Positions 1 to 64,000 of a DNA stretch of 64,000 nt are shown here, one piece after another (position 1 is the first letter of the stretch; every line of letters begins with the position of its first letter). The stretch spans positions 374-64,373 of the forward strand of contig CAYPAX010000005.1 of assembly GCA_964408735.1 (NCBI GenBank), in the 5' to 3' direction. Origin of the DNA: an uncultured Rhodospirillaceae bacterium (GTDB lineage Bacteria > Pseudomonadota > Alphaproteobacteria > UBA7887). A program made the position numbers and the translations under genes. Below the pieces are notes generated by a model. It did no database searches. It saw only the letters and a list, made by a program, of their open reading frames with translations, and was not told the origin of the DNA.

Positions 1-575
1 CGACCCTGACCTTTCAGCAAATCGCCGAATTCAGTGGCCTGCATCTGTTAGAGGTGCAGGGTATCGCCGACGGCGAAGTGGCCGTGGGCATCGTCGGGCT
101 CGATCCCACCGCCAACGGCCAGCTGACGCGCGAGGAGCTGGAACGCTGCACGGGCGATCCGGAGGCGCGCCTGGCGCTGCGCGAAGCCGTGGTGCCCGAT
201 GCGCCGCGGCGCAAGGGGCCGCGCTATACGCCTGTCTCCAAGCGCGGCGAGCGGCCGGATGCGATCTCCTGGCTGTTGAAGTACACGCCCGAGCTTTCGG
301 ATGCGCAGATCTGCAAGCTGGTCGGCACCACCAAGCCCACCATCGAGGCGGTGCGCAGCCGCAGCCACTGGAACATCAGCAATATCCGACCGCGCGATCC
401 CGTGCTGCTCGGCATTTGCAGCCAGACCGATCTCGAAGAGCATCTGGTCAAGGCGCGCAAGCGGCGGCCCGACGCTGTTGCGCCGCCGCCCGAGCCAATG
501 TCCGAGCCCGAGCCTACGCATGAAGCCAATATCGATCCGGAGTCGCTGTTCAAGACAAGCGACGACGCCGCCTGA
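1..575 (+). CDS. trcR: DUF1013 family protein / cell-cycle regulator TrcR (5' end outside window)
   Basis: Frame open from base 3: TLTFQQIAEFSGLHLLEVQGIADGEVA...YTPVSKRGERPDAISWL...RSHWNISNIRPRDPVLLGICSQ, typical of alphaproteobacterial DUF1013. Confidence 0.85.
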   Translation, partial: TLTFQQIAEFSGLHLLEVQGIADGEVAVGIVGLDPTANGQLTREELERCTGDPEARLALREAVVPDAPRRKGPRYTPVSKRGERPDAISWLLKYTPELSDAQICKLVGTTKPTIEAVRSRSHWNISNIRPRDPVLLGICSQTDLEEHLVKARKRRPDAVAPPPEPMSEPEPTHEANIDPESLFKTSDDAA

Positions 576-597
576 GGCAGCGGGCGGGCGTACGGCG

Positions 598-2064
598 ATG
601 AGCGACTTGACGGGTCTCGCCGAGCACGTCGAGCATCTCGCCCGGGCGCGGGTGCTGTGTATCGGCGACCTCATGCTCGACCGTTTCATTTACGGCGAGG
701 TCTCCCGCATCTCGCCCGAGGCACCGATTCCGGTGATGCGGGTCGAGCGCGAGTTGGCCATGCTCGGCGGAGCCGGCAATGTCGCTCGGAATCTGATCTC
801 GCTGGGTGCGTCCTGCACTTTCCTGTCGTTGCTGGGGCGCGACACGGTGGGGCGCGAGCTGGCGGGCATGGTTGGTGCCGAACCGCGTATCGAGGCCTAT
901 CTGCTGACCGATCCGGAACGGGTCTCGACCATCAAGAGCCGCTATCTGGCCGCCGGCCAGCAGCTTTTGCGCACGGACCACGAGACCGCGGAGCCGGTCA
1001 GCCCGGCGATAGCCGAGGACCTTCAGCGCGCCGCCGTCGATGCCATCGAAGGGCATCAGGCCGTGGTGCTGTCGGATTACGGCAAGGGGGCGCTGTCGGC
1101 GACCCTGATCGAGGCGGTGATCGCCCGCGCACGCGAGCTCGGGGTTCCCGTTGTCGTAGACCCCAAAGGCGACGATTTCGGCCGCTATCGTGGTGCCAGC
1201 GTGATCAGCCCGAACCGCAACGAGCTTGCCGCGGCTGCCCGCCAGGCGGTCGGCGACGATGACGAGGTCGTGGCCGCGGCACTTGCTTTGATCGCCGCTT
1301 GCGGCTTCGATGCCGTTCTGGCGACCCGCGGCAGCCGCGGCATGAGCCTGGTCGGCGCCGACGAGGTGACGCATTTATCGGCCCGCGGCCAGGATGTTTT
1401 CGACGTCTCCGGCGCCGGCGATACGGTGGTGGCGACTTTCGCTGCCGCTGTCGGCTGCGGCTTGCCGGCGGCCGAGGCGGCAAGCCTCGCCAATGTTGCG
1501 GCCGGTATCGTGGTCGGCAAGGTCGGCACCGCCGTGGTCACGGCGGGCGACCTCGAAGCGGCCCTGCGCCACGGCGACGTGCTCGACAGCGAATCCAAAA
1601 TTCTCGCCGCCGACCGCGCCGATGAGCGCCTGGCGCGCTGGCGCCGCCAAGGCCAGCGTATCGGCTTCACAAACGGCTGCTTCGATCTGCTGCATCCGGG
1701 ACATGTCTCACTGATGCGCCAAGCCCGCGCTGCTTGCGACCGGCTTGTTGTCGGCCTCAACAGCGATGCCTCGGTGGCTCGCCTCAAGGGCCCCGATCGG
1801 CCAGTACAGGGCGAGGCCGCGCGCGCCCTCGTGCTGGCCTCGCTGGAAGACGTCGACCTGGTGGTGGTGTTCGGCGAGGATACGCCGCTGGCGCTGATCG
1901 AGCGCTTCCGCCCCGACGTTCTGGTCAAGGGCGCTGACTATGCCCTCGACGACGTGGTCGGCGGCGACCTGGTGCGCGGCTGGGGCGGGCGCGTGGTGCT
2001 GGCCAACCTCGAGCCCGGCCACAGCACGTCCGGCACCATCGAGCGCTTGGCGCGGGGCGCCTGA
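598..2064 (+). CDS. hldE: Bifunctional D-beta-D-heptose 7-phosphate kinase / heptose 1-phosphate adenylyltransferase
   Basis: PfkB domain (GDLMLD, RISPEAPIPV, DVSGAGDTV) fused to a cytidylyltransferase domain (FTNGCFDLLHPGH, GLNSDASV, VKGADY); ATG at 598. Confidence 0.95.
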   Translation: MSDLTGLAEHVEHLARARVLCIGDLMLDRFIYGEVSRISPEAPIPVMRVERELAMLGGAGNVARNLISLGASCTFLSLLGRDTVGRELAGMVGAEPRIEAYLLTDPERVSTIKSRYLAAGQQLLRTDHETAEPVSPAIAEDLQRAAVDAIEGHQAVVLSDYGKGALSATLIEAVIARARELGVPVVVDPKGDDFGRYRGASVISPNRNELAAAARQAVGDDDEVVAAALALIAACGFDAVLATRGSRGMSLVGADEVTHLSARGQDVFDVSGAGDTVVATFAAAVGCGLPAAEAASLANVAAGIVVGKVGTAVVTAGDLEAALRHGDVLDSESKILAADRADERLARWRRQGQRIGFTNGCFDLLHPGHVSLMRQARAACDRLVVGLNSDASVARLKGPDRPVQGEAARALVLASLEDVDLVVVFGEDTPLALIERFRPDVLVKGADYALDDVVGGDLVRGWGGRVVLANLEPGHSTSGTIERLARGA

Positions 2065-2068
2065 CGGC

Positions 2069-2671
2069 ATGGGCGTGCCACGGCTGATCGTCGGCATCAG
2101 CGGGGCCTCCGGCGCGATCTACGGCGTGCGCCTGTTGGAGCTGTTGCAGCCGCTTGCCGTCGAGGCCCATCTGGTGATGAGTCGCACCGCCGAGATCACC
2201 CTGGCGCACGAGACCGACCGCAAGCTGGCGGCGGTGCGCGAGCTTGCCGATGCCTGGTATCCCGTCGACGATCTTGCCGCGGCGCCGTCGAGCGGCTCCC
2301 ACGGCGGCCTCGGCATGATCGTAGCACCCTGTTCGGTGCGCAGCATGTCGGAGATCGCCACCGGGCTTTGCGCCAACCTGCTGACCCGCGCCGCCGACGT
2401 CACCCTCAAGGAGCAGCGCAAGCTTGTGCTGATGGTGCGTGAGACGCCGCTGCACGCCATCCACCTTGCCAATATGACGCGCCTGGCCGAACTCGGCGTG
2501 GTCATCGCGCCGCCGGTTCCGGCCTTCTACGCGCGCCCCGACAGCCTCGAATCCATGGTCGATCACACATTGGGAAGAGTGCTCGATCTGTTCGGTCTCG
2601 ACAGTGGCACGGTCAGTCGCTGGCAAGGCACTGCGGCCGGCGGCCGCCGCCGCTTGCCATCCGATTCCTGA
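2069..2671 (+). CDS. ubiX: Flavin prenyltransferase UbiX
   Basis: IVGISGASGAIYG, APCSVRS, NLLTRAADVTLKEQRKLVL, VRETPL, PPVPAFY. Confidence 0.93.
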   Translation: MGVPRLIVGISGASGAIYGVRLLELLQPLAVEAHLVMSRTAEITLAHETDRKLAAVRELADAWYPVDDLAAAPSSGSHGGLGMIVAPCSVRSMSEIATGLCANLLTRAADVTLKEQRKLVLMVRETPLHAIHLANMTRLAELGVVIAPPVPAFYARPDSLESMVDHTLGRVLDLFGLDSGTVSRWQGTAAGGRRRLPSDS

Positions 2672-2693
2672 TGGCTATAGTGCGCGCGCTACC

Positions 2694-2768
2694 GGGCGCG
2701 TAGCTCAGCGGGAGAGCACCACGTTGACATCGTGGGGGTCGCTGGTTCAATCCCAGCCGCGCCCACCA
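2694..2768 (+). tRNA. tRNA-Val (GAC)
   Basis: GGGCGCG/CGCGCCC acceptor stem, TAGCTCAG D-arm, anticodon arm CCACG-TT GAC AT-CGTGG, GGTTCAATCC T-arm, encoded CCA. Confidence 0.97.
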
Positions 2769-3254
2769 GCGATTTCAATACCTTGCGAAATCCCCGATGG
2801 ATTGCTTCAGCTCTGTTGGCGACCAAATGGCAACCATTGTGACGAATGTAGGGCCGCCGATGGCCCACTCATCCAATAATGCAAAAGGCCCTGTACGGGC
2901 TCCTTAGAGTCAAACAACACGCTCTCTCGCGGAGATCGGGCGCCGCCGCCAGCGCCGCAGGTCCGTTGTTCTGTCAGCTCCGGGCACATCAGGCGACTGG
3001 GCCAGTAGGCGGGGTTAGCCACAACCAGTCATTCCGCGAGTGTAATCCTGGCGTTAACGTCGCCCGGTTTCCAGTAGCAGCCGACCGTGTTAGGTTCGCT
3101 CGAACAGCTCATAGAACGTTTTTTTGGCTCGTCCCACGTCGGCTTGGCGATGCGCGGGAGAGTGCCCTTGCGTGTCGTTTGTTCGGCTACCTGAGTTTTT
3201 GGCCGAGGCGGGCGCTGCAACGGCACGGCCAAAAGGAAACCAGGGAGAGTATCC

Positions 3255-4124
3255 ATGTCGGGCGATGCCGCTTTCGGGGAGATCAACGAAGCCAAAGCCA
3301 ACATGGATCACATTTATGATCAGCCTGACCCGAGGGCTTATTTCCGCGAGCTGAGAAAGCTGGGTTACGCGATCCCCGGCGCCGCCAAACCGATTTTCCA
3401 GACGCTGATCTCGCATCTTCGCCGTCGCCACAACGACACCGTCCATGTGCTCGACCTGGGTTGCTCCTATGGCGTAAATGCGGCCCTGTTGAAACACGAC
3501 TTGTCGATGTCGGAGCTGTTCGACCATTGGGGAGACGACGCCCTTACGGAGATTACGGCGGAACAGGTCGTCGCGCACGATCAACATTTTTTCAACGAAC
3601 TTGACGAGCCCGAGGACATTGAAGTGATCGGTCTCGACCAGGCCGAGCAGGCCGTGGCCTTCGCTGAGGAGGCGGGCCTGTTGGATGAGGGCCTCGCCAT
3701 CAATCTCGAACTAGAGCCGTTGCCCGAAGCAGCGAAACAGGATCTGGCACCGGTCGACCTGGTCACTTCGACAGGATGTGTTGGTTATTTGACCGAGAAG
3801 AGCTTTGATCGATTGCTGCCCGCCGTGACGCAGGGGCAGTCGCCGTGGATCGGAAATTTCGTGCTGCGCTTGTTCCCGTTTGATCCGATCGAGGCGACCT
3901 TGGACGATTGGGGCTATGTGACGGAAAAACTCGAAAGTCGGACCTTCGTTCAACGTCGGTTTGAATCCTCCGCTGAGCGTAAGCAAGTGCTGGAGCAGCT
4001 GCGCGAGAACGGCATCGATCCGAGCGGCATGGAGACCGAGGGCCATTTGCTCGCAGAGTTTTATCTGTCGCGCCCGGCCAACGAGGCGGCCGAGATCGCC
4101 ATTGAGCGTCTACTGCCGGCTTGA
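3255..4124 (+). CDS. Class I SAM-dependent methyltransferase-like protein
   Basis: Motif I VLDLGCSYG, acidic VIGLD, DLVTSTGCVGY; GGGAG RBS upstream. Confidence 0.75.
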   Translation: MSGDAAFGEINEAKANMDHIYDQPDPRAYFRELRKLGYAIPGAAKPIFQTLISHLRRRHNDTVHVLDLGCSYGVNAALLKHDLSMSELFDHWGDDALTEITAEQVVAHDQHFFNELDEPEDIEVIGLDQAEQAVAFAEEAGLLDEGLAINLELEPLPEAAKQDLAPVDLVTSTGCVGYLTEKSFDRLLPAVTQGQSPWIGNFVLRLFPFDPIEATLDDWGYVTEKLESRTFVQRRFESSAERKQVLEQLRENGIDPSGMETEGHLLAEFYLSRPANEAAEIAIERLLPA

Positions 4125-4342
4125 TCACCACGTCCCGGATTGTCGCGTTCGGGTCGATGCTGTCGAAAAGTGGCTTGAGGCCGATGTTGAGGGCCTCCGT
4201 GATGTCAGGCGGGCAACAAAGCGCAGGCGTTCTTCCATAACCGAACTCTCTTTCCACGGCATCAATAGCTCACGCCAAAAGGCAAAAAGTGTTACCTAGA
4301 TGTCCGGTACAGAACGTCACCTATGTCTCGAGTCGCTCATTC

Positions 4343-5143
4343 TCAGCCTTGCAGAACCGCTTTCGCCGTTGCCGCCAGCACGGCCAGCGCGTCGACCGTG
4401 CCGTCGGCCTCGCCTTTTTCGAAATCGCCTTCGATCTGGCCCATCTGGTTGGTGACGTGGGCGAAGCAGAGCACGGGCTTGGCCCGTGCCCGGGCGAAGG
4501 CGTAGAGCGCCGCGGCCTCCATCTCCACCGCCAGCAGGTTCTTCTCGCGCATGGCCTCGATCGCCGTCGCGGTCTCGCGGAAGGGGGCGTCCGTGGTCCA
4601 GGTGGCGCCGCGCTCGACGGGCACGCGCAAGCCGCGGAAGGCGCCATCCAGGGCTGTTGCCAGCTGCGGGTCTGCGTGGCTGAACTCGGCGGCCGGGGCG
4701 TAGTGGTAGCTCGTGCCTTCGTCGCGCAAGGCCTTGTCGATGAGGATGAAATAGGGCGGTGGGCGCAAATCCGCGAGCTGGCCTGCCGATGTCATGCTGA
4801 TCAGTAGCCGGCAGCCGCAGGCGAACAGCTCCTCCGCGACAAGCACGGCGAAGGCGGAGCCGACGGCATTGGCGACGACGCCGAAGGCCATGCCGGCCTC
4901 GTCGAAGCGCCGCAGGCTGGTGTGGTAGCAGGACCAGCCGGGGTCGTCCTCGGCGCGACCGCTCTCGGCCAGGCGCTGGGCGAGGTCGCCGTCCGGGTCG
5001 AGCACACAGACCTCGGGCACCGTCGCCGGCGCCAATCCCTTTTGGCGGCGCGCTTCGCGCAGCAGGCTCTCGGGCGTGAAGACGGATGGCTCGTCGTGAT
5101 GCTTGTGCGCCAGGATGGGCGCGCGTGCCGGGGGCCTGGTCAC
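4343..5143 (-). CDS. Nucleoside (uridine/purine) phosphorylase family protein
   Basis: AVLVAEELFACG, ALRDEGTSYHY, TWTTDAPFRET, AVEMEAAAL; GTG start overlaps the upstream TGA (GTGA). Confidence 0.85.
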   Translation of the reverse strand: MTRPPARAPILAHKHHDEPSVFTPESLLREARRQKGLAPATVPEVCVLDPDGDLAQRLAESGRAEDDPGWSCYHTSLRRFDEAGMAFGVVANAVGSAFAVLVAEELFACGCRLLISMTSAGQLADLRPPPYFILIDKALRDEGTSYHYAPAAEFSHADPQLATALDGAFRGLRVPVERGATWTTDAPFRETATAIEAMREKNLLAVEMEAAALYAFARARAKPVLCFAHVTNQMGQIEGDFEKGEADGTVDALAVLAATAKAVLQG

Positions 5144-5880
5144 AGAAATTTCCTGCCGGCGGCAGCGAAAGTCGGCCGCGACGGGCCGGGCCAATAGCTC
5201 AGCGGCAGGCCGATCTCGCGGATCAGCTTTTCGACCATGGCGCGCTCGAAATCCTCGTAATCCTCGGCGCGGACCACGAAGGCGCTTTCGCCGCTGACCA
5301 CGGATTCTTCGTAATATATGTCGACGAAGGGCTGCTCGTTGGCGATCGCCAGGCCGTTCACGGTAACGCCGCGCTTTTCGGCTTCCTCATGGATCATCAA
5401 GGGCGGCGGGCCGGAATTGCTGCGGCCGTCGCCTGAGACGTCGATGGTCCGCCGGCCACCATCGAAGGCGTTGTTCCGCAGTTGCGCCAGTGCGAAATAG
5501 ATTGCCGCCCCGATCGCCGTCGAACCTCCGGAAATGAGGCGCGGGCTGGTCCGAATACGCTCGGAAAAGCGCGCGGCATCAGTGGCGTTGGCAATGCGCG
5601 TCCATTCGATCGCCACGGCCTGGGCCCTGGCGTCGGACCATTGCAGCACTGTCACGGCAATGCCGTCGACGGTCGAGGCCTCGATCGCCGAGAGCACATC
5701 CGGGTGCCGGAAGGCGGCGGCCAGGCCGTTCATCTGCAAGTCGTATTCGCCGGCATCGACGCTCGACGAGACGTCGACGGCGAGAACCAGCTCGAGATCG
5801 ACGAGCTGGCCCTGGGCCAGGGCGGCCGGCAGGCAGAGCGCCCAGGCATAAAGCGCCGCCGCTGTTGCCAAGCCTCTCAC
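5140..5880 (-). CDS. DUF1194 (vWA-like) exported protein
   Basis: Signal peptide, DLELVLAVDVSSSVD, IDVSGDGRSN, VTVNGLAI, KLIREI; GTGA coupling at both ends. Confidence 0.85.
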   Translation of the reverse strand: MRGLATAAALYAWALCLPAALAQGQLVDLELVLAVDVSSSVDAGEYDLQMNGLAAAFRHPDVLSAIEASTVDGIAVTVLQWSDARAQAVAIEWTRIANATDAARFSERIRTSPRLISGGSTAIGAAIYFALAQLRNNAFDGGRRTIDVSGDGRSNSGPPPLMIHEEAEKRGVTVNGLAIANEQPFVDIYYEESVVSGESAFVVRAEDYEDFERAMVEKLIREIGLPLSYWPGPSRPTFAAAGRKFL

Positions 5881-6734
5881 GGCAGAGACCTGACGACCCT
5901 CAGGCCGATGCTGTCGCGGCTCTCGTAGCGCGGCAGGCCCGCGCGCGCGGCCGAGCGCGCCTCGGCGGGTGGGCTTTGCCAACTGCCGCCGCGATGAACC
6001 TTCCAATTGCAGTTGCCCGGCGGGTAGGGGGCATAGGGCTCCGGCAGGCTGCTGCGCAGGGATAGCGTGCGGGCATTGCCGTCTTCCGGCGCGCCGCCAT
6101 AGCCCTCGTACCAGCAATCCTCGACCCATTCCGAGAGATTGCCGGCCATATCGTGCAAGCCGAAGGGGTTGGTGCGATAGCCGCCGGCCGGCGCCGGGCC
6201 GTCATAGCCGTCGCAGGTAGTGCCGGCGAGGTTGGCAAAAGGGCATGACACAGCGGCAGTGTCGCCCCAGAACCAGGGCGTGGCGGTTCCCGCCCGGGCC
6301 GCATATTCCCACTCCGCCTCGCTCGGCAGGCGGTAGGTCCGGCCGCTCTTCGCCGTCAGCCAGGCCGTGTAATCCTTGGCGTCGTTCCAGCTGATGCCGC
6401 CCACTGGCGTCTCGGCTGCTGCCGGCGCTTGCGGCGCATTGCAGGCGCCGTCGTCGACGCAGGCCTGCCACTCGCGGCTGCTGACTTCGGTCAGGCCGAT
6501 GGCGATCGGGCGGCGAATCTCGACCTTGTGCAATGGCCCCTCCGTATTCTCGCGGCCCGCCTCGCCGTCCGGCGAGCCCATGGCGAAATCGCCCACCGGC
6601 AGCACCACCATCTCAGGGCACTCGGCGCAATCGCCGAAGCGCTCGCCAGGTTGCGGCGGCGCTGCTGCGGCAGCGGCACTCCACATCAGCAAAGCGCTCG
6701 TAGCGTAGGCCAGGCGGCTCGGTGTCGGCGTCAT
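5877..6734 (-). CDS. Formylglycine-generating enzyme (SUMF1/EgtB/PvdO) domain exported protein
   Basis: DCAECPEMV, RLPSEAEWEYAARAG, NPFGLHDMAGNLSEWVEDCW, RGGSW, GLRVVR; signal peptide. Confidence 0.9.
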   Translation of the reverse strand: MTPTPSRLAYATSALLMWSAAAAAAPPQPGERFGDCAECPEMVVLPVGDFAMGSPDGEAGRENTEGPLHKVEIRRPIAIGLTEVSSREWQACVDDGACNAPQAPAAAETPVGGISWNDAKDYTAWLTAKSGRTYRLPSEAEWEYAARAGTATPWFWGDTAAVSCPFANLAGTTCDGYDGPAPAGGYRTNPFGLHDMAGNLSEWVEDCWYEGYGGAPEDGNARTLSLRSSLPEPYAPYPPGNCNWKVHRGGSWQSPPAEARSAARAGLPRYESRDSIGLRVVRSLP

Positions 6735-6765
6735 CTGTCCCCCCTGCGGCTCCGGTCGGCTCCGT

Positions 6766-8157
6766 CTATTGGAACATTTCCGCGTAATGGGTCAGCGCCC
6801 AGCCGATCATCTCGTCGCCCATGTCGACGCTGCGGTTCATGTTGCGGTCGCGCCAGGCGAAGGCGGCGCCGGAATCCATCCACTCGTTTATGGTCTTCTC
6901 CTGGCTCAAGGCCGTGATGTTGGCCAGCGGCGGCAGGTATTCGGAGCCGAAATAGATCGCCTGCGCGGGGTCGGCCGCGACCATCGAGTAGCAGCTCGTA
7001 TAGGGGCTCTCCCATTCGATCTCGTGGCCGGCGATGCGCCCGGCGATGACCTTGGCGACGAAGCGCGCCTCGGCCTGCGCCGTCGAGCCGCTCTTGGAGA
7101 AGCCGGTGGAGCGGGAATCGCCGATCACGTAGACGTGAAAGTCGTCGATCAGATTGTTGCGGTACTGGCTGATGCGAGCTTCCATCTGCGGGCTGGTCTC
7201 GCTGACCAGTCCCATGGTCTCGATCAGGCGGGCGCCGCGGATGCGCGGATAGATCGAGGCATCGTCGAACTGGTAGTCGTCGATGTCCTCGATGAGGATC
7301 TTGTTCTCCACGTCTACCCCGCGCACCTTCGTCGAGGGGTAATACTCGATGTAGTCCTTGTAGAGCTCGTCGAAGGCCGCATGGAAGCCTTCGCCCTTGA
7401 TCTTGATGTCGTGATTGTTGTCGAGCAGCACCACCTTGGCCGGCAGCTTCTTGCGCTTGAACACGGCGGCGATCATGCAGGCGCGCTCATAGGGCGCCGG
7501 CGGGCAGCGGTAATTGCCGCTCGGCACCGTGAGCAGGAAGATGCCGCGGCGGAAATTGTCGACCTTCTGCTTGAGCGTGATGTGCTCGGAGCCAGGCTTG
7601 AAGGCAGCGGGGAAGTGGGTCATCACCGCTTGCTTGTGTTCGGGTTCGTGCACGCCGATATCGTCGTAGTCGTAGTCGATGCCCGGCGACAGCACCAGAT
7701 AGTCGTAATCGACGTAGCCCTTCTCGGTATAGACACGCTTCTTGTCGCGATCGACGTCGACCACCGTGGCGTTGAAGAAGGTGTAATCGTTGTTGCGCGC
7801 CGCATCGACGAAGCTGTGGATGAGGAACTTGTAGTCGATGATGTCGGCGAGCCAGAGATTGCTGACCGGGCAGGACATGAAGACCGAGCGCCGCTCGATC
7901 AGGATCACCTCCATCTCCGGCACCCGCAGCTTTAGGTGCTTGGCCATGGTCAGGCCGCCCCAGCCGCCGCCGATGACGACCCCTCGCAGGCCGCGCTTGG
8001 GTGGCAGCTCGGCCATGTTTTCGACCAAAATGACCGGTTGGTGTGGCACGGATTGGGCCGCGTTCGCCGTGCGTCCGCCCAGGCCTGCCGCCATCATGCC
8101 CGCGGTCGCACCCGCGGTTCCGGCAAGAAATTTGCGTCTCGACAGATCTTTTTTCAC
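6766..8157 (-). CDS. Tat-exported flavocytochrome c sulfide dehydrogenase flavoprotein (FccB/SoxF family)
   Basis: SRRKFL Tat motif, GGGWGG FAD fold, SCPVSN, YRCPPAPYERA, SKSG, TSCYS redox-cysteine motifs. Confidence 0.85.
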   Translation of the reverse strand: MKKDLSRRKFLAGTAGATAGMMAAGLGGRTANAAQSVPHQPVILVENMAELPPKRGLRGVVIGGGWGGLTMAKHLKLRVPEMEVILIERRSVFMSCPVSNLWLADIIDYKFLIHSFVDAARNNDYTFFNATVVDVDRDKKRVYTEKGYVDYDYLVLSPGIDYDYDDIGVHEPEHKQAVMTHFPAAFKPGSEHITLKQKVDNFRRGIFLLTVPSGNYRCPPAPYERACMIAAVFKRKKLPAKVVLLDNNHDIKIKGEGFHAAFDELYKDYIEYYPSTKVRGVDVENKILIEDIDDYQFDDASIYPRIRGARLIETMGLVSETSPQMEARISQYRNNLIDDFHVYVIGDSRSTGFSKSGSTAQAEARFVAKVIAGRIAGHEIEWESPYTSCYSMVAADPAQAIYFGSEYLPPLANITALSQEKTINEWMDSGAAFAWRDRNMNRSVDMGDEMIGWALTHYAEMFQ

Positions 8158-8346
8158 GTCTCTTCCCGTTCCAGCTCCAAGGTGACTCTCGCAGCGGCCA
8201 TTGTGGCGGCCTTATTTTGTGGCGCGGGACACTAGCAGAACGCGTCAGCGCACGCCAATGCCGCCAGCTTGTTCCGGTCCGGGCAAGCGTGTACGCTTGC
8301 CGGCGCTGTGCGAGATCGAAAGCTTGATGGACTGTGGCGCCAAGGT

Positions 8347-8841
8347 TTGGCGCCGGAATTGACGAGGCGCCACCTGGTGTTGGGCGCCGGCGCTGTGGCT
8401 TTGCTCGGGCCGGCCGTGCAAGCCCAGGAGAGCGAGCTGGTTGCGCCGCCGGAGTCCCACGAGGCGGAGCTTGCCGCCAACCGCGTCAAGGCGGAGAGCA
8501 TCCTGGCCGGCGTTATCGCCGGGCGGCCTTTGCGCGACGGCCTGATCTCGGGGACGGTGCCGGATATCGCCGAGGACGGCAGCGCCGTGCCTGTCTCCTT
8601 CAAGGTTGCCTGCTCGATGAGCGGGGAGGACTATCCGGCCTCGGTCCACGTCATCGCCATGGTCAATCCCTTCCCGGAGATCGCGCGCTACCATTTCACG
8701 CCCGCCTGTGGCGAGGCCGAGGTCTCGTTTCGCTGTCGCATGCGGGCGACCTCGGACCTGGTGCTGGTGGCGGACATGGCCGACGGCACGGTGGGGCTGA
8801 GCAAGCACTTCGTCAATGTCACCATGGGCGCCTGCTCGTAA
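8347..8841 (+). CDS. soxY: SoxY-like sulfur carrier protein (Tat), non-canonical C-terminal arm; exact start uncertain
   Basis: TRRHLV Tat motif, PDIAEDGSAVPV, NPFP, RMRATSD, C-terminus VNVTMGACS. Confidence 0.8.
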   Translation: MAPELTRRHLVLGAGAVALLGPAVQAQESELVAPPESHEAELAANRVKAESILAGVIAGRPLRDGLISGTVPDIAEDGSAVPVSFKVACSMSGEDYPASVHVIAMVNPFPEIARYHFTPACGEAEVSFRCRMRATSDLVLVADMADGTVGLSKHFVNVTMGACS

Positions 8842-8850
8842 GGGGGCGAA

Positions 8851-9198
8851 GTGGCGGAACGCGACAGGCGGCGGCGATTGCGAGTACCGAAGACGGCGGT
8901 GCCGGGCGAGATCATCCAGATCAAGTGCCTGGCCGAGCATGTCATGGAGTCGGGCCGCCGCAAGCATCCCGAGACCGGCGAGCTGGTGCCGCGGTTCCTC
9001 ATCAACCGCATGGAATGCCGCTACAACGGCGAGCTGGTGTTTTTCGCCGACTGGTTCAACGGCATGTCGGCCAATCCCTATTCCGCCTTCAAGCTCAGGG
9101 CCACGGAGTCCGGCACGATCGAGGTGACCTGGATCGAGGACGACGGCACCGTGACCACGGCCTCGCGCGATATCGAGGTGGCCGAGCTGTCGGAATAA
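8851..9198 (+). CDS. soxZ: SoxZ-like sulfur carrier subunit
   Basis: HVMESGRRK, G.LVPRFLI, YNGELVF, MSANPY..F, VTWIEDDG. Confidence 0.85.
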   Translation: MAERDRRRRLRVPKTAVPGEIIQIKCLAEHVMESGRRKHPETGELVPRFLINRMECRYNGELVFFADWFNGMSANPYSAFKLRATESGTIEVTWIEDDGTVTTASRDIEVAELSE

Positions 9199-9219
9199 CC
9201 AAGCATGGAGGCGCCTGCC

Positions 9220-9669
9220 ATGAATTCAGCAAGATATCCGTTGGCGGCGCTATGCTTGGCTTGGGCGCTATCATTCGTGTCGCCCGCAATGGCCGAGACC
9301 ATCGACCGGGTGGTGGTGGATGCCACAGGGCTGACACGCGAAGGCGCCATTGAGAACTCGGCCGAGATCGCGGTCAGGATGACCATGGAACGCTATGTCC
9401 GGCCGAGCTCGCTCGACGCCAATTCGGAACAGATTCGCTACCGCATATTGGACGAGAGCCAGAGCTATCTGAAATCCCTTGAAGTGCTCGAAGAGACCCT
9501 GCTCGAAGACGGGCTATTCTTGGTCAAGGCCAAAGTCCTGGTAGACGTCGGCAAGCTCGCGACCTCGTTGCGAAACCTGCAGGTTACCTTGCGCTTGCTG
9601 GCGCCGGGGGCGGATCAGGCGGTCGAGGGCCGCCGCCGCGCGCCGAGGGTGCCACAGGGCGTCGATTAA
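9220..9669 (+). CDS. Exported hypothetical protein (possibly FlgT-N/LPP20-like fold)
   Basis: GGAGG RBS, AMA signal-peptidase site, pattern VDATG.TREGAIENS; coupled behind soxZ. Confidence 0.55.
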   Translation: MNSARYPLAALCLAWALSFVSPAMAETIDRVVVDATGLTREGAIENSAEIAVRMTMERYVRPSSLDANSEQIRYRILDESQSYLKSLEVLEETLLEDGLFLVKAKVLVDVGKLATSLRNLQVTLRLLAPGADQAVEGRRRAPRVPQGVD

Positions 9670-10009
9670 TCCTTCGGGACAGGCAATGAGTCGAATTGCT
9701 TTGTCCGACGCACCGGTATAGTATCTTGCCATGGATAGGGAGGCTGTTCCCAGGGTTTCCGCGGTGCGGAGCGCTCGGGGCACCTGACCAACCCATATAA
9801 CTCGCGAGCAAGAAGCGAGTGAATGAAGATGTCGTCCGCCAGTAGGTTGAGTGTGACCCTTTGTTGAGCCAAGTGAAGCGTGATCAAGCCTTCGAACATC
9901 GTCAGGTTCTGTCTGGCGGGAGGACCGCGTTTCGGTGGCTACGCTTGACTTGGACCGTGCTTGGCCGCAGCGTGGACTTTTAGTGTGAAATCAGGGGAGG
10001 ACCAGAGCT

Positions 10010-10462
10010 GTGATAACTCTGACTGTCAATGGTAAGTCCCATAGCGTAGAGGCGGCACCAGATACGCCTTTGCTCTGGGTGCTGCGCGAGCATATCGGCT
10101 TGAACGGCACCAAGTACGGTTGCGGCATCGGCGAATGCGGTGCCTGCAACGTCCACATGAATGGTGAGCTGATCAAGTCTTGCCAAACTTCCATCGGCAA
10201 GGCGGCCGGTGCGACCGTGACCACGATCGAAGGTCTCGGTGCCAATGGCCTGCACCCGGTCCAGCAAGCGTTCATCGACGAGAACGTGACCCAGTGTGGC
10301 TGGTGCATTCCTGGCCAGATCATGACCATCGCCATGATGCTGGAGACCAATCCGGAGCCCACCGATCACGAGATCGATATGGCTCTGCGTGAGAATTATT
10401 GTCGCTGCGGGACGTATACTCGCGTTCGCAAGGCAATCCACAGAGCCGCTAGCTCTGCTTAA
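10010..10462 (+). CDS. (2Fe-2S)-binding small subunit of xanthine-oxidase-family enzyme (IorA-like)
   Basis: GTKYGCGIGECGAC, QCGWC.PG, NYCRCGTY; GGAGG RBS. Confidence 0.93.
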   Translation: MITLTVNGKSHSVEAAPDTPLLWVLREHIGLNGTKYGCGIGECGACNVHMNGELIKSCQTSIGKAAGATVTTIEGLGANGLHPVQQAFIDENVTQCGWCIPGQIMTIAMMLETNPEPTDHEIDMALRENYCRCGTYTRVRKAIHRAASSA

Positions 10463-10479
10463 GAATAGGGGAGGCAGAG

Positions 10480-12699
10480 ATGAGTGAAATGATGAATGTA
10501 ACGCGTCGTGGCTTCATGACCACGGCGGTGGCCGCCGGTGGCGGTCTTATGATCGGTCTGCCGCTCGGGCTTAAGGGCGGCAAGATGGCTCTTGCCGCCG
10601 GTGGCGCCGAGCTCAGCGCATGGGTTCATGTCGCTGCGGACAACACCATCACCCTCAGGGCCAGTCAGACCGAGCTCGGTCAGGGCAGCACCATGGGTAA
10701 CCTGATGATGTTCGCCGAAGAGTTCGAGTGCGACTGGAGTGCGATCGAGTTCGAGTTCGGAACCGGTCGTCCGGAATACGTCAACCCGCTGGTCGGCCTG
10801 CAGTTGACGGGTGGCAGCACCGCTACCCCGGGCTTCTGGGGCGTGATGCGCAAGGCTGGCGCCCAGGCCCGGCATATGCTGCTGCAGGCTGCGGCCAAGC
10901 AGTGGGGCGTGGACGCAGGCGATTGCACGGCCAAGAACAGCATGGTCATGTGCGGCGACAAGTCCGCTACCTTTGGCGAGCTTGCCGAAGCTGCTGCGGC
11001 GGAGACTCCGCCGGAGGATCCGGTGCTCAAGGGCTATGACGAGTTCAGCCTGCTCACCACTCACGTGGACCGTCTCGATAGCGAGATCAAGGTTACCGGT
11101 GCGGCCGAGTACTGCATGGACATCTCGGTGCCCGGCATGGTCGTCGGCGCCATCCGTCATGCGGACTTCGGCGGTGGCATCGCCAGCTACGACGAAGCTG
11201 CGGCCAAGGCCGTTGCCGGTGTTCATGACGTCATCGTCGTGGGTGCCGAGGCTCCCGCCATCTTCCTCGAGAACAACGTGCCTGCGCTGATCGTGACTGC
11301 CGATTCCTATTGGCAGGCTGAACAGGGCATGAAGGCGGCCAATCCGCAGTTCGACTCCGGTGAGTGGGCCGATCTGAATTCCGCCAAGATCTCGCAGACC
11401 TTCCAGGAAGGCCTCGGGCAAGAAGGCAAGCTGGGCCGTGCCGACGGCGACGTCGATGGTGCGCTCGCGGGCGCCGCGACGGTGCTCGAGTCGGTCTACG
11501 AAGTGCCCTATATGAGCCACACGCCGATGGAGCCGGCCAATACCCTCGCCGATTTCCGTGGCGATTCGGCCGAGATCTGGACTGCCACCCAGACCCCGGG
11601 TGCCTGCTACATCGTGGCCGAGATGATCACTGGTCTGTCCCAGGACAAAATCAAGGTTCATCAGCCGTTCCTCGGTGGTGGTTTCGGCCGTCGCAACGAG
11701 GTGGATTACTTCGAGCAGGCTCTCGAGGCGTCCATGAAGGTCGGCAAGCCGGTCAAGTTGATCTGGTCGCGTGAAGAGGACATGCAGCACAACTTCCATC
11801 GTCCGGCCTATGCCGCGAAGATGACTGCTGGCCTCGACGCCGACGGCAACCCGGTTGCCTGGCGGCACAAGATCGTTGGTCCTGGCATTTGGCTGTCGCC
11901 GATGCGCTCGTCCCGCCTCAAGGACCTGTTCGCCGGTTCCGACTTCATGAACGGCATGCAGGAGAGCGGCGTCGATTTCCATAGCGTCCAGGGCGCCAAG
12001 GACATCGGCTACGACTTCGCCAACCTCGAAGTCGAGTGGGTGCAGAAGGACTTCCCGGTGCCGATCGTGTTCTTCCGTGGTGTGGGTAACACCCAGAACT
12101 CGTTCTTCATCGAGTCCTTCATCGATGAGATTGCGGACGCCTCCGGGCAGGACCCGTTCGAGCTTCGTCAGAAGCTGCTTGCCAAGGAGCCGCGCATGCT
12201 TGCGACTCTCGAGCTGGCTGCTGAGAAGTCCGGCTGGGGCACGCCTTTGGATCGCGGTCATCATCGTGGCATCGCCTTCCACAACAGCTTCGACTCGCCC
12301 TTCGCGGACGTTGTCGAGCTGTCCGTGCGTGGCGGTCGTCGCGTGACCATCCACAAGGTCACCCGCGCCATCGATTGCGGTCTGGTTGTCAATCCCGACA
12401 GCTGGGATTCGCAGATGCAGAGCGGTCTGGTCATGGGCCTCCACCATACTTTCTTGGCGGAGCACACCGTGTCCCAGGACAAGCTGGTGCAGAGCAACTT
12501 CAATACCTACAAGTTGCCGCGCATCTCGCAGATGCCTGAGTGGTCTGCCCATGCAGTGCAGAACACCAACGATCCGACCGGCATCGGCGAACCGGTGTTC
12601 CACACCGTGGCGCCTGCGATCTGCAATGCCATCTTCGCAGCGACCGGCAAGCGTCTGCGCTCGCTGCCGCTGAAGAACCATGGCATGAGCCTGGCGTAA
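10480..12699 (+). CDS. Tat-exported molybdopterin-binding subunit, isoquinoline 1-oxidoreductase beta / aldehyde oxidoreductase family (IorB-like)
   Basis: TRRGFM Tat motif, ELGQG, TGGS, HTPMEP, LGGGFGRR, WSREEDM, FRGVG, GIGEP catalytic Glu. Confidence 0.92.
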   Translation: MSEMMNVTRRGFMTTAVAAGGGLMIGLPLGLKGGKMALAAGGAELSAWVHVAADNTITLRASQTELGQGSTMGNLMMFAEEFECDWSAIEFEFGTGRPEYVNPLVGLQLTGGSTATPGFWGVMRKAGAQARHMLLQAAAKQWGVDAGDCTAKNSMVMCGDKSATFGELAEAAAAETPPEDPVLKGYDEFSLLTTHVDRLDSEIKVTGAAEYCMDISVPGMVVGAIRHADFGGGIASYDEAAAKAVAGVHDVIVVGAEAPAIFLENNVPALIVTADSYWQAEQGMKAANPQFDSGEWADLNSAKISQTFQEGLGQEGKLGRADGDVDGALAGAATVLESVYEVPYMSHTPMEPANTLADFRGDSAEIWTATQTPGACYIVAEMITGLSQDKIKVHQPFLGGGFGRRNEVDYFEQALEASMKVGKPVKLIWSREEDMQHNFHRPAYAAKMTAGLDADGNPVAWRHKIVGPGIWLSPMRSSRLKDLFAGSDFMNGMQESGVDFHSVQGAKDIGYDFANLEVEWVQKDFPVPIVFFRGVGNTQNSFFIESFIDEIADASGQDPFELRQKLLAKEPRMLATLELAAEKSGWGTPLDRGHHRGIAFHNSFDSPFADVVELSVRGGRRVTIHKVTRAIDCGLVVNPDSWDSQMQSGLVMGLHHTFLAEHTVSQDKLVQSNFNTYKLPRISQMPEWSAHAVQNTNDPTGIGEPVFHTVAPAICNAIFAATGKRLRSLPLKNHGMSLA

Positions 12700-12714
12700 G
12701 AGCCGTTTGGAAGT

Positions 12715-12740
12715 GGGTCGGGGACACGAATCCCCGACCC
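12715..12740. repeat. Perfect GC-rich hairpin, GTGG-footed REP-like element
   Basis: GGGTCGGGGA-cacgaa-TCCCCGACCC, 10-bp perfect stem with no U-tract. Confidence 0.55.
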
Positions 12741-12762
12741 GCCTTCAACAAGACAATGACTG

Positions 12763-12794
12763 TTCCGGCGGCCCGTTTGGCTGCCGGAATTTTT
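12763..12794 (+). terminator. Probable intrinsic terminator between iorB and the first cytochrome c
   Basis: TTCCGGCGGCC-cgttt-GGCTGCCGGAA followed by TTTTT. Confidence 0.6.
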
Positions 12795-12806
12795 CGTGAA
12801 GGCACC

Positions 12807-13184
12807 ATGAGTAGAGTAATGATTGCAGCGTGCGCCGTGGCGCTTCTGTTCGCCACCGCTGCCTACGCGGTGGATATCAAGGATGCCGCGGTTATCGAGG
12901 AAGGCAAGCGCACCTTCAATATCCATTGCGCCGTCTGCCATGGCCCCGGCGGTGCTGGCGGCGCCGGTCCGAACCTGACCGATCAGTATACGCGGCATGG
13001 CGAGAAGTACGAAGATATGCTGGCGGTGGTCACCTCGGGCGTGCTTGATGTCGGCATGCCGAATTGGGGCGAGCGCCTGAGCGAGGAGCGGCGACGTCAG
13101 GTCGCGGCTTACGTATTCAGCCTGTTCGGAACCCGGCCCAGGGACAAGCCGCCGGGCGCCAACGCCAATCTCACTCTGATGTAG
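12807..13184 (+). CDS. Periplasmic monoheme class I cytochrome c (CcoP C-domain-like), copy 1
   Basis: Signal peptide (AYA), CAVCH, GPNLTD, GMP distal Met. Confidence 0.9.
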   Translation: MSRVMIAACAVALLFATAAYAVDIKDAAVIEEGKRTFNIHCAVCHGPGGAGGAGPNLTDQYTRHGEKYEDMLAVVTSGVLDVGMPNWGERLSEERRRQVAAYVFSLFGTRPRDKPPGANANLTLM

Positions 13185-13247
13185 GCGTACTCTTACACGC
13201 CAAGCCCAGTGAGATTCTTCTTGTATCGTGAAAGGACGTCCAAAACG

Positions 13248-13625
13248 ATGCGTAAGGCAACGACCGGCCTCTGTGCCCTCGCCATTCTGGCCACATCAAC
13301 CGCCCACGCCGTGGACTATCGTGATGAGACGGTCATCACCGAAGGCAAGCGGACTTTCAACATATACTGTTCCGAATGTCATAGTCCGGGCGGTATCGGC
13401 GGCATGGGCCCGAACCTCACCGACCAGCACACGCTGCATGGCAACGCCTACGAGGACATGGTCGCGCTGATCACCGAAGGCGTGCTTGATGTCGGCATGC
13501 CGAAATGGGGCGTGCGCATGACCGAGGAGCGAATTCGCACCGTCGCAGCCTACGTCTTCAGCCTATACGGCACCCGTCCCAAGACGGAAGAAGCGGACGG
13601 CGAGCACCAGCTTACTCAGGAATAG
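13248..13625 (+). CDS. Periplasmic monoheme class I cytochrome c, copy 2 (tandem paralog)
   Basis: Signal peptide (AHA), CSECH, GPNLTD, GVLDVGMP; AAGGA RBS. Confidence 0.9.
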   Translation: MRKATTGLCALAILATSTAHAVDYRDETVITEGKRTFNIYCSECHSPGGIGGMGPNLTDQHTLHGNAYEDMVALITEGVLDVGMPKWGVRMTEERIRTVAAYVFSLYGTRPKTEEADGEHQLTQE

Positions 13626-14646
13626 GCGGCACGACCTCGTAAACCCAATAGCTGCCGTAATTGGCCACCAGCTTCAGGCCCTCCAAATCGAGTGGCTCGA
13701 ATTCGCCAAAGGGTAGGATGTTCATCAAAAGCGAGTTGGCGGTCTCTTCGTCGGCAACGTAATAGACGCGATTGCGCGCAATGCCCATTTGCTCCACGGC
13801 ATAGATGCCAAAGCCTTGGCGCGCCAACCAATCCTTGACCTGCCGTATGTCGTCGTGGATTTCGCCGGTGCGCGAAAAGTCGCGATAGCCGATGCCGATC
13901 GCCTGCGGGCGTGCCAGTGCCAGCTTGTAGGCATCTGCGAGCTGCACTGCGATGAAGGCCGACCGCTCGTCGACGATCCCGGCGAGCATGGCGAGGCCTT
14001 CCTCTGCCGGGGCCGCCAAGGCATCTACGAAGCGGGCGAAATCGCTGGCTTCCGGCTCGGGCATGCGCCAGAAGACGCGCTCGAGGGACTCGATCGAATC
14101 ACGCTTGTCATGCCAAGCGGGCGGTAGAATCAACGGCCGTGGCAAGTTCTGGTCGTAGTGGACAGCAACGCCGCTCAGCACCGAGAGCTGGCGGCTCGTG
14201 TCCCACCAGGCGAGCATCACGGCATCGTCCGGCACGTGCTCGATGACCGCCTCGGCGAGACGGTCGAGCTCCATGCCGCGGCCGGGCAGGGCGAGCGCAT
14301 CGGCGCCTGGCGCGGTTTGCCAGTCCAGCAGGACAGGACCGATGCCCTCGCCGAGATCGACCACATGTAATGACGCCAGGTCGGCATTGCTGGTGGCATC
14401 CCGCACCGCGAACTGCCGCAAGGTCAGTCCATCCGGGACCGACAGGCCGAGATCTGGGAAGTCCGCGATGTCGCCCTCGGCGACCAGCTCATAGCGATAC
14501 GGCGCCGGGTCGGGCATGATGAGATCGCAGCCGGCCCAATCGATCAGCACGAAGCCGACGATGATGAACGCCCCGTAGATGTAGGGCAGGCGGCGGTTGA
14601 GCCAGCTTCGCCCGGGCCGGCGGCCTCGCTCAGGAGTCGTCGTCAG
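13612..14646 (-). CDS. haoB: Hydroxylamine oxidation protein HaoB (orf2); probable CTG start at 14646, first canonical start 14550
   Basis: N-terminal TM then PAPYRYELV, LAWWDTSRQL, E..FW, LLMNILPF, YWVYE; directly downstream of hao. Confidence 0.8.
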   Translation of the reverse strand: MTTTPERGRRPGRSWLNRRLPYIYGAFIIVGFVLIDWAGCDLIMPDPAPYRYELVAEGDIADFPDLGLSVPDGLTLRQFAVRDATSNADLASLHVVDLGEGIGPVLLDWQTAPGADALALPGRGMELDRLAEAVIEHVPDDAVMLAWWDTSRQLSVLSGVAVHYDQNLPRPLILPPAWHDKRDSIESLERVFWRMPEPEASDFARFVDALAAPAEEGLAMLAGIVDERSAFIAVQLADAYKLALARPQAIGIGYRDFSRTGEIHDDIRQVKDWLARQGFGIYAVEQMGIARNRVYYVADEETANSLLMNILPFGEFEPLDLEGLKLVANYGSYWVYEVVPPIPE

Positions 14647-16351
14647 GGTCCGACTTCCTGCGCCGCAACAGCAGTCCCGTCACCCCGACCAGCATCAGGG
14701 CACCGCCAAGGCTGCCCACGGAGGCACGCTCGAGGTCGCTGTCGAGATCGAGCATGGCAAGGCCGCTCTTCTGCTCCACCGCTGCCAATCGCATGCGGAT
14801 CGACTCCATCTCGCGTTGGCGTGTGTCCGCGTCCATGATCCTGGCATAGCAGCCGACCAGCGGGCTCCAGCCCTCGCTGTAGGCCCAGCCGCCGGGATTG
14901 GTGTGCATGACACCCTTGTAGAGCTGGTTCAAATCGTTGCGGCACGCGCTGGCATATTCGAACTCGATGGCGCTCGGATTGTTGCCGGAGGCGATGAACA
15001 TCTGGTGGAAGGCACCGGGCGCGTCCTCGATAGGCTCTGGCGGTGCGGGACGGTTGCTGTCCTGTCCCACCAGCAGGCCATCCGCATGCAGCGCTTCGAG
15101 GGCGCGCTTGGCCTCCTGCTGCACTTCGAGCCCGGCCTTGATGCTGTTGTCGGCCATCTCCTGATAGGCGCGAGCGAAACTCTCCGAATGGCAGCGGCTG
15201 CAATTGGCGATCCAGGCTTCCTTGCGCTGTTCGAACCAGCTGTCGCCGAGATTGTCGGCGATCTCGGGCATTGGCGTGAAGCCCCAGCGCACCTTACGCA
15301 CCATGTTATGGCCGAACTGGCCCTTGAACTCGAAGTGGCAGCTGGCGCAGGTCGGCGCGGTCTGGCCGCCAAGGGCATAGGCGTCCTGCAGGCGCACCTC
15401 CCAGTCCCAGTCGTCGCCGCTGGTCTGGTAGATGGTGCCGTGCTTGGACATCATGTAGTTCTCGAACTCGTTATGAGCGATGCCGTTGTGACAGGTCGCG
15501 CAGGCCTCGGGCTTGCGCGCCGCCGCGGCCGAGAAGGTGTGCCGGGTGTGGCAGCTGTCGCACTTGTTCTGATTCGAATGGCATTCGGCGCAGCCCTCGG
15601 CCACCTCACGCTCGGCCAGGCCCGCCCACATGGCGAGCTCGACCATGCCGTGGTAGTCGAGCGCGTGGGACGGCCGCCCCGCCGGCCACTGTTCCTGCGG
15701 CCAATGCAGGGTGTCGCGCTCGGATTCGCGCTCGGCGAACTCCTGCAAATGGCAGGCGCCGCAGACCGCGGCATCGGGCAGGCGCAGGTCGCGCTTGTGG
15801 TCCGCCTGGCCGTCGCGCATGAGCTCCACATGGCAGTCCATGCAGCTCACTTCCGAGAGCGTATCGCCTTCGTCCATATAGCCGAGCGCCACCAGGTTGC
15901 GCTCCACAGCGACAAGCTTTTCCCGCTTATAGTAGCGCGAATCATCGGGGCTGAGATTGCGGATGGCGTTGAGATTGGCATGGACGCTGGCCTTCCAGGC
16001 CATGGTGTGCCCGGCGGTGTCCTTCTCATGGCAATCGACGCAGCCCTGGCGATCCGAGCCTTTGCCCTTCTCGGGCGGCTCGTAGAAGCTCTGCGGGTTG
16101 GTGTATTTGCTGAACGGGATCGGATCCCAGAAATCGGCCAGGCTGCCTTCGCCCGCGCCTTCGGCCGGGTCGTGATAGCGCCACTCGAGGGCGTCGTAGA
16201 GCTCGGCCGGGTCGCCGCCTTCGTCGATGGGGTAGACGCCCAACGCCTCATACGTCTCGGGCGGAATGTCGGCCTCAGCGGCCCCGGTCAACCCTGCCGC
16301 GAAGACCAGCGCCAGAGCCAACTTGCCCATACCTTTCAGGGAAATCGCCAT
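14630..16351 (-). CDS. haoA: Octaheme hydroxylamine oxidoreductase (HAO) family protein
   Basis: Signal peptide, 8 CxxCH (CVDCH, CMDCH, CGACH, CAECH, CDSCH, CATCH, CASCH, CSRCH), QEFAERESERDT, WPAGRPSHALDY, HTRHTFS, HTNPGGWAYSEGW, C-terminal GSLGGALML membrane anchor. Confidence 0.92.
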   Translation of the reverse strand: MAISLKGMGKLALALVFAAGLTGAAEADIPPETYEALGVYPIDEGGDPAELYDALEWRYHDPAEGAGEGSLADFWDPIPFSKYTNPQSFYEPPEKGKGSDRQGCVDCHEKDTAGHTMAWKASVHANLNAIRNLSPDDSRYYKREKLVAVERNLVALGYMDEGDTLSEVSCMDCHVELMRDGQADHKRDLRLPDAAVCGACHLQEFAERESERDTLHWPQEQWPAGRPSHALDYHGMVELAMWAGLAEREVAEGCAECHSNQNKCDSCHTRHTFSAAAARKPEACATCHNGIAHNEFENYMMSKHGTIYQTSGDDWDWEVRLQDAYALGGQTAPTCASCHFEFKGQFGHNMVRKVRWGFTPMPEIADNLGDSWFEQRKEAWIANCSRCHSESFARAYQEMADNSIKAGLEVQQEAKRALEALHADGLLVGQDSNRPAPPEPIEDAPGAFHQMFIASGNNPSAIEFEYASACRNDLNQLYKGVMHTNPGGWAYSEGWSPLVGCYARIMDADTRQREMESIRMRLAAVEQKSGLAMLDLDSDLERASVGSLGGALMLVGVTGLLLRRRKSDPDDDS

Positions 16352-16355
16352 CTTC

Positions 16356-17042
16356 CTACCAGTTCTCCGTCGGCTCTTGGAAATGCCGCAAATGCCAATT
16401 GGCATCCTTGTATGCCTCGCTCTCTTCGCCCGGGCGGTTGCGCCCGAGCGCGATCTCCATCTCGCGAACCTCGAGGTAATATTTTGCCATGTCGGCGGGC
16501 GGCAAGGCGATGCGCGCGCCGGCCATCGGCGTGTGGCAGGAGATGCAGCTCGTGGTCTTGGCGTCGTAGCCGCGTCCGACCACTGCCAGGGTCAGCAGCA
16601 GCCATACCGCCAGCGAGCCGCCGCCTATCAGCAGGCGGGTACGCTTGGCCATGCGCGGCTGTTCGTTCCAGCGCTTGCGCCCGAACAGGAAGGGAATGGC
16701 CAGGAGGAACAGAATGACGCCAAGCGGGATCCAGAAGGTGCCGATCTGCCGCAGGGCCTCATTTTCGGCCCCGAGCTGCCAGAACGGCTCGAAGACCGCC
16801 AGCAGGTACCACTCGGGCGCGGGCACGCTGACGCCGTGGTCGGGCAGCGGCGGCATGTCGTGGTTGGTGGGCACACGGTAGGCGAGGGATAGCACCACGA
16901 TCAGCACGAAAGTGATGACCACCGTTATCCCCGCCTTGAAGGCGTGCTTGGGATAGAAACGGTGGAATTCTTGCGGGTAGGGCGGGTCGTACTTGTCGTC
17001 GACGAGGATATCCCGGCCCTTCTTGTCCTTGAATTCGGCCAT
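16356..17042 (-). CDS. Cytochrome b6f subunit IV (PetD/QcrC)-like membrane protein with C-terminal c-type heme
   Basis: FYPKH, PEWY motif, three hydrophobic helices, then CISCH and DANWHLRHFQEP; GGAG RBS. Confidence 0.82.
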   Translation of the reverse strand: MAEFKDKKGRDILVDDKYDPPYPQEFHRFYPKHAFKAGITVVITFVLIVVLSLAYRVPTNHDMPPLPDHGVSVPAPEWYLLAVFEPFWQLGAENEALRQIGTFWIPLGVILFLLAIPFLFGRKRWNEQPRMAKRTRLLIGGGSLAVWLLLTLAVVGRGYDAKTTSCISCHTPMAGARIALPPADMAKYYLEVREMEIALGRNRPGEESEAYKDANWHLRHFQEPTENW

Positions 17043-17051
17043 CTCCGCCCC

Positions 17052-17684
17052 CTACAGCGGCTCGGCGATGCCGTGCTTCTTGACCATCGAGAAATGGAAG
17101 AAGAGCAGCATGAAGAGGATCGCCGGCAGCACCAGCACGTGGATGATGAAGGTGCGGTAGATGGTGAAGGTGTCGAGCAGGAAGGCCTGCACGAAGCCGC
17201 CTATCAGCGGCCAGGTCTCCACATAATCGACCCAGATGGCGTAGGACCAATAGGCGCGCCAGTCCCACGGCAGGATGATGCCCGTGACCACGAACAGGAA
17301 GACCGTGAGGAACTGCAACACGCCCGACATCCAGTTGAATTCGCGCGGATTGCGATAGGCTCTGCGATAGAACACCGTGACCATATGGGTGAACACGGCC
17401 GCCACCAGGATAGTCGAGCCCCAGCGGTGCATGTTGCGCATCAGCCAGCCGCCGGTGATCTCGTTGCTCATGCGCTCGATGCTTTGCAGCGCAAGCTCCG
17501 GATTGGGCATGTAGAACATGACCAGGAAAATGCCCGTGAGCAGCTGCAGCACGATGATGAAAAGCGAGATGCCGCCGAAGCAGTAGTAAAAGGCGTTGTT
17601 GGGGACTGCCTGCGACATCTTCTCGCGCGCGAAGCCGCCAACGCCGGTTCGTGACTCGAACCACTGGTAGAGCCCGGAACTCAT
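17052..17684 (-). CDS. Cytochrome b6-type (split cytochrome b N-terminal half, PetB/QcrB-like)
   Basis: YYCFGGI (heme ci Cys), RNMHRW..H pair, PREFNW, LPWD, H-x14-H in helix D, C-terminal GIAEPL; AGGAG RBS before ATG 17684. Confidence 0.9.
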   Translation of the reverse strand: MSSGLYQWFESRTGVGGFAREKMSQAVPNNAFYYCFGGISLFIIVLQLLTGIFLVMFYMPNPELALQSIERMSNEITGGWLMRNMHRWGSTILVAAVFTHMVTVFYRRAYRNPREFNWMSGVLQFLTVFLFVVTGIILPWDWRAYWSYAIWVDYVETWPLIGGFVQAFLLDTFTIYRTFIIHVLVLPAILFMLLFFHFSMVKKHGIAEPL

Positions 17685-17868
17685 AGACCGCTGTCTCCTC
17701 ATCTCGCCGGCCTTCGCCGTTGGCCCAAAATAGCCTTATCGAACGCCGTCTGGCCAGTCCCTGAGACGGAAAAACGCAACAGTTGCCGCCATAGTCATTC
17801 CGCACTTGACGCGGGGCTGAGAGTCGGGGACCGTGCGCGCCATGGCGAGAATGACGAGGAAGCATCGC

Positions 17869-19005
17869 ATGCGGCCCGTGGCAGCGGTTTTCGGGGCTTT
17901 CGGCTGCGCTGTCGTTGCCTCCGGCGCGGTGGCCTTCGACGACACAGATCTGCAGCGGCTGGCCGCCCTCAACCAGTGCGAAGCCTGTGATTTGCGTGAG
18001 GCAACGCTGGCGGGTGCCGACCTCAGCGGCGGCGCCTTGGTGCGGGTGGACTTGCGCCAGGCCGATCTGCGCCAGGCCGATCTCAGCCACGCGCTGCTGC
18101 CGCAGGCGCGCCTCGGCAAGGCCGATATGAGCGGCGCCGACCTTACCCGCGCCATGCTGCGCGAGGCCGATTTGCGCAATGCCATTCTGGCGGATGCGGC
18201 GATGGGGTTTGCCGATTTGGGCTATGCGCAGCTGAGCAATGCCAATCTTGCTGGCGCCCGCTTGGCCCGTGCGGAGTTGGGCCGCGCCACCTTGCGGCGC
18301 AGCGACCTGACCGGCGCCAATCTCGGCAAGATCGAAGCCATCGATGCCGATCTCTCGGGCGCCACGCTGATCGGCGCCAACCTGACCCGGGCCAATCTTC
18401 GCAAGGCCTTCATGGGCGAGGCGGACCTTACCGGCGCGCATATGACCGAGGCGGTACTGAGCCGCGCCGACCTTGCCGGGGCGATCCTGGTCTCGGCCAA
18501 TCTCGAACAGGCGAGCCTGCGCGCCTCGTACCTCAACGATGTGGATCTCAGCCGGGCGAACCTGGTGGATGCGGATCTGTCGGGCGCCGATCTGAGCGGC
18601 GCCAACTTGCACCGGACGCAGGCGCGCGGCGCCATCTTCGCCCGCGCCATCCTCAGCAGCGCCACCCTCACGGCGGCCGATCTCAGCGGTGCCGATCTGG
18701 CCGGCGCGCTTGTGGATAACGCCGATTTCAGCGCCGCGCTGCTGGCCGGTGCCAGCTTCGTCAAGGCCGACCTGAACAATGGCACGCTGGATCGTGCCGA
18801 CCTCAAGGGCGCGACCTTGCGCGATGCCAATCTGCGCGGCGCCAGTCTGGCCGGCGCCGACCTCAGCGCCGCCGTGCTGCGCAAGGCCAATCTCAGCGAG
18901 GCCGATCTCTCCGGCGCCATATTGGAGGGCGCGGATCTCACCGGCGCCATCCTCTGCGCGACAAAGATGCCTTGGGGCGAGGAGAACGGGGGATGCGAAG
19001 AATGA
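17869..19005 (+). CDS. Secreted pentapeptide-repeat protein (long)
   Basis: Signal peptide, CEACDL cap, dozens of A(D/N)LxG repeats, C-terminal CATKMPWGEENGGC. Confidence 0.92.
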   Translation: MRPVAAVFGAFGCAVVASGAVAFDDTDLQRLAALNQCEACDLREATLAGADLSGGALVRVDLRQADLRQADLSHALLPQARLGKADMSGADLTRAMLREADLRNAILADAAMGFADLGYAQLSNANLAGARLARAELGRATLRRSDLTGANLGKIEAIDADLSGATLIGANLTRANLRKAFMGEADLTGAHMTEAVLSRADLAGAILVSANLEQASLRASYLNDVDLSRANLVDADLSGADLSGANLHRTQARGAIFARAILSSATLTAADLSGADLAGALVDNADFSAALLAGASFVKADLNNGTLDRADLKGATLRDANLRGASLAGADLSAAVLRKANLSEADLSGAILEGADLTGAILCATKMPWGEENGGCEE

Positions 19006-19601
19006 GGCTTGCCGTGCTCTGTCTGCTGGCTTTTGCCACGCCGGCGCTTGCCTTCGATGACGCCCATCTCGCGGCGCTCGAGGCCGAGGGCCAGTGTATC
19101 GCCTGCGACCTGTCCGGCGCCGATCTTGCCGGCGCTGCGCTTGCCAAGGCCAATCTCTGGCGCGCTGACCTCAGCGGCGCCAATCTCGCCGCTGCCGATC
19201 TCAGCGGTGCCAACCTCCGCGATGCCGACCTTACGGGCGCCGACCTCAGCGGGGCGCTCCTCAGCGAGGCCAATCTCAAATATGCCGGTCTCGCCGCTGC
19301 CGACCTCAGCACCGCCAAGCTGACCGGGGCCAACCTGCTCGCCGCCGACCTTGCCGGCGCAAACCTCAGCGGTGCCGACTTGACCTACGCCTATCTCGCC
19401 CATGCCGACTTGCGCGGCGTCAACGTTGCCGGCAGCACCTGGCAGAACGCCACCTTGAGCGAGGCCGACCTCGATCGTACCGACCTGACCGACCTCGACC
19501 TCACCAGCGCCGCCTTGCGCAACACCAAAGTTGCCGGCGCCACCTTTTGCCGCACCCAGACTCCCTGGGGCCAAGAGGATTCCGGCTGCGGCGACCTATG
19601 A
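19002..19601 (+). CDS. Secreted pentapeptide-repeat protein (short paralog)
   Basis: ATGA coupling, signal peptide ALA, CIACDL cap, ADLSG/ANL repeats, CRTQTPWGQEDSGC. Confidence 0.92.
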   Translation: MRLAVLCLLAFATPALAFDDAHLAALEAEGQCIACDLSGADLAGAALAKANLWRADLSGANLAAADLSGANLRDADLTGADLSGALLSEANLKYAGLAAADLSTAKLTGANLLAADLAGANLSGADLTYAYLAHADLRGVNVAGSTWQNATLSEADLDRTDLTDLDLTSAALRNTKVAGATFCRTQTPWGQEDSGCGDL

Positions 19602-19963
19602 GCGATTCTCATTTCTTCAATCTGCATGACCTCAGCCAGGGCATAGCGCGCACCCTGGCGGAAGGGCTTGAGACACGAATCTTCCCCGGCGAAAACGTCA
19701 TGCTGTCGGTGGTGCGCATGGCGCCGAACAAATCGGGCAGCCTGCACAGCCACCCCCAGGAGCAATGGGGCGTGATGCTTGAAGGCAGCGGCGTGCGCAT
19801 CCAGGATGGCGTCGAGCACCCGGTCGCGGCTGGCGACTTCTGGCAGTCGCCGGGCAATGTAGAGCACGGCTTCAAGGCCGGGCCGGAGGGCGCGCTGGTG
19901 CTCGATATCTTCAGCCCGCCGCGTGACGAATACCGCAAGAAAGGCTCGGGCTTTGGCGCTTGA
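19598..19963 (+). CDS. Cupin domain protein
   Basis: HSHPQEQWG ... PGNVEHG, LDIFSPPRDEY; ATGA coupling. Confidence 0.9.
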   Translation: MSDSHFFNLHDLSQGIARTLAEGLETRIFPGENVMLSVVRMAPNKSGSLHSHPQEQWGVMLEGSGVRIQDGVEHPVAAGDFWQSPGNVEHGFKAGPEGALVLDIFSPPRDEYRKKGSGFGA

Positions 19964-21041
19964 GGCGGAGACCGACGGCGAGGTTGTCGCCGATGCGGGC
20001 GCGCTGACCGAGAGCATCACCGCGGTCTTTGCCGCCTGCGGCTCTGCGCCTGAGGAAGCGCGCGCGATCGCGGAAAACCTTGTCGCCGCCAACCTTGCCG
20101 GCCACGACAGCCACGGCATCGGCGTGTTGCCGCTCTATGTGCGCAACGTCCGCAACGGGGCGCTCTTCGCCAACCAGCATGTCAGCGTGCTGCGCGACAG
20201 CGGGCCGGTGGTGCAACTCGACGGCAATCTCGGCTACGGCCAGGTGATCGGGGCCGAGGCCATGGACATCGGGATTGCCAAGGCGAAAGAGACCGGCGTT
20301 GCTATCCTGGCGCTTCGCAACACCCACCACCTCGGGCGCATCGGTGCCTGGGCCGAGCTTTGCGCGGACGCCGGGCTGGTCTCTATCCATTACGTCAACA
20401 TCAATGGCCACAAGCCGCTGGTCGCCCCGTTCGGCGGTGCGGAAGGGCGATACGCCACCAACCCCTATTGTACGGCCATTCCGGGCACCGATACGCAGCC
20501 GCCGATCGTGCTCGACATGGCAACGAGCAAGATCGCCGTCGGCAAGGTGAGGGTGGCCTACAACAAGGGCGAAACCGTCGCCGACGACACCCTGATCGAC
20601 CCCTCCGGCGTGGCGACCAACGATCCCGGCATCATGTTTCAGGAGCCCCGTGGCGCGCTGCTGCCGTTCGGCGACCACAAGGGCTATGGGCTCGCCCTGA
20701 TATGCGAGGTGCTGGCGGGGGCGCTGGTCAATGGCGGCGGCTGCGTGCCGCAGCGACAGACCCGCGACAGCGTCATCAACAATATGCTCAGCATCATTCT
20801 CGATCCGGCTGCACTGGGCGATGCGGATTTCTTCCGCAGGGAATTGGACGAGATCACCCGCTATGTGAAATCGTCCGCGCCGGCGGAGGGCGTCGAGGCG
20901 GTGATGGTGCCGGGCGATCCCGAGCGCAAGCAGAGGGCGTCGCGAGGCGCAGGCGGCATTGCCATTGATGCCACGACATGGCGGGAAATCGTCGAAGCCG
21001 CGGAATCGCTGGGCCTATCAGCTACGGATATGAGAGTCTAA
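19953..21041 (+). CDS. Ldh_2 family (malate/L-lactate/ureidoglycolate/hydroxycarboxylate) dehydrogenase; start approximate
   Basis: GHDSHG, HHLGRIG, TNP, LDMATS, FGDHKGYGL, PGDPER. Confidence 0.9.
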   Translation: MALEAETDGEVVADAGALTESITAVFAACGSAPEEARAIAENLVAANLAGHDSHGIGVLPLYVRNVRNGALFANQHVSVLRDSGPVVQLDGNLGYGQVIGAEAMDIGIAKAKETGVAILALRNTHHLGRIGAWAELCADAGLVSIHYVNINGHKPLVAPFGGAEGRYATNPYCTAIPGTDTQPPIVLDMATSKIAVGKVRVAYNKGETVADDTLIDPSGVATNDPGIMFQEPRGALLPFGDHKGYGLALICEVLAGALVNGGGCVPQRQTRDSVINNMLSIILDPAALGDADFFRRELDEITRYVKSSAPAEGVEAVMVPGDPERKQRASRGAGGIAIDATTWREIVEAAESLGLSATDMRV

Positions 21042-21051
21042 GGAGACGAGC

Positions 21052-21738
21052 GTGCCGGTAGATTACGAAATCGTCGTACATGGCAACAATCTGCGAACAA
21101 AGGACGGATTCCTGGGGCTTGCCAATGCGACGCTGATCACCTGCGACGATGGTCCGATCCTGTTCGACGTCGGCCATTACTGCAATCGCATGACCTTGCT
21201 CGACGCCCTGGCAGCCAAAGACATGAGCCCGGCCGACGTCAAGGTGGTGTTTCTCTCGCACCTACATTTCGACCATGCCAACAATATCGATCTGTTTCCC
21301 GACGCCAAGATCATGGTCAGCCGGCGGGAATGGGACTATGCGGGCGATCCTCACAAGGACGACCTGTTCATTCCCTGGATGGTGCGCGAACAGTTGCAGA
21401 AGCATAATCTGGAACTGATCGATGGCGAGGCGCGCATTTGCAACGGTGTGCGCTACTTTCCGGCGCCGGGCCACACGCCGGGCTCCTTCGCGCTGCGCCT
21501 CGATACGGAAAAGTCGGGCTGCGTGGTTGTGGCGGGCGATGCCATAAAGTACCCGAAGGAGGCGCTGACGCGGTGCTGCGACCTGGCCTTCGACAGTATC
21601 GCCAACGGCAAGGCTACCATCGGGCATATTCTCGATATGGCGGACCGCATCGTCCCGGGTCATTTCCCCGAGCTGATCAAGCGCGATGGCGGCTTCGTCT
21701 GGGAGGATGCGGCAGAGTTTTCCTTGCTGGTACGCTAA
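21052..21738 (+). CDS. Metallo-beta-lactamase-fold hydrolase (lactonase-like)
   Basis: SHLHFDH, PGHTPG, AGDA, VPGH; AAGGAG RBS. Confidence 0.9.
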   Translation: MPVDYEIVVHGNNLRTKDGFLGLANATLITCDDGPILFDVGHYCNRMTLLDALAAKDMSPADVKVVFLSHLHFDHANNIDLFPDAKIMVSRREWDYAGDPHKDDLFIPWMVREQLQKHNLELIDGEARICNGVRYFPAPGHTPGSFALRLDTEKSGCVVVAGDAIKYPKEALTRCCDLAFDSIANGKATIGHILDMADRIVPGHFPELIKRDGGFVWEDAAEFSLLVR

Positions 21739-22490
21739 CGCGCGTTGCGAGCACCGTCGACCATGTAGACAGAGCCGGAGCAGTGGCTGCTGTCGTCGGA
21801 AGCGAGGAACAGCATTACCTTGGCGATCTCCTCCGGCTCGGCGTAGCGGCCGAGCGGCGAAGTGCGGGCGAAGCGAGCGTGCACGCCTTCCGGATCGTCC
21901 GCGTCCATGCCGGCCTCGATGGAGCGCATCATGCGCGTCTCGACGGGAGACGGATTGATGCTGTTGACGCGCACGCCATCGGGTGCGCCTTCGAGCGCTG
22001 CCGTGCGCATCAGGCCGATAACGCCGTGCTTGCTCGCGACATAGGCGCTCATGCCTTCGCGCCCGCGTATGCCGGCGATCGACGAGGTGACCACGATGCT
22101 GCCGCCGCCGCGCCTGGCGATCGCCGGCAGGGTGTGTTTGAGGCCGAGCCAGACGCCGCACAAGTTGACGGCGATGACCCGGTCGAAAATGTCCTCGGGA
22201 TAGTCGGCGATGGGCTGGATGACGCCTTCGATACCGGCGTTCAAGAGAGCGATATCGAGGCCGCCGAAACGCTCTTCGGCTGTGGCGACACACTGCCGCA
22301 CAGCCTCGCCATCAGACATGTCGGCGGTGACGCAGGCGACATCGTCACCCGTAAGTGCTGCCATGCCGGCTTCGTCGCGGTCGACCAGCACGAGCTTCGC
22401 ACCCTCCGCCGCGAAGAGCCGTGCCGCGGCCGCGCCGATTCCCGCCGCCGCGCCCGTGATCAGCGCCACCTTATCCTGCAAGCGTCCCAT
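21735..22490 (-). CDS. SDR family oxidoreductase
   Basis: TGAAAGIG, LNAGI, YVASKH, VDG. Confidence 0.93.
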   Translation of the reverse strand: MGRLQDKVALITGAAAGIGAAAARLFAAEGAKLVLVDRDEAGMAALTGDDVACVTADMSDGEAVRQCVATAEERFGGLDIALLNAGIEGVIQPIADYPEDIFDRVIAVNLCGVWLGLKHTLPAIARRGGGSIVVTSSIAGIRGREGMSAYVASKHGVIGLMRTAALEGAPDGVRVNSINPSPVETRMMRSIEAGMDADDPEGVHARFARTSPLGRYAEPEEIAKVMLFLASDDSSHCSGSVYMVDGARNAR

Positions 22491-22511
22491 ATGCTCAGTC
22501 CCTTCCCGATA

Positions 22512-22952
22512 TCACAGCAATGTCACCCATTCCTGGGCCCAGGTCAGCGCCTCGTCATCGGGAAGCGGCTGGGTACAGGCATCGATTTCAAGGCGCTCGC
22601 CGACTTTGGTTGCACCGAGCCCGGCGAACAGGGCATCGAGCTGGCGGCCGGCGCCGCAGAAGGTGTCGGCGAAGGTCTGGTCGCCAAGGGCGATAACGCC
22701 ATAGCGCAAATGGGCAAGATCGGGGCGGCTTTGGCTGAGGCTCTCCTGTAGCGGAATGATGTTGTCCGGCAACTCGCCGTCGCCATGGGTCGAGGTGCAG
22801 ATCAGCACCACCCTTTCCGTCTCGGGCAGAGTGTGCTCCTCGGCCATGACCTCGACCTCGTGGCCCGCCGGCCCCAGCTCTTCGGCCAGGGTCTCGGCGA
22901 CAAGCTCCGCATTGCCCGATTCGGTTCCTACCAGGATGAGGATGTCGGCCAC
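22512..22952 (-). CDS. Flavodoxin (MioC-like); alternative ATG at 22979
   Basis: GTESGNAE, TSTHGDGELPDN, LGDQTF..FCGAG. Confidence 0.9.
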   Translation of the reverse strand: MADILILVGTESGNAELVAETLAEELGPAGHEVEVMAEEHTLPETERVVLICTSTHGDGELPDNIIPLQESLSQSRPDLAHLRYGVIALGDQTFADTFCGAGRQLDALFAGLGATKVGERLEIDACTQPLPDDEALTWAQEWVTLL

Positions 22953-23076
22953 GTCACGCGCCCCGTTCGCGTTTCCCATTCCCCGGCAGTCTCGGCAATC
23001 GTCGCGGCGCTTGCAACCTTTGCCATGTTGCCGCCACCGACGGGTAGGATTAGGCTGACGGGGGAGGAGCGGCCGC

Positions 23077-23847
23077 ATGATGCAGGACAAGGATCGCGCG
23101 TTGGTGGCGCGTATCGCCGCCGGCGACACCCTGGCGGGGCCGGACGAAGTGACGCCGGGCTATCGCGGCGAGCTTTTGCGAATGATGGTGGGGCTGGTCG
23201 ATTCCCAGCTCGCCGGTGCCGCCGGGCTTGCCGGGCAGGTCAATGCCGCGCCGACCATCGCCGACCGCCAGCTTGCGGCTCGCATGGTCAGCGAGAAGTT
23301 CGGCCATGCCGGCACCGTTCTCGAGCTTCTGGTGCCTTTCGGTGTCGATCCCGACCTTTACATGGTCGAGCATGCCTGGGATGCGCGCGTCGACCGCTCG
23401 GCGGATCTCGGATATCGCCGCATCGGCGGCGACAAGCGCCTCAACGTGTTTCACTACCCCTTGCAGGGCTGGCTCGATTCGCTGGTCTTCGTGCTGCTGA
23501 TGGGAGGGGCCTCGGTGATCCAACTGATCGACCAGGTGGCGTCGTCCTACAAGCCCTTCGCCGGCGCCCTGGCCAGCATCGTGGCTCGCGAGGCACGCCA
23601 TGCCCGACAAAGCGAGCGGGCGTTGGAACTGGTCATCGAGCGCTCGGGCAACCGCACCAGACCCCAAGCCGCCGTGGCCTATTGGTGGCCGCGTGTGGTG
23701 GCGAGCTTCGGGCATGCCGATTCCGAGCGCATGGCGCTTTACGCTGCCTATGGTCTGCGACGGCGCGGCAATGGCGAGCTGCTAGAGCAATGGCGGGAGG
23801 AGACGGTCAAGCGCCTCAGGGCGCTCGGCCTGGAAGCAGGCGCGTGA
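23077..23847 (+). CDS. PaaA/PaaC-family ferritin-like phenylacetate-catabolism protein (degenerate di-iron motifs)
   Basis: YRGELLR..VDSQL, AP..., EKFGHA, SSYKPF, REARHA, YWWP pattern of PaaA_PaaC family; GAGGAG RBS. Confidence 0.75.
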   Translation: MMQDKDRALVARIAAGDTLAGPDEVTPGYRGELLRMMVGLVDSQLAGAAGLAGQVNAAPTIADRQLAARMVSEKFGHAGTVLELLVPFGVDPDLYMVEHAWDARVDRSADLGYRRIGGDKRLNVFHYPLQGWLDSLVFVLLMGGASVIQLIDQVASSYKPFAGALASIVAREARHARQSERALELVIERSGNRTRPQAAVAYWWPRVVASFGHADSERMALYAAYGLRRRGNGELLEQWREETVKRLRALGLEAGA

Positions 23848-24575
23848 GATATCTCGGGGCGGCGTTGCTTGCGGCGCTTTTTGCCACAGCACCGTCTGTG
23901 GCTGGCGATCCAGAGCGCGAGTGGCAGTTCGTGCACGACGTGCTGTTCGGCGGCAACGCCGAGGGCGATCCCGATGACCCGCGCGTCAACCGCTTTGTTG
24001 AACAGCCGCTGGCAATGGTGTTCGACGGGCAGCCTGCGGACATCGAATTCGTGGCTGGCGCGGTTGCCGCCATGGACGGTCTGCTGGGCGAGACCAGGCT
24101 GCGGCTAGAGACCCGGCGGCCCGATCTCGTCAACGTTGCGCTACTGGTGCTGCCGCGCGATCGCCTGCCCTGGATTGTCAGGCGCTATGACCTGAATGGC
24201 AATGTCGCCAAGCTCGGCGTCGGCTACACGGAGTCCTGGCTGGGGCCGGCGCTCGATATCGACCGCTCTCTGGCGCTGATCATGGCCGAGACGCAAGGGC
24301 ACGAGCGCCGTGCCACGCTGATCCACGAGCTGTACCATACCCTGGGTCCCGGCGGGCACAGTGCACTGTTTCCCGAAAGCGTAGTCTATCGCGATGGCTT
24401 GGCAAGCTCCAGCGCGCTCACGCTGGCGCCGGTGGATGTGAAGCTGATGGCACTGCTCTACCGTCACCTGGCGCCCGGTGACACAGTTGCCGAGGTCCGC
24501 GAGGCCTTCGATCTGTACTGGGACGCGCTCGATCCGCTGGTAGATCAGTACAACGCCTCCAGGCGCTCGCCGTAG
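23844..24575 (+). CDS. Exported DUF2927-like putative zinc metallopeptidase
   Basis: Signal peptide, LIHELYHTLG..GHS, D.KLMALLY; GTGA coupling. Confidence 0.65.
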   Translation: MRYLGAALLAALFATAPSVAGDPEREWQFVHDVLFGGNAEGDPDDPRVNRFVEQPLAMVFDGQPADIEFVAGAVAAMDGLLGETRLRLETRRPDLVNVALLVLPRDRLPWIVRRYDLNGNVAKLGVGYTESWLGPALDIDRSLALIMAETQGHERRATLIHELYHTLGPGGHSALFPESVVYRDGLASSSALTLAPVDVKLMALLYRHLAPGDTVAEVREAFDLYWDALDPLVDQYNASRRSP

Positions 24576-26323
24576 TGCGCCAGGATCTGATGCCGGCGCA
24601 GTTTCATGGTCGGTGTCATCATTTCGTTTTCGACCGTGAACAGCCCATCGGCGACGCTAAAGCGGCGCACTTTCTCGATCACGGAAAGCTCGCCATTCGC
24701 CCGCGTCACCGCGTCATCCAACGCCGCGTGTAGGTCGCTGTCCGTCGCCAGCTCGGCCAGGTTCGCGGACTTGTCGTTGGCCCTGGCCCATTGCGTGACG
24801 AACTCCTCGGTCGGCACCACAAGCGCTACCAGATGCGGGCGCTGGTCGCCCATCACCATGGCCTGCTCGATCTCCGGCTCCAGGGCGAGCACGCCTTCCA
24901 CCCGTTGCGGCGAGACATTGTCGCCGCCGGATATCACGATGATGTCCTTCTTGCGGTCGGTAATCTCGATATAGCCGTCCTCGTCGATGACGCCGATATC
25001 GCCGGTGTGCAGCCAGCCGTCCTTGAGTGCCGCGGCGGTCTCCTCTTCCAGGTTCCAATAGCCGTCCATCAGCAGCGGCCCGCGCACCAGGATCTCGCCA
25101 TCCTCGGCGATGCGCACCTCGGTGCCGGCGGTGGGCGGGCCGACCGTGTGCAGCTTGATGAGTTTCGGCGGGTTGCAGCTGATCACCGGTGCCGCCTCGG
25201 TCTGGCCATAGCCTTGCAGCAGGCGCAGGCCGAGGGCGGTAAAGAAGATGCCGATCTCTGTATTCAGCGGCGCGCCGCCCGAGACCAGCGCCTTGAGGCG
25301 GCCGCCGAAGCGCCCGCGTACCTTCGAGCGCACCACGCGGTCGACGATGGCGTTGTCGAGGCGCTCGAACCAGCTCATGCCGTCCGGGTCCTCGTAGGCT
25401 TTGCGCCCGAGCTTGACCGCGCGCCAGAAGAGCTTCTCCTTGAAGCCGCCCTGGCGCTTGACGCCTTGCAGGATGCGCCCGCGCATCAGCTCGTAGAGCC
25501 GCGGCACCGCGGTCATGACGGTCGGTTGCGCTTCGAGCAGATTGGTGGTCAGGGTCTCGACCCGCTCGGCGTAATAGATCTCGGCGCCGATGGCGACCGG
25601 GAACATCAGCCCGCAGCTGTGCTCGTAGGAATGGGACAACGGCAGGAAGGAGAGAAACACTTCCTCGTCCAGGCCGAGTGACAGCAATAGCTCATAGGCG
25701 CCGACGCAATTGGCGAGCATGGCGCGGTGGCTGAGCATGACACCCTTGGGCGCACCGCCGGTGCCGGAGGTGTAGATCAGGCAGGCGAGGCTGTCGGCGC
25801 CTATGGCTGAGGCCTCGGCCAGCGGGTCGCCGTCGCCTTTAGAGCCGTCGTCGAGCGCTGTCTGCCAGCGAGTGACACCTTCGCCGCCACCGCCCTCGGG
25901 CTCCTCGATGGCGATGATGCGCTCGAGCCCGGGCGCGCTGGCCGCCGCCTGCAGCAGCGGCTCGGCCAGCGCGGCGGACGAGACGATGGCGAAGCGGGCG
26001 CCGCTGTCGGACAGAATGTGGCCGTGGTCGCGGGTGGTGTTGGTGGTATAGGCGGGCACGCTGACGCCGCCTGCCGCCATGATGGCGAAGTCGGCGATCG
26101 CCCAGTGCGGCGCGTTCTCCGAAACCAGGGCCACCCGGTCGCCGGATTGCAGGCCGTAGCTGCGCAAGGCCCTGGCCAGGGCGTTGACCTGATCTGCCGC
26201 CTGGCGCCACGTGGTCGGCCGATAGGTGCCGTCGACTTTGCCCCACAGGAACGGCGCATCGCCTTTCGCCTGCGCCTGTTCGTGCAGCATGGTCACCAGG
26301 TTCGGCCAGGTGTCGAGTTTCAT
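24545..26323 (-). CDS. Long-chain fatty-acid--CoA ligase
   Basis: IYTSGTGGAPKGV, LPLSHSYE, QGYGQTE, TGDIG, DRKKD, TPTMK. Confidence 0.93.
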   Translation of the reverse strand: MKLDTWPNLVTMLHEQAQAKGDAPFLWGKVDGTYRPTTWRQAADQVNALARALRSYGLQSGDRVALVSENAPHWAIADFAIMAAGGVSVPAYTTNTTRDHGHILSDSGARFAIVSSAALAEPLLQAAASAPGLERIIAIEEPEGGGGEGVTRWQTALDDGSKGDGDPLAEASAIGADSLACLIYTSGTGGAPKGVMLSHRAMLANCVGAYELLLSLGLDEEVFLSFLPLSHSYEHSCGLMFPVAIGAEIYYAERVETLTTNLLEAQPTVMTAVPRLYELMRGRILQGVKRQGGFKEKLFWRAVKLGRKAYEDPDGMSWFERLDNAIVDRVVRSKVRGRFGGRLKALVSGGAPLNTEIGIFFTALGLRLLQGYGQTEAAPVISCNPPKLIKLHTVGPPTAGTEVRIAEDGEILVRGPLLMDGYWNLEEETAAALKDGWLHTGDIGVIDEDGYIEITDRKKDIIVISGGDNVSPQRVEGVLALEPEIEQAMVMGDQRPHLVALVVPTEEFVTQWARANDKSANLAELATDSDLHAALDDAVTRANGELSVIEKVRRFSVADGLFTVENEMMTPTMKLRRHQILAHYGERLEALY

Positions 26324-26422
26324 GATTCGCTTTCCTCTTTCCCCATCGTTCGAGTCTACACCATTGGCAGCGCCGCACGAGGCGCATATAGCTGATAGAT
26401 GCGAGACTCTCGGGAGAGCGGA

Positions 26423-28222
26423 ATGACAGAGACTGCCAGCGACAGCGGGCTCGGCGAATTGCCGGGCTGGGACCTGTCCGACCTCTATGCCGGCCGTGAG
26501 GCTGCGGCCTTGACCAGCGATCTGGACGCGGCCGAAGCCACGGCGGACGATCTCGCCGAGCGCTATCGCGGCCGCCTTGCCGCGCTCGGCGGCGATGAGC
26601 TGGCATCGCTGCTCGAGGCCTATGAGGGCCTCGCCGACACCCTTGGCCGGGTGATGAGCTACGCCTATCTCGACTATGCCGGCGATGTCAGCGATCCCGA
26701 GGCGGGGCAGTTCCTGCAAACCATGCAGGAGCGGGTGAATGCCATCGGCACCACGACGCTGTTCGTCACCCTCGAGCTCAATCGCATCGACGAGGCGACT
26801 TTGGCCGGTCAGCTTGAGGCGCCGGAGCTGGGGCGCTGGCAGCCCTGGATTCGCGACACGCGCGCCTTTCGCGACCACCAGCTCTCCGACGAGATGGAGC
26901 AGCTGCTGCACGAGAAGGCCGTGGCCGGGCGCGGTGCCTGGGTGCGCCTGTTCGACGAGACCATGGCGCGGTTGCGCTTCCGTAATAACGATGAACGCTT
27001 AAGTAGTGCCGAGGCTTTCGACCTGCTGTCGTCCAAGGACGCCGGGGTGCGCCGTGACATCGCGGCCGAGATCTCCCGCGTGCTGTCCGAAAACCTGCAG
27101 ACTTTCGCGCTTATCACCAACACCCTGGTCAAGGACAAGGAGGTCGAGGACCGGTGGCGTACCTATGCCCAACCTATCTCTCAGCGCAACCTCGAGAACC
27201 TGGTCGAGGACGATGTGGTCGAGGCGCTGATCGCGGCCGTGCGCGAGTCCTATCCCCGCCTCTCGCACCGCTACTACGCGCTCAAGGCCAAGTGGATGGG
27301 GACGGACGCGCTCGATTATTGGGACCGTAATGCCCCCTTGCCCGAGGACGACGACCAGCTCGTGCCCTGGGACGAGGCGCAGGCCACCGTGCTCGATGCC
27401 TATCACGCCTTCTCGCCGGAGCTTGCGGCCATCGGCCGGCGCTTCTTCGACGGTGACTGGATCGACGCATCGGTGCGCCCCGGCAAGGCACCGGGCGCTT
27501 TCGCCCATCCCACGGTGCCCTCGGCTCATCCGTATCTGTTGCTCAACTACCAGGGCCGTGCGCGCGATGTCATGACCCTTGCTCACGAGCTTGGCCACGG
27601 CGTCCACCAGGTGCTGGCCGGGGGGCAGGGTGCGCTGATGGCGGAGACGCCGCTGACGCTTGCGGAGACCGCCAGCGTGTTCGGCGAGCAGCTCACCTTC
27701 CGCGCCATGCTGGCAGGCGAGAGCGATGCGGTGCGTCGCCGCGTGATGATCGCCGGCAAGGTCGAGGACATGCTGAATACGGTGGTGCGCCAGGTTGCCT
27801 TCTGCGAGTTCGAGCGTCGCCTGCACGATGCGCGGCGTGGCGGCGAGCTGACCCCGGACGCCATCGGCGAGCTGTGGATGTCGGTGCAGGGCGAAAGCCT
27901 CGGCCCGGCCATTCGCCTCGACGATGCCTATCGCTGCTACTGGTCCTACATCCCCCACTTCGTCCACACGCCGTTCTATGTCTATGCCTATGCCTTCGGC
28001 GATTGTCTGGTGAACGCGCTCTACGCCGTCTACCAGGACGCCGAGGCGGGCTTTGCCGAGCGCTATCTGGAGATGCTGCGGGCGGGCGGCACCTTGCGCC
28101 ACAAGGAGTTGCTGGCGCCGTTCGGGCTCGATGCCAGCGACCCGGCCTTCTGGCGCAAGGGCCTCGACGTGATCGCCGGGCTCGTCGACGAACTCGAAAG
28201 CGCCCTGGCGGCACCGGGATGA
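26423..28222 (+). CDS. pepF: Oligoendopeptidase F (peptidase M3B)
   Basis: WDLSDLY, GKAPGAF, TLAHELGHGVH, LAETASVFGE, HFVHTPFYVYAYAFG. Confidence 0.93.
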   Translation: MTETASDSGLGELPGWDLSDLYAGREAAALTSDLDAAEATADDLAERYRGRLAALGGDELASLLEAYEGLADTLGRVMSYAYLDYAGDVSDPEAGQFLQTMQERVNAIGTTTLFVTLELNRIDEATLAGQLEAPELGRWQPWIRDTRAFRDHQLSDEMEQLLHEKAVAGRGAWVRLFDETMARLRFRNNDERLSSAEAFDLLSSKDAGVRRDIAAEISRVLSENLQTFALITNTLVKDKEVEDRWRTYAQPISQRNLENLVEDDVVEALIAAVRESYPRLSHRYYALKAKWMGTDALDYWDRNAPLPEDDDQLVPWDEAQATVLDAYHAFSPELAAIGRRFFDGDWIDASVRPGKAPGAFAHPTVPSAHPYLLLNYQGRARDVMTLAHELGHGVHQVLAGGQGALMAETPLTLAETASVFGEQLTFRAMLAGESDAVRRRVMIAGKVEDMLNTVVRQVAFCEFERRLHDARRGGELTPDAIGELWMSVQGESLGPAIRLDDAYRCYWSYIPHFVHTPFYVYAYAFGDCLVNALYAVYQDAEAGFAERYLEMLRAGGTLRHKELLAPFGLDASDPAFWRKGLDVIAGLVDELESALAAPG

Positions 28223-29556
28223 GCGACGACGGCGGGCTCGGCGCGCGCGTCCGCCGCTACGCGCGGGTCTCGACCAAGGTCGGTGGGCTCGCCGCGCGTC
28301 TCGGCGCCGAGCGCTATCTCGGTGTCGCCATCGACCGTCAGCGCCATGCCGAGGAGCTGCGGGCGGCCTTGGGCGGCCTCAAGGGCCCGCTGATGAAGGT
28401 GGCGCAGCTGCTCTCGACCATCCCCGAGGCTCTGCCCAGCGAATATGCCGGGGAGCTGGCGCAACTGCAGGCCGACGCGCCTGCCATGGGCTGGCTTTTC
28501 GTGCGTCGGCGCATGGCGGGCGAGTTGGGTCGCGACTGGCAGGCCAAGTTCGGCGATTTTGGGCAGGAGGCGACACGCGCCGCCTCCCTCGGCCAGGTCC
28601 ACCGCGCCAAAGCGTTGGACGGCCGGGCGTTGGCCTGCAAGCTGCAATATCCCGATATGGCAGCGGCTGTGGAAGCGGATCTGGTCCAGCTCAAGCTCAT
28701 CTTCGCCATCTACCGCCGCTACGACCAAACCATCGACCCCGGCGAGATCCACGCCGAGATCGGCGATCGTCTGCGCGAGGAGCTCGATTACGCCCGCGAG
28801 GCAGGACACATGCGCCTATATGACAGCATGCTCGCCGACGAGCCTGCCGTGCATGTGCCCGAGGTGGTCGAGGACCTTTCGACGCGCCGCCTGCTGACCA
28901 TGACCTGGCTCGACGGCCGGCCGTTGCTCGATTTCGCGGACGCCCCGGCCGAGGCCCGCAACCGCATCGCCTATCATCTGTTCCGTGCCTGGTATGTGCC
29001 GTTCTACGATTGCGGTGTCATCCATGGCGATCCGCATCTCGGCAATTACACCGTGCGCGACGACCATAGCGTCAATTTGCTCGATTATGGTTGCATCCGT
29101 ATCTTTCCCGGTTCCTTCGTCAAGGGCGTGATCGATCTCTATCGCGCCCTGCAAACCGATGACGAGGCGCTGGCCGTGGCGGCCTATGAGGGCTGGGGCT
29201 TCAAGGATCTGACGCGTGAGATGATCGACGTGCTCAGCCTCTGGGCCAATTACCTCTATGCGCCATTGCTCGACGACCGCGACCGCCGCATCCAGGACTC
29301 GTCCAGCGGCGAGTATGGCCATGAGGTGGCGGCCAAGGTGCATAGCGAGCTGCGCCGCCTCGGCGGGGTCAGGCCGCCGCGCGAGTTCGTCTTCGTCGAC
29401 CGTGCGGCAATAGGCCTCGGCTCGGTCTTCCTGCACTTGAACGCGGAGATTAACTGGCACCGCCTGTTTGAAGGCCTGATCGAGGATTTCGACGCCGCCG
29501 CGCTCGACCGGCGCCAGGCCGATGAGCTCAAGGCTGCGGGATTAGATCGCCTGTGA
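28219..29556 (+). CDS. ABC1/UbiB (ADCK/Coq8-like) atypical kinase
   Basis: KGPLMKVAQ, AASLGQVH, KLQYP, EELDY, HGDPHLGN, LDYG; ATGA coupling. Confidence 0.92.
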   Translation: MSDDGGLGARVRRYARVSTKVGGLAARLGAERYLGVAIDRQRHAEELRAALGGLKGPLMKVAQLLSTIPEALPSEYAGELAQLQADAPAMGWLFVRRRMAGELGRDWQAKFGDFGQEATRAASLGQVHRAKALDGRALACKLQYPDMAAAVEADLVQLKLIFAIYRRYDQTIDPGEIHAEIGDRLREELDYAREAGHMRLYDSMLADEPAVHVPEVVEDLSTRRLLTMTWLDGRPLLDFADAPAEARNRIAYHLFRAWYVPFYDCGVIHGDPHLGNYTVRDDHSVNLLDYGCIRIFPGSFVKGVIDLYRALQTDDEALAVAAYEGWGFKDLTREMIDVLSLWANYLYAPLLDDRDRRIQDSSSGEYGHEVAAKVHSELRRLGGVRPPREFVFVDRAAIGLGSVFLHLNAEINWHRLFEGLIEDFDAAALDRRQADELKAAGLDRL

Positions 29557-30151
29557 ACGACGCGATCGCATCGATGGCTTCGGCGAGGTTCTGCTCGTGG
29601 TCGCGGCCGCTGGCTTTGCGGGGCTTGAGGTCGTGGTTGCCGTCGGCCAGCCAGTGGACGGCGATGGAGGGGGACAGGGCGTAGCCCGCGACGTCCTCGC
29701 GGTTGCCGAGCGCGTCGCGTTCGCCTTGCAGGATCAGCGTCGGCGTGGCGAGGCCTTCAAGGTGCTCTGTCCGCGTGCGCTCGGGCTTGCCGGCGGGGTG
29801 GAAGGGATAGCCGAGGCAGACCAGGCCGGCGACAGCGCATTCGTCGGCGATCAGGCTGGCCATGCGTCCGCCCATGGACTTGCCGCCGATCACCAGACGT
29901 TCGGCCGGGCCCAGCTCGGCGATCACCTGGCGCCAGCAGTCCAGCAGGATCGGCTGGCGGTCGGGCGGCCGGCGGCTGCCTTCGGTGCGGCGTCTTTGCA
30001 TGTAGGGGAACTCGAAGCGGACCACTTGAAGGCCGGCTCCGGCCAAGCCTTCGGCGATACGGGTCATGAACGGCGTATCCATGCCGGCGCCTGCGCCATG
30101 GGCCAGCACGACCGTTATCGGCGCTTCCTCCGGTCCGTCGCGCAGCATCAT
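29528..30151 (-). CDS. Alpha/beta hydrolase (KANL3/Tex30-like)
   Basis: AHGAGAGM, RFEFPYM, GGKSMGGR, LGYPFHP, QGERD, DGNH. Confidence 0.88.
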   Translation of the reverse strand: MMLRDGPEEAPITVVLAHGAGAGMDTPFMTRIAEGLAGAGLQVVRFEFPYMQRRRTEGSRRPPDRQPILLDCWRQVIAELGPAERLVIGGKSMGGRMASLIADECAVAGLVCLGYPFHPAGKPERTRTEHLEGLATPTLILQGERDALGNREDVAGYALSPSIAVHWLADGNHDLKPRKASGRDHEQNLAEAIDAIASFTGDLIPQP

Positions 30152-30255
30152 TCCTGCAGCCCCAGCGCGCGGAACAGGCTGATCAGCCCTATCACGCCGC
30201 CATAGGCGAGAAGCCCGGTTGCAGCAGCGATGGCAAAGACTTTGAGATGCGACAT
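30148..30255 (-). CDS. Putative 35-aa single-TM small protein
   Basis: MSHLKVFAIAAATGLLAYGGVIGLISLFRALGLQE; stop overlaps the hydrolase ATG (ATGA). Confidence 0.5.
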   Translation of the reverse strand: MSHLKVFAIAAATGLLAYGGVIGLISLFRALGLQE

Positions 30256-30375
30256 TCCTTAAGGATTACACAAAACAAAGGCGCCGGCCCAGCCGGACCG
30301 GCGCAAGGGGGGGAGGGAGGAAGTGACAAGGAAGGTAGGGCATTAAGCCCGGCGACACAGTGACGGCGGTCACGT

Positions 30376-30669
30376 TTAGTCGCCGGCATTGCTCCAGGCA
30401 TAGACGCCGGCGATGCTCAACGTGGCGACGATAAGGAACGGCACCACGAACATGGCGTAGGCCGGATCGATGCGCAGATTGGCGGCGACGATGCTGCCGA
30501 AACCGCGCAAAGCCGAGATAATCAGCGAGCTGTAGCCGGTTTGGTCGGCCGCACGAAACAGGCTGAGACCCACATAGGCGCAGCCGCCAATGGCCGCGAA
30601 ACAGCCCATCTGCCGCAGCAATTGCAGCGATGACGTTTTGAGATCGGCGCGAAACTTGGCAAGAACCAT
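30376..30669 (-). CDS. Hypothetical membrane protein
   Basis: About 97 aa with two hydrophobic stretches; GAGG RBS; fills the intergenic gap. Confidence 0.55.
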   Translation of the reverse strand: MVLAKFRADLKTSSLQLLRQMGCFAAIGGCAYVGLSLFRAADQTGYSSLIISALRGFGSIVAANLRIDPAYAMFVVPFLIVATLSIAGVYAWSNAGD

Positions 30670-30805
30670 AATGGCCTCTTTTCCCATGCCTTTCGGGGCG
30701 TGCGGGTAATGGAAATAGGGTTCTTGGCCCTTTTTGCCAGTGATTGGCGTCACAGGCTGCTCAGGATAGTCTGTACGGCAGACTTCGCATTGGGGACACT
30801 TCCGC

Positions 30806-31591
30806 ATGACATATGAGACCATCGCCCTGGAGATTGCCGACGACGTGTCGGTCCTGACGCTATCGCGCCCGGACAAGCTCAATGCCTTCACGGTGGAGAT
30901 GCATAAGGAGATCCGCCAGGCACTGAAAGCCATTGAGAAGGGTGGTGCGCGGGCACTGGTGATTACCGGTGCCGGGCGCGCCTTCTGTGCCGGGGCCGAT
31001 CTCGCCGAAGGCGATCTGACCACCGTAGAGGAGCCCGATCTCGGCGAAGGTCTGGAAAAATATTACAATCCCTTGGTAGCCAAGCTGAACGCCATGCCGA
31101 TTCCGGTCCTGGCGGCGGTCAACGGTATTGCCGCCGGCGGCGGTGCCAATTTCGCCCTGTCATGCGATCTGACCTTCGCTGCGCGCTCTGCCAGCTTTAT
31201 TCAGGCCTTCGTGCGTATCGGCCTGGTGCCGGACGTCGGCGGCTCGTACTTCCTGCCGCGCCTGATCGGCCGCCAGCGCGCCATGGCGCTGGCCATGACC
31301 GGCGAGCAGATCGACGCCGAGACGGCGGCGGATTGGGGCCTGATCTACAAATGCGTCGATGATGACGTATTGATGGACGACGTCATGGGGCTGGCCAGGC
31401 GCCTGGCCGCGGGGCCGACGCGCACCATCGGCCTGATCAAGCATCTGATGGCGGCCTCGCAAACCAATACCCTGGAAGACCAGCTGGCGCTGGAACGCGA
31501 TATGCAGCGCGCCGCCGGCCAGGGCGAGGACTACCGCGAGGGCATCCAGGCCTTTCTCGAAAAGCGCGCCGCCCAGTTCAGCGGCCGCTGA
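30806..31591 (+). CDS. paaG: 2-(1,2-epoxy-1,2-dihydrophenyl)acetyl-CoA isomerase (crotonase family)
   Basis: RPDKLNAF, AFCAGADL, YYNPL, NGIAAGGGAN, GLVPD.GG, EDYREG; adjacent to paaI. Confidence 0.82.
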   Translation: MTYETIALEIADDVSVLTLSRPDKLNAFTVEMHKEIRQALKAIEKGGARALVITGAGRAFCAGADLAEGDLTTVEEPDLGEGLEKYYNPLVAKLNAMPIPVLAAVNGIAAGGGANFALSCDLTFAARSASFIQAFVRIGLVPDVGGSYFLPRLIGRQRAMALAMTGEQIDAETAADWGLIYKCVDDDVLMDDVMGLARRLAAGPTRTIGLIKHLMAASQTNTLEDQLALERDMQRAAGQGEDYREGIQAFLEKRAAQFSGR

Positions 31592-31593
31592 CT

Positions 31594-32034
31594 ATGGACC
31601 CCCAGGCCATCGCCGAGGCCGTCTACGAGACCATGGAGCCCAACGACCGGGTCTTCGTCGGCCTCGACATGCGCAAGGTCTCGATCGCGCCCGGCTGTGC
31701 CGTGCTCGAAATGAACGTGCGCGAGGATATGCTCAACGGCCATGACATCTGCCATGGCAGCATGGTCTTCGCCCTCGCCGACACGGCCTTTGCGCTCGCC
31801 GCCAACTCGCACAATTACAACGCCGTATTGGCCAGTGCCGGGATCGACCTGATCGATTCCGCAAAGCTCGGCGAGACCTTGCGGGCGGAGGCGAACGAGT
31901 TGTGGCGGCGCAAGCGCACGGCGCTCTACGACATCACCGTCACGGGCAAGGATGGCCGCCTCATTGCCGTCTGCCGCGGCCGCGCCCACCGCGTTGCCGG
32001 TCAGCCGGCGCCGCAGCTGCCCGAAGCCGGCTGA
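31594..32034 (+). CDS. paaI: Hydroxyphenylacetyl-CoA thioesterase (hotdog fold)
   Basis: VREDMLNGH.ICHG.MVFALADTAFALAANS, LYDITVT. Confidence 0.85.
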   Translation: MDPQAIAEAVYETMEPNDRVFVGLDMRKVSIAPGCAVLEMNVREDMLNGHDICHGSMVFALADTAFALAANSHNYNAVLASAGIDLIDSAKLGETLRAEANELWRRKRTALYDITVTGKDGRLIAVCRGRAHRVAGQPAPQLPEAG

Positions 32035-32825
32035 TGCTGAACGAGACGCAATGTCGGCAGTTCGACGAGCGCGGCTTTTTGATTTTGCCAGGGGCGTTGG
32101 TCGAGGACGAGGTGGCGATCCTGGACGCTGCCGTCGGCGACCTCGCGCAGCGCGACGGACCCGAAGTGGCGCGTGAGGCCGACGGCTCTCCCCATGTCAT
32201 CTACGGCGTGCATTTGTGGGACGGGCGTATCGCCGCGCTGGCCGGCCATCCGGCGATTCACGAACCGGCGCGCCAACTTCTCGGCGGGCGCTTCTTCATC
32301 CACCAGTCGCGCCTCAATCTCAAGCAGACGGGCGGCTCGGTGGTCGCCTGGCACCAGGACTTCGCCACCTACCACCGCGTCGATGGCATCCCCGAGGCGC
32401 GTGGATTGGTTATTGGTGTGCTCATCGATACAGTCGGCGCGGCCAATGCGCCGGTGATTGTGCTGCCGGGCTCGCACCGGGGCGGCATCGTCTCGGAAGC
32501 GGTCATTGACGGGGCGGCATCGGACCACGAGGGCGCGGCGCGTTATCGCTACGACATTTCGCTCGCCACCATCGCGCGGCTCGCCGCCGCCGCAGAACCC
32601 GAGGCCGTGCTCGGCCCGGCGGGAACGGTATTCCTGATGCACGCCAATCTGGTGCACGGATCGAGCGTAAACATCCTACCCGCGCGCCGCGCCATCGCCT
32701 ATGTCAATGTCAGCCCCTGCGACAATCGCGGCGAAAGCTTCACGCGCCCCGAATATTACGCCGCACGCGATTTCGAACCGCTGGAGTTGAGCCCGCCCGA
32801 TTGTCTGCGCAGGGCGCAAATGTGA
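32034..32825 (+). CDS. Phytanoyl-CoA dioxygenase family Fe(II)/2-oxoglutarate hydroxylase (EctD/proline-hydroxylase-like)
   Basis: HQSRLNLK, WHQDF, PGSH, NLVHGS..N...R; TGATG coupling. Confidence 0.85.
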   Translation: MLNETQCRQFDERGFLILPGALVEDEVAILDAAVGDLAQRDGPEVAREADGSPHVIYGVHLWDGRIAALAGHPAIHEPARQLLGGRFFIHQSRLNLKQTGGSVVAWHQDFATYHRVDGIPEARGLVIGVLIDTVGAANAPVIVLPGSHRGGIVSEAVIDGAASDHEGAARYRYDISLATIARLAAAAEPEAVLGPAGTVFLMHANLVHGSSVNILPARRAIAYVNVSPCDNRGESFTRPEYYAARDFEPLELSPPDCLRRAQM

Positions 32826-32831
32826 CGGCGA

Positions 32832-33332
32832 TCAATCCTCGCGCTGCCAGCGCACGCGGACAAAATAGCCGTCTTCGTCGTAATCGAGGTTCAATTCGCC
32901 TTTGTAAGCATCGTGCAGCGCGTCGCCGATGCGGCGCGGCAGATGGATATCGGTGGTGGTTACCACCATGCCGCCCTCGACGCTGTTCATCACCATCAGC
33001 CGGTGCCCGGGGTGTTCCTGCTTTTCCCGCTCTTCGGTGTTGCGGACCAGGTTCAGGATCTCGTCCCTGTGCGCCGCGAAGAAGCCGCCGGCAAGGGTGA
33101 TTTCGCCCGCAGGATAGCGGTCGTTGATGCGCTCGCAGGCTTGGCACAGCGTCTCGTGCGCAGGCGCAGGCCTGAGCGACCAGCGCCAGCGGCCGTCCTG
33201 CCAGACCGCACCGCATTGCGGGCATACGGTCGGCTCAGGCAGCTTGCCGCGCGCCTTGTAGGGGTCGTGCGCGTGGTCTTTGACCAGGCGATCGCGGCGC
33301 GGCTCTCGCCGGGCAACGTCACGTGTCTTCAT
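32832..33332 (-). CDS. BCAM0308 family protein (NMD3-like, two CxxC)
   Basis: HDPY, EPTVCPQCGAV, GRW.W, LCQAC.RI.D.YPAG, TTTDIHLPRRIG. Confidence 0.85.
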   Translation of the reverse strand: MKTRDVARREPRRDRLVKDHAHDPYKARGKLPEPTVCPQCGAVWQDGRWRWSLRPAPAHETLCQACERINDRYPAGEITLAGGFFAAHRDEILNLVRNTEEREKQEHPGHRLMVMNSVEGGMVVTTTDIHLPRRIGDALHDAYKGELNLDYDEDGYFVRVRWQRED

Positions 33333-33412
33333 GATGGCCACCTTGGCGTGGGTCGGACAAACGAAGAGAGTGCCCCGGAAGCACGGTGTCCGCCATGACC
33401 TACGTCAAGGCG

Positions 33413-34219
33413 TCAGCGTCCCTTGAACTGCGGCCGGCGCTTTTCCATGAAGGCGGTGCGGCCTTCCGCATAGTCCTCGCTGTCGAAGCAGGCGCGCACG
33501 CGGGCCTCGATAGCGTCTACGTCACGCTCGGCAGGATCCTTGAGCCCTTCGCCGATGGCAGCCTTGGCGGCGCGCACGGTGAGCGGCGCGTTGTCGGCGA
33601 TGGTCTCGGCCAGCTCGCGCACCGTGGCGTCAAGATCGGCCACCGGCACCAGGCGATTGATCAGGCCCATGCGCAAGGCCTCCTCGGCGGTGAAGCGCCG
33701 CGCCGTAAACAGGATCTCCTTGGCCATGGCCGGGCCGACCAGGGCCGAGAGCTTGCGCAGGCCAGCGAAGCCGTAGCCGAGGCCGAGGCGCGCGGCGGGG
33801 ATGGAATATTGGGAATCGTCGCTGGCGATGCGGATGTCGGCCTGCAAGGCGACCGCCAGGCCGCCGCCGACGCAAAAGCCGCGGATCATCGCCACCAGCG
33901 GCTTCTCCAGGCTGCCCAGCGTTTCCTGGGCCGTCGCGGTGACGCGGTTATATTCCTCTTCTGCCTCCGCCGAGGCGCGGTGCGTTTCGAATTCCGAGAT
34001 ATCGGCGCCCGAAACGAAGGCCTTGTCGCCGGCCCCTGCCATGACAACGGTGCGTACGGCATCATCGGCCGAAAAATCGGCCATGATCTCGGACACCGCC
34101 TGCCACATCTCCAGCTTCAGCGCGTTGCGGCGCTCAGGATTGTTGAAGATCATCCAGCCGATGCCGCCGTCCTTACGGGCGATCATCTTGTCGGTGTCGA
34201 GGCTCAGCGTCTCCGCCAT
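33413..34219 (-). CDS. Enoyl-CoA hydratase/isomerase
   Basis: NNPERRNA, AFVSGADISEF, GFCVGGG, SEDYAEGRTAF. Confidence 0.92.
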   Translation of the reverse strand: MAETLSLDTDKMIARKDGGIGWMIFNNPERRNALKLEMWQAVSEIMADFSADDAVRTVVMAGAGDKAFVSGADISEFETHRASAEAEEEYNRVTATAQETLGSLEKPLVAMIRGFCVGGGLAVALQADIRIASDDSQYSIPAARLGLGYGFAGLRKLSALVGPAMAKEILFTARRFTAEEALRMGLINRLVPVADLDATVRELAETIADNAPLTVRAAKAAIGEGLKDPAERDVDAIEARVRACFDSEDYAEGRTAFMEKRRPQFKGR

Positions 34220-35409
34220 CAGATCACTCTCCGTGTGCGCAAATCCGCAACAGCCGCGTCGTCGAAGCCGAGTTCGGCAAGAATGGCATCGGTATCGCCA
34301 CCCATGCCGGGGGTGGGGCGGCGCACCTGCTCGGGCTGGGGCGTGCCGGTCAGATGCACGGCCTGGCCTACCACATGCATATTGCCGTGCTCCGGGTGGC
34401 TCATGGGCACGGCAATGCCGAGATGGCGCACCTGCGGATCGGCGAAGGTCTCGTCGATGCTGTTGATCGGGCCGCAGGGCACGCCCGCCTCGTTCATGGC
34501 CTCGATCCAGTGGGCGCTGGGCTTCTTGGCCGTGAACTCGCCCAACAGCGCATTGAGGACGTCGCGGTTCTTGGAGCGGGCATCGCCATTGACGAAACGC
34601 TCGTCGTCCGCCAGCTCAGGCGCTTCGATGACGCCGAGGAAGCGTTGCCACAGCACGTCGCCCGCGGCGGCAATGTTGATGGCGCCGTCGGCGGTGGGGA
34701 AGACGCCCATGGGAATGCCCGTCGGATGGTTGTTGCCGGCCTGGGGCGGCACTTCCGAGTCGATCAGCCAGCGTGCCGCCTGGAAGTCGAGCATGGCGAT
34801 CTGCGACTCGAGCAGCGAGGTGTGTACCCACTGTCCCCGGCCGGTGTGTTCGCGATTGAACAGCGCCAGCAGCATGCCCATGGCGAGATAGTTGCCGGCC
34901 GAAAGGTCGGCGATGGGAATGCCGACCCGCACGGGTCCCTGGCCCGGCAGGCCGGTGATCGACATCAAGCCCCCAAGCCCTTGGGCGATCTGGTCGACGC
35001 CGGCACGGTCCTTATAGGGGCCGTCCTGGCCGAAGCCCGAAATGCTGCCATAGACCAGGCGCGGGTTGCGGGCGCTGAGCGTCTCGTAGTCGATGCCGAG
35101 GCGATGCTTCACGCGGGCGCGGAAATTCTCCACGACCACATCGGCGCGGTCGGCCAGCTTGAGGAAGATCTCCTTGCCCTCTTCGCTCTTCAAATCGAGG
35201 GTCATGGCGCGCTTGTTGCGGTGCAGGTTGAGATAGTCCGGCCCGTCGCGGGCGCCGCCGAGCCCCTCGCTGCCGGGCTCGCTCGGCGCCTCGATCTTGA
35301 TCACGTCCGCGCCCCAGTCGGCCAGGTGGCGCACGGCCGTCGGCCCCGCGCGCGCCCTGGTCAGGTCGAGAACGAAGATCCCCTCGAGGGGAAGTCTCTG
35401 CTCGGTCAT
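34219..35409 (-). CDS. CaiB/BaiF class III CoA-transferase
   Basis: LDLTRARAGP, GADVIKIE, RNKR, VENFR, GFGQDGP, IADLSAG. Confidence 0.93.
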   Translation of the reverse strand: MTEQRLPLEGIFVLDLTRARAGPTAVRHLADWGADVIKIEAPSEPGSEGLGGARDGPDYLNLHRNKRAMTLDLKSEEGKEIFLKLADRADVVVENFRARVKHRLGIDYETLSARNPRLVYGSISGFGQDGPYKDRAGVDQIAQGLGGLMSITGLPGQGPVRVGIPIADLSAGNYLAMGMLLALFNREHTGRGQWVHTSLLESQIAMLDFQAARWLIDSEVPPQAGNNHPTGIPMGVFPTADGAINIAAAGDVLWQRFLGVIEAPELADDERFVNGDARSKNRDVLNALLGEFTAKKPSAHWIEAMNEAGVPCGPINSIDETFADPQVRHLGIAVPMSHPEHGNMHVVGQAVHLTGTPQPEQVRRPTPGMGGDTDAILAELGFDDAAVADLRTRRVI

Positions 35410-35411
35410 GC

Positions 35412-35822
35412 CTATTCCGCCGCTACGGGGACGCCTTTCTCGGTCTCGACGGCGATGGGAACGTAGGTGTAGGTCTTGGAGATGATCTGCCAGCGGCCGT
35501 CCAGCCTTAGCAGGCTGAGATAGTCGGTAAACAGCTTCGGCCCGATGGCGATCTGCAACCGCACAAGGGCCGACTCCGCGCCCGACTTGTCGATCGAGAG
35601 AATGCGGTCCTGGCGCCGCTGGCCCGACTTGGCCGGCGCCTCGCGCCCGGCGACGCGGGCATAGACCGCCTCCATCGGGTCGTCCTGCAAGGGCCCGTCG
35701 GTCGCCGTGTAGAGGTGGCAGGCGGGGTGGAAGATGCTCTTCAGCTTGTCGACGTCGCACTCGTAGAAGCCGTCGAAATAGGCGGCAAGTGCTGTGCTGA
35801 TCTCGTTATAGGTCGCGTCCAT
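35412..35822 (-). CDS. NTF2-like (lumazine-binding_2 type) protein
   Basis: YFDGFY..D...L..IFHP, FTDYLSLL..DGRWQIISK; GGAGG RBS. Confidence 0.85.
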   Translation of the reverse strand: MDATYNEISTALAAYFDGFYECDVDKLKSIFHPACHLYTATDGPLQDDPMEAVYARVAGREAPAKSGQRRQDRILSIDKSGAESALVRLQIAIGPKLFTDYLSLLRLDGRWQIISKTYTYVPIAVETEKGVPVAAE

Positions 35823-35837
35823 GTCGTCCTCCTGGTT

Positions 35838-36623
35838 TCAGTCTTCGGCCTTTAGCTCGGCAATGCCCGCTTGCAGCGCGCCGCCGAGCAAGGCGATGTC
35901 GATCGAATAGGCCACCATGCGGAAGCCGCGCGCCATCCAGGCGCGGCCCCATTCCACGTTGGGGGCCAGACATCCCGCCGGCTTGTCATGCTTGCGGCAG
36001 GCGGCAACGATGCGGCCGATGGCGGCATCGAAATCCGGATGGTCGAACTCGCCCGGAATGCCCATGGTCAGCGACAGGTCGTAATGGCCGACATAGGCGG
36101 CGTCAATCCCCGGCACGGCGAGAATCTCTTCCACGGCCTCGACACCCTTGGCGGTCTCGATCAAGGCGACGACCATAGTGCGGGCTTCAGCGCCTGTCAT
36201 CTTGGTCGGCACGTCGCCGCCGCTGTAGTCGTCATGGGCGCCGCCGAACATCGCCCCGCGCACGCCGCGCGGCGGATAGCGCGTCCAGGAGACGATCTCC
36301 TGGGCTTCCTCGCGGCTTTCGACCATCTGATAGACCAGACCCATGATGCCGATATCGAGCAGCCGGGCAGTTGTTGCGTAGGATTTGTCCGGCGGGCGCA
36401 CCAGGGGCACCAGGTTCTGGCCGCGGCAATAGGCGATCTGCTGCTTGATCTCCGCTTCGGAGATGCCGCTGTGCTCCATGTCGTAAATGACGTATTCGGC
36501 GCCGGCACCGGCCAGTACCGTGGCGATGCCGGGGCTGGCGAACTCGAACACCATGGTGCCGAAAGCTGTCTCGCCGCGGGCGAGCTTCTCCTTGACGGGA
36601 TTGGGGCGCATGGCTGTGGTCAT
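35838..36623 (-). CDS. HpcH/HpaI aldolase family protein
   Basis: DMEHS, LVRP, RYPPRGVRG, IET, VG.YDLS..MG. Confidence 0.9.
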   Translation of the reverse strand: MTTAMRPNPVKEKLARGETAFGTMVFEFASPGIATVLAGAGAEYVIYDMEHSGISEAEIKQQIAYCRGQNLVPLVRPPDKSYATTARLLDIGIMGLVYQMVESREEAQEIVSWTRYPPRGVRGAMFGGAHDDYSGGDVPTKMTGAEARTMVVALIETAKGVEAVEEILAVPGIDAAYVGHYDLSLTMGIPGEFDHPDFDAAIGRIVAACRKHDKPAGCLAPNVEWGRAWMARGFRMVAYSIDIALLGGALQAGIAELKAED

Positions 36624-37606
36624 TCCTCGATATAGAACAATTGGCGGAGCGCGTCGTAGTGGCTGTCGTCACGCGATTTGAGGCGTTCCCAGGCGGTGTC
36701 GTAGGCGCGCCGGCGATATTCCCTGGCCGCATCGTCAGAGAGCGTTACCACTTCGACGCCACGCTTTCGCATCTCCGCGTCCTCGTCGATCGCCAGGCCG
36801 GCGAAGATGTCATAGGAACGCTGCTCGTGGTCGAGGCCGAGCGCCTGCAGGGCATCGCGCGCGGTGTCGCTCATGCTTTGCCAGCGATCGAGGTTCACCA
36901 GAATGACGATGTCGCCCTGGAAATAGCGCGGATCGATGCGGTGGGTAAGGAAATTGTCCCAGGAGAGGTCCATCAGGCCCACCGACGGCCAGCCGACGCC
37001 CACCACCGTGCCGCGCTCGAGCGCGGTATAGACCTCCGGCACCTTGATGTTGACGTAGGTCGCGCCGAGGCCGGTGAAGAACTCGCGGTAGAGCTGGGCG
37101 CCGCGGATACGCAGGCCGTCGAGATCGGGCAGACCGGCTGCGTCGAGCACCGGCGGCTGGGTCAGATAGATATGGAAGCCGAGGCTGCCTTCGGGATGGG
37201 AGAGCAAATAGGCGTTGAGCTTCTGCTGGTGGATCTCGTTGAGCAGCGCCAGGCCGCCATTGGCGCGCAGCTCGGCCGGCGAGACATTGCCACCGACAAA
37301 GGCGTCGGTCTCGGGCACGTCGCCGGGATAGTAGCTCGAAGGCCCATAGATCATGTCGACGATGCCGTTGCGCACGGCGTTCGCCTGCTCCGCCGTCGGC
37401 AGCGCCTCGGGCCCGCCGAGCAGATCGATGCGCAGCACCCCTGCCGCTTCCGCGTTCACCCGCTCGATGAAGCTGATGAAGCTCTGGCTGTAGACCGTGC
37501 CCAGCGGCAGCATCGAGGTTGCGCGCAGCACCTCCTCGGCGCGGCCGGCCCCGGCCATGGCCAGACCCGCCACAAGGGCGGCGGCAATTATCGTCTGTCG
37601 CCTCAT
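36620..37606 (-). CDS. dctP: TRAP transporter substrate-binding protein (DctP family)
   Basis: Signal peptide, GGPE, GLRIR, EVYTALERGTV. Confidence 0.88.
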   Translation of the reverse strand: MRRQTIIAAALVAGLAMAGAGRAEEVLRATSMLPLGTVYSQSFISFIERVNAEAAGVLRIDLLGGPEALPTAEQANAVRNGIVDMIYGPSSYYPGDVPETDAFVGGNVSPAELRANGGLALLNEIHQQKLNAYLLSHPEGSLGFHIYLTQPPVLDAAGLPDLDGLRIRGAQLYREFFTGLGATYVNIKVPEVYTALERGTVVGVGWPSVGLMDLSWDNFLTHRIDPRYFQGDIVILVNLDRWQSMSDTARDALQALGLDHEQRSYDIFAGLAIDEDAEMRKRGVEVVTLSDDAAREYRRRAYDTAWERLKSRDDSHYDALRQLFYIEE

Positions 37607-37673
37607 AGTGATCTTCCTCCCGGGCCGATTATGGAGCGGAATCGGGAGAAGCAAAAGCCACTTCCAAACCCGC

Positions 37674-38813
37674 TCAGAATCCGAGCTGCCGCGCTGCCAG
37701 ATCGCGCATGATTTCCTCGGCACCACCACCGATGGCGTTGACGCGCACCTCGCGATAGATGCGCTCGACCTTCTGGCCCCTCATGTAGCCGGCGCCGCCG
37801 AAGGTCTGCACCGCCTCGCGGGCGCAGTATTCCATGGTCAGGGTGGCCTGGTTCTTGAGCATGCAGATCTCGGCCACCGGGTTTTCGCCCTGGTCGATGC
37901 GCCAGGCGAGGCTTTCCAGAAAGGCCTGGGTGGCGTTGATCTGCATGGCCATGTCGACGAGCTTGTGGCGCACCACCTGGTGGTCGATGAGGCGCTTGCC
38001 GAAGGTCTGGCGCTCGCGCGCGTAGGCCACCGTCTCGTCGTAGCAGACCTGGGAGAAGCCGTTGCAGCCGGCGGCCATCATCAGGCGCTCGAAGTTGAAG
38101 TTCTGCATGACGATCTTGAAGCCCTGGTTCTCGACGCCGATGAGGTTCTCCGCGGGCACGCGGACATTGTCGAAATAGAGCGTTGCCGTGTCCGAGGCAT
38201 GCCAGCCCATCTTCTTCAGCGGCGTGCGCGAGAAGCCTGGCATATCGGCCTCGATCAGCAGCAGCGAGACGCCATGCATGCCGTCTGTGCCCGTGCGCAC
38301 CGCCGTTGTGATGTAATCCGCCTGCACGCCCGAGGTGATGAAGGTCTTGCTGCCGTTGACGATGTAATGGTCGCCCTCGCGCCGCGCCGTGGTCTGCAGG
38401 TTGGCGACGTCGGAGCCGCCCGAGGGCTCGGTGATGGCGAGCGCCGCGATCTTCTCGCCCGCCAGCACCCCGGGCACCACGCGGGCCTTCACGGGCTCGG
38501 TCGCCGCCCGGATGACGGGGGGAAGGCCGATAGCATGGCTGCCGAGGCTGGCCGCGACACCGCCGGCGCCGGGCCGTGCCAGCTCCTGGGCGACGATGAT
38601 CATGGTGAAGTGATCTGCCATCATGCCGCCGGCCGCGACAGGGTGATAGGCGCCGATCAGCCCGACCTCGCCCGCCTTGCGGAACAGCGCACGCGGCAAC
38701 AGCTCGGCCTCCTCCCAGGCCTCGACATGAGGCGCGATCTCGTTTTCGACGAAACGCCGCACGGTATCGCGCCAGGCCTCGTGATCGTCGCTGTAGTACT
38801 GACTTTGCGTCAT
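37674..38813 (-). CDS. Acyl-CoA dehydrogenase
   Basis: AITEPSGGSDV, NGSKTFITSG, KMGWHASDT, RQTFGK, FGGAGYM, IGGGAEEIM. Confidence 0.93.
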   Translation of the reverse strand: MTQSQYYSDDHEAWRDTVRRFVENEIAPHVEAWEEAELLPRALFRKAGEVGLIGAYHPVAAGGMMADHFTMIIVAQELARPGAGGVAASLGSHAIGLPPVIRAATEPVKARVVPGVLAGEKIAALAITEPSGGSDVANLQTTARREGDHYIVNGSKTFITSGVQADYITTAVRTGTDGMHGVSLLLIEADMPGFSRTPLKKMGWHASDTATLYFDNVRVPAENLIGVENQGFKIVMQNFNFERLMMAAGCNGFSQVCYDETVAYARERQTFGKRLIDHQVVRHKLVDMAMQINATQAFLESLAWRIDQGENPVAEICMLKNQATLTMEYCAREAVQTFGGAGYMRGQKVERIYREVRVNAIGGGAEEIMRDLAARQLGF

Positions 38814-38930
38814 GATGGGGACCTTTCCGGCATGTCGCCGGCATAATAGACCATCGCGACCGCAAACCGGTTCCAAACAGGCCACAAATGCTCTAGACGG
38901 GTCGCCACACACCGCAAAATGGAAGAACTC

Positions 38931-40520
38931 ATGCGCGATCTGCATCTGCCCGGCCGCTCGAACGTTCATGCCCGCAAGGGCATGGCCGCCACCTCGCACC
39001 CGGCGGCGACTCTGGCCGCTCTCGACATGCTGCGCGACGGCGGCAACGCCATCGATGCGTCGATCGCTGCTGCCGCCGTCCTTGCCGTCGTCGAGCCGCA
39101 ATCGACGGGCATCGGCGGCGATGTCTTTGCGCTCTATGTGCCAGGCGGCAGCGGCGAGGTCATCGCGCTGAACGGCTCGGGCCGCGCGCCTGCCGCGGCC
39201 ACGGTGGACTGGTACCGCGAGCAGGGCATGAGCGAGATCGCCTTTCGCTCGCCGCACGCGGTCTCGATCCCCGGTGCCATCGCGGCCTGGCAGACGCTCT
39301 CGGACGACCATGGCAGGCTGGGCCTGCGCAAGGTTCTGCAGCCCGCCATCGCCCACGCCCGCGACGGCTATGTGGTGCACGAGGTCATCGCCAAGGTCTG
39401 GGCCCAGGAATTCGACAAGCTCAACGCCACGGATGCCGCGCGCCGCACCTTTCTGCCCGAGGCGCGCGCGCCCGTGGCCGGCGAGATCCACCGCCAGCCG
39501 CAGCTGGCCGAGACACTGGCCGCGATCGCCGAGGGCGGCCGCGACGCCTTCTACCAGGGTCCCGTCGGCGAGGATCTGGTGGCATCGTTACAGAGCCACG
39601 GCGGCCTACAGACCCTCGACGATTTTGCCGCCGCGCGGGCCGATTACGTCACGCCGATCAAGACCGACTATCGCGGCGCCACGATCTACGAATGCCCGCC
39701 CAACGGCCAGGGCATCGTGGCGCTGATGATGCTCAACATGCTCTCGGGCTTCGACATGGCCGGGCTCGATCCCCTCGGCGCTGAGCGTTTTCACCTCGAG
39801 GCCGAGGCGGCGCGCCTCGCCTATCGCGATCGCGATGCGTTGTTGGCCGATCCGGAGCACGCCGAGGTGCCGGCCGAGCATCTGCTCTCGGCGGGCTATG
39901 CCGACGATCTGCGCGCGCTGATCTCCCGCGATCGGGCGATGCCCGACATGCCGCCCCCGGGCACGGCGCCGCACCGCGATACCGTCTATCTCAGCGTCGT
40001 CGACGAGGACCGCAACGCGGTCTCCTTCATCAACTCCCTGTTCCATTCCTGGGGCTCGGGCCTGGTCAGCGAGAAGACCGGGGTGACCTTCCACAATCGC
40101 GGCTCGGGCTTCGTCATCGATCCGGACCACCCGTGCTGCATCGCGCCGGGCAAGCGGCCGCTGCACACCATCATCCCCGGCATGGCCATGAAGGACGGGC
40201 GCGTGATGATGCCCTTCGGCGTCATGGGCGGGCACTACCAGCCGATCGGTCATGTGCATCTGCTGACCAACATGCTCGACTACGCCATGAGCCCGCAGGA
40301 AGCGCTCGATTTCCCGCGCGCCTTCGCCATCGGCGGCGAGCTGCGCGTCGAGCGCGGATTGCCAGGCGATGTCTGCGAGACCCTGGCCGGCTACGGCCAC
40401 AATGTTGTCGAGTCGAGCTTCCCCATCGGCGGCGGCCAGGCAATCACCATCGACTGGGACACCGGCGTGCTGACCGCCGGCTCCGAGCCCCGCAAGGACG
40501 GCTGCGCACTGGGCTATTGA
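38931..40520 (+). CDS. ggt: Gamma-glutamyltransferase family protein
   Basis: GGNAIDA, GIGGD, PPNGQG, DTVYL (Thr nucleophile), KRPLHTIIP, GVMGG, PRKDG. Confidence 0.93.
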   Translation: MRDLHLPGRSNVHARKGMAATSHPAATLAALDMLRDGGNAIDASIAAAAVLAVVEPQSTGIGGDVFALYVPGGSGEVIALNGSGRAPAAATVDWYREQGMSEIAFRSPHAVSIPGAIAAWQTLSDDHGRLGLRKVLQPAIAHARDGYVVHEVIAKVWAQEFDKLNATDAARRTFLPEARAPVAGEIHRQPQLAETLAAIAEGGRDAFYQGPVGEDLVASLQSHGGLQTLDDFAAARADYVTPIKTDYRGATIYECPPNGQGIVALMMLNMLSGFDMAGLDPLGAERFHLEAEAARLAYRDRDALLADPEHAEVPAEHLLSAGYADDLRALISRDRAMPDMPPPGTAPHRDTVYLSVVDEDRNAVSFINSLFHSWGSGLVSEKTGVTFHNRGSGFVIDPDHPCCIAPGKRPLHTIIPGMAMKDGRVMMPFGVMGGHYQPIGHVHLLTNMLDYAMSPQEALDFPRAFAIGGELRVERGLPGDVCETLAGYGHNVVESSFPIGGGQAITIDWDTGVLTAGSEPRKDGCALGY

Positions 40521-41398
40521 GGCCTGTCGAAGAGCGCGGTCGCGGCGCACCACCACTCGGGCCGTGCGGCGGCGATGCTGTGCTTTGCGGCTCTGGCCTG
40601 GTCGAGGTCGGCGAACAGGCCGAAGCAGGTGGCGCCGCTGCCGGACATGCGCGCCAGCAGGCAATCGGGTGCTGCGTCGAGCGCTGCCAGCACATCGGCG
40701 ATGACCGGCACCAGGCGCCGTGCCGGCGCTTCCAGGTCATTGCGGCGCTGGCCAAGCGCCGTCGCTAGGTCTGCCGGCGTCCGCGGCATCTTGGCAAAAG
40801 GCGCCGGCGGCGAATAGGGGCCTTCGCGGGCGGCGAAAACAGCCGGTGTTGCGACGGGCACACTAGGGTTGACGAGCAACAGCGCACAAGGCGGCAGTGG
40901 CGCGTCGGGCAGTGTCAGGTTTTCACCGACGCCGCCGAGCACGAGCGGTTGCGAGACCAGACAGGCCGGGACGTCGGCGCCCAGGCCGGCGGCAATGGCA
41001 TGCCTCTCTTCTGCCGGAAGTGTCACCTGCCAGAGCCGCGACAACAGGCGCAAGGCCGCCGCCGCGTCGGCCGATCCGCCGCCGATACCGGCGGCGACAG
41101 GCAGGGTCTTTTCCAGGGTGATCGCCGCTTGAGGCTCTATGCCGGCCGCTGTGGCGAGGGCTTGCGCGGCGCGCAACACAAGATTGTCCTCGTCCGCCGT
41201 CTCGCCGAGCGCCGAGGCATTGGGTCCGGTCACAGTTAGGCTGAGCCGGTCATCCGGCACGGCGGTCAGCACATCGCCGAGCGCCGTGAACACCACCAGG
41301 CTGTCGAGCAGGTGATAGCCGTCCTCGCGGCGGCCGGTGACGTGCAGATGCAGATTGACCTTGGCCGGTGCCGGCTCGCTGAGGCGACCTGGAGTCAG
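40514..41398 (-). CDS. ispE: 4-diphosphocytidyl-2-C-methyl-D-erythritol kinase; probable CTG start
   Basis: APAKVNLHLHVTGRREDGYHLLDSL (upstream of first GTG at 41296), PVAAGIGGGSADAAA, LGADVP, NDLE, RMSGSGATCF. Confidence 0.9.
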   Translation of the reverse strand: MTPGRLSEPAPAKVNLHLHVTGRREDGYHLLDSLVVFTALGDVLTAVPDDRLSLTVTGPNASALGETADEDNLVLRAAQALATAAGIEPQAAITLEKTLPVAAGIGGGSADAAAALRLLSRLWQVTLPAEERHAIAAGLGADVPACLVSQPLVLGGVGENLTLPDAPLPPCALLLVNPSVPVATPAVFAAREGPYSPPAPFAKMPRTPADLATALGQRRNDLEAPARRLVPVIADVLAALDAAPDCLLARMSGSGATCFGLFADLDQARAAKHSIAAARPEWWCAATALFDRPQ

Positions 41399-41400
41399 GT

Positions 41401-43203
41401 CTAAAGGTCCTCGGGTCGGTCGCCCGGCAGCGGCAGCGGGGCGAGGCCGTTGGCGATCTTCTCGCGCAGGCTATCGGCGACCTCGGTATCGGGCTCGAAG
41501 GAAAGCGCGCGGCGCCATTGGAAGCGCGCTTCCTCGCGCCGGCCGACCCGCCACAGCCCGTCGGCATAATGGTCGATGATGACCGGGTCCGAAGGCCGCA
41601 GCTCCGCGGCGCGCTCCAGCTGCTCTGCCGCCCCTTCGAAGTCGCCCAGCTGATAGAGCACCCAGCCCAGGCTATCGACGATATAGCCGTCGTTGGGCCG
41701 CTGCTCGACAGCGCTTTCGATCATCGCCCGGGCACGGTCGAGATAGAGGCCCTTCTCGACCCAGCTGTAGCCGAGATAGTTGAGCACCAGGGGCTGGTCC
41801 GGCTCGAGCTCAAGCGCCTGCAGGAAATCCGCTTCGGCGCGCGGCCATTGCTTCGAGCGCTCGAGGGCGATACCGCGGGCATAGAGCAGCGTCCAATGGC
41901 GCTGGTCGAGGGTGGGGATGCGCGCCAGCGCCAGATCATAAGCCTCGACCGCATCCTCCCAGCGGCTGCGGCTGCGCATCATGTCGCCGAGGGTGATCAA
42001 CGGATCCGCGCGCTCGGGACGCTCCAGCGCCATGCGCCGCAAATGCTCGGCTGCCTCGTCGATACGCTCCAGCTCCGCCAGTGCACCGGCCGCGCGCAGG
42101 CGCAAATGCCAGGTCAAGGCGTCGCTCTCGGTGGGCGAGGTGTAGGCCTCGACGGCCTCCTCATAGCGCTCGGTCGCGGCCATGATATCGCCGAGCATCA
42201 TCAGGCTGGCATCCATATCCGGGCGCAGATAGAGCGCCATCTGGGTGTAGGCCAACGCCGCCTCCACGGCGTTCTCCTGGAACAGCGAAGCGGCGATACC
42301 GTAGAAGACCTCGGCATAGCCCTCGGCGCTGTCGGCCACCAGCAGCGTCGGTGGCTCGTCCGTCACCAGCCTGCCGTAGGCTTGGTCGAGGAAGGTGGTG
42401 TCGGGATTCTGCTCGACATAGGAATCGTATATCGCACGTGCTTCGTCGTTGCGATCCGAGCGCTGGAAGAAACCCGCTGCGGCAAGCACCACCCGCAGCG
42501 AGCCGCCGCGCAGCGCGCTGAGCGCCCCAGCATAGCCGTTCTCGGTCTCCTGTTTGTGTCCGAGGATCTCGCCGATCAGCCCGGTGTGGAAGTCGTGGGT
42601 GCTGGCGAAAGCCGAGGTCTTGCCGAGCTCGCCCAGCGCCGCCATCGGATCGCCCGCCTCCGAGCCGACCAGGGTCCAGGCTGTCAGCAAGGGGATGAGA
42701 TATTTGTTGAGCCCCGACATCGGCGCGTCGTTGAGATGGCCGAGGGCGGCAGGCCTGTCGCCCTTGCCGATGGCATCGACTGCCAGCGCAATGCCGGCAA
42801 TGCGCGTTTCCTCGTCGACTTTCTGCAGGCGTAACGCATAGTCGACCGCACCCGCCATGTCGCGCTCGGACAGCGATGCCGTCAGGGCTTGGGCCAGCAG
42901 TTCAGGATTGGCGGGGTCGTCGGCCAGCACCCGGGCGACGTAATGGGCGATGGCGGCGCTGTCGTGGTTGCGCCGCGCGTGACGTGCCGCGAGATAGCTG
43001 CCGAGACCGGATGTTGCGGCGGGCAGGTCGCCATTGCCGGCTGCCGGAGCGACAGCGTCGGCGATATTGGCTTCGCCGGTCGCCTCGCCATTGCCGCCAT
43101 TGCCGCCGCATCCCGCCACCAGAGCCGCGACGGCAAACAGGGCCGCTAGCGTTGGCGACGCGGGGCGTCGGCGCTTCGTGGTGGATATGACCAGGGAGCC
43201 CAT
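41401..43203 (-). CDS. Tetratricopeptide-repeat lipoprotein; start approximate
   Basis: Lipobox VAGC, GSYLAAR, TPRs with VLNYLGYSW, IVDSLGW; usual neighbour of ispE. Confidence 0.88.
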   Translation of the reverse strand: MGSLVISTTKRRRPASPTLAALFAVAALVAGCGGNGGNGEATGEANIADAVAPAAGNGDLPAATSGLGSYLAARHARRNHDSAAIAHYVARVLADDPANPELLAQALTASLSERDMAGAVDYALRLQKVDEETRIAGIALAVDAIGKGDRPAALGHLNDAPMSGLNKYLIPLLTAWTLVGSEAGDPMAALGELGKTSAFASTHDFHTGLIGEILGHKQETENGYAGALSALRGGSLRVVLAAAGFFQRSDRNDEARAIYDSYVEQNPDTTFLDQAYGRLVTDEPPTLLVADSAEGYAEVFYGIAASLFQENAVEAALAYTQMALYLRPDMDASLMMLGDIMAATERYEEAVEAYTSPTESDALTWHLRLRAAGALAELERIDEAAEHLRRMALERPERADPLITLGDMMRSRSRWEDAVEAYDLALARIPTLDQRHWTLLYARGIALERSKQWPRAEADFLQALELEPDQPLVLNYLGYSWVEKGLYLDRARAMIESAVEQRPNDGYIVDSLGWVLYQLGDFEGAAEQLERAAELRPSDPVIIDHYADGLWRVGRREEARFQWRRALSFEPDTEVADSLREKIANGLAPLPLPGDRPEDL

Positions 43204-43344
43204 CGGGCAAAGCCTCGCATTGGCGTTGAATTGTCCTATTACATAGCCATCCCCGACGGCGAAGTCCACGCGGGCAGAGGTTGACCTTTGCGTGACTTTG
43301 GCGCAAAAGAGCGCCCGCAGCCGCCCCAGGAGAAGAATGAGACT

Positions 43345-43536
43345 ATGGCCAGCAAGAACAATCCGGCTCGGCGTCAGCGCCAGAGCGCCGACAAGGACTA
43401 CCAGGGCAAGAAGGTGAAGCCGGTGCTTTATGTCGGCTCCTTCGTCGGCCATGGCCGCTATATCGCGGCCCAGGACGAAGGCGGCAAGCTGGTCAAGGAC
43501 ACGGCCGGCAAGCCGATCCCCTTCAGCGCCATCTGA
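43345..43536 (+). CDS. Small basic hypothetical protein (63 aa)
   Basis: AGGAG upstream, strong GC3 bias, [10 protein letters not shown]...[20 protein letters not shown]...GKPIPF. Confidence 0.7.
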
Positions 43537-43546
43537 TCCCGCGACC

Positions 43547-44353
43547 ATGGCCGGACAGGCGAGCGGCGATCATGCCGGCGCGCTGTCCGCGCTTGCCTGG
43601 CAGGTTGCCGCCGGTGCCGACGAGGCACTCGACGATACGCCGCGCAACCGCCTGATCGCGGCGAAAGAGCCGGCCCCCGAACCTGAGGCACGGCCAGCCG
43701 CGCCTGTGAACGCGCTGACGCCCACCAATGCTCTGATCGACCACGCCCGCGCTGCCGCCGAAGCGGCCGATAGCGTTGCCGCATTGGCCGCCGCGGTGGC
43801 GGCTTTCGATGGCTGTGCCTTGAAGAAAACCGCCAAGAACACCGTCTTCGCCGATGGCAATCCGCAAGCCGATCTGATGCTGATCGGCGAGGCGCCTGGC
43901 GCCGAAGAGGACCGCCGCGGCCTGCCGTTCGTCGGCAAGGCCGGCCAGCTGCTCGATCGCATGCTGGCGGCGATCGGGCGCGACCGCGACAGCGCCTATA
44001 TCACCAACATGCTGTTCTGGCGCCCGCCCGGCAACCGCTCGCCGAGCCCTGAGGAAATTGCGCTCTGCCGCCCCTTCGTCGATCGCCACATGGCGCTGGT
44101 GCGTCCGCGGCTTGTGGTTTGCGTCGGTGGGATTTCCGCCAAGGCATTGCTCGATCGCACGGAAGGCATCACGCGGTTGCGCGGCAAATGGTACGAGATC
44201 GCGCCTCCGGGCTGCGAGGCCATTGCCGCCACGGCCATGTTCCATCCGGCCTACCTGTTGCGCCAGCCGGCCCAAAAGAGACTGGCCTGGCGAGACCTCT
44301 TGGCGATTCGCGACAAGCTTGGCGAAAGCACGGCAAAACACGAAAAAAAGTGA
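43547..44353 (+). CDS. Uracil-DNA glycosylase family 4
   Basis: [33 protein letters not shown]. Confidence 0.92.
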
Positions 44354-44538
44354 CCGCCAAGTCTTGGGGGCACTTCTCAGGCGCCTCCGGCAGTCAGCTG
44401 AATTTGCTTCGATAATTTCCGTTCGGTCCGATTTGGCAACGAATTTGCGGACCGTTCCATGTTCTTGCGGCCCTCGCCGGTCCCGACTATAAGACGCGTT
44501 CATTTTCGACGTATTTTAGGCAAATTTGGGGTTCCGGC

Positions 44539-46350
44539 GTGGCGCTTGTGGCGAAAGTTCGGTCGGCGGCAGCAATTGTGGCGCTCGTGATGGCGCTCGG
44601 TAGCGCCAGTGCGAACGCCCAGGACGGCGCAGCGGAAGAACGTTTCGCGGCGCTTGGCGGCGCCGTGGTGGCGCTGGATCGGGTCGCCCGCCTGCCTGCG
44701 ATATTGAGCCGCCGGGACCAGGAGCGCTACCGGCAAATATTCGCTCTTCAGGAGGATGGCGCGTGGGATGACGCGGACACACTGATCGCGACGCTCGACG
44801 ACCCGGTGCTGATGGGTCATGTGCTGTTCCAGCGCTACATGCACCCGACCAAATACCGCTCATCCTATGACGAGCTTGCCGGCTGGTTGCAGCTTTATGC
44901 GGACCACCCTGGGGCGGCGCGCATCCATCGCCTGGCCTTGCGGCGCCAGCCCGCGGGCGCCGCGGCGCCGCGCGAACCGGTGGCGGGCACGCTGAGAGGC
45001 ATTGGCGAGATCGGCGACTATGTCGAGCCGGCCCTGCCGCGCCTCGATCTCGATCGCAACCAGCGCAAGGCTGCCAAGGCCATTCGCCGCGAGGTCTTGC
45101 GGCTGGTGCGCAAGGGCAAGCCCGACCAGGCCGAGGCGCGGCTTGGCGGCGCGGGCGTTGCAGGTCTGTTGAGCGCGGCGGAGCAGGACGCCCTGGCGGC
45201 CACTGTCGCGCGGGGCTACTTCGTTGCCGGACGCAGCGGCGATGCGCGTGCCATTGCCGAGCCGGCCGCAGAGCGTTCAGGCGCCCATGTCGGCGAAGCG
45301 CGCTGGGTTGCCGGGCTTGCGGCCTGGCGTCTCGACGATATCGCCGGTGCGTTGCCGCATTTCGCCAAGCTTGCGGAATCGACCTCGGACCCGATCTTGA
45401 TATCCGGCGGGGCCTACTGGGCCGCGCGCGCCTTCACCCGCCAGGGCAATGCGGCTGCCGCCACGCGCATGCTGCGTCTCGCTGCGGCGCATCCGCGCAC
45501 CATCTACGGCCAGCTCGCGCAAGCCTCGTTGTTCGAGGCGCCTGATTTTTCCTGGGAGCCGGCTCGTCTCAACCAGGCAATGCTCGAGAGTCTGCAAAGC
45601 GCGCCAGGCACGCGCCGTGCCATCGCCCTTGCCGAGGCGGGCAAGACAGCGCTGGCCGAACAGGAAGGCCGCAAGCTCTATGCCCGGCTAGGGCGAGAGG
45701 CGGCACCGGCCGTATTGGCGCTCGCGGACGCCCTGGCCTTGCCCGGCATCCAGATCCGCCTTGGCAGCCAGCTTGCCGTAGCGGATGGCAGGCGGCATTT
45801 GCGCGCCCTCTACCCGGTGCCGAACTGGCAGCCGGCGGGTGGTTTTCGCGTCGACCAGGCTTTGATCCTGGCTCTCGTGCGCCAGGAATCGACCTTTGAT
45901 TCCCGTGCCCGCAGCAGTGCCGGCGCCCGTGGCCTGATGCAGCTCATGCCGCGCACGGCAGCCTATATTGCAGACGACCGCCGTTATGCAAGTGGCGCAG
46001 CAGACGCCCTATTCGCACCTAGGCTCAATCTGTCGCTGGGGCAGAAATATGTGCGCTACCTGCTCGAACACGACCGTGTCGAGGGCAATTTGCTGCATTT
46101 GCTGGCGGCCTACAACGCCGGCCCTGGACGGCTCGGCAAGTGGCTGGCGCGAATGGACGGCGAGGACGACCCGCTGATGTTCATCGAGAGCCTGCCCTCG
46201 CGCGAGACCCGGCGCTTCATCCGGCATGTGCTGGCGAATCTGTGGATCTACCGCCACCGTCTTGGCGAGCGGGCGCACAGCCTTAACGCCCTCGTGGCGG
46301 GCCGCTGGCCCATTCTTGAAGAACCGGGCGAGCTGGCTGACGCCCGTTAA
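44539..46350 (+). CDS. Lytic transglycosylase (Slt domain)
   Basis: Signal peptide, RQESTF, GARGLMQLMP.TA, AYNAGPG, ETR. Confidence 0.92.
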   Translation: MALVAKVRSAAAIVALVMALGSASANAQDGAAEERFAALGGAVVALDRVARLPAILSRRDQERYRQIFALQEDGAWDDADTLIATLDDPVLMGHVLFQRYMHPTKYRSSYDELAGWLQLYADHPGAARIHRLALRRQPAGAAAPREPVAGTLRGIGEIGDYVEPALPRLDLDRNQRKAAKAIRREVLRLVRKGKPDQAEARLGGAGVAGLLSAAEQDALAATVARGYFVAGRSGDARAIAEPAAERSGAHVGEARWVAGLAAWRLDDIAGALPHFAKLAESTSDPILISGGAYWAARAFTRQGNAAAATRMLRLAAAHPRTIYGQLAQASLFEAPDFSWEPARLNQAMLESLQSAPGTRRAIALAEAGKTALAEQEGRKLYARLGREAAPAVLALADALALPGIQIRLGSQLAVADGRRHLRALYPVPNWQPAGGFRVDQALILALVRQESTFDSRARSSAGARGLMQLMPRTAAYIADDRRYASGAADALFAPRLNLSLGQKYVRYLLEHDRVEGNLLHLLAAYNAGPGRLGKWLARMDGEDDPLMFIESLPSRETRRFIRHVLANLWIYRHRLGERAHSLNALVAGRWPILEEPGELADAR

Positions 46351-46362
46351 GGAGCCTCCACC

Positions 46363-46899
46363 ATGTCCAAGATCGATTCACCGCGACCTTTCCTCGCGGT
46401 CAACATCGCTATTCTCACGGTGTCCGACAGTCGCACCTTGGAAGACGACAGATCCGGCCAGACCCTGGTCGATCGCCTGCAAGGGGCGGGGCACAACTTG
46501 GCCGATCGCGCCATCGTCACCGACGATATTCCGGCGATTACGGACAAATTGAAGGAATGGATCGCCGATCCAGAGGTCGATGCCGTCATCGCCACGGGCG
46601 GCACGGGTGTCACCGGGCGCGATGTCACGCCGGAGGCCTTCGAGGCGGTCTACGAGAAGGCGGTGCCGGGCTTCGGCGAGCTCTTCCGCATGCTCTCCTA
46701 CGAGAAGATCAAGACCTCGACCATCCAGTCGCGCGCCACCGCGGGCGTGGCCGGCGGCACCTATCTGTTTGCGGTTCCGGGCTCGCCCGGCGCCTGCAAG
46801 GACGCCTGGGACGACATCCTCGTCCAGCAGCTCGACAGCCGCCACATGCCGTGCAATTTCGTCGAGCTGATGCCGCGCCTCATGGAAGGCCTGCAATAG
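46363..46899 (+). CDS. moaB: Molybdenum cofactor biosynthesis protein B
   Basis: LTVSDSR, DRSG, TGGTGVTGRDVTPEA, GFGELFR, QSRA, PGS, PCNFV. Confidence 0.93.
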   Translation: MSKIDSPRPFLAVNIAILTVSDSRTLEDDRSGQTLVDRLQGAGHNLADRAIVTDDIPAITDKLKEWIADPEVDAVIATGGTGVTGRDVTPEAFEAVYEKAVPGFGELFRMLSYEKIKTSTIQSRATAGVAGGTYLFAVPGSPGACKDAWDDILVQQLDSRHMPCNFVELMPRLMEGLQ

Positions 46900-47458
46900 C
46901 GCGCCGAAAGGCCGCCGCGTCGTCCACGTCTTCCAAGGTCTCCAACAGCGCCACGCGCAGCGGCGCGAGCGCTTTCCGCGTCATCGCCAACGTATCGGGC
47001 TCTGACCAGGCGATGCCGCGAAACGGATTGTGCCGTGGCGGCTTGCGGAACCCCACCAGGTAGAATCCACCATCCGCCGCTGGGCCCAACACTGCACCGG
47101 CCTGTCCGAGGGCGCGAAATGCCGCGCTGATGTGATACGCGCGCAAGCCCGGTATATCGCTTCCCACCAGCACCACCGGCCCCCGCAGCTCGCGAAACGG
47201 CCGTGCCATGCGCTGGCCGAGATCGCCCGGACCCTGGCGACGTCGCGGGATGCCTCGTGGCCAGAAGGCGCTGTGCAGATCCGCATCCGGCGTAATGGCA
47301 AGCCAGGTCCGCCAAGGCCCTGCGGCAATTTCATTGATCGTCGTCGCGCTGAGGCGGCGATAGAAGCGCGTCGCCGCGGCCTGGCCGATGCTGAGGCCGA
47401 GGCGAGTCTTGACCGCTCCCAGGCGCGGCGCTTTGACGAAGATCACCAGGTGCCGCAT
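46880..47458 (-). CDS. DUF2064 / TIGR04282-type glycosyltransferase-like protein
   Basis: FVKAP..G.VKTRL, QG.GDLGQRM, GSDIP, GPAADGGFYLVG, DVDD. Confidence 0.88.
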   Translation of the reverse strand: MRHLVIFVKAPRLGAVKTRLGLSIGQAAATRFYRRLSATTINEIAAGPWRTWLAITPDADLHSAFWPRGIPRRRQGPGDLGQRMARPFRELRGPVVLVGSDIPGLRAYHISAAFRALGQAGAVLGPAADGGFYLVGFRKPPRHNPFRGIAWSEPDTLAMTRKALAPLRVALLETLEDVDDAAAFRRAIAGLP

Positions 47459-48138
47459 CAGCCGTAGAGCCGTGCGATGAGGCGCGGCGGCAGGCCGAGG
47501 AAATAGAGCCCCAGGCAGGTAAGATTTCGCAGGACCCGCGGCACCAGGCCGGACTGCTGATAGCGCCGGCCAGATGTGAGCATGGCCGAACCGAGTAGCG
47601 TCAGGCGCGCGCGGCCGATACGGCGCACCAGATCCACGTCCTCCATCAAAGGCAGTGGGCGATAGCCGCCAAGCTCGTGATAGAGCGATCTGGAGATGAG
47701 GAGCCCCTGATCGCCGTAGGGCAGGGCCAGAACCCGGCTGCGCCAAGCTACCGTGCGCTCGAGGCGCCGTGCCGTCGACCCCGGGAGATCGACGGCAAAG
47801 CGGAACGCCGCGGCGCGCTGGGAATTGTCAGCTGCGGTAACGAAGCCCGCGACGTCGTTCAGCCATTCCCCCTGGGGCACGGTGTCGGCGTGCAGGAACA
47901 GGAACCAGTCGCCGCTCGCCGCTCCGGCACCTGTGGCAAGCTGATGGCCCCGGCCGCGCGGCGCCTCGACCACTCGCGCACCGACAGCCTTGGCGCACGC
48001 CCTTGTGGCATCGCTCGAGCCGCCGTCGGCAACCACCACCTCCGCCGCGCCAAGCGCCGCCAAGGTCGCGGGCAGGGTTTCCGCGGCGTTCAGTGTCGGG
48101 ATCACGACGCTGACACCAAGCTTATCCAATGTGCTCAT
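47458..48138 (-). CDS. Glycosyltransferase family 2 (TIGR04283-type)
   Basis: SVVIPTLNA, DGGSSD, FLHADT, PYGDQGL, LMEDV. Confidence 0.9.
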   Translation of the reverse strand: MSTLDKLGVSVVIPTLNAAETLPATLAALGAAEVVVADGGSSDATRACAKAVGARVVEAPRGRGHQLATGAGAASGDWFLFLHADTVPQGEWLNDVAGFVTAADNSQRAAAFRFAVDLPGSTARRLERTVAWRSRVLALPYGDQGLLISRSLYHELGGYRPLPLMEDVDLVRRIGRARLTLLGSAMLTSGRRYQQSGLVPRVLRNLTCLGLYFLGLPPRLIARLYG

Positions 48139-48216
48139 CGCCGCCAGCCTACAACTTGTCCGGCGCGTAGCGTAATCGTTCTTGTTATGTTCTCAGCGAT
48201 TTGCTACCGTGCACGC

Positions 48217-49287
48217 ATGTTTCAGGCCGATGCCAGAACCGTCCGCAAGGGCCGCGGTGCCACCAGCAACCGAGACGGCCGCTATGAACGTTACAGCAGC
48301 GCTGCGATGGACGATGGCTGGGGCGGCCTCGATGCGCCGGCAACGAAGCTGCGCACCACCGTGACCGAGGACCGCTCGCGCAGCGTCATAGCGCGCAACC
48401 AGTCGCCGGACATCGACTTCGATCGTTCCATCAATCCCTATCGCGGCTGCGAGCATGGCTGTTCCTATTGCTATGCCCGGCCGACCCACGCCTGGCTGGG
48501 CCTGTCGCCGGGCCAGGATTTCGAATCGCGCCTGTTTGCCAAGCCCGATGCGCCGAGGCGCCTGCGCGAGGAACTGGCACGCCCAGGCTACAATTGTGCG
48601 CCGATCGCGCTCGGCACCAATACCGACCCCTATCAGCCGATTGAGCGGGAACGGCGCATCACGCGCGGGATTTTGGAGGTTCTGTCCGAGCATAATCATC
48701 CGGTCACCATCGTCAGTAAATCGGCGCTGGTGACCCGCGATATCGATATTCTGGCGCCGATGGCGCGGCGCGGGCTGGCGCGGGTGGCATTGTCCGTAAC
48801 GACGCTGGAGCGCCGGCTTGCCAACATGATGGAGCCTCGCGCGAGCACTCCGGAGCGGCGGCTTTCGGCTATTGCCGATCTTGCCCGCGCCGGCATTCCC
48901 ACCGCGGTGATGGTGGCGCCTGTCATTCCGGCGCTCAACGACGACGAACTGGAATCGATACTGCTGGCGGCGGCCAAGGCGGGCGCCGGTGCCGCCGGCT
49001 ATATCCTGCTGCGCCTGCCGGGGGAGGTGCACGCGCTGTTCGAGGAATGGCTGAGCGCCTTCGCGCCCCTCAAGGCGGGCCGGGTGATGCGGCTGGTGCG
49101 CGACATGCGCGGCGGCAAGGCATACGATTCGCGTTTCGGCGAGCGCCAGACCGGCAGCGGCGCCTATGCTGAAATGATTGGCGCGCGTTTCGAGGCGGCC
49201 ATTCGCCGCTACGGCCTCAATGGCTCGGAATCGCATCTCGACTGTCGCCAGTTCTGCGTACCGACGGATCAACTGTCACTGTTTTAA
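48217..49287 (+). CDS. PA0069-family radical SAM protein (SplB-like)
   Basis: SINPYRGCEHGCSYCYARP, GTNTDPYQP, EPRA, APVIP.LND, QLSLF tail. Confidence 0.92.
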   Translation: MFQADARTVRKGRGATSNRDGRYERYSSAAMDDGWGGLDAPATKLRTTVTEDRSRSVIARNQSPDIDFDRSINPYRGCEHGCSYCYARPTHAWLGLSPGQDFESRLFAKPDAPRRLREELARPGYNCAPIALGTNTDPYQPIERERRITRGILEVLSEHNHPVTIVSKSALVTRDIDILAPMARRGLARVALSVTTLERRLANMMEPRASTPERRLSAIADLARAGIPTAVMVAPVIPALNDDELESILLAAAKAGAGAAGYILLRLPGEVHALFEEWLSAFAPLKAGRVMRLVRDMRGGKAYDSRFGERQTGSGAYAEMIGARFEAAIRRYGLNGSESHLDCRQFCVPTDQLSLF

Positions 49288-49551
49288 TACCAAGGGTCAT
49301 TGATAAAGACCCATTTGACCGCACGATTTTCGTCGCTGGCTAGGAGCGGGCCGCGCCGTCGTGCGACCCCACGGCAAGCGGCCCGCGACGACGCCAGCGG
49401 CGAAAAGCGCGCGGCCTGCGGTGGCCCGAGGCGGCTCCCCGGATGCGTCGCGACGCTTGGCCGATGCCTCATCACATCGCCCGGCGCGCCGCTCCTATCC
49501 AGAAAACCGCCTCAAGCCATCAAATGGGTCTTTATCAATGACCCTTGGTAT
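49287..49551. mobile_element. Non-autonomous miniature inverted-repeat element (MITE-like), 265 bp
   Basis: Perfect 32-bp terminal inverted repeats ATACCAAGGGTCATTGATAAAGACCCATTTGA (49287-49318) and its reverse complement (49520-49551); no transposase inside. Confidence 0.8.
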
Positions 49552-49568
49552 AGCGCTATACTGGCGCC

Positions 49569-50155
49569 ATGCCCGACTACAGCCTGGAAGCGGCTTCGCC
49601 CGCCCCCGTCTGCGGCGTCGACGAAGTCGGTCGCGGGCCGCTCGCCGGCCCCGTGGTTGCCGCCGCCGTGATTCTGGATGCGGACGACATCCCTGCAGGC
49701 CTTGACGATTCCAAGAAACTCAAGGCCGCCCGGCGCGAGGCGCTGTTCGAGGCACTGAGCGCCTCTGCCGACATCGGCATCGGTGCCGCGTCGGCGCGCG
49801 AGATCGATCGTCTCAATATTCTCGGTGCCACTATGCTGGCCATGCGGCGGGCGGTGCTTGCCTTACCAATATTGCCGGCAATGGCGCTCGTAGACGGCAA
49901 TCGGGCGCCCGATCTTCCCTGTTCCGTCGAGACCGTGGTCAAAGGTGACGGACGTTCACTGTCCATGGCCGCTGCCTCGATAATCGCCAAAGTCACGCGC
50001 GACCGGGCCATGCGAACCTTGCACCATCGCTACCCGGCTTATGGTTGGGACAGCAATGCCGGATATCCCACGCCAAAGCACCTTTCGGCATTGGAACGGC
50101 ACGGTCCTTGTCCCCATCACCGCCGCAGTTTCGCCCCCGTCCGCTTGTCCCAAAA

Positions 50156-50159
<4 letters not shown>
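49569..50159 (+). CDS. rnhB: Ribonuclease HII
   Basis: [46 protein letters not shown]. Confidence 0.95.
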
Positions 50160-52406
<2,247 letters not shown>

Positions 52407-52441
52407 CGTCCGGGTTCCGTCATGATCGGGCAGGGTAGAGC

Positions 52442-52897
52442 ATGAGTGCTGCGAAGAAGAAGAGGGCCGGTATGCGTACCGCAGCCCGGCTGGTGCCGGG
52501 ACTGACCAAGGCTGCCTTCGCCCGGCGCGGCTTTCACCGTGCCGCCGTGCTGACGGACTGGCAGGCGATCGTCGGCGAGGCGCTGGCCGAGCGCTGCGTG
52601 CCGGAGCGGCTTTCCGGCGACGGGGTGCTGACGATTCGCGCTTCCGGCAGTGTGGCGCTGGCCTTGCAGCACCTGGAGCCGCAGATGCTGGAGCGAATCG
52701 CCAGCTATTTTGGCTTTCGAGCAGTCACCAGATTGCGCTTTCGCCAAGCGCCCTTGCCGGAACGCGAGGTGGTGGCTAAGCCTCGTGAAAGGCCGCCGGT
52801 GCCGCCAACGCTCGCCGCCTCACTGACCGATATCGAGGACGACGCCCTGCGTGAGGCATTGCTGCGGCTTGGTGCCGAGGTGGCGGCGCGCGACTGA
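52442..52897 (+). CDS. DUF721 / DciA family protein
   Basis: W.AIVG, L.I, LQH....LERI..YFG; conserved mutY-DUF721-dsbA-smc order. Confidence 0.85.
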   Translation: MSAAKKKRAGMRTAARLVPGLTKAAFARRGFHRAAVLTDWQAIVGEALAERCVPERLSGDGVLTIRASGSVALALQHLEPQMLERIASYFGFRAVTRLRFRQAPLPEREVVAKPRERPPVPPTLAASLTDIEDDALREALLRLGAEVAARD

Positions 52898-52963
52898 TTC
52901 GCTTGCGCTGCCCGGCATTTGGCCCCATCTATTCCGGCAAGAAGGATCCATTGGAGACGTCTG

Positions 52964-53554
52964 ATGCGCCACGCCGTTGTTCTCGCTGCCCTCGCCCTTT
53001 TCGCCATCGCCGGCTCGCCGGCGGCCGCTGGCGAGATCGACACCAGCTTCAAATCGATCGGCGATCCGGATGCGCCGGTGACCATCGTCGAATACGCCTC
53101 GATGAGTTGCCCGCACTGCGCCAATTTCCATACCGAGCGCCTGCCCTGGCTCAAGGAGACCTATATCGACACCGGCAAGGTGCGCCTCGAGTTCCGCGAC
53201 TTTCCCCTCAACGCGCCCGCCTTGTGGGGCGCCATGGCCGCCCATTGCGTGGGCCCGGATCGTTACTTCGCCTTTCTCGACCTGCTGTTCCGCCAGCAGG
53301 AGAACTGGGCCTTCTTCCAGGATGCCGGCGAGCGGCTGAAGAAACTCGCCAAACAGGCCGGCATGGGCAGCAACGAGTTCGACATGTGCATGGCGAATCA
53401 GTCGGTGCAGATGGCGGTGCTGCAAGCGCGCCAGACCGGCGTCTCGGAGCACAAGGTCGAATCGACCCCGAGCCTGGTCATCAACGGCGAGACGGTCGCC
53501 GGCGTCCCGAGCCAGGCAGATCTCGCCCGGATGATCGAGGAGGCCGGTGGCTGA
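52964..53554 (+). CDS. DsbA family thiol-disulfide oxidoreductase
   Basis: G.PDAPVTIVEYASMSCPHCA, FRDFPL, STP; signal peptide. Confidence 0.92.
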   Translation: MRHAVVLAALALFAIAGSPAAAGEIDTSFKSIGDPDAPVTIVEYASMSCPHCANFHTERLPWLKETYIDTGKVRLEFRDFPLNAPALWGAMAAHCVGPDRYFAFLDLLFRQQENWAFFQDAGERLKKLAKQAGMGSNEFDMCMANQSVQMAVLQARQTGVSEHKVESTPSLVINGETVAGVPSQADLARMIEEAGG

Positions 53555-53607
53555 GCCCGGCACAGTTGTTCTATACTTCGCTTCTGTAGTCACGCGGCGG
53601 ACAAGCC

Positions 53608-56600
53608 TTGCAATTCACGCGCCTGAAGCTCGTCGGCTTCAAATCCTTCGTTGAGCCTACTGACCTGGCCATCGAGCCCGGGCTGACCGGCATTGTCGGA
53701 CCCAACGGCTGCGGCAAGTCAAACCTGGTCGAGGCGCTGCGCTGGGTCATGGGCGAGACCTCCGCCAAGCAGATTCGCGGCGGCGAGATGGACGACGTCA
53801 TTTTTTCCGGCACCGCCGAGCGCCCGGCGCGCAACCTGGCCGAGGTGGCGTTGGTGCTCGACAACGCCGAGCGCGACGCGCCGGCCGCCTATAACGAGCA
53901 TCCCGAGCTCGAAATCTCGCGCCGCATCGAGCGCGGCTCGGGCTCCAACTATCGCATCAACGGCCGCGACGTGCGCGCCCGAGACGTGCAGATCCTGTTT
54001 GCCGACGCGGCCAGCGGTGCCCGTTCCACGGCCCTGGTCAGCCAGGGCCAGATCGGCCAGCTCATCAGCGCCAAGCCGACCCAGCGGCGGCATCTGCTGG
54101 AGGAAGCGGCGGGCATTACCGGCCTGCACACGCGCCGTCACGAGGCGGAGTTGCGGCTGCGCGCAGCGGAGACCAATCTCGACCGCCTCGAGGACGTCAT
54201 CGCGGCGCTCGAATCGCAAATGCAGGCGCTCAAGCGCCAGTCCCGCCAGGCGGCGCGCTACCGCTCCCTGAGCGGGCGCTTGCGCAAGGCCGAGGCGGCA
54301 CTGTTCTATCGCCGTTGGCAGGAGGCGCGCGACGATCTGGCTGCGGCCGAGGCGGCCATGGCCGAGGTCGAGCACAACGTGGCCGAGACCACGCGCGTGG
54401 CGGCCGAAGCGACCACGCTGCAGGCAGGTATCGCCGAAGGCCTGCCGGAGCTGCGTCGTATCGAGGCCGAGGCCGCCGCCGCGTTGCACCGTTTGGAGAT
54501 CGAAGGCGAAGCCATCGCCGACGAGGAGCGCCGCCTTGCCGCGGCCACTGCCGAGTGCCAGGCGCAGCTCGAAACCCTGGGCCGCGACCTGGCGCGCGAA
54601 GGCACCCTGGCGACGGAAGCCGAAACTGCGCTGCGCGAGCTTGGTGAGGAAGCATCGGTCCTCGAAAAGGATACCGCAGGCGCCAGCGGCGAGCAGGAAA
54701 AGGCCGCTGAGAGCCTGGAGCAAGAGCGCGCAGCGCTGGAGTCCATCGACGGCGAACTTGCTGAGCGTACCGCGGCGCTGGCGGCTGCTGAAGTGCGCCA
54801 CGCCGATCTTGCCCGCCGCCAGGACGAGCTCGAGACCCGCCTCGCCTCGCTCGACACCCAGAACGACGAGGTGGCGGCGCAAAGGGCTGCCATCGCCGCG
54901 CGGCTTGCCGACGCCACGGCGCTTGGCGAAGCCGAGGCGGCGCTTGCCGCCGCCCGTGAGCGGGTGGCGGCTGCCCACACCGCCCTGGAGAAAAGCCAGC
55001 AAGGTCTCGGCGCGGCTGAGGGCGCCCGTGCGGCCGCCGAGGCCACCGAGCGCAGCGCGCGCGAGGCCCTGCGCGAGGCCGAGATGGCGCGCCAGCGCAC
55101 CGCCTCGGAGGCCGCCGCGCTGGCCGCTGCCCTCGACCATGATCGCGGCGACACGGGCAAGCCCCTGATCGACAACATTGCCGTGCTCGAAGGCTTGGAG
55201 CTGGCGCTCGGCGCCGCGCTTGGCGACGACCTCATGGCCTCGACGGACCCGGCCGCCGCCGCCCATTGGCACGATCTCGGCAGCAAGCCTGCCGGCCCGG
55301 CCCTGCCGCAAGGCGCCGAGCCCTTGGCGGACTTCCTTGAAGCCCCGGCGGCTCTTGAGCCTCGCTTCGCCCAGGTCGGGTTGGTCGAGGCCGCCGACGG
55401 GGCGCGTCTGCAAGGCGAGCTGGCGCAAGGCCAGCGCCTGGTCAGCCGCGACGGCGACCTGTGGCGCTGGGACGGCTTTACCAGCGCCGCCGATTCCCAC
55501 GCTGGTGCCGCCGCCCGCCTGCGCCGCCGCCAGCACCTGGAAGGGCTGCTGGCCGAGCTGCCGGCCCTGGAAGAGCGCGAGGAACAGGCGACGGCGGCGG
55601 TCGATACGGCGGCCGCGGCCCTCGGCGAGACCCAGGCGGCATACGAAGCGGCGCGCGCCGGAGAGAGCGCGGCGCGCAGCAGCGCTCGCGAGGCGGATAA
55701 TGGTCTCGAAAGTGCCCGCGCTGCCCATGCCAAGGCCAATGATGCGGTGGCCGAAGATCGCTCGCGCGATGCCGCCCTGGTCGAAGCCGCGGCGCGCCTG
55801 ACCAGCGATCGCGACGACACCGCGCAGGCGCTTCGTGCCTGCCGCACCGAGCGGGCCGAGGCCGAGCCGCTTGACAGCTTGCGGGGCCCGCTCGAAGCGC
55901 TGCGTCAGCGCCTGGCCGCACAACGGGTCAAGGTGGATGAGAGCGCCCGCGCCCATGAGCGCCTGGTGCGCGCGGCGGAAGCCCGGGCCGAGCGCCTGGC
56001 GGCGATCACCAGCGACAGCGAAGCCTGGCGCCGCCGCGCGGCGGCGTCGAGTGAGCAGATCGGCTCTTTGGAAGAGCGCAGGGCTGCTGCCAGAAAGCGG
56101 CTGCAAGCGCTGCAGGCAGAGCCCGCGCGCCTGACCGAGCGGCGCAATGCCATTGGTGAGCGCATCGATACGGCGGCGGCCGCGCGCCGTGATGCCGCGG
56201 ATCGCCTGGCTGCGGCGGAAACGGCGCTGCGCGAGGCCGATGCCAAGCTCAAGGCCGCCAACGAAGTCATGGCCGAGGCGCGTGAAGAGCGCGTGCGCGT
56301 CGAAGGCGCGCGCGATCAGGCGCGCTCCCTCGGCGAGGTCGAGGCCGAGCACATCATGGAGCGCTTCCAGGTCGAGCCGCCGGCTTTGCTGGAGATCGCA
56401 GAAGCCAAGTCGGCCGAAGCGCTGGACGATATCGCCAAGCTGCAACGCGCCGTCGAGCGCCTGCAGCGCGAGCGCGAGACCATGGGCGCGGTCAACCTGC
56501 GGGCCGATGCCGAGGCCGCGGAACTTGCTGAGCAGATCGAGACCATGGTCGGCGAGCGCGACGACCTGATCGCCGCCATCGCCAAGCTGCGCGGCGGCAT

Positions 56601-57108
56601 CGCCTCCCTCAACCGCGAGGGCCGGCAAAGGCTGCTGGCCGCGTTCGAGGAGATCAACGGTCATTTCCAGACCCTGTTCGAGCGCCTGTTCGGCGGTGGC
56701 AAGGCGCATCTCGACCTGGTCGGCGACGACGACCCGCTTGAGGCCGGGCTGGAGGTGATGGCGAGCCCGCCCGGTAAGCGCCTGCAAAACCTCAGTCTGC
56801 TGTCGGGCGGCGAGAAGGCGCTGTCGGCGCTGGCGTTGCTGTTCGCCGTGTTCCTCACCAAGCCGACGCCGATCTGCGTGCTCGACGAGGTCGACGCACC
56901 GCTCGACGACGCCAATGTCGACCGCTTCTGCAATATGGTCGAGGAAATCGCCGAGACCTCGGCCACCCGATTCCTCGTCGTCACCCATCATCGCCTGACC
57001 ATGGCCCGCATGCGCCGGCTGTTCGGCGTGACCATGGGCGAGCGCGGCGTTTCGCAGCTGGTTTCCGTGGACATGAGCGAGGCCGAGCTGCTGCAGGCTG
57101 CCGAGTAA
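53608..57108 (+). CDS. smc: Chromosome segregation protein SMC
   Basis: GFKSF, GPNGCGKSN, long coiled coils, LSGGE, LDEVDAPLD. Confidence 0.96.
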   Translation: MQFTRLKLVGFKSFVEPTDLAIEPGLTGIVGPNGCGKSNLVEALRWVMGETSAKQIRGGEMDDVIFSGTAERPARNLAEVALVLDNAERDAPAAYNEHPELEISRRIERGSGSNYRINGRDVRARDVQILFADAASGARSTALVSQGQIGQLISAKPTQRRHLLEEAAGITGLHTRRHEAELRLRAAETNLDRLEDVIAALESQMQALKRQSRQAARYRSLSGRLRKAEAALFYRRWQEARDDLAAAEAAMAEVEHNVAETTRVAAEATTLQAGIAEGLPELRRIEAEAAAALHRLEIEGEAIADEERRLAAATAECQAQLETLGRDLAREGTLATEAETALRELGEEASVLEKDTAGASGEQEKAAESLEQERAALESIDGELAERTAALAAAEVRHADLARRQDELETRLASLDTQNDEVAAQRAAIAARLADATALGEAEAALAAARERVAAAHTALEKSQQGLGAAEGARAAAEATERSAREALREAEMARQRTASEAAALAAALDHDRGDTGKPLIDNIAVLEGLELALGAALGDDLMASTDPAAAAHWHDLGSKPAGPALPQGAEPLADFLEAPAALEPRFAQVGLVEAADGARLQGELAQGQRLVSRDGDLWRWDGFTSAADSHAGAAARLRRRQHLEGLLAELPALEEREEQATAAVDTAAAALGETQAAYEAARAGESAARSSAREADNGLESARAAHAKANDAVAEDRSRDAALVEAAARLTSDRDDTAQALRACRTERAEAEPLDSLRGPLEALRQRLAAQRVKVDESARAHERLVRAAEARAERLAAITSDSEAWRRRAAASSEQIGSLEERRAAARKRLQALQAEPARLTERRNAIGERIDTAAAARRDAADRLAAAETALREADAKLKAANEVMAEAREERVRVEGARDQARSLGEVEAEHIMERFQVEPPALLEIAEAKSAEALDDIAKLQRAVERLQRERETMGAVNLRADAEAAELAEQIETMVGERDDLIAAIAKLRGGIASLNREGRQRLLAAFEEINGHFQTLFERLFGGGKAHLDLVGDDDPLEAGLEVMASPPGKRLQNLSLLSGGEKALSALALLFAVFLTKPTPICVLDEVDAPLDDANVDRFCNMVEEIAETSATRFLVVTHHRLTMARMRRLFGVTMGERGVSQLVSVDMSEAELLQAAE

Positions 57109-57163
57109 ATCGCGCTCTAAATACCATATTGATATCAATGGGTTACGATGACACGACTGAATC

Positions 57164-57192
57164 TTGACAGGTTCCGGGTCAAACCCTATGTT
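57164..57192 (+). promoter_or_regulatory. Putative sigma70 promoter of the F0 atp operon
   Basis: TTGACA-17 nt-TATGTT. Confidence 0.6.
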
Positions 57193-57236
57193 GCACGCGC
57201 TTTTTCGCCGCCCCTTCGCTGGCGGCAAGGCAAAGG

Positions 57237-57572
57237 ATGCCGATGACGGCAAACAAGCCGCCTCCGTCTCTGGAGGATCTTGATAGACGTCTGAGAGAGG
57301 CCCGCAGCAAACACGATCCCGCCAAGGCCGACCCCTCCCGGGCTACGTCGATTGGACAGGCTCTCCGCCTGGCGACAGAAATGGCGTCGGCGGTGTTTGT
57401 CGGCGCAGTGATGGGCTGGGGCCTGGATGAGCTCCTTGGCACACGTCCCTGGCTGCTGCTGCTTTTCTTGGCTCTTGGGATGGCGGCGGGAACATTGAAT
57501 GCGTATCGGACGGCAATGCGCTTGAGCGCGGCCGCCGACAAGACGGACAAGGATGGCGGCCCCAGCGCTTGA
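57237..57572 (+). CDS. atpI: ATP synthase protein I (AtpZ/AtpI family)
   Basis: LDRRL, E....VFVG..MGWGLD..LGT.PW, LGMAAG..N. Confidence 0.88.
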   Translation: MPMTANKPPPSLEDLDRRLREARSKHDPAKADPSRATSIGQALRLATEMASAVFVGAVMGWGLDELLGTRPWLLLLFLALGMAAGTLNAYRTAMRLSAAADKTDKDGGPSA

Positions 57573-57602
57573 GGTCGCCAACCAGGATACAGGGAAGACG
57601 CG

Positions 57603-58337
57603 GTGGCCGCCGGACATAGCCCACTCGAACAATTCGCGATTCATCGCCTGGTGGAAATGCACATCGGCGGTGTCGATGTGTCGTTCACCAATTCGTCGCT
57701 GATGATGGTGATCGGCGTCGCGCTGATGTCGGCCTTCCTGACGCTCAGTCCCAAGCGCAACGCGCTGGTGCCGGGCCGCTGGCAGCTGCTGGCGGAGATG
57801 AGTTACGAGCTGATAGCGAAAACCGTACGCGACAGCGTCGGCTCGGAAGGGCGCAAGTACTTCCCCTTCGTCTTTACGCTGTTCATGTTCATCCTGTTCT
57901 GCAATTCCCTCGGCCTCATCCCCTACAGCTTCACCGTCACCAGCCACATCATCGTCACCTTCGCGCTGGCCGGCGTCATCTTCGTCGGCGTGACGATCCT
58001 CGGCATTGTCCGCCACGGCGGAAAGTTCTTCTCGCTGTTCCTGCCCCCCGGCGTGCCGATCGCCCTGGCGCCGCTGCTGGTGCCGATCGAGTTCATCTCC
58101 TACATGTCGCGGCCGATCAGCCTCTCGGTGCGCCTGGCCGCCAACATGATGGCCGGCCACACCATGATCAAAGTCTTCGCCGGCTTTGTCGTGGCGCTCG
58201 GCATCTTCGGCATCGCGCCGTTCATCTTCATCGTCCTGCTGTTCGCGCTCGAGACCATCATCGCGTTCCTGCAGGCCTACGTCTTCGCCGTTCTGACCTG
58301 CCTCTACATCAGCGATTCGGTGCATCTGCATCACTGA
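57603..58337 (+). CDS. atpB: F0F1 ATP synthase subunit a
   Basis: PLEQF, VPGRWQ, FTVTSH, RPISLSVRLAANM.AGH, LQAYVF. Confidence 0.96.
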   Translation: MAAGHSPLEQFAIHRLVEMHIGGVDVSFTNSSLMMVIGVALMSAFLTLSPKRNALVPGRWQLLAEMSYELIAKTVRDSVGSEGRKYFPFVFTLFMFILFCNSLGLIPYSFTVTSHIIVTFALAGVIFVGVTILGIVRHGGKFFSLFLPPGVPIALAPLLVPIEFISYMSRPISLSVRLAANMMAGHTMIKVFAGFVVALGIFGIAPFIFIVLLFALETIIAFLQAYVFAVLTCLYISDSVHLHH

Positions 58338-58364
58338 TCGGCGGGCCTGACCCTACTCTTGTGA

Positions 58365-58613
<249 letters not shown>

Positions 58614-58650
58614 GAGCCGAGCAAAGAACCCCAAGGCCGGGGAGAGCGCC

Positions 58651-59142
58651 ATGCCACAGATGGAATTCGCCGACTACATGCCGCAACTGGTGTGGCTGGC
58701 GATTACCTTCACCGCTTTCTATTTCGTGATGGCCCGGGTGGCCCTGCCGCGCATCGCCGAGGCGATCGAGAGCCGCCAGGAGCGGGTCGCGAACGATCTC
58801 GAGACGGCGACGCGCATGCGCGAGGAAGCGGAGGAGGCGCTTGCCGCCTATGAAGCGACCATGGCCAAGGCCCGCGCCGAGGCGCAGGCCATTGCCGCCA
58901 AGGCACGCGAGGAGATCGCCGCCGAGGCGGCCGAGCGCCAGGCCGCCTTCGAGGCCGAGCTCGATGCCCGCGCCGTGGCGGAAGAGGCGCGGATCGCCGA
59001 AGCGGTGGCCGAGGTGCGCGCGGGCCTGCGCGACGTGGCCGTGGCTGCGGCCCAGGCCGCGACCGCCAAGCTGCTCGGCGGTGAGGTTTCCCAGGACGCC
59101 TTGAACAAGGCGGTGGATGCCGAGATGGAGGCGCGCGCCTGA
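58651..59142 (+). CDS. F0F1 ATP synthase subunit b'
   Basis: MPQ, QLVWLAITF, LPRI, DL..A coiled coil. Confidence 0.93.
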   Translation: MPQMEFADYMPQLVWLAITFTAFYFVMARVALPRIAEAIESRQERVANDLETATRMREEAEEALAAYEATMAKARAEAQAIAAKAREEIAAEAAERQAAFEAELDARAVAEEARIAEAVAEVRAGLRDVAVAAAQAATAKLLGGEVSQDALNKAVDAEMEARA

Positions 59143-59627
59143 TGTTTCACGATCCCGAATTCTGGGTGCTGATCGCCTTCCTGGTCTTCATCGCCGCCGT
59201 CGGCAAGAAGGCCTGGGCCATGATCACCGGCATGCTCGACGGCCGCGCCGCGGCGATCAAGAGCGAGCTGGAGAAGGCCGTCGAGCTGCGCGAGGAGGCC
59301 CAGACCCTGCTCGCCGGCTATCAGCGCCAGCAGCGCGATGCGGTCAAGGAGACCGAGGACATCGTCGAGCAGGCCCACCAGACCGCCCGCATCGAGACCG
59401 AGCAGGCCAAGAGCGACATCGCAGAAGCCCTGGAGCGCCGCGGCAAGTCGGCCACGGACAAGATCGCCCAGGCCGAAGCCAGGGCCCTGGAGCAGATCCG
59501 CGCCGATACGGTCGACGTCACCATCGCCGCGACCCGCCGCGTCATCGCCGAGAGCCTCGACGAGGCACGCTCCGGCGCGCTGGTCGACGAGGCGATCGCG
59601 GGGCTGGGCAAGAACCTGGCGAACTGA
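59142..59627 (+). CDS. atpF: F0F1 ATP synthase subunit b
   Basis: PEFWV.IAF, LD.R...I..EL..A..LREEA. Confidence 0.93.
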   Translation: MFHDPEFWVLIAFLVFIAAVGKKAWAMITGMLDGRAAAIKSELEKAVELREEAQTLLAGYQRQQRDAVKETEDIVEQAHQTARIETEQAKSDIAEALERRGKSATDKIAQAEARALEQIRADTVDVTIAATRRVIAESLDEARSGALVDEAIAGLGKNLAN

Positions 59628-59797
59628 GCCCTTTCGTCAAGCGACTTCGCTGACTTGTAGGTGGCACGCGGAGGCGCGGAGCCGCGGAGGGAACGCTGGT
59701 GATTGTGGCTACGCTTCGCTGCTTCCTGACAATCTCAACCTCGTAATCATCTCCGCTCTGTTTGCCAGCGCCACCTCGACGCCGGCGCCGGTCGCGC

Positions 59798-60136
59798 CTA
59801 TTCGCATTGCAGTGTCTGTGGGCCGGACATCAGGTTCTTGACGACCGTCTTTCCTTTGTAGTCGTATTCGATATTTACGAAACCGGCATACGTCTTCAAC
59901 CGGACGACATAGTGGAGGTTTTCGTCGTCCGCTTCATGGATCGGTTCCGGGTCGCCGGCAACGCCGTCGTTTGCGGCACGAATGCCGGTGCCGATCTTCT
60001 CGTAGGTCCGCCATTCCTGTTTGCTCTCGTCAAAACATGTCATGGCAAGCTCTACCGCCGCATCATCGGCATGGGCGGATGTGACAAGAGTGGCCGCGAG
60101 CCAGGTCGCAGCGGTCAGGAATCCTACGCGGGTCAT
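59798..60136 (-). CDS. Exported hypothetical protein with two cysteines
   Basis: AAGGAG RBS, signal peptide ending AHA, Cys near both ends of the mature chain. Confidence 0.65.
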   Translation of the reverse strand: MTRVGFLTAATWLAATLVTSAHADDAAVELAMTCFDESKQEWRTYEKIGTGIRAANDGVAGDPEPIHEADDENLHYVVRLKTYAGFVNIEYDYKGKTVVKNLMSGPQTLQCE

Positions 60137-60195
60137 CGTGCCAGCTCCTTATCTTCACTCGATCATTCTTATCGCGGAAGTATAGCATGCGCCCC

Positions 60196-61556
60196 TCACG
60201 CCGGCCGTGGCAACCGCACCACCGCCCGTAACCCCCCCTCCGCCATATTCTCCAGCGTCACTTCGCCGCCGTGGGCGCGGAGGATGGTGCGGGCTATGGC
60301 CAGGCCGAGGCCCATGCCGCCCGTGTCGGCGCCGCGGGCTTCGTCGAGGCGGGTGAAGGGGGCAAAGACGCGTTCCAGGTCCGCTTCCGGGATGCCGGGG
60401 CCTTGGTCGTCGATGGTGATGGTGACGGCGTCGGCGTCGGCTGCCAGGCGCAAGCTCGCCCGTTCACCGTGGCTGGCGGCGTTTTCGATGAGGTTGCGCA
60501 AGCTCCGGCGCAGGGCGGCCGGGCGGCAGGCGAGGACGGTGCGCTCGGCCGGTGCCATTTCCACCGCCAGGCCGAGTTCGCGCAGGTCTTCGGCGATGCT
60601 GTCGAGGAGTGCTGCGATATCGACCGGGCGGGTGTCGTCGGCTGCCGCCTCCTCGCGCAGGAAGGCCAGCGTCGCCTCGGTCATCTCGCGCATCTCGTCG
60701 AGGGTCTCGATTATCTTGGCGCGGGCTTCGGTGTCCTCGACCAGCTCCGCGCGCAAACGCAGGCTGGTGATCGGCGTGCGCAGGTCGTGGGAGATGGCGG
60801 CCAGCATCGCCGTGCGGTCGCGCATGAAGCGGTCGAGGCGCGCGTGCATGCGGTTGAAGGCGCGCACCGTGCGCCGGGCCTCGTCGGGGCCTTCCTCGGC
60901 GAGGTCCGGCACATCCTCGCCACGCCCGAGCCCGTCCGCCGCCTCGGCCAGGCGCCGCATGGGCCGCGACAGGCGCCGCGCCGCCAGCACGCCGACTCCG
61001 GCAACCGCAAAGCCGGACAAAACCAGCGAGACCAGGAACGGCGCCCCGAGCGGTGGCGCACCCGGCGCCGCGCCGGTCTCGGCATTGAGCCACATGTCTT
61101 CGGTCAGCGGCACGGAAAGCACAAGCCAGCGCAGCCGGCGGTGCTCACGCTCCTCGAAACGGTCATCCTCGTCATCCTCGTCGTCTCGCCAACGCCTGAC
61201 ATCGATGCCGACGCGGACCATGGACTCAGGCACTCCCATGGCATTGGCCAGGTCTTCGGCGAGCAGCGCCGAGGGTCCGAAGCGCGACTGGCGCTCGGTC
61301 GCCGCCTCGGGAGCGATCCAAAAGCGCAGGCGCCGCGAGCTGGCGGCGCGCAGCACGCGCTGGTGGGCGCGCGGCGGGGTCTCGGCGAGCAGGCGGGCAA
61401 GCCCGGCGGTGCGCGCCACCACGGTCTCGCGCAGCACCTGCCGCACGGCTTCGTGGCGCTCGTGGGCGAACATGGCGAAGGCGACGCCTTGGGCCACCAG
61501 CAGCGCCAACAGCAGCAGCAAGGTGAGGCGGCCGGCGAAGCCTTTCGGCATTAGGG

Positions 61557-61560
<4 letters not shown>
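60196..61560 (-). CDS. HAMP-domain sensor histidine kinase (EnvZ-like)
   Basis: Two TMs, HAMP, AAISHDLRTP, NLIENA, DQGPGI, GMGLGL. Confidence 0.93.
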
Positions 61561-62276
<716 letters not shown>

Positions 62277-62319
62277 GACTCAGTGCTAGCGCGTTTTGCC
62301 GGGCTGTGCGGCAGAAAAG

Positions 62320-62337
62320 TGTAACAGAGTGTGTCAG
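62320..62337. promoter_or_regulatory. Putative OmpR-family direct-repeat binding site in the divergent promoter
   Basis: TGTAACAG-agtg-TGTCAG, tandem TGT-like half-sites about one helical turn apart. Confidence 0.4.
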
Positions 62338-62445
62338 GGCGGCGCCCGCCCACGCTTTGCGACCATTTGCCCGGGCCCCTGCCATAGTTGCGCGACAACC
62401 GCTCCCTATGTTTCGGCCATCGCACACACAGACAGGAGACTTTCG

Positions 62446-62943
62446 ATGGCCGAACACAAGATGAAGTCCCGCACCAAGACCGTGATCGGCGTTGCCGTGG
62501 CTGCCGTGGTGGCCACCGTGGCGGTGGCCGGCGTGGTCCAGGCCGCGCGCGGCTATGGCGGCTGTGGCGGCATGGCCGGCAAGATGATCGGCCACCACGT
62601 GGTCGAGCGCTTCGACACGGACGGCGACGGCCGCCTGACCCAGGCCGAGATCGACGCCGCCCGAGCCGATCACATGGCGCGGTTCGACGCGAACAGCGAC
62701 GGTGCGCTCACGCTCGAAGAGTTCGAGGGCCTGTTCCACGAGCTGACCCAGCCGGTCACCGTGCGTGCCTTCCAGATGCTCGACCCGGACGGCGATGCCA
62801 GCATCAGCGCCGACGAGCTCGACAAGCGCCTGGCCCGTGCCGTCGCCCGTCACGATCGCAACGGCGACGGCGCCCTGTCACCCGACGACATGCGCCGCGG
62901 CCACTGGCGGGGCGAGCGCCATCACGACGAGAGCGACGACTAG
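62446..62943 (+). CDS. Exported EF-hand calcium-binding protein
   Basis: AGGAG RBS, signal peptide, four loops DTDGDG, DANSDG, DPDGDA, DRNGDG; His-rich tail. Confidence 0.9.
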   Translation: MAEHKMKSRTKTVIGVAVAAVVATVAVAGVVQAARGYGGCGGMAGKMIGHHVVERFDTDGDGRLTQAEIDAARADHMARFDANSDGALTLEEFEGLFHELTQPVTVRAFQMLDPDGDASISADELDKRLARAVARHDRNGDGALSPDDMRRGHWRGERHHDESDD

Positions 62944-62970
62944 AGGCCCAGCCGATACGCGTCTTGGGCA

Positions 62971-63873
62971 TCAGGGCACACCCCTTACCGCCCGCATCTC
63001 CACCCTGGCCAGAAACAGGGTGCTGGCGACGATGACGGCGGCGCCGGCCAGGGTCCAGAGGCCCGGCAGGTCGCCGAAGAGCGCAAAGCCGAAGGCGGTG
63101 GCGAAGAGCAGGCGGACGTAGTCGAAAGGCATCACCGCACTGGCTTCGCCGCTGCCGAGGGCGCGGATGGTGAAGGCCTGGGCGATCACGCCTAGGCCGC
63201 CGACCAGCGACAGCAGCACCAGCTCGACCAGGCTCGGTGTGCGCCAGACCACGAGCGCGGGCACGGCCGACAGCAGGGTCGAGACGACGCCGAAATAGGC
63301 CAGGATGGTGATCGGCCGCTCGCTCACTGCGAGCTGCTTGATGAGCAGCTTGACGCAAGCCGCGATGAAAGCGCCCGAGCGCGCCGCCACCGCTGCCAGG
63401 CCGTAGATGCCTTCGCCGCCACCGGGGCCGATCATCAGCAGCACACCGGCAAAGCCGGCCAGGGTCGCCAGCCAGCGGGCGCGGCGCATTTGCTCGCCAA
63501 GCACCAGGGCGGCAAGCGGTATCATAAATAGCGGCTGGGTGAAGCCGAGGGTGGTGACATCGGCAAGCGGCATGTGCGTGACGGCGTAGAAGCCGCAGAA
63601 CATGGCGATGACCCCGAGCACCACGCGCACGATATGGCGCCCCGGCCGACGCGTGCGCAGCGCCTGCAGCAGCCCCCCTGAGCGCAGTAGGAACGGCAGC
63701 AGGAAAAGCAGGCCGAGGAAGCAGCGAAAAAAGGCAATCTGGAACGGGTCGAGGCGCGCGCCGAGCACTTTCACGGTCGCACCCATGCAGGCGAAGCAGA
63801 GTCCGGCCAGGATGATCCAGATCGCCCCGCGGGCATTGCCGGGCAGCGCCGACCAGGCCTCGGCCGCCTTCAC
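62971..63873 (-). CDS. DMT/EamA family transporter
   Basis: About 10 TMs, FFRC, LGE, GFAGVL..I.PG, PFDY. Confidence 0.92.
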   Translation of the reverse strand: MKAAEAWSALPGNARGAIWIILAGLCFACMGATVKVLGARLDPFQIAFFRCFLGLLFLLPFLLRSGGLLQALRTRRPGRHIVRVVLGVIAMFCGFYAVTHMPLADVTTLGFTQPLFMIPLAALVLGEQMRRARWLATLAGFAGVLLMIGPGGGEGIYGLAAVAARSGAFIAACVKLLIKQLAVSERPITILAYFGVVSTLLSAVPALVVWRTPSLVELVLLSLVGGLGVIAQAFTIRALGSGEASAVMPFDYVRLLFATAFGFALFGDLPGLWTLAGAAVIVASTLFLARVEMRAVRGVP

Positions 63874-64000
63874 GCCTTTGCCGCCTGGCGCCGCAGCACG
63901 GCCTCGCGCCGCGCGATATAGACCGAGCTGGAGACGATCACGGCAGCGCCGATCCAGGTCCAGCTGTCAGGCACTTCGGCGAAGGCGACATAGCCGATGA
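63870..64000 (-). CDS. 3' end of a second DMT/EamA transporter (partial)
   Basis: IGYVAFAEVPDSWTWIGAAVIVSSSVYIARRE...stop, GTGA-coupled to the next gene. Confidence 0.8.
   Translation of the reverse strand, partial: IGYVAFAEVPDSWTWIGAAVIVSSSVYIARREAVLRRQAAKA

Follow-up and report, generated by a model that had tools for sequence, protein, structure and literature searches.

How are the electrons from hydroxylamine oxidation passed to the quinone pool when the canonical nitrifier cytochromes are not encoded beside the oxidizing enzyme? We addressed this for a marine alphaproteobacterium by analyzing a 64,000-nucleotide stretch of one contig (the window), in which the octaheme hydroxylamine oxidoreductase HaoA is encoded in one operon with a stripped-down, Rieske-less cytochrome b6-type membrane complex. 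This probably is a so far undescribed way of passing these electrons to quinone. A first-pass annotation had noted four tightly spaced minus-strand genes without Rieske, c554, cM552, or amo/pmo genes in the window, and had inferred that a split cytochrome b replaces CycA/CycB to form a dedicated hydroxylamine:quinone oxidoreductase in an apparently heterotrophic organism. We found that the gene arrangement is as it had been described, whereas the functional reading drawn from it is only partly borne out.

Gene content and boundaries of the operon

All four genes lie on the minus strand. The first, at 17052-17702, encodes a four-helix cytochrome b6-type subunit (PF00033, 8e-34) of about 215 residues, whose start is probably the Met at 17684, since its relatives begin there. 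Its best solved relatives are cyanobacterial cytochrome b6 (2zt9, 1.8e-39), and the four His ligands of hemes bL and bH align to 2zt9 and 1vf5. His92, His106, His188, His203, and Cys41 of the CxGG motif are invariant in 15 of 15 family members and, with at most one exception, in 56. CxGG is the heme ci binding motif (PMC4122944), and a heme ci is probable, although its attachment was not examined.

The second gene, at 16356-17042, encodes a subunit-IV-like membrane protein with a C-terminal single c-heme domain, here called sIVc. It has no Pfam or NCBIfam hit, including PF00032, and its heme domain of only about 65 residues matches no cytochrome c family. We found 102 homologues, and P76, W78, C166, C169, H170, and H220 are invariant with at most one exception in 60 sequences, while E77 and Y79 are at least 90% conserved. 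Three membrane helices are predicted, at 31-54, 95-120, and 133-158, in an AF2 model with a mean pLDDT of only 65, placing PEWY between helices 1 and 2 and CISCH after helix 3. Evidence on homology to PetD points both ways and leaves the assignment undecided: the protein aligns to the C-terminal half of a fused cytochrome b with 99.1% hhalign probability, and an Atlas search gave PF00032 leads at 0.79-0.84, but the profile match to b6f subunit IV is weak (E 0.8-0.96, with PEWY aligned), hhalign against the genome's own bc1 cytochrome b gave only 37% probability, and Foldseek found no match. Thus, sIVc is only weakly like subunit IV by sequence.

The third gene, at 14630-16405, encodes HaoA of the ammonia-oxidizer type (PF13447, 5e-137), with eight CxxCH motifs and a C-terminal membrane helix. 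It matches Nitrosomonas europaea HAO over nearly its whole length (4fas, 3e-191) and is 55% identical to Nitrosococcus HAOs. The eight motifs and the position of the Tyr that cross-links to the catalytic heme P460 are invariant in 22 of 22 aligned HaoA; this residue, Y491 counted from the likely start at 16351, aligns to Tyr467 in the GGW-x-Y-x-EGW stretch of 4fas. Neither the cross-link itself nor hydroxylamine-oxidizing activity was assayed here. The last gene, immediately downstream, encodes HaoB (TIGR04392, 247 bits against a cutoff of 200). Its ORF from the first canonical start is 13612-14550, but the open frame, which encodes the N-terminal membrane helix, extends to 14679, and relatives start upstream of the helix.

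The genes are closely packed. The gap between b6 and sIVc is 9 nt, and that between sIVc and haoA is 4 nt if HaoA starts at the ATG at 16351 that precedes its signal peptide, whereas the longest ORF, from 16405, overlaps sIVc by 50 nt. The first ATG/GTG/TTG of haoB, a GTG at 14550, lies 79 nt after the haoA stop, whereas the open frame reaching 14679 overlaps the haoA end, so that the overlap of haoA and haoB noted in the first-pass annotation holds only with a noncanonical start. No terminator-like site was found on the minus strand inside 13612-17702.

Absence of a Rieske gene and of the canonical electron carriers from the locus

No Rieske, c554, or NapC-type gene lies in the window. A search of the genome for orphan Rieske, amo/pmo, and cycAB genes had been set out in advance as a check. 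No PF13435 (c554) hit was found anywhere in the genome. The two NapC/NirT (PF03264) hits are on contigs C59 and C10, where they sit in a napABC operon and beside a NapA-like molybdoenzyme. However, although amoA and amoC are absent from the window, contig C70 carries an amoCAB-like operon encoding a copper monooxygenase, so that describing the organism as a heterotroph without amo is unsafe.

Four PF00355 (Rieske) hits were found in the genome, on contigs C88, C45, C22, and C3, none of them on the window's contig. The C22 gene encodes the bc1 Rieske protein, the C3 gene carries a TAT signal, and the C45 gene has a bc-type box. The two orphan genes examined, on C3 and C45, are not codistributed with sIVc: the C3 gene is found in 4 of the 11 genomes with sIVc, and the C45 gene was found in 6 of 6 genomes of a genus that lacks sIVc but not in 3 genomes that have it. 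The C88 gene and sharing of the bc1 Rieske protein were not tested. A regular presence of Rieske genes at homologous loci would have spoken against the first-pass reading; within up to 8 kb, none of 64 homologous loci from several phyla, nor the window, gave a credible Rieske motif, while 4 of 4 controls did.

Distribution and origin of the b6-sIVc pair

Conservation of the cytochrome b genes together with hao had likewise been named as a criterion. Among 41 related genomes, 11 have sIVc, always beside hao and all in one alphaproteobacterial family. In 9 of these, haoB is on the same contig about 2.8 kb apart, and in the other 2 the contig ends inside haoA. The same gene order recurs in 7 of 64 loci fetched from public genomes, indicating that this is not a chance arrangement. 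Six of the 11 genomes with the module gave no CuMMO hit, four of them 98-99% complete, and the source of hydroxylamine there is unknown. ORFs with a c554-type domain exist elsewhere in 8 of these 11 genomes, but also in 10 of 30 genomes without the module.

The b6-sIVc pair is not dedicated to HAO, contrary to the first-pass inference, since 57 of 64 loci have it without hao. In 50 of these 57 it sits with two beta-propeller genes, and in 22 it directly follows a gene for clade III lactonase-type N2O reductase (L-NosZ; NF052460, 750 bits against a cutoff of 700). Thus, the pair belongs to a wider family that accompanies other periplasmic redox enzymes. On a quick, midpoint-rooted tree, the 8 hao-linked rows form one group (SH-aLRT 99), and their nearest neighbors (support 91) are alphaproteobacterial copies that accompany a clade III N2O reductase. 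We read this as a single takeover of the module by HAO, but the direction depends on a root that was not established.

Comparison with known systems

Literature searches, which also bore on the stated condition that the arrangement not be characterized already, found no description of it, but several related systems are known. The hydroxylamine-ubiquinone redox module of ammonia oxidizers (haoA-haoB-cycA-cycB, encoding HAO, c554, and cM552; PMC11135946) shares the HaoA type, HaoB, and the presumed task of bringing hydroxylamine electrons to quinone. Here, however, a b6 plus subunit-IV-heme-c pair lies upstream of haoA instead of cycAB downstream. In anammox bacteria, the Rieske/cytochrome b complex Kuste4569-4574 is encoded with a b6-like cytochrome, a subunit-IV-like protein, and an HAO-family octaheme protein (PMC12954380). 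That complex has a Rieske protein, further multiheme cytochromes, and an NAD(P) oxidoreductase, and its HAO-like protein is proposed to reduce nitrite, whereas the operon described here has only four genes, with no Rieske protein or extra subunits and with an oxidizing-type HaoA plus HaoB, in an aerobic marine alphaproteobacterium.

The b-type cytochromes of clade III nosZ clusters, noted in the literature with undefined function (PMC13685413 and PMC13477213), are of the same protein family: by tblastn, sIVc is 37-55% and b6 50-67% identical, and the cofactor residues are identical. However, 0 of 7 hao loci have L-NosZ, lipoprotein, or beta-propeller genes beside the module, and the genome gives no close L-NosZ hit, only a 23%-identical NosZ-like stretch on contig C81. 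Moreover, the hao-linked sIVc differ from the rest at three positions next to the heme motif and in the Qo helix, E85, S165, and T171. Cytochrome b6f and the Firmicutes menaquinol:cytochrome c reductase (QcrB/QcrC) share the split cytochrome b, the CxGG Cys, PEWY, and a subunit-IV-like protein carrying a C-terminal c-heme domain, as in QcrC. Cytochrome b-cytochrome c fusion clades have been described (PMC4122944). Cytochrome b6f and the Firmicutes reductase differ in that no Rieske partner is found at the locus here, in that the short heme domain of sIVc matches no cytochrome c family, and in that the proposed electron flow runs toward quinone. Finally, haoA-haoB also occurs in the non-nitrifier-type genomes of methanotrophs and Ruegeria pomeroyi (R. 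pomeroyi HaoA is 54% identical), but those loci carry no quinone module; in R. pomeroyi, haoAB is followed by an aminotransferase gene and ccm genes.

A putative hydroxylamine:quinone oxidoreductase system

We consider it somewhat more likely than not that the operon encodes a hydroxylamine:quinone oxidoreductase system in which a Rieske-less, b6f-like two-subunit membrane module takes the place of the c554/cM552 pair of nitrifiers, that is, a quinone-reactive module taken over by HAO and analogous to cM552. In this view, periplasmic HaoA together with HaoB would oxidize hydroxylamine, and the electrons would pass to the single c-heme that sIVc exposes on the periplasmic side and from there through the b6-sIVc module to quinone. 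The analysis itself establishes the gene identities, the cofactor-binding residues, the tight packing, the co-conservation with hao in one alphaproteobacterial family, the absence of a Rieske gene at the locus and of c554 from the genome, and the membership of b6-sIVc in a wider family; that the four proteins work together, that electrons flow from HAO to quinone in place of CycA/CycB, and which quinone site is used are inferences, for which no expression, binding, or activity data could be obtained. Since the heme b ligands, the heme ci Cys, and PEWY all stay invariant in the hao-linked copies, we think that the b hemes are used, giving a route c -> bL -> bH -> ci -> quinone at the cytoplasmic side. 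However, reduction at the periplasmic Qo-like site is thermodynamically easier and cannot be excluded. With midpoint potentials of about -30 mV for hydroxylamine/NO and about +90 mV for ubiquinone, pushing electrons through the b hemes against the membrane potential leaves little driving force.

The proposed direction is the reverse of the one presumed normal for the family, whose usual partner, clade III NosZ, is a reductase, so that the module would there have to oxidize quinol; PEWY is a quinol-oxidation motif. It is possible, though we think unlikely, that b6-sIVc delivers electrons from quinol to HaoA, which would then act as a reductase of NO, nitrite, or hydroxylamine, or as an electron sink. 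The conservation of all Q-cycle cofactor ligands and the nitrite-reducing role proposed for the anammox HAO-like protein (PMC12954380) agree with this, but the near full-length match of HaoA to the oxidizing N. europaea enzyme, its cross-link Tyr, and the presence of HaoB, known only beside oxidizing HAOs, do not. Moreover, ubiquinol is too weak a reductant for nitrite or NO reduction to hydroxylamine.

Equally doubtful is that the two gene pairs are neighbors without a direct wire, with HaoAB handing electrons to soluble cytochromes c and on to an oxidase, as assumed for methanotroph HAO, and b6-sIVc being a separate, merely coregulated Rieske-less quinol:cytochrome c oxidoreductase. Two monoheme cytochromes c encoded within 1 kb could be alternative acceptors, and haoAB works without any dedicated quinone module in R. 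pomeroyi. However, these cytochromes are encoded on the other strand, in line with a molybdenum hydroxylase operon, while the gaps of 9 and 4 nt put b6, sIVc, and haoA in one transcription and translation unit, and sIVc is next to hao in all 11 genomes of the family that have it. Less likely still, the module borrows a Rieske protein encoded elsewhere, either the bc1 subunit or an orphan, and works as a conventional Rieske/cytochrome b complex with HAO as an extra subunit, as in anammox bacteria. Conserved PEWY and the four Rieske-domain genes of the genome allow this, and use of the bc1 protein in trans is not excluded, but the distribution of the two orphan genes tested (the C88 gene was not) and the lack of credible Rieske motifs within up to 8 kb at the homologous loci argue against it.

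Flanking regions

Between b6 and a divergent pentapeptide-repeat gene lies an intergenic region of 130 nt (17703-17832), presumed from its position only to hold the promoter of the operon; a sigma-70 consensus scan found no site in 13000-18200. The two plus-strand pentapeptide-repeat genes at 17833-19601 (PF00805, 3e-97 and 5e-37) are conserved neighbors, syntenic in five of the fetched loci (L010, L012, L014, L015, and L044). On the other side, a convergent plus-strand operon at 10010-13625 encodes a [2Fe-2S] small subunit, a molybdenum hydroxylase large subunit with MoCoBD domains, and the two monoheme cytochromes c (both PF13442). Neither neighbor is shown to belong to the system. The convergent operon is likewise a conserved neighbor, syntenic in five hao loci (L011, L012, L013, L015, and L044). 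Its last gene overlaps the haoB end by 14 nt.

Organization of the hao operon

The four minus-strand open reading frames are as the first-pass annotation described them, and its observation of a b6-type cytochrome pair packed together with haoA and haoB holds. The gene at 17052-17702 is a cytochrome b6, matching PF00033 at 8e-34, and its nearest solved relatives are cyanobacterial b6 chains (2zt9 at 1.8e-39). The gene at 16356-17042, encoding the subunit-IV-like protein that we call sIVc, matches no Pfam or NCBIfam family but carries PEWY and a single CISCH motif. It is followed by an octaheme HaoA at 14630-16405 (PF13447 at 5e-137) and by HaoB at 13612-14550 (TIGR04392, 247 bits against a cut-off of 200). 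The gaps are 9 nt between b6 and sIVc and 4 nt between sIVc and the ATG at 16351 that precedes the HaoA signal peptide. No terminator-like site lies on the minus strand within the operon, and a sigma-70 scan found no promoter-like site in 13000-18200. Co-transcription is therefore inferred from spacing only; none of 17 sequencing runs listed as containing the sequence is an RNA run, all being marine or seawater DNA runs and several of them possible sources, and reads were not aligned to the locus. HaoB is odd, since its first ATG/GTG/TTG lies 79 nt after the haoA stop, yet the open frame runs on upstream to 14679, overlapping the haoA stop, and in this minus-strand stretch (14551-14679) encodes the N-terminal membrane helix that relatives have. 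The closest relative, L011 (one of the homologous hao loci), shows the same, while more distant relatives have a canonical start further upstream, so that a non-canonical start, coupling to haoA, or a truncated protein are all possible.

Conserved residues and relatives of the four proteins

HaoA aligns to Nitrosomonas europaea HAO from residue 46 to 584 (4fas at 3e-191), including the Tyr that is Tyr467 in 4fas numbering and that in the N. europaea enzyme cross-links to the catalytic heme. All eight heme motifs and this Tyr are invariant in 22 of 22 aligned HaoA. The protein is 55% identical to Nitrosococcus HAOs and 54% identical to that of Ruegeria pomeroyi, and 11 database clusters at 70-92% identity form a distinct group, followed by a drop to 60% or less. 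A plasmid-borne precedent was considered, but the sIVc query has no match in 72,556 plasmid records, and HaoA matches 3 records, only that of Ruegeria pomeroyi at more than 80% coverage.

The b6 keeps the four heme-b His ligands and Cys41 in a CxGG motif, in 15 of 15 family members and with at most one exception in 56; CxGG is the published heme ci binding motif (PMC4122944). For sIVc, 102 database homologues were found. Its invariant residues include P76 and W78 of PEWY, C166, C169, and H170 of the heme motif, and His220, and Met173 is at least 90% conserved.

The likeness of sIVc to subunit IV is weak by direct sequence comparison. The b6f subunit IV matches at E 0.8-0.96 with PEWY aligned, and hhalign against the genome's own bc1 cytochrome b gives only 37% probability over 50 columns. 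Two AF2 models are of low confidence, with mean pLDDT 59.5 from 26 aligned rows and 65.0 from 97, and Foldseek against PDB gave 0 matches at E <= 0.001, so the fold says nothing. However, sIVc aligns with 99.1% hhalign probability to the C-terminal half of a 391-residue protein whose N-terminal half is a PF00033 cytochrome b. It therefore occupies the position of the cytochrome b C-terminal region, and by the topology of subunit IV, the heme domain after the third helix faces the periplasm, where c-hemes are attached. Modeling of the proteins as a complex had been proposed at the outset; a prediction of b6, sIVc, and HaoA (residues 28-573) scored 0.00 against a mark of 0.32, but its controls were not run, and it counts neither for nor against binding. 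No prediction with all hemes was made.

Absence of Rieske, c554, and cM552 genes from the operon

A search of the genome for orphan Rieske genes had been proposed as a check, and a Rieske gene routinely present in homologous loci had been foreseen as a point on which the reading could fail; both were examined. The genome is rated 100% complete in 219 contigs and has four Rieske-domain genes, none on the contig of the operon. One belongs to a canonical bc1 operon on contig C22. A second, on contig C3 (C3:73823-74386; 1411-1977 of the extracted locus L004), encodes a TAT-signal Rieske protein next to a di-heme cytochrome c peroxidase/MauG-like gene; it is confined to the genus of the studied genome and one other genome and occurs in only 4 of the 11 related genomes that carry sIVc. 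The third, on contig C45, occurs in 17 of 41 related genomes, including all six of a genus without sIVc, and is missing from three genomes with sIVc, whereas the fourth, on contig C88, was not examined in this way. A Rieske-box pattern that found 4 of 4 control genes found nothing credible in 64 homologous loci or in the window, with loose matches in 15 of 65 sources, all in unlikely frames, and strict matches in 0 of 65.

The search for cycA and cycB, likewise called for in advance, found no c554 domain in the genome, and its two NapC/NirT genes lie in a napABC operon and beside a NapA-like molybdoenzyme. In relatives, open reading frames with a c554 domain occur elsewhere in 8 of 11 genomes with sIVc and in 10 of 30 without; none is beside hao, apart from one weak hit inside haoA itself.

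A copper monooxygenase operon and distribution among related genomes

The first-pass annotation saw no amo or pmo in the window and took the organism to be apparently heterotrophic. However, a search of the whole genome for these genes, which had been named as a check, found that its contig C70 carries an amoC-amoA-amoB operon (C70:19732-25820; 9733-15821 of the extracted locus L074), and the framing as a heterotroph without amo does not hold for this genome. The operon passes NCBI's bacterial AMO models (AmoA 327 against 290 bits, AmoB 530 against 336, AmoC 359 against 319), and its best solved relatives are gammaproteobacterial pMMO. It is followed by a 251-aa open reading frame, a multicopper oxidase, and a CusF-like open reading frame. 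We considered that the organism is a canonical nitrifier or methanotroph, but neither RuBisCO large subunit nor Fae was found, and four PQQ alcohol dehydrogenases pass their cut-off. We therefore assign it no lifestyle, and the substrate of the CuMMO could be ammonia, methane, or short alkanes.

Among 41 related genomes, sIVc is present in 11 and haoB in 9, the contigs of the other two ending inside haoA, while amoA is present in 6. Five genomes have both sIVc and amoA, one has amoA without the module, and six have the module with no amoA hit, four of these being 98-99% complete and the other two 86% and 70% complete. All carriers belong to one family, whose named members are filed as Rhodospirillaceae or MarineAlpha9 metagenome-assembled genomes.

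The b6-sIVc pair outside hao loci

The synteny search that had been suggested as a test was carried out as a pattern scan of one genome per species and returned 64 loci, all from metagenome-assembled genomes; metagenome contigs were not searched for the arrangement outside this family. A b6 gene was detected upstream of sIVc in 57 of the 64, and hao follows in 7. In loci L035, L038, and L050, sIVc has the two propeller genes described below, but tblastn detected no b6 upstream in the locus.

In the 57 loci without hao, the module usually sits in a conserved cassette of lipoprotein, b6, sIVc, two Vgb-lyase-like beta-propeller proteins, and cytochrome c, which is spread over several phyla (among loci L016-L072, for example, L023:4952-12168); the first propeller gene is present in 50 of the 57, and the propellers and the lipoprotein have no assigned role. 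A gene matching NCBI's clade III lactonase-type N2O reductase (L-NosZ) model, at 750 bits against a cut-off of 700, stands in front in 22 of 57. Reviews state that clade III nosZ clusters encode b-type cytochromes of undefined function (PMC13685413 and PMC13477213). Genomes filed as Zetaproteobacteria, Gallionella, and relatives have no L-NosZ there (loci L025, L030, L031, L036, L039-L042, L045, L052-L054, L056, L061, L064, and L066). Instead, the cassette is preceded by a second, fused b6-sIV gene of about 391 aa with one CxxCH, with AEWF in place of PEWY in the one copy that we read, and an FGE-sulfatase-like gene also stands in front in L042, the only locus checked for it. In the genome studied here, a stretch at C81:9918-11642 is 23% identical to L-NosZ over 619 residues and is probably a conventional N2O reductase gene.

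In a quick maximum-likelihood tree of 60 sIVc sequences, the eight hao-linked ones form one group (SH-aLRT 99), and their nearest neighbors (support 91) are alphaproteobacterial cassette-type sequences, three of five with L-NosZ. The tree is rooted only at the midpoint and contains one very long branch (L054), so no donor or root is claimed as shown. All eight hao-linked sIVc have Glu85, in the helix after PEWY, and Ser165 and Thr171, on either side of the heme motif, where 48, 51, and 48 of 52 other family members have Gln, Gly, and Asn.

Proposed electron transfer from HaoA to quinone

The analysis establishes that an oxidizing-type HAO with HaoB is encoded in one tight unit with a membrane pair that has all residues needed for two b hemes, heme ci, a Qo-type motif, and a periplasmic c-heme, that this unit is conserved, and that the usual c554/cM552 wiring and a Rieske gene are missing. 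What we infer from it is that HaoA gives its electrons to the sIVc heme and that the pair passes them to quinone; the function is wholly inferred. The earlier interpretation, that the split cytochrome b replaces CycA/CycB as a dedicated route from HAO to quinone, is only partly supported, and the module is not hao-specific. The family's other context, a terminal reductase, implies the opposite flow there. The same reversal is accepted for cM552, a NapC/NrfH-type protein (Simon and Klotz 2013). Two routes are possible. The c-heme could reduce quinone at the Qo-like pocket, which is electroneutral, or electrons could run c -> bL -> bH -> ci to the cytoplasmic-side site, which would add a charge-separating step. 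Unbroken conservation of the b-heme and ci ligands in the hao clade speaks for use of the b hemes, whereas midpoint potentials leave little driving force for the second route with ubiquinone. We consider the hydroxylamine-to-quinone reading as a whole somewhat more likely than not and do not decide between the routes.

The alternatives each appear unlikely but are not dismissed. Electrons may flow in reverse, with HAO as the acceptor, or the module and hao may be mere neighbors, with soluble cytochromes c as HAO's acceptors, and we regard these two as equally doubtful. That a Rieske protein is supplied in trans seems slightly less likely still.

A more far-reaching possibility, which we think improbable although the data do not rule it out, is that these marine alphaproteobacteria are an unrecognized guild of hydroxylamine oxidizers and, where the amoCAB-like operon is present, of ammonia oxidizers. 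In this view, a Rieske-less b6f-like complex with heme ci would make the hydroxylamine-to-quinone step electrogenic, with electrons entering at the periplasmic c-heme, crossing the membrane through bL, bH, and ci, and reducing quinone with cytoplasmic protons. This energy-conserving redox loop would not exist in the cM552 route of known nitrifiers, and it would also be a second, independent recruitment of a reductase-type quinol dehydrogenase to run backwards for HAO.

Comparison with known systems

In the proposed reading, the system works like the hydroxylamine-ubiquinone redox module of nitrifiers but does not qualify as one, because it has no cycA or cycB. It shares its protein families with the clade III nosZ cytochromes but not their neighbors. 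It resembles the anammox Kuste4569-4574 complex in joining an HAO-family protein to b6 and subunit-IV-like proteins (PMC12954380) but lacks that complex's Rieske protein, NAD(P) oxidoreductase, and extra multiheme subunits. Rieske-less cytochrome b systems as such are known (PMC4122944), and this genome has one of that kind at C38:19558-24603 (558-5603 of the extracted locus L075), where a third cytochrome b is fused to two 4Fe-4S motifs and an FlpD domain and lies next to a COX1-type oxidase subunit, a UbiA-family prenyltransferase (heme O synthase type), and SCO1; it resembles the "PDWF-FeS" clade of PMC4122944. An earlier characterization of the arrangement would have counted against its novelty, but full-text searches found no paper describing hao with a b6/subunit IV pair outside anammox bacteria, although they did not extend to the primary paper on clade III NosZ (He et al., Nature 2025), the supplementary gene-cluster figures of PMC13477213, or the supplementary MAG tables of PMC12636513, which may name these cytochromes or this clade (also consulted: PMC2802487, PMC7096707, PMC11135946, PMC11830464, PMC8879329, and bioRxiv 10.1101/2023.11.21.568154). 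With an anammox precedent, a module shared beyond hao, a function that is inferred, and an amo-like operon in the genome, the finding is less striking than first supposed.

Nevertheless, it is a good experimental lead. How HAO is connected to the respiratory chain decides whether hydroxylamine oxidation merely detoxifies or conserves energy, and outside the cycAB-bearing nitrifiers this connection is unknown. A conserved operon replacing cycAB by a b6f-like module gives a concrete, testable candidate for an alternative wiring of HAO. The same module accompanies the recently found clade III N2O reductases, whose electron supply is also undefined, and one biochemical study could therefore inform two steps of the nitrogen cycle. 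The carriers are marine alphaproteobacteria known here only from metagenome-assembled genomes, some with an AMO-like monooxygenase and some with none, so hydroxylamine turnover in seawater may involve organisms not counted as nitrifiers. Finally, a cytochrome b6/subunit IV pair that keeps PEWY, both b hemes, and the heme ci Cys but has no Rieske partner is a natural experiment on the Q cycle.

Genes flanking the operon

At 10010-13625, a [2Fe-2S] small subunit, a large molybdenum hydroxylase subunit, and two monoheme cytochromes c are encoded convergently with hao and overlap the haoB end by 14 nt. The same neighborhood, with two to four cytochrome c genes, occurs in the homologous loci L011, L012, L013, L015, and L044. 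We considered that the two cytochromes c belong to hao but rejected this as the main reading because they lie on the other strand, in line with the [2Fe-2S]/molybdenum hydroxylase operon. On the other side, at 17833-19601, two pentapeptide-repeat proteins with hydrophobic N-termini, the upstream one ending in a Cys-rich tail, are encoded divergently from b6 and are syntenic in five hao loci. Just upstream of the molybdenum hydroxylase operon, at 6766-9198, a flavocytochrome-c-type sulfide dehydrogenase flavoprotein on the minus strand is followed by soxY and soxZ on the plus strand.
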